Origin: Malacoraja senta
Lineage: Eukaryota
Length of the DNA stretch: 64,000 nt
Assembly: GCA_038087875.1 (NCBI GenBank)
Contig: CM075991.1
Location: forward strand, 5,828,001-5,892,000
Direction: 5' to 3'
Shown: in pieces, positions 1-64,000 of the stretch
How positions within the stretch are numbered: position 1 is the first letter of the stretch
Layout of the letters: the number at the start of each line of letters is the position of its first letter
Position numbers and translations under genes: made by a program
The notes under the pieces: model-generated
What the model was told of the DNA's origin: nothing
The model's input: the letters and a program-made list of their open reading frames with translations, nothing else
Database searches by the model: none

Positions 1-3000
1 TATGCTCGTTTGTGACTTTGTAACATATAAAATTATATCATCTGCATATAATGAAATTTTATTATTTGAGTCCCTAGTGTTGTAGCCATGAATATTCGGA
101 TGAATTCTTATACTTTCAGCCAAAGGCTCTATCATAAGGGCAAATAGCAGGGGTGATAACGCACATCCCTGCGTACTGCCCATTGATAATTGAAAATTTT
201 AAGATAACATATTATTAGTTAATATTCTTGCCATCGGGTTATCATATAATAGTTTTAACCGTGTAATAAAATTCTCTCCCATATTAATTTTTTGCAGTAC
301 TTTATATGAGTACTTCCACTCTACCTGATCAAATGCTGTCTCTGCCACCAGAGAAATAATTGATATATCTTCTTCCTCCCTTTTATGCGAGTACATTATG
401 TTAAACAGGCGTCTCAAATTATTAAATAAGTATCTTTTCTGTATTAACCCCGTTTGATCAGGATTTATCAGTTTACTAATATATTTGCCTAATCTTCTTG
501 CTAAAGTCTTCTCTAAAATTTTCTGGTCTGTATTTAAAAGTGATATAGCTCTATATGAGCCCGGATCGTCTAAATCTTTATCTTTTTTGGAATAAGCGTA
601 ATAGTTGATTCTACTAATGTTTCAGGTAGTTTATTTTCTTTAAAAGCATGAGTATATAAATGAAATAAATAAGGAGTCGTTATCTCATGAATTTTTTTAA
701 TAAAATTCATTACTAAAACCACCTGGTCCCAATCTTTTACCATTTTTCAGCGATTTTATTGTTTCACCTATTTATTCAATTGCAATTTGAGCTCCAAGTT
801 CCTCTTGTTCCAAAAGGACAAGTTTTGGAAGATTACAGTTATGAAAAAAAAATTGTTTTACTATCTTCTATTTTAGATTTAGATGCATATAAAGTTTTGA
901 TAAAATTGAGCAAATCTATTGATAATATCTTTAGGTAGTATTAATAATTCACCTTTCTATGATTTAATTTTAGTTATAGTATTTTCCTTTTCTTGTTTTT
1001 TCAATTGACGAGCTAAAAGCTTATGTGGTTTGTCACCAAACTCAAAATGTTCCTGTTGTGTAATTTGGAATAGTCTTATTACTCTTGCTGATAAAATTCG
1101 ATTAAGTTTAAATTTCAGTAACATTATCTTATTATGTTTATCTGTAGTGGAATCTTTGGCATTATCTAACTCTAACTGTCTAATTTCTTGTTCTAACAGC
1201 ATTTGTTCTGTCTTATTCTTTATATTTTGAAAAATTTGATATGAAATTATAATTCCTCTAATAAATGCCTTTAAAGTTTCCCATAATTAAGAAGGCGAAG
1301 GACCTGGTGTATCATTTGTCGCCAAATAAAAAATAATTTGTTGTTTTAAGTATTGATAACATTGTAAGTCATTTAAAATATGTGTATTAAACCTCCAAAA
1401 AAAGATTTTACCCGACATTCCCTCAAATTTTACTGAAAATGTCAACGGAGAGTGATCAGAAATACTACTAATGTGGTATATTGGATTAATTGTATATGGC
1501 ATTCATTTCATATCCACTAAAAAGTAATCAATTCTTGAATAAGTTTATGTACCGAAGAGTAAAACGTGTATTCCCTTCCTACTGGAGTAGCAGATCTCCA
1601 TACATCTGTTATATTAGTATTTTTTATATATGTATTTAGAAGTTCACTAGTCTTAGATTTTAAATTACTCCTCCTTTGTTTTACTGATTTGTCTAAGTAG
1701 GATCTAACACACAGTTGAAGTCACCCCTATTATCACATTTTGGTAATTAAACTCTAATATGATATCTATAATTTTACCAAACAAATTGGGGGTTGTCAAA
1801 ATTCGGAGCGTAAATATTTATCATAGTTAGTGGGGTTGCATAAATTTCTCCCGAATCTATAATATACCTTCCCTCTTTATCTGATATAGTATTCTTTAAT
1901 TTGAAAGGTATACCTTTTCGAATATGAATAGCCGTACCTCTAGATGTGGAAGTAAATGACGAATAGTATGTTTGACCTATCCACTTCGCCTTTAATCTCA
2001 TTTGTGTTTGTTGTTTCATGTGGGTTTCCTGTAAAAACATTATGTCGCTTTTCAAAGATTTTAGTTGAGCAAAAATGTTACCCCTCTTTATTGGTTCATT
2101 GGCACCCGTTATATTCCAACTACAGAATGTGATTCCTCCATTCTTTATTTGTCTATCGTCTTGCATTATATATCAAAATAGTATTCCTGAATCATATGGT
2201 GCAAGCAAATACCTCAGAGTTATGGGTGTTGGGTGGTCATCCCAAGTTTTTAGATTTATATTACATCTCCTTCTTGAAAAGTACCTTAATAAAAGAGAGA
2301 AAAAATGTGATATAAAGTTGAATACAAACAAAATAAGCAAATACAAGTCTTTCTAGTGATTTAAAAAAAATAGTGATGTTAAGGTATCTAACAAAAGATA
2401 CCTTAAAGGCAAGTAGCCACCTAAGGTGGCGAAACATTTATGGACTTCCGTTGATGTTGTTTTACATTGAGCTCCAATCCCTTAATAAAACCTCATAAAA
2501 AGCTACAGACCGTTTCATATCTTATTTATTCTTATTTAATTTTATCAAACTGGCACCAGTGAAAACCGAAAACATTCAGAAAAATATATTTTAAAGAATA
2601 TATATATATATATATAAATATAAGTATATATGCCTTTCCAATTAATCTAACCTTAATCTAGTCTAAACTTTACCATAAATGTCCACCCAAGATTCTTACG
2701 TAATTCTTACCCATCCTTTAACTGCCATATAAGCAGGTACCAAGGGGTTAAACAAAACCTAATTCCTGGATCTTTTCCAGGTTTATGCTGCGCCTAACTA
2801 TTTCCCACACCAGAAAAGTAGGTTAGTAATGTTATAAACATTTTGCTTGGTTACTATTTATAAGCATATATAATTTATAAGTATATATCATTAATATTAA
2901 TTCATTTCCCTTTTTGAATATATAAAATCATAATTATATACACTCCCATTATCTCCTTCCCCGTCTCATGGTTTATTCATGATTTGTTCATTTTACTACA

Positions 3001-3325
3001 TACATTCACGAGTAATTAGTATTATTAAATTTGTTAAAATAATTGGTTAATTATAATTAGAATATAATGGTTAGATATTTTCTTAAATCAACAGTTTTTA
3101 TATTCCAATTAGTATTATCTCGTTCCATGTCCATTATACATTCCCTCATTACTTCTGTATCTTCAACGTCAATTCAACGTCAACGTCAATCTTCAATGAG
3201 ATGTTTTTTGTAGCCTCTTCCTGACCCTCCAATTGAACTTGAACTAACTTATCAATGGACTTATCAAAACTTATCAAAAGACTTGGAATCTGATGAAGAA
3301 TATTCAGATGAAGATCAGATGTAAT
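1..3325 (-). mobile_element. L1-clade LINE family A, degraded (partial, runs off the window start)
   Basis: APE endonuclease fragment 1774-2166 (SWNITG, IMFLQETH, NIYAPN), SDHSPL at 1287-1502 and RT fragments (DQVEW, SLYADD). Many frameshifts. The 5' boundary is approximate. Confidence 0.9.
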
Positions 3326-3454
3326 GTAAACAAATAAATTGGGGAAATAAATGATTATATAAAGTTTTATTTTAATGTCGATGGTTTCACTGTTTATTTG
3401 GTCAAATTATTTAAACACTTGTGATCATGACGTGCTGGTGAATGACAGTGCGAC

Positions 3455-3745
3455 AGTCCACCCACCCATCCACACATATAAACATACATGCATACATACA
3501 CACATCCACACACATATCCATCCGTACGCACACTTCCGTGCATGCACACACATACACATACATTCACACATATATCCACACACACACACATCCACACATC
3601 CATCCGCACGCAGACGTACATGTACACATCCATGCATGCGCATACATCCACACACATACATCCATACATACATCCACACATCCATCCACACATCCATCCA
3701 TCCACATATACATACACACTTAAATCCACACATCCACAGATACAC
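3455..3745. repeat. CA/CATC-rich low-complexity microsatellite
   Basis: Imperfect (CACA/CATA/CATC)n tract. The paralogous tract at about 47525-47700 is roughly 115 bp shorter. Confidence 0.9.
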
Positions 3746-4136
3746 CTTTGATAGTTAATAATAATAATACATTTTATTTGTACAGCGCATTTCTTTTTTT
3801 AAATTTTTTTTATTTTATTAGAAGTTAATACAATACAAAACAATACAGTGGCACATAATTTGGGTGCCAACTATGTCATAACGTAATGCATTCTATGTAC
3901 AACCTCTAGTTTTATGTTTTTGAAAAGGAGGTAAAAAATAAAAAATAAAAAATAAAAACATAGAGAAAAGAAAGTGGAAAAATAAATAGTAGAAAATAGA
4001 AAAACGTGAAGTGTGTATATAAGAAAAGAAAAAATAGAAAGTAGAAATAGTAGAAAAAGACCCTTAAAAAAGAAAATTTCAAATCTTTGTTTGGAGATGT
4101 AAATCTATCCACGACCTGACCTGAAATCAGTATTCT

Positions 4137-7100
4137 TTACGGTACTGCTGCATCACATGATTCCAAAAAGTCGATGAAAGGGGACCAACTCCTTAAGAAT
4201 TGGTCATATTTATCTATTAGGCCGAGTCTCATTTCTTCAAGGTGTGCTATGTCCGTCATATTCCTAATCAACATTTTAATAGTTGGTATAGCTGTATTTT
4301 TCCAAAATTTATGTATCAATTTCTTTCCAATTATTAACCCATAATTAAAGAATACTTTTTGGTCTTTGTTTAAATTGATATCTTCTAATATTATTCCAAA
4401 TATAATCCATTCCATATTAGGTTCTATTCTTGACTTGAAGAGCTTTGTAAATATATCAAATATATCGCTCCAATTCAACTTTGTACATCCTACAAATGAA
4501 TGTGTTATATTGGCATTTTGAAACAAACATTTATCGCATCTGGGAGAGACATTTGGGTAAAATTCATTCAACCTGGTTTTTGAATAATATATTCTATGTA
4601 ATAATTTAAATTGAATTAAATTATGTCTTGCATTAATGGAACAATTATGTGTATTCATCAGATACTTTTCCCATCTATCTTTCGGGATCTTTAATATTAG
4701 TTCATGTTCCCAATCTTCTCTTAGTGCCTCTGTTGAGGGTAATTCTCTATTTAATATACTATTATAAAAATATGACATTAGTTTTTCTGAATCAGCCTTA
4801 ATATTCATTGCTTCTTCTAAAGGGTCTAAAAATATAGTTTGAAATCTATGTATATATTTCTTCATAAAGTCACATATCTGTATATATTTAAAATATTGAT
4901 TATCATTCAGTTTAAATTTTAATTTTAATTGTTGAAATGATAACAATTTGCCCAGTTCATACATATCTCCTACTTTCCTAATCTCTAATCTATCCCATTG
5001 TTTATATGTATTGTCGATAAGAGATGGTTTGAATGCAGGATTATTCAGAATTGGGGTTAATACTGATAGATTATTTAATTTCAAGGATAATTTTATTTGT
5101 TTCCAAATTCTTATTGTATTGTGAATAATTGGGTTCTTCTTATATATTATACTATTCAATTTTATTGGTGAGAACAAGATCGTTCCTATATCGTACGGGA
5201 AACACTCGTCTTTTTCCATTCTTATCCACTCCGACGGGTGAGTTGAACTATCCAACCAGTACATTATGTTCTTAATATGCACTGCCCAGTAGTAATACGT
5301 AAAGTTAGGTAGTGATAAACCCCCAGCTTCTTTAGGTTTACACAAATGCTTTCGTTCAATTCTGTGTGCTCTATAATCCCATATAAAATTAGTGATATTA
5401 GAATCTAGTTTTTTTTAAAAATATTTCGGAATATATATTGGGATCGCTTGAAACAAATATATTAATTGTGGTAAGAAAGTCATTTTTATAGCTTTAATTC
5501 TACCTATCAATGAGAGTGGGAGCGTTTTCCAAAATTTAATCATAACATTCAATTTATTTAATAGTGGCATAAAATTGGCGCTAAATAATGATTTGTGTCT
5601 TCTCGTAATTTGAATACCTAAATACTTGAATTTTTCTGTTGCAATTTTGAAAGGGAATTTTAATAAGTGTCTCGCATCCTATGGTTTTAAAGACATGATT
5701 TCGCTTTTATTCCAATTTATTCTATATCCTGAAAAAGAACCAAATTCCTCAATTAGTGTTAATAAGGTGGGAATACTCGTTTGTGTATTAGTAATATATA
5801 AAAGAATATGATCAGCATATAATGAAATTTTATTCTTTGAGTCCTTGGTGTTATATCCGTGAATATTCGGATGATTTCTAATCCTTTCAGCCAGCGGTTC
5901 TATCATAAGGGCAAATAGCAATGGTGATAAGGCACAACCCTGCCTATTACCCCTTGATAAATAAAAATTTGAAGATAACATATTGTTAGTTAATATTCTT
6001 GCCGTAGGTTTATCATAAAGTAGTTTAACACATCTAATAAAATTTTCTCCCGTATTAAATTTTTCGAGTACCTTATATAAATACTGCCATTCTACCTGAT
6101 CAAATGCCTTCTCTGCATCCAGCGTAACGACTGAAATATCTTCAATGTCCTCTTTGTGAGAGTTCATTATATTGAAAAGCCTTCTCAAGTTATTAAATGA
6201 TTGTCTTTTGGGTATAAATCCCGTTTGATCCGGGTTTACCAATTTATTAATATAATTATTCAGTCTTCTTGCTAGAATCTTTGCTAAAATTTTCTGATCC
6301 GTATTTAAAAGTGATATAGCTCTGTAAGAACCCGGTTCATCTAAATCTTTATCTTTTTTTGGTACAAGCGTTATTGTTGATTCTGCTAAAGTTTCTGGTA
6401 GTTTATTTTCGGTATAAGCCTGCGTGTATAAGTTGAGTAATCTTGGTACAAGTGACTCCTGAAAGCGTTTATAAAATTCATTACTAATACCATCTGGTCC
6501 TGGGGTCTTCCCAATTTTCAATTAGTTTATTATTTGTTTTATTTCTTCACTAGTAATCCTTGCTCCTAATTCCTCTTGTTCTAAACGATCCAATTTAGGG
6601 AGGTTGCAAATATCTAAACAATTTGTAATTTTACTATCATCTGTATTTATTTTAGTTGTGTATAAATTATGATAAAATTGGGCAAACCTTTTATTAATAT
6701 CCTTTGGTAATGTTAGAAGCTCACCCTTATCAGATTTAATTTTAGTGATAGTATTTGCCTTTTCTTGTTGCTTCAGTTGCCTCGCTAATAATTTATGTGG
6801 CTTATCCCCAAATTCGAAGTGTGCCTGTTTTGTAATTTGGAATAGTCTTATTACTCTACCCGATAATATTCTATTGAGTTTATATTTCAATAAGGTTATC
6901 TTATTATGTTTATCTATAGTTGGGTCACTTGCATTGTCCAGTTCTAGCAATTTTATTTCCTGTTCTACCCTCTGAAGTTCACTTTTATTTTCTTTATTTT
7001 GATAACTTTGATAAGAGATTATAACACTGCGAATGTATGCCTTAAAGGTTTCCCATAATAGCGATACAGAAATACCCGGCGTATCATTTGTCTCGAAAGA

Positions 7101-7940
7101 AAATGGTGTTTCTTCTTTTATATACTCATAACCCTGCGGGTTATTTAATATTTGTGCGTTGAATTTCCAAAAAGATTTTATACCCGGCATTCCCTCGATT
7201 TTAAGTATAAAAGTCAGTGGTGAATGATCGGAAATAATACTATTATGATATGATGGTTTAATTGTATACGGGATTAATTTTGTATCCACTAAGAAATAGT
7301 CAATTCGTGAATAAGTTTTATGAGGCGACGAGTAAAACGAATATTCCCTTCCAATTGGGTTTGCTATTCTCCAAACGTCAGTTATGTTATTATTTTTTAT
7401 ATAAGTATTTAAAAATTAACAGGTCTTAGTTTTAACTAGACGCTTCCCTACCTTTATTGATTTATCTAAGTATGGGTCTATAACACAATTAAAATCTCCC
7501 CCCATTATAATATTTTGATAATTATGCTCTGCAATTATATCTAGTATTTTCTTAAAAAATTGGGGATTATCAAAATTAGGCGCATAAATATTTATCATAG
7601 TTAATGGTGTATTGTAAATTTCTCCCGTGACTATAACGTATCTTCCCTCTTTATCAGATATGGACTTCTTTAATTTAAAAGGTATACCTTTCCGAATTAT
7701 AATGACCGTGCCTCTTGCTTTAGAAGTGAATGAGGAGTAGTAGGTTTGACCTATCCTGTTTGCCCTTAATCTGATCTGCGTTTGTTGTTTCAAATGCGTT
7801 TCTTGTAGGAAAGCAATATCAATGTTTAATGATTTTAATTGTGCCAGAATTTTACCCCTCTTAATTGGCTCATTCGCACCTCTAATGTTCCAACTACAAA
7901 AAGTGAGACCTCCGGTGTTTATTCGACTATTATCTTGCAT
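4137..7940 (-). pseudogene. L1 ORF2p (APE endonuclease-RT-Cys domain) with nonsense codons and a frameshift
   Basis: SWNIRG/LQETH/GGDFN/SDHSPL; PGPDG, LDAEKAFD, RQGCALSP, LYADH (a catalytic D changed to H). Stops at 7416, 6522 and 5679; frameshift near 5410. Confidence 0.95.
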
Positions 7941-8859
7941 TGGCTATTATTACCAGAATGTATAATTCATGTGATGCAGCCAAGTACCTCGAAATCCCGA
8001 GTCCAGGGTTGTCCTTCATAATTTCTGCACTAGTTTTACATCTCCTGACCCTATTAAACATAATTAAGGGAAAAAGAAAAACATAAAATGAAGTGTTCAT
8101 AAAGATTGTTAAATCATACAACGCATAATAGTGAATAAACAAAAAAAGTGAATGTAAGTTATCAAAAAGGCGATATCTTACAAAAAAGCCACCTATGGTG
8201 GCTAAGATTTGTTTTAAATTGACCTCCGTCAATGGAATTATGCACTGGGCTTTGTCCCCCTAGTAAAATATCATCCAACATTAGTTGGTTTCCTCCACAT
8301 AACCAAAATTATCATGTCAGGTCGATTAATAGCCAAAAAATTTAAAATAAAATAGAAGAAAAGCTAGAAGATTTACAATAAAATAAAACAGAATTATTAT
8401 CGTCATTAATCAGACTTTTCATTAGCCTGTATGTTAGTTGATTCGTAATTAGTATTTAGAATATCTGTCTAACCTCCCCCATCCTTCCTACTATATAGTT
8501 AGTCATGTTAGTATAATACATTAAACCTTTAGGGTTAATTTAGTTTATTGCGTATATATAATTAATTAATTAATTAGTTAGTTATATGCTGTATATCTAA
8601 ATAATAGATCATATAGTACTAAGACAAAGGCAGACCAACAAGACTGTTATAAATTCAAAAAAGAACAGTCAATAAAACTCAGGGCTGAAAAACTTGGCGC
8701 AGAGCCTGCGACCTTGAACTTTCCATCTGTTGAGCCTCAGTTTTTCAATTCAAGATAAAGTTAGGACTCTGTTATTAAAAAACACATTCTGGCCAAATAA
8801 GTATGTCTGAAAACCGTCTAAACAAAGTAAAAAACAAGTTCAGCCGGCGTAGTGTCTCG

Positions 8860-9975
8860 TTATTCTTGTCCTTGAATTTTATTTAAAATCTCCTGGGCAT
8901 ATTTGCAAGCTGAATCCGGATCCGTCAATGAACGTTGCTTAGCATTGTACGTAATTAACATTTTAGCAGGGTAGATAACTCCGTAACGAACTTCAGAATG
9001 TCCTTGTAAGATACTGCTTGCACTTTTAAACTGGCGTCTTTTAGCTAGTATTTCCCGAGGGTAGTCTCTGTAAAATCTAACAATATTATCAGCGAATGTA
9101 AGATTTTCTCCATAAGATATCTTCTTTAATAAATTTTCCAAAGTCGAAATGTCTAAGAACTTTACAATAATTTGACGTGGTGGAGCATTCGCTCCTCTTT
9201 GGAAGCGACCAACACGATGAGCCACATCTATCTTTGGTTTTTCTGGCAGTTTGAAAACATCTTTACGTAAATTATTGATAAAATCACCCATTTCAGAGCC
9301 GTGCTCTGCCCCCTCTTTAACTCCTATTATTCTCAAATTCTGCCTCCTTGACCTGGCTTCCAAATCTTGACATTTCTCATTCAGTTTATTCGTCAGCTCC
9401 CAATTCGCGTCGTGTTCTCTTTTCAAACCTGTTATTTCCTGGCCCATCTGCTGCATTTCACCCTCCATCTCTTCCATCAATGTTTCCGTCTTTGTTAATT
9501 GCTTCAGCAGGGAGTCATGTTTATTGTTATAATCTCTCTGCATTCTTTCCAATTCCTTAGCAGTCCTCGACTCCAAATCTTTGAACTGCTGGTTCAGGGA
9601 TACGTAAAGTTCCTTTAATTCTCCACAGCTAGTGTCAATTTTCTTAGAGAGATTATCCTCCATTGAAGAAAAATTGTTCTGCATTCTGGAATTCATTTTA
9701 GCAAATTGCTTCTGAAGATCTTTAGTAATGTCTTTAGTAATATTAACTCTTACCGATTCTTCCCAGCTTTTCATTTCTTTCTCCCTTTCTTTTAACTCTT
9801 TTGTTTCAGCACTTGCAGCCATTTCGACTGTTGGTTGTTGAGATTCTAGCTCCTCTTCCAAACTTTCAAATGTAGATTCAGGAGTGGTTTCAAGCTCATC
9901 CAGAGCTTTTTGGAGCTGGAGCTGGAGACTGATTGTAGTCTTCTTGGGTCCTCTCTGACCTCTTCCCTTTTTCAT
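8860..9975 (-). CDS. L1 ORF1p (coiled coil + RRM + CTD), 371 aa, open
   Basis: Heptad-rich N-terminal half, then LEARSRRQNLRIIGVKE, IDVAHRVG, PRQIIVKF and YPAKMLI motifs typical of L1 ORF1p. Confidence 0.93.
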   Translation of the reverse strand: MKKGRGQRGPKKTTISLQLQLQKALDELETTPESTFESLEEELESQQPTVEMAASAETKELKEREKEMKSWEESVRVNITKDITKDLQKQFAKMNSRMQNNFSSMEDNLSKKIDTSCGELKELYVSLNQQFKDLESRTAKELERMQRDYNNKHDSLLKQLTKTETLMEEMEGEMQQMGQEITGLKREHDANWELTNKLNEKCQDLEARSRRQNLRIIGVKEGAEHGSEMGDFINNLRKDVFKLPEKPKIDVAHRVGRFQRGANAPPRQIIVKFLDISTLENLLKKISYGENLTFADNIVRFYRDYPREILAKRRQFKSASSILQGHSEVRYGVIYPAKMLITYNAKQRSLTDPDSACKYAQEILNKIQGQE

Positions 9976-10186
9976 CCGATTTTTACCGGTAAAATCGTTT
10001 TAAATCCCGATTCCACCGGCACCGTCTGATGACATCAGTACCCACGAGGTTCAGCAATCCCGGTAAGAGTTTTTAAATCGATCCTGGCGTAGGAACCGAG
10101 TTTATACACGATTTGTCGGGAGCAGAGCTCTGTGCAGCTGTCTTACTGCTTCATAGCAGCCACCGGAAGTCCGTACAGCGCATTTC

Positions 10187-11293
10187 AAGGACTCAAAGTC
10201 GGTTTACATGGAGAGTCAAGAACAAAATATAATAGAACAAAATAGGGCAATAAGACAGAGATGAAAAGGAGAGGGGGACATGGGACTAAGGGTATGCCGA
10301 GGTGAAGAGATGGGTCTTGAGGCGGGACTGGAGGATGGTGAGGGACTCAGAATTTCGGATCAATTGTGAGAGGGAGTTCCAGAGCCTGGGAACTGCCCTG
10401 GAGAAGGCTCTGTCTCCAAAAGTGCAGAGGTTGGATTTCGGAATGGAGAGGAGACCTACTGATATGGATCTGAGGGACCGTGAGGGTTGGTAGGGGGAGA
10501 GGAAGTCAGTGAGATAAGGGGGGGGGCAAGTGGTTGAGGGCTTTGTAAATGAGGACCAGGATTTTGTAGATGATCCGGTGGGAAATGGGAAGGCAGTGAA
10601 GTTCTTTGAGAACTGGGGTGATGTGGTGCCAGGATTTGGTGTGGGTGATGAGTTGCGCGGCTACATTCTAGAACAGTTGGAGTCTGTTGATGTTGCTGGA
10701 ATTAATGCGAAAGAGAAGAGAGTTACAGTAGTCCAGTCGGGAGGAGATGAAGGCATGGATGAGTCTTTCAGCAGCGGGGGGTGTGAGAGCGGGTCTGATT
10801 TTGGCAATGATGCGGAGGTGAAAAAATGATGTTTTGATAACATGGCGGATGTGAGGCTCAAGGGAGAGTGTTGAGTCAAAGATCACGCCAAGGTTGCGGG
10901 CCCGAGGAGATGGGGAGACATTGGTGCCGTCAAATGTGAGAGTGGTGTTGTGAATTTTGGTAAGTGTTGATTTGGAGCCAATGAGGAGAAATTCTGTTTT
11001 GTTACTGTTTAATTTAAGGAAGTTGAGTTGCATCCAAGATTTGATGGCTGACAGGCAGGAGTTGATATGGGAGAGAGGGGGTGGTGGGAGGACTTGGTGC
11101 TGAGATCGATCTGGGTGTCATCAGCATAGCAATGGAAGTCCACATTGAAGTGACGGAGTATATGACCATGGGGGAGGATGTAATGATGAAGAGGAGGGGA
11201 CCGAGAACGGAGCCTTGGGGAACGCCTTGAGTGACAGTGGCTGTGGCAGAGCTGTGGTTATGGAGAGAGATGAAGTGGGATCGGTTGGAAAGG
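10187..11293 (-). mobile_element. L2-clade LINE 3' fragment (its tail, 3757-3779, is displaced by the L1 insertion)
   Basis: TQGVPQGSVLGPLLF, NFLKLNSNKTE, ARNLGVIFD, HAFISSRLDYCNSL and YQPSRSLRS. The 3' end ...ctttgagtccttgaaatgcgctgtacaaataaaatgtattattattatt is reconstituted across the L1. Confidence 0.92.
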
Positions 11294-11892
11294 TGAGGAA
11301 CGGAGCCAGCTGAGAGCAGAACCTTCGTGCCAAGGTCTTTAAGTCTGGTAAGCACAGACACACACACAAACTAGATACTCAAACAAAGCAACAATTTTAG
11401 GGTTATTTTAGGTTAAAGGTAATAGCCCTCATTTGCAAAGGCACCATCGGTGGGTCTCTAACATAAATGTAGGCTCATTGTAGCTTAAAATGAATACTCA
11501 TCGAGAAAACATCAGAGCATTCGATTCTTGGTCAGGATTGACATTTATATCAGAAATCAGACAGGTCTCTTACAGGTCTGTCACCCAGCCTGGCACTGCC
11601 CCAGTCCCACTATGGCAGTTAACCCTACACTCCACACTATGGCAGTCAATGGGGTTCAGTAAACGGGGTAACACAGAGGATCTGCCCTGACCCTTAAATT
11701 AGGCAGGTTCATGAGCCCTTAAAACCTGGGACCTCTGCTGCAGTCTCATTAAATTTCCTATTAAAGCGACAGGAAGATGCCTTGCAGGACTGCCCCCCAG
11801 CCTGGAACTGCCCCAGTCCCACCATGGCCGCGACCCCACCTCTGCACAATGGCAGTCAGTGAGGTTCTGTAAAGAGAGGAAACCACAAGAAC
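11294..11892 (-). other. Unclassified, possibly LTR-like segment with ~190-210 bp imperfect internal repeats
   Basis: Truncates the L2 and ends in CA on the minus strand. The motif cagcctgg(c/a)actgccccagtcccac recurs at about 11585 and 11798. Copy 2 (56791-57460) also keeps a second ctgccct..aattagg..ggacctctgc block. Confidence 0.3.
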
Positions 11893-12878
11893 TGTGTTTT
11901 TATTCCTTTCCACTTCAACTGTTCTATTAAAAAGATATGGAATAATTCCCACGTGGGTGTTGAGCACCATTCCGCAATTTCCAACCCCGGAAGGTTCAAC
12001 GTCACCAGAATGTGACGGGAATGGGGAACAGAAGTTACCTTTTCTTCCTTCGGGGGCATCACGTACCCGTGACCATCTACCACCTTAACATCCTCATCAC
12101 AGAGGGTTGGGCTCACGGCAGTTGTGGCTCTGGATAAGGGAGTTGACCATCTATTTAACCACACCATGCCACCTTGATCTCCACATACTACAGTAATGGG
12201 GTCTTCGGAATTACTTTGATTTATAATAAACCGCATTTGTCTCTCTCTCCTTTGATCCCCAGGGAGCCCCAAACACTACAATTCCAGCAATTCCACGCAA
12301 CATTTTTGCCCTTCACATTGCACCGCTTCCTCTTTCAATAATGTAGCTCAATTTGTGCAAGTGACTGTATTTACATCATTAACAACTGTATTCATTCCAT
12401 CAATTTTCAGTTAGGGTTTCTGATGATTCAATGTTGTGCCGTTGGAGCACTCTTGACTCCAGCCTGATGCATGCATTATGTGAAACCCTGTGAAAATAAA
12501 AACAAATCCAGACCCTTGCTAGTTGTGGTAGTTCAATTCTTCCTTTATGGTTTATACTGTTTCTACTGAGTTCAATGTTTCCATTTAGCAGTCCTATTCA
12601 TGTCAACGAGAAAAGATATTTCACCTTACAATTTAACACCATGTTGCCCACCCACCAGGGCTGGAGAGCAGCCCATTCCGGGAGAATTCTAACCATTACC
12701 TGATTTCCGTTCTTCGACCTTTTAGCTTAAATGCTTACTTTTCCTTTTCCTAATATTTGATCCTCTACTGAACAAATAACTCATAATGAAGTTGAAGACA
12801 TTTATTTACTAACTCTAGGATGTACCCAATATTATTCCATTTCCATTGCAGGCATGTGCTCCTATCGTTTTTACATCT
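11893..12878 (-). mobile_element. Degraded retrovirus/LTR-element relic: integrase C-terminus, splice acceptor, env-like N-terminus
   Basis: Hand translation across frameshifts gives GNQVMVR..QPWWVG..FLVDMNRTAKWKH*TQ*KQYKP*, then tttgtttttattttcacag, then Cys-containing ORF 11856-12272 (VVDGHGYVMPP..RHILVTLNLPGLEIAEWC). Confidence 0.5.
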
Positions 12879-12884
12879 TCAGTA

Positions 12885-13595
12885 GGTGGATAACTCACTG
12901 ATATACAGAGAATTGTGAGGTGTTGCATTTTGGGACGTCGAACAAGGGCAGGACATACACAGTAAATGGTAGGACTCTGGATAGTGTTGTAGAACAGAGG
13001 GATCTAGGAGTACGTGCATCGTTCCTTGAAGGTCGAGTCGCGGGTAGATAATTTGGTCAAAAAGGCTTTTGGCACTTTCGCCTTCATCAGTCAGAGTATT
13101 GAATATAGAAGTTGGGAGTTCATGTTGCAGTTGTATAAGACGTTGGTGCGACCGCATCTAGAATAATATGTTCAGTTCTGGGCACTATGTTATAGGGAAG
13201 ATATTGTCAAGCTTGAAAGTGTTCAGAAAAGATTTACGAGGATGTTGCTAGGACTGGAGGGTGTGAGTTATAGGGAGAGGTTGAGTAGTCTATTCCATGC
13301 AGAGGAGGAGGATGAGGGGTGGTCTTATAGAGGTGTACAAAATCATGAGACAAATAGATCGGGTAGATGCACAGAGTCTCTGGCCCAGAATAAAGCTATC
13401 GATTGCCAGAAGACTTAGGTTCAAGGAAATGATTTAATAGTAATCCGAGGGGCAACTTTTTCACACAAAAGGTGGTGAGTGTGTGGAGCAAGCTCGCAGA
13501 AGAGGTAGTTGTGGTTGGGACTATCCCATATTCTAAGAAACAGTTAGACAGGTTAGTACAGATTTGGAGGGATAGGGACCAAGCGCAGGTTAGTC
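12885..13595 (+). mobile_element. Old CR1 LINE 3' RT fragment (copies at ~58807-59508 and inverted ~31350-31784)
   Basis: CEVLHFG, YTVNGRTL, LQLYKTLVRPHLE and VQKRFTRML motifs. Confidence 0.88.
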
Positions 13596-13599
13596 AAAT

Positions 13600-14510
13600 C
13601 GGCAGAGCAGTGGCAGGTGAAGGAGTGAGTGAGTTTATTGGCTGAGGAATGTAATTACCAAAAAATGGTAAGTTTGCGAATTGGTCAATTTATCAGCTAA
13701 TATAAGCAAGGCTTGCTCTAGGGGAGCGGCCTGTCGGGAAGCGGCCTTGTTGAGCGAAGTACCTTGTGAGAAAAGTGCGAGACTTTTGGATCGTGAGCCT
13801 TGTGAGAAAAGTACGAGTTTTGGCTCGAGAGTCTTCATCGAGGAGGCTGAGTCGCAGAGAAGACATGACAGGTACGCTGATTCAGTGCGATGCTTGCACG
13901 ATGTAGGAGGATAGGGACACTGTTGGTACTTCTGGTTGTTACAAGTGTGGAAGTGTTCTGGTTCAGCTCCTGAAGGACCGTGTTGGGGTACTGGAGAGGC
14001 AACTGGATGAACTCAGGATCATCCGGGAAAACGAGAGTTTGCTGGACAGGATATACAGCGAGATCGTTACACCGAAGGTACCGGAAGAGAGAAGGTGGGT
14101 GACGATGAGGAAGGGAAGGAAGCTGGAGAGTATAGGAAACCCCGGGGGATGTACCTCTTGAAAAAAGGTTCACCCTCTTGGAAGCTGTCGGGACAAAAGA
14201 CACTGTCATTCTGAGTGTGGAACAGGTCTGGGAGTCAAAACGTAGCGCTGAAGCAAAGCCGAAGTGACAGACGTCAGGCAGAGTAGTCGGGGACGATCGC
14301 GAGAGGTGCCAAGAGAGCCAAATTGGAAATATAAGAATGGAATTAAGGAGAAAGAGAGTATAGGAAAAGTTAAGAAAGTCACCAGAATTAACGGGGCAGT
14401 GAGCACACAAAGGGATAGGAGAGTATGACCAAGTGAAATAGGAATCGATGTGACATGTGAGGTGAGTAATGGATTAAAAGTAGTATATATGAATGCGCGA
14501 AGTAAAATAA
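13600..14510 (+). mobile_element. CR1 LINE 5' part: ORF1 remnant to start of ORF2 (copy at ~59510-60418)
   Basis: QCDAC..CYKC Cys motif, LKDRVGVLERQLDELR zipper, VPLE(K/N)RFTLL, then GLKVVYMNARS (EN start). The esterase-like part is deleted at about 14305. Confidence 0.8.
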
Positions 14511-14514
14511 GTAT

Positions 14515-14885
14515 AATAGATGGCGCGGCCGGTTCCAGTCGCCGGAACCTCCTGAAGAACCGCCCTCTCAAGATGGCGCGGCCTGGTCCTGTTGACGTCG
14601 TGGCAGCTCCGCGGAGATTGTGCGTTTTTTAAACTAGTACTTTTATTTTTAATATCTTTCAGACTAATAACACATCAGCACTAACACTCTCCGATCGTAA
14701 AACACGTTTAAACTTATACTTTAGAATAACCCATTTTTTTGTAGACACTTTATTGACCGATCCAGCATGGCCGGCAGAGATCATGAGAGCGATCCGCGGC
14801 AACAACGATGGGAGCGCGGCTCCGGGAACAAGTCGGAAAAAAACATTGAGGTTAGCGGGAGGAGATTCGGAACAGGGAAAAAGCT
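14515..14885. other. Unclassified GC-rich segment with two GATGGCGCGGCC (YY1-like) motifs; copies at 60422-60786 and inverted 29622-29985
   Basis: gatggcgcggcc at about 14519 and 14571. Probably the 5' end of another retroelement; family not recognised. Confidence 0.3.
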
Positions 14886-15094
14886 TGTTGAGTAAATCAC
14901 ACATACTCACAGATCTGGTTTAACAATATTTATTAAGACACGTATACAAAACACTTCAACATGTTACTCCTATCATGCAGAAGTACAGACTGACAGCGCA
15001 TGTCGGGTTGCCATAATATTAATGGCGTGGTAGTAGGTGTGGCTTTAAATAATAAAGCACTACATTAGTTAGTAGGTAAAGTAACAAAACTACA
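14886..15094 (-). repeat. Gypsy 3' LTR (209 bp, TG...CA)
   Basis: On the minus strand it begins TGTAGTTTTG, ends ACTCAACA and contains AATAAA. The PPT aagaaaga is intact in the other two copies. Confidence 0.8.
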
Positions 15095-18000
15095 TCTTGT
15101 AAGGATATCAAGTGAAACACATCTACAATAAAGTGATATATATGTAGAAGCACGTTACTGGCAGCTGACTGATTAATAATGTAACCGAAACGCTAATAGC
15201 GCATACGTACTATTGATACAAACAAAGTCCCCGTATCTAAAGGGCGTCCTACAAACCCATCCCGCGAGCATCGGTACAGATCCGCATCTCCTCCCTTCAC
15301 CGTGCGGCGGGAGCACTGGGGACCCGGGGGACAAACACGGCGATTAAGATGAGCGGAGCACCGAGCGTGGTGGCGAGGGAGCTGGAGTCACAATCAATGG
15401 TTGGTCTGCAGCTGCACGTCGTGACAGAGGAGAAAGTCCGTCAGTAGATGTGTAGATCGGAAGCGTCGCATCAGGATACGAGACAGCAGGACGTGGTTCC
15501 TTCACAGGAAGGAGATGTTGACGCCTGTAGATCCCTCCGTCTGCACTCACCGGGCATGAGCGCGGCTCTTTTTCGGAATTGTGAATGAAGTTCAAACGGT
15601 CCTAGCCCTTGTTGGTTTGAAGGCGAGCGACTTGGCCACTGGAGAGAGGTTTATGTGGTCAAAAAATCGTGTTTGGTTATCGCGATTCAGTTGATGTTGT
15701 CACTGGATGGCTAGTGGTAAACGAACCTGTGGCTGCAGTAGTTGTTTGGGCACAGGAAGTGCAGCACGGGTCTGTCGGGACATCAGGCGTTGGACAGGAG
15801 ACCCCAGTTTTGGGTCACAGGCGATGTTTCTCAGGTTTAGCAGGTGAGACATCGGATTTAGCAAAGTGTGAGCGCTCCATCAATTGCTTGGCGCTCCGGA
15901 CAGACCGTTCTGCAAGTCCAATTGATTGTGGGAATTCTGGACTGCTGGTGAGAGGGTGAAAATCCCATCGTTGAGCAATGTTTCTAAAACACTGGCAAGT
16001 GAAATGACTGCCGTTGTCTGACAAGTGGCGTGAGGGGGCACCGTGCACGGTGAAATGGTCGCCAGCTTTTGGATTACTGCAGCGGATGTTGGACTTTGGA
16101 GCAGGTCGATTTCGAACCAGCCCGATTACGAGTCAACGAGAACCAGATACTGTTTGCCACGCCACTCGAATATGTCAGTAGCAGGCGTGGACCAAGGCAG
16201 AGGAGAAACAGGGAGTGAGAGCAGGGCATGCTTCTGTTCGTGTGGCATCAGGCTGCTTCAGATAGCACAGGCTTAAACTTTCTCACGCATGAATTTGGTC
16301 ATTCCGGGATAGTAAAAGACGCTCTGTGCTCGGAGTATGGTTGCTTCCAGGACGGGGTGACCCCCTGAGAACGGCATCAAAATATGTATCTCATAGGGCA
16401 GTTGGGATGACAGCTCAGTGATCCTTGATTATGACACCGCCCTGCAGCACCAGTTCATCGCGGACCAGATAGTATGGGCAAATAGGAAGTGGAGCGTGAT
16501 ATTTTTTATCCTTTCAGCCACTCCGGATGACAGAAGACAATTGCTGTATAGTTGTATCCGCAGCCAGATGCTCTGCCAGGTCACTTAGACATTCTGTAGG
16601 TGCGTACAACACCATCATTACTGTGAACTGATAATATGCAGACGGCTGTTGTTCGCAGGTTGTTCGTGGGGTTCTTGGTGTGTCAGCCGGATACATGTCC
16701 CTTTTGTAGACGAGGGTGAAATCGAAACTCTGTAGCTGCATCATCATCCGTTGCAAGCGAGCAGGAGCTGCAAGAATGGGTTTGTTCAGAAAAGTGAATA
16801 ACCACGGACTTCCGAAAAATAAAGTCCTTGTATTTTGTGCAGGTAAAAACCACGGCTAGTAATTCTTTTTCGATCTTCAGTCTCAGACAAGGTACGGGAG
16901 GAGTAAGCAATAGGTCTGCAGTCTCCTTCGATGGAATTCTGTAGGCAAGCAGCTCCAAGTTCATATTGGGATCCATCACACGGTATGTTTAAATTGAAAT
17001 AAGCTAGGGTAGGGGCACTGGGCAATACTAATTTAGGCATTTCGAATCCCCTCTGGTGTTGTGGGCACCAAGACCATGTAGCGTCCTTGTGAGTTAGTTG
17101 CCGCAGAGGGGCAGATATTTTTTTCTGAGGTTGGGAATGAATTTCCCCAAGTAGTTAACCGTTCCCAGGAATCTCTGCAAACTTGTCACGTCAGTGCGAA
17201 CTGGTATCTCGCTAATGCCAATGGTCTTGGAGAGTTCAGGTCTGTGGCCGTTACTGGTGAATACGTGTCCGACATACAGGACCTCCTTGACCTGGAATCT
17301 GCACTTCAGAATGTTGAGCTTGCGGTGGATGTCTTTTGCACGGTCCAGTACTTTTTTAAATTGGCATCATGTTCAGCCATGTCGCGTCCAGCAACGAGAA
17401 TGTCATCAACAATGATGTCACGAGGATACCCAGTAAATAATTGTTCCATTGTACGCTGGAATACTTCTCTAGCAGAGTTGATGCCAAAGGGCATCCGCAA
17501 GAATTTGTACCGGCTTAACGGAGTGCCGAAAGTGGCGAATTTGGATGAGTCGGGGTCCAGCGGGATCTCCCCGAACGAGCTGTTGGCATCCAGAAACGAA
17601 AACACAGACGCACTGCCCAGCTGAGCAGCAACTTCCTCCATCGTGCGCATCGGGTAGTGCGGGCGTTTGATCGCTGAGTTCAAATCTCTACAAATTTGTA
17701 TTTCTTCTTTAATTTTCTCCGTTGCGACCACCATGGTGGGAATCCAGTTGGATGGGTCAGTAACAGTGGCATTGACATCCAGGGGCACCACTCGCTGGTG
17801 CTTATTGTGTACTCTGCCACGCATAGCATGTGGCATGCGGTGTGGTGCTCGTACCACATGTAAGACATTTGCATCATTGACGACGTTGCATCTGAGTGGT
17901 AGCTTCCAAAACGTATCGTCAAAACGTTCCTTGTACTGGGAAGTATCTGTTGGGTGGAGCCCTCGGCAGGAGAGATTTGATGGACAGCAGGCCGAAAAGT

Positions 18001-18147
18001 TACCAGTCCAAGGTCCTGGCATGCGTTAATGCCATGCAGAGTTGCAACTTTCCCTCGGACAATAACAAAGTTCAGCCTCTGAGGTTGTGACGCTAGGTGG
18101 TATTTCAGCTCAGCTTTTCCAATTGGGTGCACCTCCCACCCCTCCCC
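14886..18147 (-). mobile_element. Gypsy/Ty3 LTR retrotransposon, 5'-truncated (PR end-RT-RH-IN-PPT-3' LTR)
   Basis: RT FLDANSSF, KFLRMPFGINSA, IIVDDILV; RH IEKELLAVVF; IN SDNG, SSPEFPQS.GLAER. Frameshifted throughout. Confidence 0.93.
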
Positions 18148-19505
18148 CATTGTAAATATTTGCTGTCCCAGCAGCGAGTCGTGCGGTACCCCACAAGTCA
18201 CTACCTGCCATTCTGAAATGGATCCGTTAATCCCTTCTCTTTGTTTCCTGTCTGCCAACCAATTTTCTATCCATGTCAGTACCTTACACCAAATACCATA
18301 TGATCTAATTGTGCCCACTAATCTCCTATGTGGGACCTTATCAAATGTTTTCTGAAAGTCCAGGTACACTACATTCACTGACTCTCCCTTGTCCATTTTC
18401 TAGTTACATCCTCAAAAATGTCCAGAAAATTAGTCAAGCATGATTTCCCCTTCATAGATCCATGCTGACTCGGACCGATCCTGTTACTCCTACCCAAATG
18501 TGCCGCTTCTTCATCTTTTATAATTAATTCCAGCATCTTCCCCACCACCAATCTGAGGTTAATTGGTCTTTATTTCCTTGTTTTCTCTCTCCCTACTTTC
18601 TTAAAAGGTGGGATAACATTAGATACCCTCCAATCCACAGGAATTAATCCTGAATCTATTGAACATTGGAAAATGTTCACCAATGCATTCACGATATCTA
18701 GAGCATCTTCCTTAAGTGCCCTGGGGTGCAGACCATCAGGCCCAGGGGATCTATCACCCTTCAGTCCCATATACGCAACACCATTTCCTGCCTATGTGAA
18801 TTTCCTTCACTTCCTCGGTCACCCGAGGCCCTCTGGCCGCTGGTACACATTGGGTAATTGTTTGTGTCTTCCTTTAGTGCAGGCATATCCAAAGTACAAG
18901 TTCAACTCCTCTGCCATTTCCTTGTTCCCCATTATAAATTCACCTGTTTCTGTCTTCAAGTAACCCACTTTGAATATCAAGTCCTATAAGCTCAACTGAT
19001 TAACTATGTTTCCCTCTTCACATACCTAAACAAGCTTTTACAATCCCCCTTCATATTCTTGGCTAGCTTACCTTTCTACCGCATCTTATCTCCCCGTATT
19101 GCCTTTTTAGTTATCTTGTGCTGCTCTTTAAACGTTTCCCAATCCTCTGGCTTCCGGCTCATCTTTACTATGTTATACTTCTTCTCTTTTATTTTTATAC
19201 TGTCCTTGAATCCACTTGCCAGCCACGGTCGCCTCTTACCCCCCTTTAGAATCTTTCTTCCTGTTTGGAATGAACTGATATTGCACCTTCTGTATTATTC
19301 CCAGAAATACCCTCCATTGTTGTTCCACTGTCATCCCTGCTAGGGTCTCTTTCAAATCAAACTTGGCCAGCTCCTCCCTCGTGCCCCCATAGTCCTCTTT
19401 GCTCAACTGTAATAATGACTCTTCCGATGTTCCCTTCTCCATTTCAAATTGCAGATGAAAACGTATCATATTATGGTCACTACCTCCAAATGGCTCTTTT
19501 CGCTT
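18148..19505 (-). mobile_element. CR1 LINE internal ORF2 fragment
   Basis: GGSDHNMI, SPGPDGLHP, VYLDFQKTFDKVPH and GVPHDSLLG motifs. Confidence 0.92.
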
Positions 19506-19507
19506 GA

Positions 19508-20358
19508 GCCACGAAGTACTTACAAGAGCAACCGCAGTTCTGGAAAAAGGTCTTGTGGACATATTAGGCGAAGATTGTCATATCAGAGTGAAAGCAAGAG
19601 CAAAGTATGGAAGAGAGAAGGAACTGCCCAAGATCCAAAGCATACCACCTCATCTGTGAAACATGGTGGGGGGTGTGATGGCCTGGGCATGTATGGCTAC
19701 TTGCTATCTTCATTGATGATACAGCTGCCAATGGTAGCAGTATAGTGAATTATGAATGGTATAGACACACCCGATCTGTTCAAGTTCGAACAAATGCCTC
19801 AAAACTCATTGTTTAAGAATTGCAGATGCTGGAAAATCGAAGCTGGACAAAAATGCTGGAGAAACTCTGCGGGTGGGGCAACATCTATGTTTGGAGGGAG
19901 GAGGAGAAGTTTTTCAAGTTGCTGCCTCACCCGCTGAGTTTCGCCAGCATTTTTGTCTACCCTCAAAACTCATTGGCCGGAGGTTCATTCTGCTGCAACA
20001 CAATGATCCTGAACATGCCGCTGAAGCAACAAAGGAGTTTTACAAAGGATAAAAATGGTCAATTCTTGAGTTGTCAAGTCAATCACCCAATCTGAAACCA
20101 ACTGAGCATGCCTTCACAGATTTCAAACAGTCATTACATGCAAAGGATATGCAACAAAATACAAAACATGACTACTTTCATTTACATGACATTGCTTTGT
20201 CCCAAATATTACGGTGCCCTGCAATAGGGGGACTATGTATAGTCATTTCTGTAATCTATACATGGTGAAGCCAAATTGTATAAAAATGTCCTTTAATAAA
20301 ATTATGGAGTACAGAGGCAAATAAATAAATGATGTCCCAAACATTATGGAGGGCACTG
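19508..20358 (+). mobile_element. Tc1/mariner DNA transposon relic (3' half with right TIR)
   Basis: FWKKVLWT, SVKHGGG, AWACM and SQSPNLKPTEH (degenerate WPSQSPDLNPIE). The end reads as the reverse complement of CAGTGCCCTCCATAATGTTTGGGACA. Confidence 0.88.
19812..19960. mobile_element. Miniature palindromic Penelope-like insertion
   Basis: 15-bp TSD cctcaaaactcattg at 19797-19811 and 19961-19975. Imperfect inverted arms homologous to the termini of 38958-39572. Confidence 0.8.
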
Positions 20359-20901
20359 TTCCAGACCCGAACTTGAATCTGATTCAATATGAAGCCACAG
20401 CTCCTCTATTAAGAGTGCTCATATTGAAGGCTGGTGTGCCACGCGCAATCTTTACCACCGTGTCTGCTTGCATTGCAAATTTAAGGGAATTATGTACACA
20501 TATTCATTGTTCTCGCTGCACTCTCTTTTACAACACTCTGCGTGTCCCTATCATTCACAATGCAGGTCTTGCCATTGGTTATCTTGTAAAATAGGGACGC
20601 GACTCATTTGCAGGAATCAAATTCCATCTGCCTTTCCTTGGCCTACTTCCCAGGTCTTTCGGTTCATTTTCTAATTTCAAATAATTCGTCTTACTATATG
20701 AACCGATTGTTTCACACACGTGATCACAATTTTACAACAGTAAATGATCACCATTTTGTTCCTTGCCACATACTGTGTCGAAATTGGATACCTTAAACCA
20801 CATAAGGTAAGCAGCCATGCTCTTTTAAATTACCTTTATCGTGTTCCTTAATCCTTCACCGTATTTTTTCCCTGACACGCTGCCTCACATTCCGTATCAT
20901 T

Positions 20902-21450
20902 CGAAACATAGAAACATAGAAAATAGGTGCAGGAGTAGGCCATTCGGCCCTTCGAGCCTGCACGGCCATTCAATGTAATCATGGCTGATCATCCAACTCA
21001 GTATCCTGTACATGCCTTCTCTCCATACCCCCTGATCCCTCTAGCCACAAGGGCCACATCTAACTCCCTCTTAAATATAGCCAATGAACTGGCCTCAAAT
21101 ACCTTCTGTGGCAGAGAATTCCAGAGATTCACCACACTCTGTGTGAAAAATGTTTTTCTCATCTCGGTCCTAAAAGATTTCCCCTTTATCCTTAAACTGC
21201 GACCCCTTGTTCTGGACTTCCCCAACATCGAGAACAATCTTCCTGCATCTAGCCTGTCCAACCCCTTAAGAATTTTGTAAGTTTGTATAAGATCCCCCCT
21301 CAATCTTCTAAATTCTAGCGAGTACAAGCCGAGTCTATCCAGTCTTTCTTCATATGAAAGTCCTGACATCCCAGAAATCAATCTGGTGAACCTTCTCTGT
21401 ACTCCCTCTATGGCAAGAATGTCTTTCCTCACATTTGGAGACCAAAACTG
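20902..21450 (-). mobile_element. CR1 LINE, 5'-truncated 3' end
   Basis: QFWSP..VQRRFTRLI..NLWNSLP..TGY*, then 3' UTR and (TTTCTATG)n tail. Same family as 34579-37516. Confidence 0.95.
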
Positions 21451-21734
21451 TACGCTGTTGTTTGGCCTGGTTGAGTGGCCGCAGGGATTCACTCTATAAA
21501 ATGCCGGGGCCACATTGTTTATTCTCCAGAAGAAAAAAAGGTCGAGGCCCATTATCCAGCATTTGTTTCTCTGAACATGCAGTATTTCAATGTGTATGCA
21601 GCACAGTGATAGGGTGCGAATTTCGCATCAATGGGTTCAACTGTTCAATGTTCTGACTCGCAACCTCAGTTAAATCTAAGATTGTTGTGAAAGGAAGATA
21701 TTTACACTAAAATCATCGGTCTGAATTGCACATG

Positions 21735-22482
21735 GGTTACTTATACTGGACTGGCAGAATGTTCCATACACCAATTGTGGGAAAAAGCTACGTCGCAGAT
21801 TCCCATTATATCGTCCCCATTCACCTCAACCGTCCTTTGATTCTCGATTCCCCTGCTCAGGGATATAAACTCTGTGCATCCACCGGATATGTTCCTCTCA
21901 TGACTTTATACACATCTATAAGATCAGATCTCATCTTCCTGCGTCCCAGCCATCTTAACCTCTTTCTTCAGTTCAGACCCTCGCACCGTGTGAACATCCT
22001 CATAAAGCTTCCCTGTACGCTTTCCAACGGCATCTTCCCCATAAAAAGGTGCCCAGAACTAAACACGGTCTACATGCGGTATTATCAATTTCCTGCATAA
22101 CTGCAGCATGACCTCCCAACTTCTATGTACCTGCATTCGCGGATCCCTCTGCTCTATAACACTCTGCAGAGCCCCGAGTAGGTCATGGCCATGTAAGACT
22201 TTCCAAAATGTGCCAACTCACAATTCTGTGTATTAATTTCCATCCACCATTCCTAATCGATTATGATCCCGCTGCAATATTTGACATCCATCTTCGCTAT
22301 CTGCAATCCAACCCGCTTTTGTATCTGCAAACTTTCTAATCTTGCCATGTGCATTCTCATACTGTAATTTATATACTTGTGAAACAGTAATGGGCCAAGC
22401 ATCGAACTCTGAGGCACACCACAGGCCTCCAGTCCGAGAAACAACCTTCCACCATTACCCTCAGCTTCCTTCCATGAAGCCA
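21735..22482 (-). mobile_element. Old, degraded CR1 RT fragment (related piece at ~38250-38720)
   Basis: GVPQSSMLGPLLF; the paralogue shows VYLDFSKTFDKVPH. Confidence 0.7.
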
Positions 22483-22762
22483 ATATTCTATTTGAAATTC
22501 ATTGTTCAGGTTAGAAATAATATTGTTCGCAGGAATAATTACATTTAAGAAACTCTAACCTCGTGTCATAGAAATAGAGTTTGCAACATTCCCTTTTATA
22601 AAATGTGACAAAATACATTAAAATTAACAGTTCGTGTAATCCCTTGAGGACAGAAATTCCTTGCGGAATGAGAAAAAAACATTTACGGTTGATGTTTGTT
22701 CAGTGGGCTGTGGCTGATGTGCCAGAGGTCACGCTAATTGTCTCAGAGGAATGTCCTCTTTT

Positions 22763-22770
22763 GTATAAAT
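22763..22770 (+). promoter_or_regulatory. Candidate TATA box of the GPCR gene
   Basis: gtataaat about 80 bp upstream of the ATG, conserved at about 39909 in the paralogue. Position only, no transcript evidence. Confidence 0.35.
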
Positions 22771-22845
22771 GTATGCTAAATCAATCACCAGTACAGATGG
22801 ACAGTTGGAAAGTTATGTGTGATTGTTCGCTGCTTCACATAGAAA

Positions 22846-24805
22846 ATGGAATATCCAGCAATTTACTACATAGCCGCCACTTTCTACCCTGTACTTGTGG
22901 CGGTTGGTATTCCTGGTAAGATACTGGGACGAGTAGGTTTAGTTTTGTACAGAAAAACTGCGCGGAAAGAGGCCCTTCGATCAACCGAGTCCGCGCCAAC
23001 CAGCAATCCCCGCACACTGACGGCACACGCTAGGGACAATTTACAATTGTACCGAGCCAATCAGCCTACAAACCTGTGCATCTTTGGAGTGTGAGCGAAT
23101 ACCGGAGATCCCGGAGAAAAACCCAAGAAGATCACGGGGAGAATGTACAAACTCCGTGCAGGATCAAACCCGGGTGGTTGGCGCTGTCAGGCAGCACATT
23201 TAACGCTGCGCACCGTGCCGCCCTGCGTGCAGTTCTCCTTCCATTCTGTATCTGCTGCTCTGAAGAATAGTCGCTTTGATACCCAGCCCAGATGCTGCCT
23301 CAGCTCACGAGTGTCTTCGGAAGGTTCAGGCTTCAGCGTCTGTTTTATTTCTGGCATTTTGTTCTTATTAATGTGTGGTTCTTTTGTCAATCTGGTCAGT
23401 TAATTTAGAGCTAATGTTTACATTTTGCAGCATGTAACCATATTCAGATTGTTTCTGGCGCATATTCTTCAAGCTCTGGGTCTTATTAATACAGACTTTT
23501 CCACCAAGAGTCAGCGAATGAGAAATGTATACATGTCTGTCAACATGCCTGTTGAATTATCACAACTAGCTGAAACACCTTCCGGGTTTTCGTTCTCTGA
23601 TTCATTTGCCAGTTTTGATTTTATGACTGCGTTTCCACTTGCTACGTCTGATATGTCGGAGGAAGCAGTTCTCCCTGAGTCTAATGCTCTCTGATACAAG
23701 TTAATTTCGATTGACGCAACGACTCGAAATGACTGAGGTGATCAGTGCGTCGTAGACTTTAGGAGGCCGACTGTAAATTGCTGCAAATTACCGACACACC
23801 TGCCTCTTCGATCAGCACCGCTCTAAGTATTTCTCCGAACGGAAATTTAGTAAACTGGATCAGGTTTTTGCTCATTGAAACTAACGTTCTATTTTGTTTC
23901 TTGCAGTTAATTTAACGGCGATTGTGATCCTCTCCCGGGGAAAATGTGGTCTCTCCAAATGCATCACCCGTTACCTAGTGGGAATGGCAACAGCGGATCT
24001 AATGGTAGTTGTCATTGTTGCTGCAATTGAACAAGTTAATAACATACACGTTTACGCTCGTTCCTTGCTCATTACACCGGTTTGCGCTCTGGCACTAATA
24101 CTAAATGTAATAACAATCGACTGTTCCGTTTGGTTCACCGTCAGTTTCACTTGCGATCGTTTTATGGCGATCTGTTGTCAAAAGCTACGTGAGCGCTACA
24201 GCACCGAGAGAGCAGCGTGTGTGATTATGGTGACTGTGGCTGTGGTCAGCTGCGCCCGATCGTTTCCCTTTTACTTTGCCGTGGAGCCTGCTGTCATAAT
24301 TGACAATGTGCCTTGGCGTTGCGTCTTCTCAGAGGAGTACGCCACTTTGTCGGTATGGAAAGGTTATGAGTTACTTGACAGCATCTTAGCACCGTTGTTA
24401 CCTATCGGTTTAATCCTGTTGTTCAATGGGTTAACTTGCAGACATATCATAGCGGCCAATAGAGTTCGCAGACGACTTCGGAACAGCCATGAGAACCAGA
24501 AAGATACAGAGGTGGAGAACCGGAGAAAATCGATGATTTTGCTCTTCGCTGTATCAGGCAATTTCATATTATTTTGGATACCCTATGTGGTTCATTCTCT
24601 GACATGGCAAGCACGTAATTTCTTTTACATCGATAGATATTTGAGCAACCCGGTATTTATCCTGCAGCAGTTTGGATATATGTTTCAGGTTCTCAGTATG
24701 TGCACAAACACGTGTATCTATACACTGACACAGAGGAAATTCAGGGAGGAGCTGAAGAGTGGAGTGAAATATCTACTCACATTGAATGGCCGATTATGTA
24801 GTTGA
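22846..24805 (+). CDS. GPR139/GPR142-like class A GPCR, intact, 2 exons: join(22846-22915, 23907-24805), 322 aa
   Basis: Exon 1 MEYPAIYYIAATFYPVLVAVGIP ends G|gtaag. Branch-like ctaac at 23881 and ttgcag| acceptor give an in-phase GTT codon. Seven hydrophobic segments, MATADL, C3.25, DRF, FWIPY, NTCIY, RKFRE. Family assignment is by motif recognition. Confidence 0.9.
22938..23223 (-). mobile_element. tRNA-derived V-SINE (HE1-like) in GPCR intron
   Basis: The minus strand starts gggcggcacggtgcgcagcg (A-box-like), has gggtttgatcctg (B-box-like), a V-domain-like cacactccaaagatg and a CR1-like tail. Confidence 0.8.
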
Positions 24806-25261
24806 CGTGTAACTCTGATAGCAACTTGGATGAAATTTCAAATAAATGTCTTTAACAATTCGTACGTTCGGTAAAATGCCACAAAGTCAGTGCAGGTATG
24901 CGCTTGACAACCGAGAACCCGGTATACTCACTTAAATTGGTCACGTTTGGAAAGTGTAGACACATGCTACCTGTTGCAGTTGTGATGTTGCATTGGTGGA
25001 ATTATATTCCAAACCACTGGATCTTTGATCGCTGCAACATACTTTGTATTATCTGGAGAATATAATAGAACTCAGAACTGCAAGTCTGGTGTCAAATGAA
25101 TTGAACCGAAATATTTCGGTTTTCCATAGAAATACATCATTCCTGTGGACTAATGGTTCACCAGCGAAACATTTCGCCGCTCATAACACAACTAAAATGT
25201 AGCAGCTGGTGAAAGAACACTGTAAAGCGGAGATTGTAGTTTTTACTAGTTTTAGTATAAA

Positions 25262-25355
25262 CTAGACTAATTGTGACGCGTTGGGTCCCATGTTCACACG
25301 GGAGGGCTGGTCCCCCAACGCAATATTCCACCTCTCCACCAATTCCAATATTAAT
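25262..25355 (-). mobile_element. Possible Helitron-like 3' terminus fragment
   Basis: Minus strand gggacccaacgcgtcac (degenerate hairpin), then attagtCTAG followed by T. Confidence 0.3.
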
Positions 25356-25559
25356 TAATGTCTCTGTAACCTTTCATCTTTATCTTTCCCCAAAGCTAAC
25401 TTGAAACGTAAGTTTCTTGCTGTTTAGAAATCTCCCTCCTATATATCTAAAATGTATTTACCATAAATGTCCAGATTGAGTCCGCTCGTAAATTAAGTCG
25501 TATGTTGAACTTTGGGATACTTGCCTGCTAAACACAGTGACCAAGAGCAACTCTAATGC

Positions 25560-28277
25560 AAAATTGCTTAGAGGAAGGAAGGAAAGCTTGACAATGGACA
25601 ACAGAGTAAGGTCAGGGCCAATTGCGAGCGGTGCGAGGGGGGGTGTGAATACGGAGGTCAAAGTACTGTATATGAATGCGCGAACTATATGGAATAAAGT
25701 GGAAGAGATTGAGGCTCAGTTAGAAACTGGCAAGTATGTTTTTGTGGGAATTACTGAGACATGGCTGCAAAAGAGCCAGGGCTGGGAACTGAATATTCAA
25801 TGGTATACCTCCTGTCGAAAAGACAGACAGGTGGGCAGAGGGGGTGGGGTTGACCTGTTGGTGAGGAATTAAATTCAGTCCCTTGCAAGGGGTGACATTG
25901 AAACAGGAGATGTGGAGTCAGTATGGATAGAACTAAGGAATTGTAAGGGTAAAAAGACCCCAATGGGACTAATCTACAGGCCCCCAAACAGTAGCCTGGA
26001 CATAGGGTGTAAGTTGAATCAGGTCTTAAAATTGGCATGCAGCAAAAATAATGCTGTGGCTTTTATGGGAGATTTCAACATGCAGGTAGACTGGGAAAAT
26101 CAGGTTGGTACTGGCCCCCTAGAATGGGACATTGTAGAGTGCCTTCGTGATTGATTCTTCAGGCTTGTATTGGAGCCTACCAAGGAGACGGCAATTCTGG
26201 ATTTAGTGTTATGTAATGAACCGGATTTGATAAAGGACCTCGAGGTTAATGAGCCATTTGGAGGCAGTGACCATAACATGGTCGGGTTTAATCTACAATT
26301 GGAGAAGGCGAACAGTACATCGGAGGTGTCAGTGTTGCAGTTGGATAAAGGGGACTATGGGACCATGAGGGAGGAGCTGGCCAAAGTTGACTGGAAAGAT
26401 ACACTAGCAGGGATGACAGTGGAACAAAAATTGCAGGTGTTTCTAGGAATAATACAGAAGGTGCGGGATCAGTTCATTCCAAGGAGGAAGAATGATTCCA
26501 AGGGGAGAAAGGGACGACCATGGCTGATAACGGACGTCAGGGACAGTATAAAAATTAAAGAGAAGAAGTACAAGGTAGCAAAGATGAGCGGGAAGCAAGA
26601 GGATTGGGTAATGTTTAAAGAACAACAGAAGATAACCAAAAAGGCAATACGGGGAGAAAAGATGAGGTACGAAGGGAAGCTAGCCAAGAATATAAAGCAG
26701 GATAGTAAAAGCTTCTTTAGGTATGTGAAGAGGAAAAAATTAGTTAAGACCAAAGTTGGACCCTTGAATACCGAAAAGGGTGAATTTATTATGGGGAACA
26801 AAGAAATGGCAGATGAGTTGAACAAGTACTTGGGATCTGTCTTCACTAAGGAGGACACAAACAATCTTCCTGATTTAATAGTCGCCAGAGGATCTGGGGT
26901 GACAGTGGAACTGAAGGAAATCCACATTAGGCAGAAAATGGTGTTGGATAGGCTGATGGGACTGAAGGCTGATAAATCCCCAGGGCCTGATAGTCAGCAT
27001 CCCAGGGTACTTAAGGAAGTGGCTCTAGAAATCGTGGATGCATTGGTGATAATTGTCCAATGTTCTATAGACTCGGGATCAGTTCCTGTGGATTGGACGG
27101 TAGCTAATGTTATCCCACTTTTTAAGAAAGGCGGGAGAGAGAAAACGGGTAATTATAGACCACTTAGCCTGACATCGGTGGTGAGGAAGATGCTGGAGTC
27201 AATTATAAAAAATGAGATAGCCGCACATTTGGATAGCAGTAACAGGATCGGTCCGAGTCAGCATGGATTTGCGAATGGGAAATCATGCTTTACTATTCTT
27301 CTGGAATTTTTTGAAGATGTAACGAGGAAAATGGACAATGGAGAGCCAGTGGATGTAGTGTACCTGGACTTTCCGAAAGCATTTGATTAGGTCCCACATA
27401 GGAGATTCAATTATGGCACATGGTATTGTGGGTAGAGTGTTGACATGGGTAGGGAAGTGATTAGCAGACAGGAAACAAAGAGTAGGGATTAACTGGTCCC
27501 TTTCAGAATGGCAGGCAGTGACAAGTGGGGTACCGCAAGGCTCTGTACTGGGACCGAGGCTATTTACAATATACATCAATGATTTGGATGAAGGAATTCA
27601 AAGTAACATTAGCAAATTTGCAGATGACACAAAGCTGGGTGGCAGTGTGAAGGGTGGGGAGGATTCTATGAGAATGCAGGGTGACTTGGGCAGGTTGGGA
27701 GAGTGGGCAGATGCATGGCAGATGAAGTTTAATGCGGATAAATGTGAGGTTATCCACTTTGATAGTAAAAACAGGAAGACAGATTACTATCTAAATGGTG
27801 TCAAGTTGGGAAAAGGGGAAGTACAACGGGATCTGAGGGTCCTTTTATATCAGTCTATGAAAGTAAGCATGCAGTTACAGCAGGCAGTGAAGAAAGCAAA
27901 TGGCATGTTGGCCTTTATAACAGGAGGAATCGAATATAGGAGCAAAGAGGTCCGTCTGCAGTTGTACTGAGCCCTAGTGAGACCACATCTGGAGTATTGT
28001 GTGCAGTTTTGGTCCCCAATTTGAGGAAGTACATTCTTGCTATTGAGGGTGTGCAGCGTAGGATTACAAGATAAATTCCCGGGATGGCGGGACTGTCATA
28101 TGCTGAGAGAATGGAGCAGCTGGGCTTCTGCACTCTGGAGGATGTGCACACTGAGAAGGATGAGAGGGATTCTCATTGAAACATATAAGATTGTTAAGGG
28201 CTTGGACAAACTAGAGGCAGAAACATGTTCCCGATGTTGGGGAAGTCCAGAACCAGGGGCCACAGTTTAAGAATAAG
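25560..28277 (+). mobile_element. CR1 LINE, near-complete degraded ORF2, 3' end lost
   Basis: LYMNART, GITETW, MGDFN, SDHN, SPGPD, YLDFPKAFD, GVPQGSVLGP, KFADDTKL; several stops and frameshifts. Confidence 0.95.
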
Positions 28278-30268
28278 AATGTTTAAGAATTATTTTCCTC
28301 TGCATTGGTCCACGCTTGCTTCTGACATATTCGAGTAGCGTGGCAAACAGTATCTGGTTTTTGTTGACTCGTATTCGGGCTGGTTCGAAATCGACCTGCT
28401 CCAAAGCCCAACATCCGCTGCAGTAATCCAAAAGCTGGCGCGCCATTTCGCCATACACGGTGCCCCCGCACGCCACTTGTCAGATAACGGCAGTCAGTCA
28501 ACTAGCCAGTGTTTTAGAAATTTTGCTCAACGACGGGATTTTCGCCATGTCACCAGCAGTCCAGAATTCCCACAATCAAGCGTACTTGCAGAACGGGCTG
28601 TCCGGAGCGCCAAGCAATTGATGGAGCGCTCACACTTTGCTAAATCCGATGTTTCACCTGCGAAACCTGCGAAACATCGCCTGTGACCCAATACTCGGGT
28701 CTCCTGCCCAACGCCTGATGTCCCGACATCCCGTGCTATACTTCCTGTGCCCCAACATCTACTGCAGCCACAGGTTCGTTCACCAATTGCCATCAGAAAC
28801 AACTCGAACTGAAACGCGATACCCAAACACGATTTTTTGACCACTTAAACCTCTATCCAGTGGCCAAGTCACTCGCCTTCAAACCAACAAGGATTGGGCC
28901 GTTTGGGCTTCATCCACAATTCCGAAAAAGAGTCGCGCTCATGCCTGGTGAGTGCAGAGGGGGGATCTACAGGTGCAACCGTCAACATCTCCTTCCTGTC
29001 AAGGAACCACGTCCTGCTGTCTCGTATCCGGATGCGACACGTTCGATCTACACATCTACTGACCGACTTTCTCCTCTCTCACGACGTGCAGCTGCAGACC
29101 AACCATTGATTGTGACTCCAGCTCCCTCACCACCACGCTCGGTGCTCCGCCTGCCTGCCTCGCCGTGTTTGTCCCCCGGGTCCCCAGTGCTCCCGCCGCA
29201 CGGTGAAGGGAGGAGATGCGGATCTGTACCGATGCGCGCGGGATGGGTTTGTAGGCCGCCCCTTAGATATGGGGACTTTGTTTGTATCAATAGTACGTAT
29301 GCGCTATTACCGTTTCGGTTACATTATTAATCAGTCAGCACCTAGTAACGTGCTTCTACATATATATCACTTTTTTGTAGATGTGTTTCACTTTATATTC
29401 TTACAAGAAAGATGTAGTTTTGTTACTTTACCTACTAACTAATGTAGTGCTTTATTATTTAAAGCCACACCTACTACCACGCCATTAATATTATGGCAAC
29501 CCGACATGCGCTGTCAGTCAGTACTTCTGCATGATAGGAGTAACATGCTGAAGTGTTTTGTATACGTTTCTTAATAAATATTGTTAAACCAGATCTGTGA
29601 GTATGTGTGATTTACTCAACAAGCTTTTTGCCTGTTCCGCATCTCCTCCCGCTTACCTCAATGTTTTTCCGACTTGTTCCCGGAGCCGCGCTCCCATCGT
29701 TGTTGCCGCGGATCGCTCTCATGATCTCTGCCGGCCATGCTGGATCGGTGAATAAAGTGTCTACAAACAAATGGGTTATGCTAAAGTATAAGTTTAAAAG
29801 TGTTTTACGGTCGACGAGTGTTAGTGCTGATGTGCTAGTCTGAAAGATATTAAAAATATAACTGATAGTTTAAAAAACTCACAATCTCCACGGAGCTGCC
29901 ATGACTGCAACTGGAGCAGGCCGCGCCATCTTGAGAGGGCGTTCCTTCAGGAGCTGACTGTGACTGGACCCGTCGCGCCATCTCTTATACTTCTTTTACT
30001 TCGCGCATTCATATATAATACTTTTAAACCATTACTCGCCTCACCTTTCACATCGATTCTTATTTCACTTGGTCATACCTATCCCTTCGTGAGCTTTCTG
30101 CCCCGTTAATTCTGGTGTCTTTCTAAACTTTTCCTATCCTTTCTATCCCTTTAACTCGATCCTTATATTTCCAATATGGCTGCCCCCCCCCCCCACACAC
30201 ACACACACACACACACCTCCCCCCACTATTTAGTTTACACCCACGTGTAGCAGTGGCAAACCGTCCTG

Positions 30269-30417
30269 GGATACTGAGTTGGATGAGGGATACTGAGTTG
30301 GATGAGGGATACTGAGTTGGATGAGGGATACTGAGTTGGATGAGGGATACTGAGTTGGATGAGGGATACTGTTGGATGAGGGATACTGAGTTGGATGAGG
30401 GATACCGAGTTGGATGA
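30269..30417 (+). repeat. Tandem repeat (GGATACTGAGTTGGATGAG) x8
   Basis: Units start at 30269, 30288, 30307, 30326, 30345, 30364 (17 bp), 30381 and 30400; the last runs into the CR1 3' UTR. Confidence 0.95.
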
Positions 30418-30506
30418 TCAGCCATGATCATATTGAATGGCGGTGCAGGCTCGAAGGGCCGAATGGCCTATTCCTGCACCTATTTTCTATGTATCTATGT
30501 ATCTAT
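30269..30506 (+). mobile_element. Extremely 5'-truncated CR1 (3' UTR only) headed by a tandem 19-mer
   Basis: 6-bp TSD gtcctg at 30263-30268 and 30507-30512. 3' UTR gatcagccatgatcatattgaatggcgg... and ctatgtat tail. Confidence 0.9.
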
Positions 30507-31784
30507 GTCCTGCCAGTATGCTGGTCCACCGCCTGTTAAGGTACAACAAGTGCGTTCTGTACAACTCACCCTTACCTCAAAACAGATACCTGTGGTCTAA
30601 GATTCTACATCCCTGCCTCCTGCATCAGCTCCTCAGCCACACATTCAGATCCCCTATCTCCCTGTTCCCGCCCTCACGAGCACAGGGAACTGGAAGCAAA
30701 CCAGACATAACCACCCTGGAGGTCCTGTTTTCAGCCTTCTTCCGCGCTTTCTGAAGTCACGCTGCAGAATCTCTTTCCTCATTTCCCGCCGTCATTTGTG
30801 CCGACATGCACTACCACTTCCGGCTGCTCACTTTCCGCCATGAGGATGCTCTGTAATCGGTCCATGGCGACCTGGATCTTGGCACCAAGGAGGCAACACA
30901 CCTTCCTTGAATCCCGCCTGTTATCGCAGAAACCCCTGTCTGTACCTTTCGCGATCGTTCCCGATTACTACGGCTCTGCCTGACGTCTGTCACTTCGGCT
31001 TTGCTTCAGCGCTACGATTTGACTCGCAGGCCTATCCCCCACTCAGAATGGCTGTCTCTTCTGTCCCGACAGCTTCCAAGAGGGTGAACCTGTTTTTCAA
31101 GAGGTACATCCCCCGGGGTCTCCTATACTCTCCACCTTCCTTCCCTTCGTCATCGTCACCCACCTTCTCTCTTCAGGTACCTTCGGTGTAACGATCTCGC
31201 TGTATGTCCTGTCCAGCAAACCCTAGAGCAAGCCTTGCTTATATTGGCTGATAAATTGACCGATTAGCTAACTTACCATTTTTTGGTAATTACATTCCTC
31301 AGCCAATACCCTCACTCACTCTTTCACCTGCCGCTCCTCTGCCGACCTTGACTAACCTGCGCTTGGTCCCTATCCCTCCAAACCTGTATTAACCTTGCAC
31401 CTGTCTAACTGTTTCTTAAAGTATGGGATAATCCCAGCCTCAACCACCTCTTCTGGCAGCTTGTACCACACACTCACTATCCTTTATGTGAAAAGGTTAC
31501 CCCTCGGATTCCGATTCAATCATTTCCTTAAACCTAAGTCTTCTGGCAATCGATAGATCTATTCTGGGCCAGAGACTCTGTGCACCTACCCGATCTATTT
31601 CTCTCATGATTTTGTACACCTCTATAAGACCACCCGTCATCCTCCTGCTCTGCATGGAATAGACTACTCAACCTCTCCCTAAAGCTCACACCCTCCATTC
31701 CTAGTAACATCCTCATAAATCTTTTCTGAATATGACAATATCTTTCCTATAACATAGTGCCCAGAAATGGACACAATATTCTAG

Positions 31785-32815
31785 CTGCTCAGGTATAGGG
31801 TGGCATTCAAATGTTCGCTACCCACCATGTCCCCAATTTGATATCGAATCAACAACAGGAAAAAATGAGTCAAGATATGCAATATGACTGTCACGTAAGA
31901 TCGTTGTCTATAGCGAGCAAAATGGATCGGATATACCAAGATGCTCAGGGAACATATATTTTTGGGGTCGTTCTCCATGTCCCACGCCAGCTGAAGAATA
32001 AGACGTTTATCCTATACCAGTTGCATATTATTGGGCAGTATAAACAAGGAGCTTCGATAACAATGCACTATGCTCTTGAAAATAATGTGATAATTGATAA
32101 AGTATCAAGGGGCATCATAATGTACCGATGTCATCAAACAAGGAATAATGAGTAGGATGGAGTTTGGTTCATCATTTACTCATTATAATAACGGTAAGCT
32201 TTCGATTGATGTAAAACCTAATGCTTCTTTTGCCAGTGTTGCCCATCAATGGGAAAATATGAGGTCGCTGCCTCTGCTAAGTGGCATTGAACGAGTGGTC
32301 GGAAATGTACTCTACGTTGGCATAATATTGTAAACCGGAGTCTTACGAGACAGATCACTATACGAGACAAGAAATTAATGGTACCGTGGGTGGGAAAATC
32401 GATAACAGTAAGCTTCATTGTCGTACGGAATGACTCGGACGAGACATTAAGAAGATTTATCGCAAACATACTTCAACCAATACCACACCTCCATGCTGAT
32501 TGGAAGTTACTGACTAAGGAGGGTGAAATGGTTATACATGACTGGGATGAGAGCACTAAGCCTATTCGGATGCATGGCAGAGAAGCAGAGGACATATTGG
32601 AGAAAATGGACTTGGTGGGAAAGAGCCTGGAACTGGGGACTGAATACTAACGTGCATCCTTTGATTAGTTGTTGTACATAATCATTCATAGCGATTACTT
32701 TGTTCTTATTTTTGGTTTCACAGGATAAGTTGAAAACCCTGATGTTAGTTAGGCAGGTGGGAAGAGGGGATAACAGACAACAATTAGTTTCAGTAGGTGT
32801 ATTAGTGGGTGCTGT
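31785..32815 (+). pseudogene. Degraded viral envelope/fusion-glycoprotein-like C-terminal half
   Basis: ORF 31811-32155 (DCHVRSL..IFGVVLHVP..FILYQLHIIG), amphipathic segment 32378-32610, then after a frameshift TWWERAWNWGLNTNVHPLI..SFIAITLFLFLV (Trp-rich stretch plus TM-like segment). Confidence 0.55.
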
Positions 32816-32821
32816 TTAATA

Positions 32822-35800
32822 TGGATTATACTTCGCAGTCACGTGAGTGACTACGTGAAGAACCCGCCAGCCCGCAGGCGCGTATTACGTCTAACGCATG
32901 GCGCAGCGACTAAGTTTAAAGACCTCCAGGTAAGTTCTCGAACTTAGCTTGCGGTTGTTTATCTTCGTTCTTATTACAGGTTAAGAACGAACAACTATGG
33001 ACAAGGCGGGGGTGAAGTCCAGACGGGCCGCGAGGAAAACTGCTACGGAAGACCGCGGCAGTGCGATTAGCGGGCGGTCGTCGGTTTCACCATCACGGTC
33101 ACTGACAGCACACACCCAGCAACCGCGCCTCGCTAAGAGTTCTGGCCGTAAATAGCTCCATTTGTAGTTACATGGGTGGAGGCATAAAGATTCAGGAGGT
33201 TAAACTCCAAAGGATCCTGAGCCTTCTGGCATCCGGGGTCAAGGCCTTCGCCAGGTCAATGGACGGGAGCTCCCTGTCTGAGGTTCAACCGGACGCATTG
33301 GCACTGATGTGCAATGCACATTTTCAGATAAATTGCTTTTGCAAGAATGCCATTCGTCCTGTCCTCAATCCCAAGTTTGCTGGTTTATGCAGGTCGAGCA
33401 ATGTGCAGCCGGCCAATTATTTATTTGGGGAAGACCTGTCCAAACAAGTCAAGGACCTGTAATCTACCAGCAACAGATGGTCTACAGGAGCCAGTACCAG
33501 CTCAAGGACCGAAAGAACCAGCCAAAGGTCTTTTATAGGACAAGGTTCAGGCCGGCCGACATCGAAGATGCGCAGTTGGCGCACTCCAGTACCCTTACCC
33601 CTCAAACATCGAGGGCGGATATAAACATCGCAGATCCATCAATATCCATGGAGGTAGGTGGGTCTGGTTCTCTATGGAACATGCGGTGTGTGGGTCAATC
33701 ACATGTTGGTGGGAGATTACGTTTCTTTTTGAATGAATGGCGTTCGATAACATCGGATATGTTCATACTGCACAGTATAGATGATTTCCAAATTGAATTT
33801 TCTGATTCACTTCCACCCACACAGCATACTCCAAACCGTACTTTGGTCCTTCACAACAAGACGGTTTGGATGTACAAATTGAAATTCAATCATTATATCC
33901 AAAAGTGTAATTGAGAAGTCGAATCATGAATCTCACCAATTTGTGTCCAATATATTTACAAAACAAAAGAAAGATGGGGGATGCCGAGTCATCCTGGACT
34001 TGACCCGACTCAGCACCTTTGTGCAGTACAGACATTATAAAATGGAAAATGTTGTTACTGCCAAACAATTGATTTCCAAAGGATGTTATATGGCATGCAT
34101 CGATCTTAAAGATGCATACTATTCGGTGCCTATTCATAAGGATCACCGGAAATACTTAAAATTCAACTGGATGGGGCAGCTTCGGCAGTTTAAAGCATTG
34201 CCTAATAGGTTAACTTCAGCTCCCAGATTATTCACGAAATTATTAAAACCAGTTCTTGCTTTTTTAAGAGCTCAAAAACACATAGTAATGGCGTACTTGG
34301 ACGATATCCTTATTATAGGCAAGACTCTGGAATTGTTTTTTTCAGCGGTCTGAGCCACCAAGCTCTTATTTGAGCGATTGGGATTTCTCATCCATCCAGT
34401 TAAATCCAAGTTGACACCATCCAAAGTTATGGAATACTTGGGATTCACTATTAACTCTGTTCATATGTCTGCAACTCTGCCTTGAAGCAAGATATTGGAG
34501 TTAATAGAGTGCTGTAATTACATCTTTACGAAGCAGCAGCCTTCCATCCGACAAGTGGCCAGTTTAATTGGAAAATTAAATAATTGTATAAGGGGTAAGA
34601 GTGTTGTAAAAACAAGCCTGAAGGCTTTGTGTCTCAATGCAAGGAGTATTTGTAATAAGGTGGATGATTTGAATGTGCTGATAGATATTAATGACTATGA
34701 TATAGTTGGGATCACGGAGACATGGCTCCGGGGTAACCAAGGCTGGGAGCTGAACATCCAGGGATATTCAATATTCAGGAGGGATAGACGGATAGGAAAA
34801 GGAGGTGGGGTAGCATTGATGGTTAGAGAGCAGATTTACGCAATAGAAAGGAAGAACATTAGCTTGGAGGATGTGGAATCGATATGGGTAGAGCTGCGAA
34901 ACACTAAGGGGCAGAAAATGCTAGTGGGAGTTGTGTACAGGCCACCTAACGGTAGTAGTGGAGTTGGGGATGGCATCAAACAGGAAATTAGAAATGCGTG
35001 CAACAAAGGTAAAACAGTTATAACGGGTGACTTAAATCTACATATAGATTGGGTGAATCAAATTGGCAAGGGTGATGAGAAAGAGGATTTCTTGGAATGT
35101 ATGCGGGATAGTTTTCTAATCCAACATGTAGTGGAACCAACGAGAGAGCAGGCTATTCTAGATTGGGTATTGAGTAATGAGGAAGGGTTAGTTAGCAGTC
35201 TTGTTGTGCGTGGCCCCTTGGGCAAGAGTGACCACAATATGGTTGAGTTCTTCATTAGGATGGAGAGTGATATTGTTAATACAGAAACAAGGGTCCTGAA
35301 CTTAAAGAAAGGTAACTCTGAGTGTATGAGAAGTGAATTGGCCAAGATAGACTGGCAATTGATTCTTAATGGGTTGACGGTAGATATGCAATGAAAGGCA
35401 TTTAAAGACTGTATGGATGACCTAAACAATTGTTCATCCCAGTTTGGCAAAAAAATAAATCAGGGAAGGTAGTGCATCCATGGATAACAAGGGAAATCAG
35501 GGATAGTTTCAAAACAAAAGATGAAGCGTACAAATTAGCCAGAAAAAGCAGCCTTCCTGAGGACGGGGAGAAATTCAGAGTCCAGCAGAGGAGGAGAAAT
35601 GGCTTAGTTAGGAAAGGGAAAATAGGTTATGAAAGAAAACTGGCAGGGAACATAAAAACTGACTGCAAAAGCTTTTATAGATATGTGAAGAGAAAAAGAT
35701 TAGTTATAACAAATGTAGGTCCCTTGCAGTTAGAAACGGGTGAATTGATCATGGGGAACAGGGACATGGCAGACCAATTGAATAACTACTTTGGTTCTGT

Positions 35801-38250
35801 CTTCACTAAGGAAGACATAAATAATCTGCCGGAAATAGCAGGTGACCGGTGGTCAAATGAGATGGAGGAACTGAGTGAAATCCAGGTTAGCCGAGAAGTG
35901 GTGTTAGGGAAATTGAATGGATTAAAGGCCGATAAATCCCCAGGGCCGGATAGGCTGCATCCCAGAGTACTTAAGGAAGTAGCCCCAGAAATAGTGGATG
36001 CATTAGTGATATTTTTTCAAAACTCTTTAGATTCTGGAGTAGTTCCTGAGGATTGGAGGGTAGTTAATGTAACCCCACTTTTTTTAAAGGGAGAGAGAAA
36101 ACGGGGAATTACAGACAAGTTAGTCTAACGTCGGTAGTGGGGAAACTGCTAGAATCAGTTATTAAAGATTGGGTAGCAGCACATTTGGAAAGTGGTGAAA
36201 TCATTGGACAAAGTCAGCATGGATATATGAAAGGTAAATCATGTCTGACGAATCTTATAGAATTTTTCGAGGATGTAACTAGTAGAAAGGATAAGGGAGA
36301 ACCAGTGGATGTGATATATCTGGACTTTCAGAAGGCTTTCCACAAGGTCCCACATAAGAGATTAGTATACAAAGTTAAAGCACACGGTATTGGGGGTTCA
36401 GTATTGATGTGGGTAGAGACTTGGCTGGCAGACAGGAAGCAAAGAGTAGGAGTAAACGGGTCCTTTTCACAATGGCAGGCAGTGACTAGTAGGGTACCGC
36501 AAGGCTCCGTGCTGGGACGCCAGCTATTTACGATATATATTAATGATTTGGACGAGGGAATTGAATGCAACATCTCCAAGTTTGCGTATGACACGAAGCT
36601 GGGGGGCAGTGTTAGCTGTGAGGAGGATGCTCGGAGGCTGCAAGGTGACTTGGATAGGCTGGGTGAGTGGGCAAATGCATGGCAGATGCAGTATAATGTG
36701 GATAAATGTGAGGTTATCCACTTTGGTGGCAAAAACTGGAAAGTAGACTATTATCTGAATGGTGGCCGATTAGGAAACGGGGAGATGCAACGAGACCTAG
36801 GTGTCATGGTACACAAGTCATTAAAAGTAGGCATGCAGGTGCAGCAGGCAGTGAAGAAGGCGAATGGTATGTTAGCATTCATAGCAAAAGGATTTGAGTA
36901 TAGGAGCAGGGAGGTTCTACTGCAGTTGCACAGGGTCTTGTTGATACCACATCTGGAATATTGCGTACAGTTTTGGTCTCCTAATCTGAGGAAAGATATT
37001 CTTGACATAGAGAGAGTACAGAGAAGGTTCACCAGACTGATTCCTGGGATGTCAGGACTTTCATATGAAGAAAGACTGGATAGACTCGGTTTGTACTCGC
37101 TAGAATTTAGAAGATTAAGGGGCGATCTTATAGAAACGTACAACATTTTTAAGGGGTTGGACAGGCTAGATGCAGGAAGATTGTTCCCGATGTTGGGGAA
37201 GTCCAGAACAAGGGGTCACAGTTTAAGGATAAGGGGGAAATCTTTTAGGACCGAGATGAGGAAAACATTTTTCACACAGAGAGTGGTGAATCTCTGGAAT
37301 TCTCTGCCACAGAAGATAGTTGAGGCCAGTTCATTCGCTATATTTAAGAGGGAGTACGGTGTGGCCCTTGTGGCTAAAGGGACCAGGGGGTATGGAGAGA
37401 AAGCAGGTACAGGATACTGAGTTGGATGATCAGCCATGATCATATCGAATGGCGGTGCAGGCTCGAAGGGCCGAATGGCCTACTCCTGCACATATTTTCT
37501 ATGTTTCTATGTTTCTAAATTAGTGGCTGCTTTCCCAGCTGTACAATTTGGACCTTTGTATTATCAACAATTACAATGAGCAATGGTGCAGGCACTCAAA
37601 CATCATTTAGGTCACTTTGACAGGCCCATGCAATTGACGGCTGAAGCCATTTCTGAATTACAGTGGTAGAAGTCCAATATTCAGCATTGCTCTAGCAATA
37701 TTTCGGTTGATAGTCGACCAGTTATTTTACAAACGGATGCCAGTGCTCTGGGATGGGGCGCTACTGACACCATCTCTAGCTGCGGTGGCAGATGGAACAT
37801 GCATGAGCTATCATTATTTCAGTTACATGGTGTTAATTATTTGGAGTTACTGGCAGCTCTCTGTGGATTGAGGGCTTATTGCGGGTATATGCACATCTGC
37901 ATGTTCGATTACAGATTGATAACACCACAGCGGTGGCATACATAAATCACATGGGTGGAATCAAGTCAGTATCCTGTGATAAATTGGCTAACCGCATTTG
38001 GCACTGGTGCATTGCAAGATATATTTGGGTTTCAGCTACCCACCTGCCAGGTAGGTTTAATACGGTGGCGGACAGTAGGTCATGCAAATTCAATGACAAC
38101 ACCGAATGGATGTTGAATCATAGAGTGTTTAAGGATATTATTTCTAAGTATGGAACACAGGATATAACTTTGTTTGCATCCAGGCTAAATCATCCGTTAC
38201 TGAAGTATGTTGCATGGGAACCAGACCCAGGGGCTGTAGCGGTAGATGCA
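32822..38250 (+). mobile_element. DIRS-type retrotransposon (gag-RT-RNase H-MT start), split by CR1, 3'-truncated
   Basis: gag-like LFGEDLSK; VGGRLRFFLNEW, KKDGGCRVILDL, IDLKDAYYSVPI, TSAPRLFTK, AYLDDIL; TDASALGWG, DNTTAVAYINHMGG, LFASRLN. The tyrosine recombinase ORF is absent. Confidence 0.92.
34579..37516 (+). mobile_element. CR1 LINE with nearly complete ORF2 inserted in DIRS RT
   Basis: 6-bp TSD aaatta at 34573-34578 and 37517-37522; removing it restores ..LIGKLVAAFP. EN and RT motifs, 3' UTR and (TTTCTATG)n tail present. Confidence 0.96.
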
Positions 38251-39053
38251 ATCCAAACCACATTTGTCTCATCTGCAAACTTTCTAATCTTGCCATGTAC
38301 ATTCTCATACTGTAATGTATATACATGCGAAACAGAAATGGGCCAAGCATAGCACTCTGAGGCACACCACGGGCCTCCAGTCCGAGAAACAACCTTCCAC
38401 TATTACCCTCTGTTTCCTTCCATGAAGCCAATTGTCTATACATCCGGTTATTTTTCCTTGAATCCCATGCGATCTAACCTTCCAAAGCAGCTTATCATGT
38501 GGAACTTTGTCAAATGTTTTGCTGAAGTCCAAATACACTGTATACAACATCTGCAGCTCTGCCCTCGTCAACATTTTTGGTCGCATCTTAAAATATGAAT
38601 ATTTCCTATCCTGTGTAACCTATCCCTCAGAATGCTCTCTAGTAACTTTGCAACTGCAGATGTTAAGTTCACTGGCATGTAGTTCCCAGAATTTTCCATC
38701 TTTCCTTTCTTGAGAGCTAAACTCCCCACGTGATTTCTTTTAACAGCCGCTCCGTATTCCTCACAAGTGATTCCAATATCTGCTTGGATGTGTTGATATC
38801 ATTGGAAGTCAGGAATTGCATCCATTGGTTAATTAGCATCGTCAGTGACTGTTGATCCTACGAATAATAACTTCCGAGTGGCAAGATGGTGGCGTGAATC
38901 ATTCCTTTCAAGGAAGACGTATGTCTAACGTTACTTCCCAAACTAAGATCCTTATTGTTAAAGAAGGAACTGCAGATGCTGGAAAATCGAAGGTACACAA
39001 AAATGCTGGAGAAACTCAGCGGGTGCAGCAGCATCTATGGAGCGAAGGAAATA

Positions 39054-39088
39054 GGTAACGTTTCGGGCCGAAACCCTTCTTCAGACTG
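39054..39088 (-). ncRNA. Minimal hammerhead-ribozyme-like motif (mirror copy)
   Basis: Reverse complement of the motif at 39477-39512. Confidence 0.6.
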
Positions 39089-39476
39089 ATAGGGGGTGGG
39101 GAGAAGAAAGGAAAAAAGGAAAAGGAGGAGGAGGAGCCCGAGGGCTGGGGGGGGGGAGGAGACAACCAGATGGCTGATGAAGGGGAGGGGACAGCCAGGG
39201 CTAGCAGAATTGGGAGAATTCAACGTTCAGGCCAACAGGATGTAGACTGCCCAAGCGGAATATGAGGTGCATTTCCTCCAATTTACGGTGTTGCTCGCTG
39301 TGGCCATGGAGGAGAAAGTCTACATCCTGTTGGCCTGAACGTTGAATTCTCCCAATTCTGCTAGCCCTGGCTGTCCCCTCCCCTTCATCAGCCATCTGGT
39401 TGTCTCCTCCCCTCCCCCAGCCCTCGGGCTCCTCCTCCTCCTTTTCCTTTTTTCCTTTCTTCTCCCCACCCCCTAT

Positions 39477-39512
39477 CAGTCTGAAGAAGGGTTTCGGCCC
39501 GAAACGTTACCT
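39477..39512 (+). ncRNA. Minimal hammerhead-ribozyme-like motif
   Basis: CUGAAGA-A-GGG(uuucgg)CCC-GAAA-CGUU: both core boxes, stem II and a palindromic AACGUU stem III. Stem I is weak. Confidence 0.6.
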
Positions 39513-39991
39513 ATTTCCTTCGCTCCATAGATGCTGCTGCACCCGCTGAGTTTCTCCAGCATTTTTGTGTACCTAAGATCCTTATTGCTTGATTTGACTA
39601 AATCACACTGTGCAACTAATGTTATTAATGTTACATATTTGAAGTTCATTGTTCAGGTTAGAAATAATATTGTTCGCAGGAATAATTACATTTAAGAAAC
39701 CTTTAACCTTGAGTCACAGAAATAGAGTTTTCAACATTCCCTTTTATAAAATGTGACAAAAACATTAAAATTAACAGTTCGTGTAATCCCTCGAAGACAG
39801 AAATTCCTTGCGCAATGAAAAAAAACAGTTACGGTTGATGTTTGTTAAGTGGGCTGAGGGTGATGTGCCAGAGGTCACGCTAATTGTCTCAGAGTAATGT
39901 CCTCTTTTGTATAAATCTGTGCTAAATCAATCACCACTACAGATGGACAGTTGGAAAGTTATGTGTGATTGTTCGCTGCTTCACATGGAAG

Positions 39992-41951
39992 ATGGAATAT
40001 CCAGCAATTTACTGCATAGCCGCCACTTTCTACCCTGTACTTGTGGCGGTCAGTATTCCTGGTAAGATACTGGGACCAGTACGTTTAGTTTTGTACAGAA
40101 AAACTGCGCGGAAAGAGGCCCTTCGATCAACCGAGTCCGCGCCAACCAGCAATCCCCGCACACTGACGGCACACGCTACGGACAATTTTCAATTGTACCA
40201 ACCCAATCAGCATACAAACCTGTGCATCTTTGGAGTGTGGGCGGATACCGGAGATCCCGGAGAAAACCCAATAAGATCGCGGGGAGAATGTACAAACTCC
40301 GTGCAGGATCAAACCCGGGTGGTTGGCGCTGTCAGGCAGCACATTTAATGCTGCGCACCGTGCCGTACTGCGTGCAGTTCTCCTTCCTTTCTGTATCTGC
40401 TACTCTGAAGAATAGTCGCTTTGATACCCAGCCCACATGCTACCTCAGCTGACGAGTGTCTTCGGAAGGTTCAGGCTTCAGAGTCTGTTTTATTTCTGGC
40501 ATTTTTTTCTTGTTAATGTGTGGTTCTTTTGTCAATCAGGTCAGTTAATTTAGAGCTTATGTTTACATTTTTTCAGCATGTAACCGTATTCATATTGTTT
40601 CTGGTGCATATTCTTCAAGCTCTGGGTCTGATTAATACAGACTTTTCCACCAAGAGTCAGCGAATGAGACATGTATACATGTCTGTCAACATGCCTGTTG
40701 AATTATCACAACTAGCTGAAAAACCTTCCGGGTTTTCGTTCTCTGATTCATTTGCCAGTTTTGATTTTAGGGCTGTGTTTCCACTTGCTAGGTCTGATAT
40801 GCCTGAGGAGGCAGTTCTTTCTGAGTTTAATGCTCTCTGATACGAGTTCATTTCGATTGACGCAACGACTCGAAATGACTGAGGTGATCAGTGCATCGTA
40901 GACATTAGGAGGCCGGCTGTAAATTGCTGCAAATTACCGACACATCTGCCTCTTCGATCAGCACCGCGCTAAGTATTTCTCCGAACGGAAATTTAGTAAA
41001 CTGGATCAGGTTTTTGCTCATTGAAACTAACGTTTTATTTTGTTTCTTGCAGTTAATTTAACGGCGATTGTGATCCTCTCCCGGGGAAAATATGGTCTCT
41101 CCAAATGCATCACCCGTTACCAAGTGGGAATGGCAACAGCGGATCTAATGGTAGTTGTCATTGTTGCTGCCATTGAACAAGTTAATAACATATACGTTTA
41201 CGCTAGTTCCTTGCTCATTACACCGGTTTGCGCTCTGACACTAATACTAAGGGTTGTAACAATCGATTGTTCCATTTGGTTCGCCGTCAGTTTCACTTGC
41301 GATCGTTTTATGGCGATCTGTTGTCAAAAGCTACGTGAGCGCTACAGCACCGAGAGAGCAGCCTGTGTGATTATGGTGACTGTGGCTGTCGTCAGCTGCG
41401 CCCGATCGTTTCCCTTTTACTTTGCCGTGGAGCCTTCTGTCATAATTGACAATGTGCCTTGGCGTTGCGTCTTCTCAGAGGAGTACGCCACTTTGTCGGT
41501 ATGGAAAGGTTATGATTTACTTGACAGCATCTTAGCACCGTTGTTACTTATCGGTTTAAACCTGTTGTTCAATGGGTTAACTTCCAGACATATCATAGCG
41601 GCCAATAGAGTTCGCAGACGACTTCGGAACAGCCATGAGAACCAGAAGGATACAGAGGTGGAGAACCGGAGGAAATCGATGATTTTGCTCTTCGCTGTAT
41701 CAGGCAATTTCATATTATTTTCGATACCCAATGTGGTTCATTCTCTGACATGGTAAACACGTAATTTCTTTTACACGGATAGATATTTGAGCAGCTCGGT
41801 ATATATCCTGCAGCAGTTTGGATTTATGTTGCAGATTGGCAGTATGTGCACAAACACGTGTATCTATAAACTGACACAGAGGAAATTCAGGGACCAGCTG
41901 AAGAGTGGAGTGAAATATCTACTCACATTGAATGGCCAATTATGTAGTTGA
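39992..41951 (+). pseudogene. GPR139/GPR142-like GPCR pseudogene: join(39992-40061, 41053-41951)
   Basis: Same exon sizes (70 and 899 nt) and splice sites as the intact copy. CAA>TAA at 41754-41756 removes ECL3/TM7; also FWIPY>FSIPN and L>Q near TM2. Confidence 0.9.
40084..40365 (-). mobile_element. V-SINE (HE1-like) in intron of GPCR pseudogene
   Basis: Same position and sequence as 22938-23223, so the insertion predates the gene duplication. Confidence 0.8.
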
Positions 41952-42177
41952 CGTGTAACTCTGATAGCAACTTGGATGAAATTTCAAATAAATGTATTTT
42001 ACAATTCGTACCTTCGGTAAAATACCATAAAGTCAATGCAGGCGTGCGCTTGAGAACCGAGAGCTCGGTATACTCACGTCACGATATTGGTCACGTTTGG
42101 AAAGTGTGGACACATTCTACGTGTTGCAGTTGTGATGTTGCATTGGTAGAATTATATTCCAAACCACTGGATCTTTC

Positions 42178-45100
42178 TTAAATATTTTATTTTATTAGAA
42201 GTAAGTACAGTCATATGGCACCAAAGTGCCTAATATATATTTGCATAATACATTTTATGTACATCTTCTTATTTTTTTAAATTATAATAAAGAAGAACAA
42301 GAAAAATAAATTAGATAATAAAGAATAGAAAAACGTGAGATATATAGTGTCTGAAAAAGAATAAAATGAGAATGCAAGAAGAAAGTTGAAGAAAAGAGAA
42401 TAGGAAAAAGAGAGTAAAAAATACAAATAAAAAAGAAATAAGGAGATCATTATTTATAATCTTGACCATCCCTCACCCAGTCCTGAAACAGTTCGTTTCT
42501 ACAATTATGTTGCACCATATGATTCCAAAAAGACGACAAATGGAGACCAACTCGTTAAGAATTGGTCTGATTTTTCTATTAGGAGGAATCGCATTTCTTC
42601 AAGATGTGCGGTGTCCAACATGCTTGCGATCCACATTTTAAGCATTGGTATTGGTGTATATTTCCAAAATTTAAGTATTCGTTATTTTGCTATTATTAAA
42701 CCATAATTAAAAAATAAATGTTGAGATAAGTTCAATTTATTCCCATCTTCCATTACTCCAAATATAATCATTTCAGTATTAGGTTCCATTCTTATTGTGA
42801 ATAATTTTGTAAATATATCAAAAAATCACTCCAAAATCTATAAAGTTTTATGCAGGAAACAAAAGAGTATGTTATAGTTGCGTTTTGAGATAGACATTTA
42901 TCACAAATGGGGGATATATTTGGATGGAATTTGTTCAAACTTGTTTTTGAATAATATAATCTATGTAAAATGTTTAATTGAATTAGATTATGTCTTGCAT
43001 TAATCGAACATTTGTGTATATATATCAAATACTTATCCCATGTAACCTTCGTAATTTTTAACATTAATTCCCGTTCCCACTCTTCTCTAAGTACCTTTGT
43101 CGATGGTAAATCTATATTTAAAATACTATTATATAAATATGATATTAATTTTTGTGAGTCAGCTTTAATATTCATTGCTTCTTCCAATAAGTCAGAAGTT
43201 ACTTTTTGATATCCTTGTATGTATTTCTTCATGAAATCGCAAATCTGAAGATATTTAAAATATTGGTTATTTTTCAATTAAAATTTTAATTGTAATTGTT
43301 GGAATGATAATAGATTTCCCATTTCATACATATCCCCGGTCCTTTTAATTCCTAAACTTTCCCATTGGTTATATATTTTATCAATAAGAGATGGTTTAAA
43401 TAAAGTGTTTTTCGCTATAGGCGTTAACAATTATAAATTTCTTAATTTTAAGGATAATTTTATGTGTTTCCAAATTCTTATTGTATCGTGTATAATTGGG
43501 TTCTTCTTATATATTGTGTTGTTCAGTTTTTTCGGAGAGAAGAGGATCGTTCCTATATTACAAGGAAAACAATCCTCTTTCGCCATTGTTATCCATTCTG
43601 TCTGTTGGGTAGAACTGTCCAACCAATAAATTATATTCTTAATATGCGCTGCCCAATAATAATACAAAAAATTCGGGAGTGAGTATCCCCCGACATCTTT
43701 TGGTTTACATAAATGTTTGTTTTAAATTCTATGTGATCTATAATCCCAAATAAAATTGGTAATATTAGAGTCAAATTTTTTAAAGAAGTATTTTGGTATA
43801 TATAATGGTATAGACTGAAATAGGTATAATAATTGTGGTAGAAAGATCATTTTTATAGCATTTATTCTACCTATTAATGATAAAGAAAGTGTTTTCCAAA
43901 ATTTAATCAACATATTGAGTTTATTAGTAAAGGTATAAAATTAGCGTTGAATATTGCTTTATATTTTCTCGTAATTTGAATACCCAAATATTTTTTTTTT
44001 TCTGTTGCAATTTTAAAGGGGAACTTCAGTAAAATTCCTCTATTAAATTTAATAAATTTGGTATTCTCGTTTGTGACTTTGTAACATATAAAATTATATC
44101 ATCTGCATATAATGAAATTTTATTATTTGAGTCCCTAGTGTTGTAGCCATGAATATTCGGATGAATTCTTATACTTTCAGCCAAAGGCTCTATCATAAGG
44201 GCAAATAGCAGGGGTGATAACGCACATCCCTGCGTACTGCCCATTGATAATTGAAAATTTTAAGATAACATATTATTAGTTAATATTCTTGCCATCGGGT
44301 TATCATATAATAGTTTTAACCGTGTAATAAAATTCTCTCCCATATTAATTTTTTGCAGTACTTTATATAAGTACTGCCACTCTACCTGATCAAATGCTGT
44401 CTCTGCCACCAGAGAAATAATTGATATATCTTCTTCCTCCCTTTTATGCGAGTACATTATGTTAAACAGGCGTCTCAAATTATTAAATGAGTATCTTTTC
44501 TGTATTAACCCCGTTTGATCAGGATTTATCAGTTTACTAATATATTTGCCTAATCTTCTTGCTAAAGTCTTCTCTAAAATTTTCTGGTCTGTATTTAAAA
44601 GTGATATAGCTCTATATGAGCCCGGATCGTCTAAATCTTTATCTTTTTTGGAATAAGCGTAATAGTTGATTCTACTAATGTTTCAGGTAGTTTATTTTCT
44701 TTAAAAGCATGAGTATATAAATGAAATAAATAAGGAGTCGTTATCTCATGAATTTTTTTATAAAATTCATTACTAAAACCACCTGGTCCCAATCTTTTAC
44801 CATTTTTCAGCGATTTTATTGTTTCACCTATTTATTCAATTGCAATTTGAGCTCCAAGTTCCTCTTGTTCCAAAAGGACAAGTTTTGGAAGATTACAGTT
44901 ATGAAAAAAAAATTGTTTTACTATCTTCTATTTTAGATTTAGATGCATATAAATTTTTGATAAAATTGAGCAAATCTATTGATAATATCTTTAGGTAGTA
45001 TTAATAATTCACCTTTCTATGATTTAATTTTAGTTATAGTATTTTCCTTTTCTTGTTTTTTCAATTGACGAGCTAAAAGTTTATGTGGTTTGTCACCAAA

Positions 45101-47380
45101 CTCAAAATGTTCCTGTTGTGTAATTTGGAATAGTCTTATTACTCTTGCTGATAAAATTCGATTAAGTTTAAATTTCAGTAACATTATCTTATTATGTTTA
45201 TCTGTAGTGGAATCTTTGGCATTATCTAACTCTAACTGTCTAATTTCTTGTTCTAACAGCATTTGTTCTGTCTTATTCTTTATATTTTGAAAAATTTGAT
45301 ATGAAATTATAATTCCTCTAATAAATGCCTTTAAAGTTTCCCATAATAAAGAAGGCGAAGGACCTGGTGTATCATTTGTCGCCAAAAAAAAATAAATTGT
45401 TGTTTTAAGAATTGATAACCTTGTAAGTCATTTAAAATATGTGTATTAAACCTCCAAAAAAAGATTTTACCCGGCATTCCCTCAAATTTCACTGAAAATG
45501 TCAACGGAGAGTGATCAGAAATACCACTAATGTGGTATATTGGATTAATTGTATATGGCATTCATTTCATATCCACTAAAAAGTAATCAATTCTTGAATA
45601 AGTTTATGTACCGAAGAGTAAAACGAGTATTCCCTTCCTACTGGATTAGCAGATCTTCATACATCTGTTATATTAGTATTTTTTATATATGTATTTAGAA
45701 GTTCACTAGTCTTAGATTTTAAATTACTCCTCCTTTGTTTTACTGATTTGTCTAAGTATGGATCTAACACACAGTTGAAGTCACCCCTATTATCACATTT
45801 TGGTAATTAAACTCTAATATGATATCTATAATTTTACCAAAAAAATTGGGGGTTGTCAAAATTCGGAGCGTAAATATTGATCATAGTTAGTGGGGTTGCA
45901 TAAATTTCTCCCGAATCTATAATATACCTTCCCTCTTTATCTGATATAGTATTCTTTAATTTGAAAGGTATACCTTTTCGAATATGAATAGCCGTACCTC
46001 TAGATGTGGAAGTAAATGACGAATAGTATGTTTGACCTATCCACTTCGCCTTTAATCTCATTTGTGTTTGTTGTTTCATGTGGGTTTCCTGTAAAAACAT
46101 TATGTCGCTTTTCAAAGATTTTAGTTGAGCAAAAATGTTACCCCTCTTTATTGGTTCATTGGCACCCGTTATATTCCAACTACAGAATGTGATTCCTCCA
46201 TTCTTTATTTGTCTATCGTCTTGCATTATATATCAAAATAGTATTCCTGAATCATATGGTGCAAGCAAATACCTCAGAGTTATGGGTGTTGGGTGGTCAT
46301 CCCAAGTTTTTAGATTTATATTACATCTCCTTCTTGAAAAGTACCTTAATAAAAGAGAGAAAAAATGTGATATAAAGTTGAATACAAACAAAATAAGCAA
46401 ATACAAGTCTTTCTAGTGATTTAAAAAAAATAGTGATGTTAAGGTATCTAACAAAAGATACCTTAAAGGCAAGTAGCCACCTAAGGTGGCGAAACATTTA
46501 TGGACTTCCGTTGATGTTGTTTTACATTGAGCTCCAATCCCTTAATAAAACCTCATAAAAAGCTACAGACCGTTTCATATCTTATTTATTCTTATTTAAT
46601 TTTATCAAACTGGCACCAGTGAAAACAGAAAACATTCAGACAAAAATATTTTAAAGAATATATATATATATAAATATAAGTATATATGCCTTTCCAATTT
46701 ATCTAACCTTAATCTAGTCTAAACTTTACCATAAATGTCCACCCAAGATTCTTACGTAATTCTTACCCATCCTTTAACTACCATACAAGCAGGTACCAAG
46801 GGGTTAAACAAAACCTAATTCCTGGATCTTTTCCAGGTTTATGCTGCGCCTAACTCCTTCCCACACCAGAAAAGTAGGTTAGTAATGTTATAAACATTTT
46901 GCTTGGTTACTATTTATAAGCATATATAATTTATAAGTATATATCATTAATATTAATTCATTTCCCTTTTTGAATATATAAAATCATAATTATATACACT
47001 CCCATTATCTCCTTCCCCGTCTCATGGTTTATTCATGATTTGTTCATTTTACTACATACATTCACGAGTAATTAGTATTATTAAATTTGTTAAAATAATT
47101 GGTTAATTATAATTAGAATATAATGGTTAGATATTTTCTTAAATCAACAGTTTTTATATTCCAATTAGTATTATCTCGTTCCATGTCCATTATACATTCC
47201 CTCATTACTTCTGTATCTTCAACGTCAATTCAACGTCAACGTCAATCTTCAATGAGATGTTTTTTGTAGCCTCTTCCTGACCCTCCAATTGAACTTGAAC
47301 TAACTTATCAATGGACTTATCAAAACTTATCAAAAGACTTGGAATCTGATGAAGAATATTCAGATGAAGATCAGATGTAA
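42178..47380 (-). mobile_element. L1-clade LINE family A, degraded ORF2 through 3' UTR/A-rich tail
   Basis: EN 45834-46226; RT QGCALSPLLF and SLYADD 44026-44244; C-terminal CDKC zinc-knuckle remnant 42792-43277; A-rich tail at about 42180. No TSD found. Confidence 0.92.
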
Positions 47381-47524
47381 TGTAAACAAATAAATTGGGG
47401 AAATAAATGATTATATAAAGTTTTATTTTAATGTCGATGGTTTCACTGTTTATTTGGTCAAATTATTTAAACAATTAGTGAATTACTTGTGATCATGACG
47501 TGCTGGTGAATGACAGTGCGACAG

Positions 47525-47700
47525 TCCACCCACCCATCCATACATGCATACATACACACATCCACACACATATCCATCCGTACGTACACTTCCGTACATG
47601 CACACACACATACATTCATACATACATCCACACATCCATCCACACATCCATCCATCCACATATACATACACACTTAAATCCACACATCCACAGATACACC
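47525..47700. repeat. CA/CATC-rich low-complexity microsatellite (copy 2)
   Basis: Same tract as 3455-3745 with internal deletions. Confidence 0.9.
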
Positions 47701-48090
47701 TTTGATAGTTAATAATAATAATACATTTTATTTGTACAGCGCATTTCTTTTTTTTATTTTTTTTTATTTTATTAGAAGTTAATACAATACAAAACAATAC
47801 AGTGGCACCTAATTTGGGTGCCAACTATGTCATAACGTAATGCATTCTATGTACAACCTCTAGTTTTATGTTTTTGAAAAGGAGGTAAAAAATAAAAAAT
47901 AAAAAATAAAAAAATAGAGAAAAGAAAGTGGAAAAATAAATAGTAGAAAATAGAAAAACGTGAAGTGTGTATATAAGAAAAGAAAAAATAGAAAGTAGAA
48001 ATAGTAGAAAAAGACCCTTAAAAAAGAAAATTTCAAATCTTTGTTTGGAGATGTAAATCTATCCACGACCTGACCTGAAATCAGTAATCT

Positions 48091-51000
48091 TTACGGTACT
48101 GCTGCATCACATGATTCCAAAAAGTCGATGAAAGGGGACCAACTCCTTAAGAATTGGTCATATTTATCTATTAGGCCGAGTCTCATTTCTTCAAGGTGTG
48201 CTATGTCCGTCATATTCCTAATCAACATTTTAATAGTTGGTATAGCTGTATTTTTCCAAAATTTATGTATCAATTTCTTTCCAATTATTAACCCATAATT
48301 AAAGAATACTTTTTGGTCTTTGTTTAAATTGATATCTTCTAATATTATTCCAAATATAATCCATTCCATATTAGGTTCTATTCTTGACTTGAAGAGCTTT
48401 GTAAATATATCAAATATATCGCTCCAATTCAACTTTGTACATCCTACAAATGAATGTGTTATATTGGCATTTTGAAACAAACATTTATCGCATCTGGGAG
48501 AGACATTTGGGTAAAATTCATTCAACCTCGTTTTTGAATAATATATTCTATGTAATAATTTAAATTGAATTAAATTATGTCTTGCATTAATGGAACAATT
48601 ATGTGTATTCATCAGATACTTTTCCCATCTATCTTTCGGGATCTTTAACATTAGTTCATGTTCCCAATCTTCTCTTAGTGCCTCTGTTGAGGGTAATTCT
48701 CTATTTAATATACTATTATAAAAATATGACATTAGTTTTTCTGAATCAGCCTTAATATTCATTGCTTCTTCTAAAGGGTCTAAAAATATAGTTTGAAATC
48801 TATATATATATTTCTTCATAAAGTCACATATCTGTATATATTTAAAATATTGATTATCATTCAGTTTAAATTTTAATTTTAATTGTTGAAATGATAACAA
48901 TTTGCCCAGTTCATACATATCTCCTACTTTCCTAATCCCCAATCTATCCCATTGTTTATATGTTTTGTCGATAAGAGATGGTTTGAATGCAGGATTATTC
49001 AGAATTGGGGTTAATACTGATAGGTTATTTAATTTCAAGGATAATTTTATTTGTTTCCAAATTCTTATTGTATTGTGAATAATTATACTATTCAATTTTA
49101 TTGGTGAGAACAAGATCGTTCCTATATCATACGGGAAACACTCCTCTTTTTCCATTCTTATCCACTCCGACGGGTGAGTTGAACTATCCAACCAGTACAT
49201 TATGTTCTTAATATGCACTGCCCAGTAGTAATACGTAAAGTTAGGTAGTGATAAACCCCCAGCTTCTTTAGGTTTACACAAATGCTTTCGTTCAATTCTG
49301 TGTGCTCTATAATTAGTGATATTAGAATCTAGTTTTTTGAAAAAATATTTCGGAATATATATTGGGATCGCTTGAAACAAATATATTAATTGTGGTAAGA
49401 AAGTCATTTTTATAGCGTTAATTCTACCTATCAATGAGAGTGGGAGCGTTTTCCAAAATTTAATCATAACATTCAATTTATTTAATAGTGGCATAAAATT
49501 GGCGCTAAATAATGATTTGTGTCTTCTCGTAATTTGAATACCTAAATACTTGAATTTTTCTGTTGCAATTTTGAAAGGGAATTTTAATAAGTGTCTCGCA
49601 TCCTATGGTTTTAAAGACATGATTTCGCTTTTATTCCAATTTATTCTATATCCTGAAAAAGAACCAAATTCCTCAATTAGTGTTAATAAGGTGGGAATAC
49701 CCGTTTGTGTATTAGTAATATATAAAAGAATATGATCAGCATATAATGAAATTTTATTCTTTGAGTCCTTGGTGTTATAACCATGAATATTCGGATGATT
49801 TCTAATCCTTTCAGCCAGCGGTTCTATCATAAGGGCAAATAGCAATGGTGATAAGGCACAACCCTGCCTATTACCCCTTGATAAATAAAAATTTGAAGAT
49901 AACATATTGTTAGTTAATATTCTTGCCGTAGGTTTATCATAAAGTAGTTTAACCCATCTAATAAAATTTTCTCCCGTATTAAATTTTTCGAGTACCTTAT
50001 ATAAATACTGCCATTCTACCTGATCAAATGCCTTCTCTGCATCCAGCGTAACGACTGAAATATCTTCAATGTCCTCTTTGTGAGAGTTCATTATATTGAA
50101 AAGCCTTCTCAAGTTATTAAATGGTTGTCTTTTGGGTATAAATCCCGTTTGATCCGGGTTTACCAATTTATTAATATAATTATTCAGTCTTCTTGCTAGA
50201 ATCTTTGCTAAAATTTTCTGATCCGTATTTAAAAGTGATATAGCTCTGTAAGAACCCGGTTCATCTAAATCTTTATCTTTTTTTGGTACAAGCGTTATTG
50301 TTGATTCTGCTAAAGTTTCTGGTAGTTTATTTTCGGTATAAGCCTGCGTGTATAAGTTGAGTAATCTTGGTACAAGTGACTCCTGAAAGCGTTTATAAAA
50401 TTCATTACTAATACCATCTGGTCCTGGGGTCTTCCCAATTTTCAATTAGTTTATTATTTGTTTTATTTCTTCACTTATTATTATTATTATGTTATTATTT
50501 TTTATATAAGTATTTAAAAATTCACAGGTCTTAGTTTTAACTAGACGCTTCCCTACCTTTATTGATTTATCTAAGTATGGATCTATAACACAATTAAAAT
50601 CTCCCCCCATTATAATATTTTGATAATTATGCTCTGCAATTATATCTAGTATTTTCTTAAAAAATTGGGGATTATCAAAATTAGGCGCATAAATATTTAT
50701 CATAGTTAATGGTGTATTGTAAATTTCTCCCGTGACTATAACGTATCTTCCCTCTTTATCAGATATGGACTTCTTTAATTTAAAAGGTATACCTTTCCGA
50801 ATTATAATGACCGTGCCTCTTGCTTTAGAAGTGAATGAGGAGTAGTAGGTTTGACCTATCCAGTTTGCCCTTAATCTGATCTGCGTTTGTTGTTTCAAAT
50901 GCGTTTCTTGTAGGAAAGCAATATCAATGTTTAATGATTTTAATTGTGCCAGAATTTTACCCCTCTTAATTGGCTCATTCGCACCTCTAATGTTCCAACT

Positions 51001-53442
51001 ACAAAAAGTGAGACCTCCGGTGTTTATTCGACTATTATCTTGCATTGGCTATTATTACCAGAATGTATAATTCATGTGATGCAGCCAAGTACCTCGAAAT
51101 CCCGAGTCCAGGGTTGTCCTTCATAATTTCTGCACTAGTTTTACATCTCCTGACACTATTAAACATAATTAAGGGAAAAAGAAAAACATAAAATGAAGTG
51201 TTCATAAAGATTGTTAAATCATACAACGCATAATAGTGAATAAACAAAAAAAGTGAATGTAAGTTATCAAAAAGGCGATATCTTACAAAAAAGCTACCTA
51301 CGGTGGCTAAGATTTGTTTTAAATTGACCTCCGTCGATGGAATTATGCACTGGGCTTTGTCCCCCTAGTAAAATATCATCCAACATTAGTTGGTTTCCTC
51401 CACATAACCAAAATTATCATGTCAGGTCGATTAATAGCCAAAAAATTTAAAATAAAATAGAAGAAAAGCTAGAAGATTTACAATAAAATAAAATAGAATT
51501 ATTATCGTCATTAATCATAAAGTAGTTTAACCCATCTAATAAAATTTTCTCCCGTATTAAATTTTTCGAGTACCTTATATAAATACTGCCATTCTACCTG
51601 ATCAAATGCCTTCTCTGCATCCAGCGTAACGACTGAAATATCTTCAATGTCCTCTTTGTGAGAGTTCATTATATTGAAAAGCCTTCTCAAGTTATTAAAT
51701 GGTTGTCTTTTGGGTATAAATCCCGTTTGATCCGGGTTTACCAATTTATTAATATAATTATTCAGTCTTCTTGCTAGAATCTTTGCTAAAATTTTCTGAT
51801 CCGTATTTAAAAGTGATATAGCTCTGTAAGAACCCGGTTCATCTAAATCTTTATCTTTTTTTGGTACAAGCGTTATTGTTGATTCTGCTAAAGTTTCTGG
51901 TAGTTTATTTTCGGTATAAGCCTGCGTGTATAAGTTGAGTAATCTTGGTACAAGTGACTCCTGAAAGCGTTTATAAAATTCATTACTAATACCATCTGGT
52001 CCTGGGGTCTTCCCAATTTTCAATTAGTTTATTATTTGTTTTATTTCTTCACTAGTAATCCGTGCTCCTAATTCCTCTTGTTCTAAACTATCCAATTTAG
52101 GGAGGTTGCAAATATCTAAACAATTTGTAATTTTACTATCATCTGTATTTATTTTAGTTGTGTATAAATTATGATAAAATTGGGCAAACATTTTATTAAT
52201 ATCCTTTGGTAATGTTAGAAGCTCACCCTTATCAGATTTAATTTTAGTGATAGTATTTGCCTTTTCTTGTTGCTTCAGTTGCCTCGCTAATAATTTATGT
52301 GGCTTATCCCCAAATTCGAAGTGTGCCTGTTTTGTAATTTGGAATAGTCTTATTACTCTACCCGATAATATTCTATTGAGTTTATATTTCAATAAGGTTA
52401 TCTTATTATGTTTATCTATAGTTGGGTCACTTGCATTGTCCAGTTCTAGTAATTTTATTTCCTGTTCTACCCTCTGAAGTTCACTTTTATTTTCTTTATT
52501 TTGATAACTTTCATAAGAGATTATAACACTGCGAATGTATGCCTTAAAGGTTTCCCATAATAGCGATACAGAAATACCCGGCGTATCATTTGTCTCGAAA
52601 AAAAATGGTGTTTCTTCTTTTATATACTCATAACCCTGCGGGTTATTTAATATTTGTGCGTTGAATTTCCAAAAAGATTTTATACCCGGCATTCCCTCGA
52701 TTTTAAGTATAAAAGTCAGTGGTGAATGATCGGAAATAATACTATTATGATATGATGGTTTAATTGTATACGGGATTAATTTTGTATCCACTAAGAAATA
52801 GTCAATTCGTGAATAAGTTTTATGAGGCGACGAGTAAAACGAATATTCCCTTCCAATTGAGTTTGCTATTCTCCAAACGTCAGTTATGTTATTATTTTTT
52901 ATATAAGTATTTAAAAATTCACAGGTCTTAGTTTTAACTAGACGCTTCCCTACCTTTATTGATTTATCTAAGAATGGATCTATAACACAATTAAAATCTC
53001 CCCCCATTATAATATTTTGATAATTATGCTCTGCAATTATATCTAGTATTTTCTTAAAAAATTGGGGATTATCAAAATTAGGCGCATAAATATTTATCAT
53101 AGTTAATGGTGTATTGTAAATTTCTCCCGTGACTATAACGTATCTTCCCTCTTTATCAGATATGGACTTCTTTAATTTAAAAGGTATACCTTTCCGAATT
53201 ATAATGACCGTGCCTCTTGCTTTAGAAGTGAATGAGGAGTAGTAGGTTTGACCTATCCAGTTTGCCCTTAATCTGATCTGCGTTTGTTGTTTCAAATGCG
53301 TTTCTTGTAGGAAAGCAATATCAATGTTTAATGATTTTAATTGTGCCAGAATTTTACCCCTCTTAATTGGCTCATTCGCACCTCTAATGTTCCAACTACA
53401 AAAAGTGAGACCTCCGGTGTTTATTCGACTATTATCTTGCAT
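48091..53442 (-). pseudogene. L1 ORF2p, rearranged, with nonsense codons
   Basis: EN 52024-53442, partial RT 51511-52023, second truncated EN 50446-51045, RT 49603-50445, C-terminus 48091-49494. Confidence 0.95.
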
Positions 53443-54357
53443 TGGCTATTATTACCAGAATGTATAATTCATGTGATGCAGCCAAGTACCTCGAAATCCC
53501 GAGTCCAGGGTTGTCCTTCATAATTTCTGCACTAGTTTTACATCTCCTGACACTATTAAACATAATTAAGGGAAAAAGAAAAACATAAAATGAAGTGTTC
53601 ATAAAGATTGTTAAATCATACAACGCATAATAGTGAATAAACAAAAAAAGTGAATGTAAGTTATCAAAAAGGCGATATCTTACAAAAAAGCTACCTACGG
53701 TGGCTAAGATTTGTTTTAAATTGACCTCCGTCGATGGAATTATGCACTGGGCTTTGTCCCCCTAGTAAAATATCATCCAACATTAGTTGGTTTCCTCCAC
53801 ATAACCAAAATTATCATGTCAGGTCGATTAATAGCCAAAAAATTTAAAATAAAATAGAAGAAAAGCTAGAAGATTTACAATAAAATAAAATAGAATTATT
53901 ATCGTCATTAATCAGACTTTTCATTAGCCTGTATGTTAGTTGATTCGTAATTAGTATTTAGAATATCTGTCTAACCTCCCCCATCCTTCCTACTATATAG
54001 TTAGTCATGTTAGTATAATACATTAAACCTTTAGGGTTAATTTAGTTTATTGCGTATATATAATTAATTAGTTAGTTAGTTATATGCTGTATATCTAAAT
54101 AATAGATCATATAGTACTAAGACAAAGGCAGACCAACAAGACTGTTATAAATTCAAAAAAGAACAGTCAATAAAACTCAGGGCTGAAAAACTTGGCGCAG
54201 AGCCTGCGACCTTGAACTTTCCATCTGTTGAGCCTCAGTTTTTCAATTCAAGATAAAGTTGGGACTCTGTTATTAAAAAACACATTCTGGCCAAATAAGT
54301 ATGTCTGAAAACCGTCTAAACAAAGTAAAAAACAAGTTCAGCCGGCGTAGTGTCTCG

Positions 54358-55473
54358 TTATTCTTTTCCTTGAATTTTATTTAAAATCTCCTGGGCATAT
54401 TTGCAAGCTGAATCCGGATCCGTGAATGAACGTTGCTTAGCATTGTACGTAATTAACATTTTAGCAGGGTAGATAACTCCGTAACGAACTTCAGAATGTC
54501 CTTGTACGATACTGCTTGCACTTTTAAACTGGCGTATTTTTGCCAGTATTTCCCGAGGGTAGTCTCTGTAAAATCTAACAATATTATCAGCGAATGTAAG
54601 ATTTTCTCCATAAGATATCTTGTTTAATAAATTTTCCAAAGTCGAAATGTCTAAGAACTTTACAATAATTTGACGTGGTGGAGCATTCGCTCCTCTTTGG
54701 AAGCGACCAACACGATGAGCCACATCTATCTTTGGTTTTTCTGGCAGTTTGAAAACATCTTTACGTAAATTAGTGATAAAATCACCCATTTCAGAGCCGT
54801 GCTCTGCCCCCTCTTTAACTCCTATTATTCTCAAATTCTGCCTCCTTGACCTGGCTTCCAAATCTTGACATTTCTCATTCAGTTTATTCGTCAGCTCCCA
54901 ATTCGCGTCGTGTTCTTTTTTCAAACCTGTTATTTCCTGGCCCATCTGCTGCATTTCACCCTCCATCTCTTCCATCAATGTTTCAGTCTTTGTTAATTGC
55001 TTCAGCAGGGAGTCATGTTTATTGTTATAATCTCTCTGCATTCTTTCCAATTCCTTAGCAGTCCTCGACTCCAAATCTTTGAACTGCTGGTTCAGGGATA
55101 CGTAAAGTTCCTTTAATTCTCCACAGCTAGTGTCAATTTTCTCAGAGAGATTATCCTCCATTGAAGAAAAATTGTTCTGCATTCTGGAATTCATTTTAGC
55201 AAATTGCTTCTGAAGATCTTTAGTAATGTCTTTAGTAATATTAACTCTTACCGATGCTTCCCAGCTTTTCATTTCTTTCTCCCTTTCTTTTAACTCTTTT
55301 GTTTCAGCACTTGCAGCCATTTCGACTGTTGGTTGTTGAGATTCTAGCTCCTCTTCCAAACTTTCAAATGTAGATTCAGGAGTGGTTTCAAGCTCATCCA
55401 GAGCTTTTTGGAGCTGGAGCTGGAGACTGATTGTAGTCTTCTTGGGTCCTCTCTGACCTCTTCCCTTTTTCAT
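54358..55473 (-). CDS. L1 ORF1p, 371 aa, open (copy 2)
   Basis: Near-identical to 8860-9975. Confidence 0.93.
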   Translation of the reverse strand: MKKGRGQRGPKKTTISLQLQLQKALDELETTPESTFESLEEELESQQPTVEMAASAETKELKEREKEMKSWEASVRVNITKDITKDLQKQFAKMNSRMQNNFSSMEDNLSEKIDTSCGELKELYVSLNQQFKDLESRTAKELERMQRDYNNKHDSLLKQLTKTETLMEEMEGEMQQMGQEITGLKKEHDANWELTNKLNEKCQDLEARSRRQNLRIIGVKEGAEHGSEMGDFITNLRKDVFKLPEKPKIDVAHRVGRFQRGANAPPRQIIVKFLDISTLENLLNKISYGENLTFADNIVRFYRDYPREILAKIRQFKSASSIVQGHSEVRYGVIYPAKMLITYNAKQRSFTDPDSACKYAQEILNKIQGKE

Positions 55474-55684
55474 CCGATTTTTACCGGTAAAATCGTTTTA
55501 AATCCCGATTCCACCGGCACCGTCTGATGACATCAGTACCCACGAGGTTCAGCAATCCCGGTAAGAGTTTTTAAATCGATCCTGGCGTAGGAACCGAGTT
55601 TATACACGATTTGTCGGGAGCAGAGCTCTGTGCAGCTGTCTTACTGCTTCATAGCAGCCACCGGAAGTCCGTACAGCGCATTTC

Positions 55685-56790
55685 AAGGACTCAAAGTCGC
55701 TTTACATGGAGAGTCAAGAACAAAATATAATAGAACAAAATAGGGCAATAAGACAGAGATGAAAAGGAGAGGGGGACATGGGACTAAGGGTATGCCGAGG
55801 TGAAGAGATGGGTCTTGAGGCGGGACTGGAGGATGGTGAGGGACTCAGAATTTCGGATCAATTGTGAGAGGGAGTTCCAGAGCCTGGGAACTGCCCTGGA
55901 GAAGGCTCTGTCTCCAAAAGTGCAGAGGTTGGATTTCGGAATGGAGAGGAGACCTACTGATATGGATCTGAGGGACCGAGAGGGTTGGTAGGGGGAGAGG
56001 AAGTCAGTGAGATAAGGGGGGGGCAAGTGGTTGAGGGCTTTGTAAATGAGGACCAGGATTTTGTAGATGATCCGGTGGGAAATGGGAAGGCAGTGAAGTT
56101 CTTTGAGAACTGGGGTGATGTGGTGCCATGATTTGGTGTGGGTGATGAGTTGCGCGGCTACATTCTAGAACAGTTGGAGTCTGTTGATGTTGCTGGAATT
56201 AATGCGAAAGAGAAGAGAGTTACAGTAGTCCAGTCGGGAGGAGATGAAGGCATGGATGAGTCTTTCAGCAGCGGGGGGTGTGAGAGCGGGTCTGATTTTG
56301 GCAATGATGCGGAGGTGAAAAAATGATGTTTTGATAACATGGCGGATGTGAGGCTCAAGGGAGAGTGTTGAGTCAAAGATCACGCCAAGGTTGCGGGCCT
56401 GAGGAGATGGGGAGACAGTGGTGCCGTCAAATGTGAGAGTGGTGTTGTGAATTTTGGTAAGTGTTGATTTGGAGCCAATGAGGAGAAATTCTGTTTTGTT
56501 ACTGTTTAATTTAAGGAAGTTGAGTTGCATCCAAGATTTGATGGCTGACAGGCAGGAGTTGATATGGGAGAGAGGGGGTAGTGGGAGGACTTGGTGCTGA
56601 GATAGATCTGGGTGTCATCAGCATAGCAATGGAAGTCCACATTGAAGTGACGGAGTATATGACCATGGGGGAGGATGTAATGATGAAGAGGAGGGGACCG
56701 AGAACGGAGCCTTGGGGAACGCCTTGAGTGACAGTGGCTGTGGCAGAGCTGTGGTTATGGAGAGAGATGAAGTGGGATCGGTTGGAAAGG
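55685..56790 (-). mobile_element. L2-clade LINE 3' fragment, copy 2 (tail at 47709-47733)
   Basis: Near-identical to 10187-11293. Confidence 0.92.
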
Positions 56791-57599
56791 TGAGGAACGG
56801 AGCCAGCTGAGAGCAGAACCTTCGTGCCAAGGTCTTTAAGTCTGGTAAGCACAGACACACACACAAACTAGATACTCAAACAAAGCAACACTTTTAGGGT
56901 TATTTTAGGTTAAAGGTAATAGCCCTCATTTGCAAAGGCACCATCGGTGGGTCTCTAACATAAATATAGGCTCATTTTAGCTTAAAATGAATACTCATCG
57001 AGAAAACATCAGAGCATTCGATTCTTGGTCAGGATTGACATTTATATCAGAAATCAGACAGGTCTCTTACAGGTCTGTCACCCAGCCTGGCACTGCCCCA
57101 GTCCCACTATGGCAGTTAACCCTACACTCCACACTATGGCAGTCAATGGGGTTCAGTAAACGGGGTAACACAGAGGATCTGCCCTGACCCTTAAATTAGG
57201 CAGGTTCATGAACCCTTAAAACCTGGGACCTCTGCTGCAGTCTCATTAAATCTCCTATTAAAGCGACAGGAAGATGCCTTGCAGGACTGCCCCCCAGCCT
57301 GGAACTGCCGCAGTCCCATCATGGCCGCGACCCCACCTCTGCACAATGGCAGTCAGTGAGGTTCTGTAAAGAGAGGAAACCACAAGAACTGCCCTCACCC
57401 ATTAATTAGGCTGGTTCAGGAGCAGGACCTCTGCGACAGTGTCATTAAAAAAGTACTCACAATTATATTCATCATATTATTTTTATATTATATTATTATA
57501 CTTAATTATATATTATTACAGTCATATTTGTCATATATATATATAGGTATAATAATATATAGTTTAAATGGACTGCAACACGGAAATAGGCTGCCCATG

Positions 57600-58800
57600 G
57601 TGTAATATGGGCATTGGCTACTAGATGGCGCTTACTTTGCCGATCATATTTTCTATTTAGTTTAATTAATTAATGTGCAACATTTGGCACTGACGAGTTA
57701 TGACATCCTTCTCAATTATATTTCATCTAAATCTGTGGAAAATTCCATGTAGTTCCGTGAGGTGGGTCACGAAAATCGATTTCTAGACACATTTTTGATG
57801 CTCGGCCCACAGCCTATATGTGTTTTTATTCCTTTCCACTTCAACTGTTCTATTAAAAAGATATGGAATAATTCCCACGTGGGTGTTGAGCACCATTCCG
57901 CAATTTCCAACCCCGGAAGGTTCAACGTCACCAGAATGTGACGGGAATGGGGAACAGAAGTTACCTTTTCTTCCTTCGGGGGCATCACGTACCCGTGACC
58001 ATCTACCACCTTAACATCCTCATCATAGAGGGTTGGGCGTACGGCAGTTGTGGCTCTGGATAAGGGAGTTGACCATCTATTTAACCACACCATGCCACCT
58101 TGATCTCCACATACTACAGTAATGGGGTCTTTGGAATTACTTCGATGTATAATAAACCGCATTTGACTCTCTCTCCTTTGATCCCCAGGGAGCCCCAAAC
58201 ACTACAATTCCAAAAATTCCACGCAACATTTTTGCCATTCGCAACGCACCGCTTGCTCTGTCAATAATGTAGCTCAATTTGTGCAAGTGACTGTATTTAC
58301 ATCATTAACAACCGTACTCATTCCATCAATTTTCAGTTAGGGTTTCTGATGATTAAATGTTGTGCCGTTGACTCTTAACTCCAGCCTGATGCATGCATTA
58401 TTTGAATCCCTGTGGAAATAAAAACAAATCCAGCCCCTTGCCAGTTGTGTTAGTTCAATTCTTCCTTTATGGTTTATACTGTTTCTACTGAATTCAATGT
58501 TTCCGTTTAGCAGTCCTTTTCATGTCCATGAGAAAACATATTTCAACTTCCAATTTTACACCATGTAGCCCACCCACCAGGGCTGGAGACCAGCCCATTC
58601 CGGGAGAATTCTAACCATTACCTGATTTCCGTTCTTCCACATTTTAGCTTAAATTCTTACTTTTCCTTTTCCTAATATTTGATCCTCTAATGAACAAATA
58701 ACTCATAATTAAGTTGAAGACATTTATTTACTAACTCTTGTATGTACCCAATATTTTTCCATTTCCATTGCAGGCATGTGCTCCTATTGTTTTTACATCT
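57600..58800 (-). mobile_element. Retrovirus-like relic, copy 2 (extends further 3' than copy 1)
   Basis: Paralogue of 11893-12878. ORF 57767-58198 continues past the copy 1 deletion point. Confidence 0.5.
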
Positions 58801-60786
58801 TCAGTAGGTGGATAACTCACTGATATACAGAGAATTGTGAGCTGTTGCATTTTGGGACGTCGAACAAGGGAAGGACATACACAGTAAATGGTAGGACTCC
58901 GGATAGTGTTGTAGAACAGAGGGATCTAGGAGTACGTGCATCGTTCCTTGAAGGTCGAGTCGCAGGTAGATAATGTGGTCAAATAGGCTTTTGGCACTTT
59001 GGCCTTCATCAGTCAGAGTATTGAATATAGAAGTTGGGAGTTCATGTTGCAGTTGTATAAGACGTTGGTGCGACCGCATCTAGAATATTATGTTCAGTTC
59101 TGGGCACTATGTTATAGGAAAGATATTGTCAAGCTTGAAAATGTTCAGAAAAGATTTACGAGGATGTTGCTAGGACTGGAGGGTGTGAGTTATAGGGAGA
59201 GGTTGAGTAGTCTATTCCATGCAGAGGAGGAGGATGAGGGGTGGTCTTGTAGAGGTGTACAAAATCATGAGAGAAATAGATCGGGTAGATGCAGAGAGTC
59301 TCTGGCCCAGAATAAAGCTATCGATTGCCAGAAGACTTAGGTTCAAGGAAATGATTTAATAGGAATCCGAGGGGCAACTTTTCCACACAAAGAGTGGTGA
59401 GTGTGTGGAACAAGCTGCCAGAAGAGGTAGTTGAAGTTGGGACTATCCCATATTTTAAGAAACAGTTAGACAGGTTTGGAGGGATAGGGACCAAGCGCAG
59501 GTTAGTCAAGTCGGCAGAGGAGCGGCAGGTGAAGGAGTGAGTGAGGGTATTGGCTGAGGAATGTAATTACCAAAAAACGGTAAGTTAGCGAATTGGTCAA
59601 TTTATCAGCTAATATAAGCAAGGCTTGCTGTAGGGTAGCGGCCTGTCGGGGAGCGGCTTTCAATAGCGAATAACCTTGTGAGAAAAGTGGGAGTCGTTTG
59701 ATCGTGAGTCTTGTGAGAAAAGTACGAGTCTTTGGCTCGAGAGTCTTCATCGAGGAGGCTGAGTCGCAGAGAAGAAATGTCAGGTACGCTGATTCAGTGC
59801 GATGCTTGCACGATGTAGGAGGATAGGGACACTGCTGGTACTTCTGGCTGTTACAAGTGTGGAAATGTTCTGGTTCAGCTCCTGAAGGACCGTGTTGGGG
59901 CACTGGAGAGGCAACTGGATGACCTCAGGATCATCCAGGAAAACGAGAGTTTGCTGGACAGGATATACAGCGAGATCGTTACACCGAAAGTACCAGAAGA
60001 GAGAAGGTGGGTGACGACGAGGAAGGAAAGGAAGCTGGAGAGTATAGGAAACCCCGGGGGATGTACCTCTTGAAAACAGGTTCACCCTCTTGGAAGCTGT
60101 CGGGACAAAAGACACTGCCATTCTGAGTGGGGAACAGGTCTGCGAGTCAAAACGTAGCGCTGAAGCAAAGCCGAAGTGACAGACGTCAGGCAGAGTAGTC
60201 GGGGACGATCGCGAGAGGTGCCAAGAGAGCCAAATTGGAAATATAACAGTGGAATTAAGGAGAAAGATAGGAAAAGTTAAGAAAGTCACCAGAATTAACG
60301 GGGCAGGGGCCACACAAAGGGATAGGAGAGTATGACCACGTGAAATAGGAATCGATGTGACAGGTGAGGTGAGTAATGGATTAAAAGTAATATATATGAA
60401 TGCGCGAAGTAAAATAAGTATAATGGATGGCGAGGCCGGTTCCAGTCGCCGTCAGCTCCTGAAGAAGCGCCCTCTCAAGATGGCGCGGCCTGGTCCTGTT
60501 GCCGTCGTGGCAGTTCCGCGATGATTGTGCGTTTTTTAAACTATTACTTTTATTTTTAATATCTTTCAGACTAACACATCAGCACTAACACTCTCCGATC
60601 GTAAAACACTTTAAAACTTTTAAAGCATAACCAATTTTTTTGTAGACACTTTATTCACCGATCCAGCATGGCCGGCAGAGATCATTTGAGCGATCCGCGG
60701 CAACAAAGATGGGAGCACGGCTCCGGGAACAAGTCGGAAAAAAACATTGAGGTAAGCGGGAGGAGATGCGGAACAGGGAAAAAGCT

Positions 60787-63700
60787 TATTGAGTAAATCA
60801 CACATACTCACAGATCTGGTTTAACAATATTTATTAAGACACGTATACAAAACACTTCAGCATGTTACTCCTATCATGCAGAAGTTCTGACTGACAGCGC
60901 TGGTCGGGTTGCCATAATATTAATGGCGTGGTAGTAGGTGTGGCTTTAAATAATAAAGCTACATTAGTTAGTAGGTAAAGTAACAAAACTACATCTTTCT
61001 TGTAAGAATATAAAGTGAAACACATCTACAATAAAGTGATATATATGTAGAAGAACGTTACTAGCAGCTGACTGATTAATAATGTAACCGAAACGCTAAT
61101 AGCGCATACGTACTATTGATACAAACAAAGTCCCCATATCTAAAGGGCGGCCTACAAACCCATCCCGCGCGCATCGGTACAGATCCGCATCTCCTCCCTT
61201 CACCGTGCGGCGGGAGCACTGGGGACCCGGGGGACAAACACGGCGAGTAAGATGAGCGGAGCACCGAGCGCGGTGGCGAGGGAGCTGTAGTCACAATCAA
61301 TGGTTGGTCTGCAGCTGCACGTCGTGACAGAGGAGAAATTCCGTCAGTAGATGTGTAGATCGGAATCGTCGCATCAGGATACGAGACAGCAGGACGTGGT
61401 TCCTTCACAGGAAGGAGATGTTGACGCCTGTAGATCCCTCCGTCTGCACTCACCGGGCATGAGCGCGGCTCTTTTTCGAAATTGTGAATGGAGTTCAAAC
61501 GGTCCTAGCCCTTTTTGGTTTGAACGCGAGCGACTTGGCCACTGGAGAGAGGTTTATGTGGTCAAAAAATCGTGTTTGGTTATCGCGATTCAATTGATGT
61601 TGTTACCGAATGGCTAGTGGTGAACGAACCTGTGGCTGCAGTAGTTGTTTGGGCACAGGAAGTTCAGCACGGGTCTGTCGGGACATCAGGCGTTGGGCAG
61701 GAGACCCCAGTTTTGGGTCACAGGCGATGTTTCTCAGGTTTAGCAGGTGAGACATCGGATTTAGCGAAGTGTGAGCGCTCCATCAATTGCTTGGCGCTCC
61801 GGACAGCCCGTTCTGCAAGTCCACTTGATTGTGGGAATTCTGGACTGCTGGTGACATGGCGAAAATCCCATCGTTGAGCAAAGTTTCTAAAACACTGGCT
61901 AGTGAAATGACTCCGTTGTCTGACAAGTGGCGTGCGGGGGCACCGTGCACGGTGAAATGGTCGCCAGCTTTTCGATTACTGCAGCGGATGTTGGACTTTG
62001 GAGCAGGTCGATTTCGAACCAGCCCGAATACGAGTCAACGAGAACCAGATACTGTTTGCCATGCCACTCGAATATGTCAGTAGCAGGCGTGGACCAAGGC
62101 AGAGGAGAAACAGGGTGTGAGAGCAGGGGATGCTTCTGTTCGTGTGGCATCAGGCTGCTGCAGATAGCACAGGCTTAAACTTCCTCACGCATGAATTTGG
62201 TAATTCCGGGATAGTAAAAGATGCTCTGTGCTCGGAGTATGGTTGCTTACAAGCCGGGGTGACCCCCTGTGAACGACATCAAATGATTTATCTCATATGG
62301 CAGTTGGGATGACAGCTCAGTGACCCTTGATTATGACACCGCCCTGCAGCACCAGTTCATCGCGGACCAGGTAGTATGGGCAAATAGGAAGTGGAGCGTG
62401 ATATGGTTTATCCTGCCAGCCACGCCGGATGACAGAAGACAATAGCTGTAAAGTTGTATCCGCAGCCAGATGCTCTGCCAGGTCACTTAAACATTCTGTA
62501 GGTGCGTACAACACCATCATTACTGTGAAATGGTAATTTTCAGACAGCTGTTGTTCGCAGGTTGTTCGTGGGGTTGTTGATGTGTCAGCCAGATACATAT
62601 CCTTGTCCCTTTTGTAGACTAGGGTGAAATCGAAACTCTGTAGCTGCATCATCATCCGTTGCAGGTGAGCAGGAGCTGCAAGAATGGATTAATTCTGAAT
62701 AGTGAGAAACCGTTGGTGGTCTGTTTCGACAACCACGGACTTCCGAAAAATTAAGTCCTTGAATTTTGTGCGGGTAAAAACCACGGCTAGTAATTATTCT
62801 TTCGATCTTCAGTCCCAGACAAGGTACGGGAGGCGTAAGCAATAGGTCTGCAGTCTCCTTCGACGGAATTCTGTGGGCAAGCACATCCAAGTCCATATTG
62901 GGAAGCATCACACGTGAGTGTCACCGGTAGGTTTAAGGGTAGGGGCACAGGACAATAGTAATTTAAGCATTTCGAATGCCCTCTGGTGTTGTGGGTACCA
63001 AGACCATGTAGCGTCCTTGTGAGTTAGTTGTCGCAGAGGGGCAGATATTTTGTTGAGGTTGGGAATTAATTTCCCCAAGTAGTTAACCGTTCCCAGGAAT
63101 CTCTGCAAACTTGTCACGTCAGTGAGAACTGGTATCTCATTGATGCCAATGGTCTTGGAGAGGTCAGGTCTGTGGCCGTCACTGGTGAATACGTGTCCGA
63201 CATACAGGACCTCCTTGACCTGGAATCTGCTCTTCAGAGTGTTGAGCTTGCGGTGGATGTCTTTTGCACGGTCCAGTACTTTTTTTAATTGGCATCATGT
63301 TCAGCCATGTCGCGTCCAGCAACGAGAATGTCATCAAAAATGATGCCACGAGGATACCCAGTAAATAATTGCTCCATTGTACGCTGGAATACTTCGCTAG
63401 CAGAGTTGAAGTCAAAGGGCACCGCAAGAATTTGTACCGGCCAAACGGGGTGCCGAACGTGGTGAGTTTGGACTAATCGGGGTCCAGCGGGATCTCCCCG
63501 AACGAGCTGTTGGCATCCATAAAAGAAAACGCAGAGGCATTGCCCAGTTGAGCAGCGAATTCCTCCATCGTGCGCATTGGGTAGTGCGGGCGTTTGATCG
63601 CTGAGTTCAGGTCTCTGGTGTTGATACAAATTTGGATTTCTTCTTTAATTTTCTCCGTTGCGACCACCATGGTGGAAATCCAGTTGGTTGGGTCAGTAAC

Positions 63701-64000
63701 CGTGGCAATGACACCCAGGGGCACCACCATCTGGTGCTTATTGTGTACTCCGCCACGCATAGCATGTGGCATGCGGTGCGGTGCTCGTACCACAGGTAAG
63801 ACATTTGCATCATTGACGATGTTGCCTCTGATGGGTAGCTTCCTAAACTTATCGTCAAAATGTTCCTTGCACTGGGAAGTATCTGCTGGGTGGTGCCCTC
63901 GGCAGGAGAGATTTGATGGACAGCAGGCCCAAAAGTTACCAGTCCAAGGTCCTGGCATGCGTTAATGCCATGCAGAGTTGCAACTTTCCCACGGAAAGTT
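60787..64000 (-). mobile_element. Gypsy LTR retrotransposon, copy 2 (LTR 60787-60993; runs off window end)
   Basis: WSTPATDIFEWHGKQYLVLVDSYSGWFE and LQRFLGTVNYLGK; same LTR junction as copy 1. Confidence 0.93.

Follow-up and report, generated by a model that had tools for sequence, protein, structure and literature searches.

The locus raises the question of which kind of virus left a broken, envelope-like coding region in the genome of Malacoraja senta. The region lies in a window (by which we mean the whole 64,000-nucleotide stretch of DNA that was analysed) in which a first-pass annotation, made from the sequence alone, had proposed the TM half of a divergent endogenous retrovirus or env-bearing LTR element. 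The reading that we prefer, with a probability of about 0.75, is that the region is the broken 3′ part of an env gene from an extinct elasmobranch retrovirus family, and that the envelope, judged from models of its homologues, would be an F-type class I fusion protein and not a gamma-type one.

The env relic and its neighbours

The region at 31789..32828 (+) matches residues 401–713 of P0013, an intact 745-aa stingray protein, with E 2e-27 (tblastn). All four peptides quoted in the first-pass annotation are present: DCHVRSL at 31886, YIFGVVLHVP at 31955, FILYQLHIIGQY at 32006 (in one frame) and WWERAWNWGLNTNVHPLI at 32613. The last is in a frame other than that of FILYQLHIIGQY, and there are in-frame stops at ~32150–32290 with frame changes there and near 32600, in agreement with the frameshifted reading given at the time. 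When scored with a profile made exclusively of envs that do not belong to the family of the window copy (hereafter the old family), three ordered pieces of the relic reached 55, 51 and 20 bits, compared to a best of −0.2 bits among 30 shuffles, and by this measure of sequence similarity the homology is far above chance.

The description as a TM half was correct in that the relic is part of the fusion subunit of a non-gamma env, and too generous in extent. About 70% of the fusion subunit is present, corresponding to the part downstream of heptad A; the first heptad itself is missing, and so are the fusion peptide and the cleavage site. Open stretches reach 119 aa at most, and a stop breaks the anchor. 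The edges of the relic are common to the dispersed copies of the family. The window copy is a dead fragment and has no coding function now. No CX5–7CC motif occurs in the three plus-strand frames of the piece, as had been noticed for CX6CC, and on the minus strand the motif occurs once, interrupted by a stop. A gamma-type Env is an unlikely identity, with CX6CC, ISD and TLV_coat absent from both the window piece and its intact homologues. The relic, its neighbours and other remnants of the old family in the window are:

11891..12375, minus strand: inverted copy, 5′ part of env (76% DNA match to the copy on C3279; P0013 aa 211–288, 42%, E 3e-12)
12463..12900, minus strand: inverted copy, 3′ end of integrase (77% DNA match to the C3279 integrase region)
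25346..25566, minus strand: LTR fragment of the old family (78% match to positions 218–457 of the C18 LTR)
31220..31788, minus strand: 3′ piece of a CR1-like LINE, bounding the env relic on its left; repeats at 13154–13723 and 59076–59636
31789..32828, plus strand: 3′ part of the old-family env, with beta-rich domains, C-terminal heptad, Trp-rich membrane-proximal stretch and broken anchor
32825..38249, plus strand: DIRS-type retrotransposon, inserted between the env end and the 3′ LTR
57864..58822, minus strand: second tandem-unit copy, integrase end and 5′ env (matches to the C3279 copy and P0013)

Similarity to the other env copies ends at 32824–32828, at the start of the DIRS-type element, which contains an RVT_1 match at 33883–34350 (Pfam) and is split by a LINE at 34580–37517 (LINE endonuclease and RT). 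Four other organisms cover the CR1-like piece at very high depth. We take these elements to be of the CR1 and DIRS types from ORF2 C-terminal motifs and RT/RNase H motifs, respectively, together with Pfam RT matches. The integrase end at 12463..12900 lies directly upstream of the inverted copy's env; the corresponding region of the C3279 copy matches Pfam rve with E 3.8e-8.

The remainder of the window is rich in other repeats. A Gypsy-type LTR element is located at 28293–30181 (rve at 28339–28683), with inverted copies at 14316–16207 and 60228–62109. At 38986–39579, two 263-bp arms that are 99% complementary and separated by 68 bp form a near-perfect hairpin made of a common repeat. The segments 1–9000 and 42200–54000 are AT-rich (~30% GC) and consist of stacked LINE-like repeats with endonuclease-type motifs.

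Intact homologues and the predicted fold

A search with the env piece of a sister copy retrieved catshark proteins (best E 4.7e-13), and led onward to P0007 (513 aa), P0013 (XP_059838750, Hypanus sabinus) and P0014 (XP_072911529, Hemitrygon akajei). The protein relatives thus come from catshark and stingrays, which bears out the cartilaginous-fish origin suggested at the outset. P0013 and P0014 are both 745 aa and share 96% identity, and a full-length env ORF is intact in two stingray genera. The stingray set (P0013, P0014, P0015) includes a second Hypanus copy of 319 aa at 95% identity, and the stingray ORF could therefore also represent a young family. There is no close orthologue of P0013 in the M. 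senta genome, where the nearest sequence is a broken copy on C4 at 36.3 Mb.

P0013 starts with a signal peptide and a surface part (the surface subunit is ~295 aa), followed by RRRR, a hydrophobic, fusion-peptide-like stretch and a long heptad; then come ~250 residues of a cysteine-bearing beta region, a second heptad, a Trp-rich stretch and the anchor. This F-type layout (signal peptide to anchor, RXXR, two heptads) is read from the sequences, and from the secondary structure in models, of P0013, P0007 and the env of a young ERV family in the M. senta genome (loci L076–L079 and L081–L084; models of P0013 and the young-family env). In the young family, whose LTR pairs are at 96.7% and 99.2%, gag is followed by a stop, a pol of 1400 aa and an unbroken 798-aa env that is homologous to P0013 at 25% identity (E 3e-42). 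Most of the 60 scored P0013 matches in this genome appear to belong to this family (8 loci checked). The young-family env and the window piece do not match when compared directly (0.4 bits); the link between the two runs via P0013, at the E-value given above, and a copy on C11 (E 3e-9). A 14-row env tree had three clades, each supported at 100/99 or better: the old family, the catshark set and the stingray set. The broken C4 copy grouped with the stingray set (100/99), and the young family was placed far off.

The intact homologues and the young-family env have no CX6CC, Pfam searches with them gave no TLV_coat, PF00523 or foamy Env family, and a PDB sequence search with the intact homologues gave no match. 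AlphaFold models were made of the homologues (P0013 and the young-family env), not of the window piece, and were poor, with a mean pLDDT of 39.2 and 33.9, respectively. In a Foldseek search of the PDB with the young-family model, ranks 1–12 consisted of five RSV F, two hPIV3 F, two hMPV F, two foamy Env and one SARS-CoV-2 spike structure, with a best E of 8.2e-4, TM-scores ≤0.17 and a model pLDDT of 34. In BFVD, WDSV Env was rank 1 for the P0013 model (E 1.3e-4) and rank 2 for the young-family model (E 9.7e-6), where a fish filovirus glycoprotein came first; lower ranks included WEHV-1 Env and mumps F, among some unrelated rows. In the Atlas, the P0013 model was nearest to the Baculo_F and Fusion_gly clusters, below the naming bar, and a feature search with fragment P0001 gave class III glycoproteins (0.89, below the bar). 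The comparison with F proteins and foamy-type envs brought up in the first-pass annotation is recovered in the fold searches of the homologue models, which reach both paramyxo/pneumovirus F and foamy Env, and these models suggest that the env is likely a class I fusogen of the F type, with the fold of RSV/parainfluenza F and foamy Env.

The low confidence of the models, the generic coiled coils that were all that VIA-align returned and a weak GP41 match on the C-terminal heptad and anchor (E 0.016–0.21) would also suit a strongly diverged gamma-type or an unrelated fusogen, in which the F-type matches arise from shared coiled coils. We find this improbable, because a gamma-type env from the M. 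senta genome, used as a control and carrying both CX6CC and TLV_coat, scored −5.4 bits on the window piece, because the Foldseek alignments to RSV F are ~550 columns long, and because the two heptads are separated by ~250 beta-rich residues. Gamma-type TM is not known to have a beta-rich region of that size between its heptads.

The old family: copies, structure and pol

A search of the M. senta genome (1.94 Gb) gave 42 env matches when the best 40 of 78 candidates were scored. These comprise 18 full-length copies at 99–100%, 11 at 90–93%, 4 partial copies at 92%, and 9 rows from 7 dispersed loci at 72–81% identity, save for one 41-bp piece. The near-identical copies sit in tandem units 43.9–51.7 kb apart and have their flanks and a GPCR exon in common, and are therefore segmental duplicates rather than new insertions. 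An older inverted duplication (~91% identity) inside the tandem unit accounts for the two orientations of the env family in the window. The env is covered at ≥80% identity by contigs of at least four other organisms, and so the family is not private to M. senta. The GPCR exon, of the Rhodopsin family, is located at 23885–24805 and 39926–40348 of the window (7tm_1 E 6e-23), inside the 44–52 kb unit; the GPCR cluster has been recently amplified, with at least 7 units on C15.

The dispersed copies carry env for ~970 bp further upstream, preceded by integrase (rve E 3.8e-8), RNase H (profile E 1.5e-6) and tether. Their layout is LTR, tRNA-Ser primer site, tether, RNase H, integrase, env, polypurine tract and LTR. 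This is the retroviral order of LTR, PBS, pol domains, env, PPT and LTR, and both a tether and a second RNase H are present. The env-bearing LTR element that had been proposed is thus found in the dispersed copies, where env is linked to LTRs and pol remnants, and by this domain order the env relic is assigned to a Retroviridae-like endogenous retrovirus family of elasmobranchs, now extinct. The copy on C18 retains both LTRs (~700 bp each) along with its primer site and polypurine tract; no target-site duplication could be recognised. Its LTR pair differs by K2P 0.051 over 690 sites, equivalent to ~12 My at a mammalian rate or ~116 My at the rate taken for sharks in Han 2015 (PMC4422223). The primer site in five old-family copies is complementary to the 3′ end of the host tRNA-Ser, identified as such from three of four pattern loci that were called tRNA-Ser.

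Profiles of RT, protease and tether were built from intact pols of the same genome. RT and protease were found in none of 11 old-family 5′ regions, compared to RT in both of two controls, and the tether profile matched 7 of the 11; the gag profile was weak even on the control, and the result bears on RT and protease only, not on gag loss. None of the 36 tether matches lies in a frame longer than 188 aa. Several copies align to one another without a break from leader through to tether. The distance between primer site and tether is 0.9 kb in one copy, where an intact class I provirus has 3.5 kb between the gag start and the tether. Since RT is absent in all 11 scanned copies, the family likely spread with a helper; no RT-bearing helper was found among the best-scored candidates of the genome searches. 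The arrangement of the copies suggests that the old family was amplified in trans from an internally deleted, RT-less master. In P0005, a predicted protein of Scyliorhinus torazame, the start of RNase H is joined to an env piece of the same class, which may be a sign of internally deleted members in catshark, too.

Pol was compared with seven intact references, all from the M. senta genome, a set without loki sequences, in which three class I references carry MLVIN_C or adjoin a CX6CC env. Several further ERV families of class I in the same genome (L085–L090, L094 and L095) have an open pol, in some cases along with a gamma-type env and CX6CC, and served as controls. By hand count, the RT of the young family matches SnRV at ~69 of 134 positions (~51% identity), WDSV at ~51 and Loki-Xla at ~49, SnRV being compared through the RT and RNase H rows printed in the supplement of Wang and Han (PMC7947760). 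This snakehead-like (class III-like) young family was last of the seven references for 5/5 tether pieces and 5/5 RNase H pieces, with class I references best for all of both, and the tether tree split the old family and class I references from the young family and a Gypsy row (90/93). For the integrase core, the young family was best in six of seven pieces, by small margins, and accounted for most of the top genome matches; the tree was a polytomy, and the integrase C-terminal domain was uninformative for class.

The integrase core, together with the homology between the old- and young-family envs, is what would be expected if the old family were itself a divergent snakehead-retrovirus-like (class III) lineage with an F-type env, its class I look consisting of retained ancestral states. 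SnRV RNase H also shares DGSR and SAQVAELVAL-type motifs with old-family copies (by eye, from the rows in the PMC7947760 supplement), and an SnRV-related lineage is recorded for the elephant shark by Han 2015 (PMC4422223). The last place of the young family for all tether and RNase H pieces, and the split in the tether tree, argue the other way, and we consider such an origin somewhat unlikely. From the sequence comparisons, two readings suit the old family: a class I-like lineage that has an F-type env, as may be true of WDSV, and a snakehead-like lineage that is divergent or recombinant.

An F-like env with RXXR, fusion peptide, coiled coil and anchor is given as a lokiretrovirus hallmark in PMC7947760, and the parallel with loki and foamy viruses that the first-pass annotation drew does hold in the env fold searches. 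It breaks down in pol, where the tether and RNase H of the old family resemble class I pols. Furthermore, PF00523 is not matched by P0007, P0013, P0014 or the young-family env; the only RT-bearing relative of the env is nearer SnRV than Loki-Xla in the hand count above (~69 vs. 49 of 134); and Wang and Han (PMC7947760) report none from 6 chondrichthyan assemblies. A lokiretrovirus, which would be the first in cartilaginous fish, is very unlikely and largely refuted by the class I-like tether and RNase H and the missing PF00523; by these comparisons, neither the old nor the young family is loki-like. Spumaretrovirinae were rejected, too: there was no foamy Env Pfam match, and the P0013 signal is short and hydrophobic, not a long leader.

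Proposed history and comparison with known systems

In the history that we propose, the ancestral env protein would have been cleaved by furin and assembled into trimers, and would have fused membranes through a hairpin refolding of the two heptads around a beta-rich head. The copies in the M. senta genome may stem from the internally deleted, RT-less master, which a helper belonging to the same class I-like lineage would have copied in trans. LINE and DIRS insertions later interrupted the window copy, which multiplied as a passive passenger of the 44–52 kb tandem unit carrying GPCR genes.

Retroviral envelopes with an F fold have already been published for foamy viruses and lokiretroviruses; the additions here are an RT-less family of class I-like type and a stingray ORF that has been conserved. 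The locus would connect an F-type env with a class I-like elasmobranch pol, and it suggests that WDSV Env is a protein of the same kind; this combination bears on whether retroviral entry proteins had the F fold ancestrally. A broader proposal, which is speculative and, taken as a whole, unlikely, is that an elasmobranch class I (epsilon-like) lineage had an F-type env in common with snakehead-like ERVs and WDSV and spread without RT while retaining env; that the F fold is widespread and probably the ancestral retroviral Env, with the gamma type a later replacement; and that viviparous stingrays have captured an F-type env gene, the 745-aa ORF (intact, 96% between Hypanus and Hemitrygon), which escapes gamma-type surveys. 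The literature searched contained no description of an F-type env class in elasmobranchs. The surveys of chondrichthyan env genes by Chen et al. (10.1101/2021.11.23.469661) and Proudley et al. (10.64898/2026.05.06.723177) select for ISD/CX6CC, and would therefore not report an F-type class that has neither, a blind spot that includes the intact ORF in two stingray genera. The gamma-type chondrichthyan Envs described there come from the same hosts, often with epsilon-like pol.

Lokiretroviruses and the old family are alike in their F-like env layout and dual RNase H, but the old family has no PF00523 match and a class I-like tether and RNase H, whereas the loki tether is described in PMC7947760 as nearer Ty3 RNase H and the RNase H as grouping with foamy viruses. 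Foamy virus Env shares the F fold, according to Fernandez et al. 2024 (PMC11468914), and the foamy Env structures 8rm1 and 8rm0 were ranks 7 and 11 in the PDB search with the young-family model. P0013 differs from foamy Env by its cleavable N-terminal signal peptide and short surface subunit, and the old family differs by the missing foamy Env Pfam match and a pol that is not foamy-like where tested. The elephant shark is reported to have both SnRV-like and epsilon-like ERVs by Han 2015 (PMC4422223). Snakehead retrovirus and CmiERV lineage I, as treated there, are fish and chondrichthyan retroviruses towards which the old-family integrase core leans, while the tether and RNase H of the snakehead-like young family are unlike those of the old family. 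WDSV and WEHV-1 differ from the old family in its tRNA-Ser primer and lack of RT, and their Env models are larger than the homologues (1159–1317 aa vs. 745–798 aa), with ~11–12% identity. In common with the old family, they combine a class I-type pol with an Env that has no orthoretroviral cysteine loop, epsilonretrovirus Env being set aside as structurally distinct and uncharacterised by Henzy and Johnson 2013 (PMC3758190), and the WDSV and WEHV-1 Env models are among the top Foldseek matches of the homologue models.
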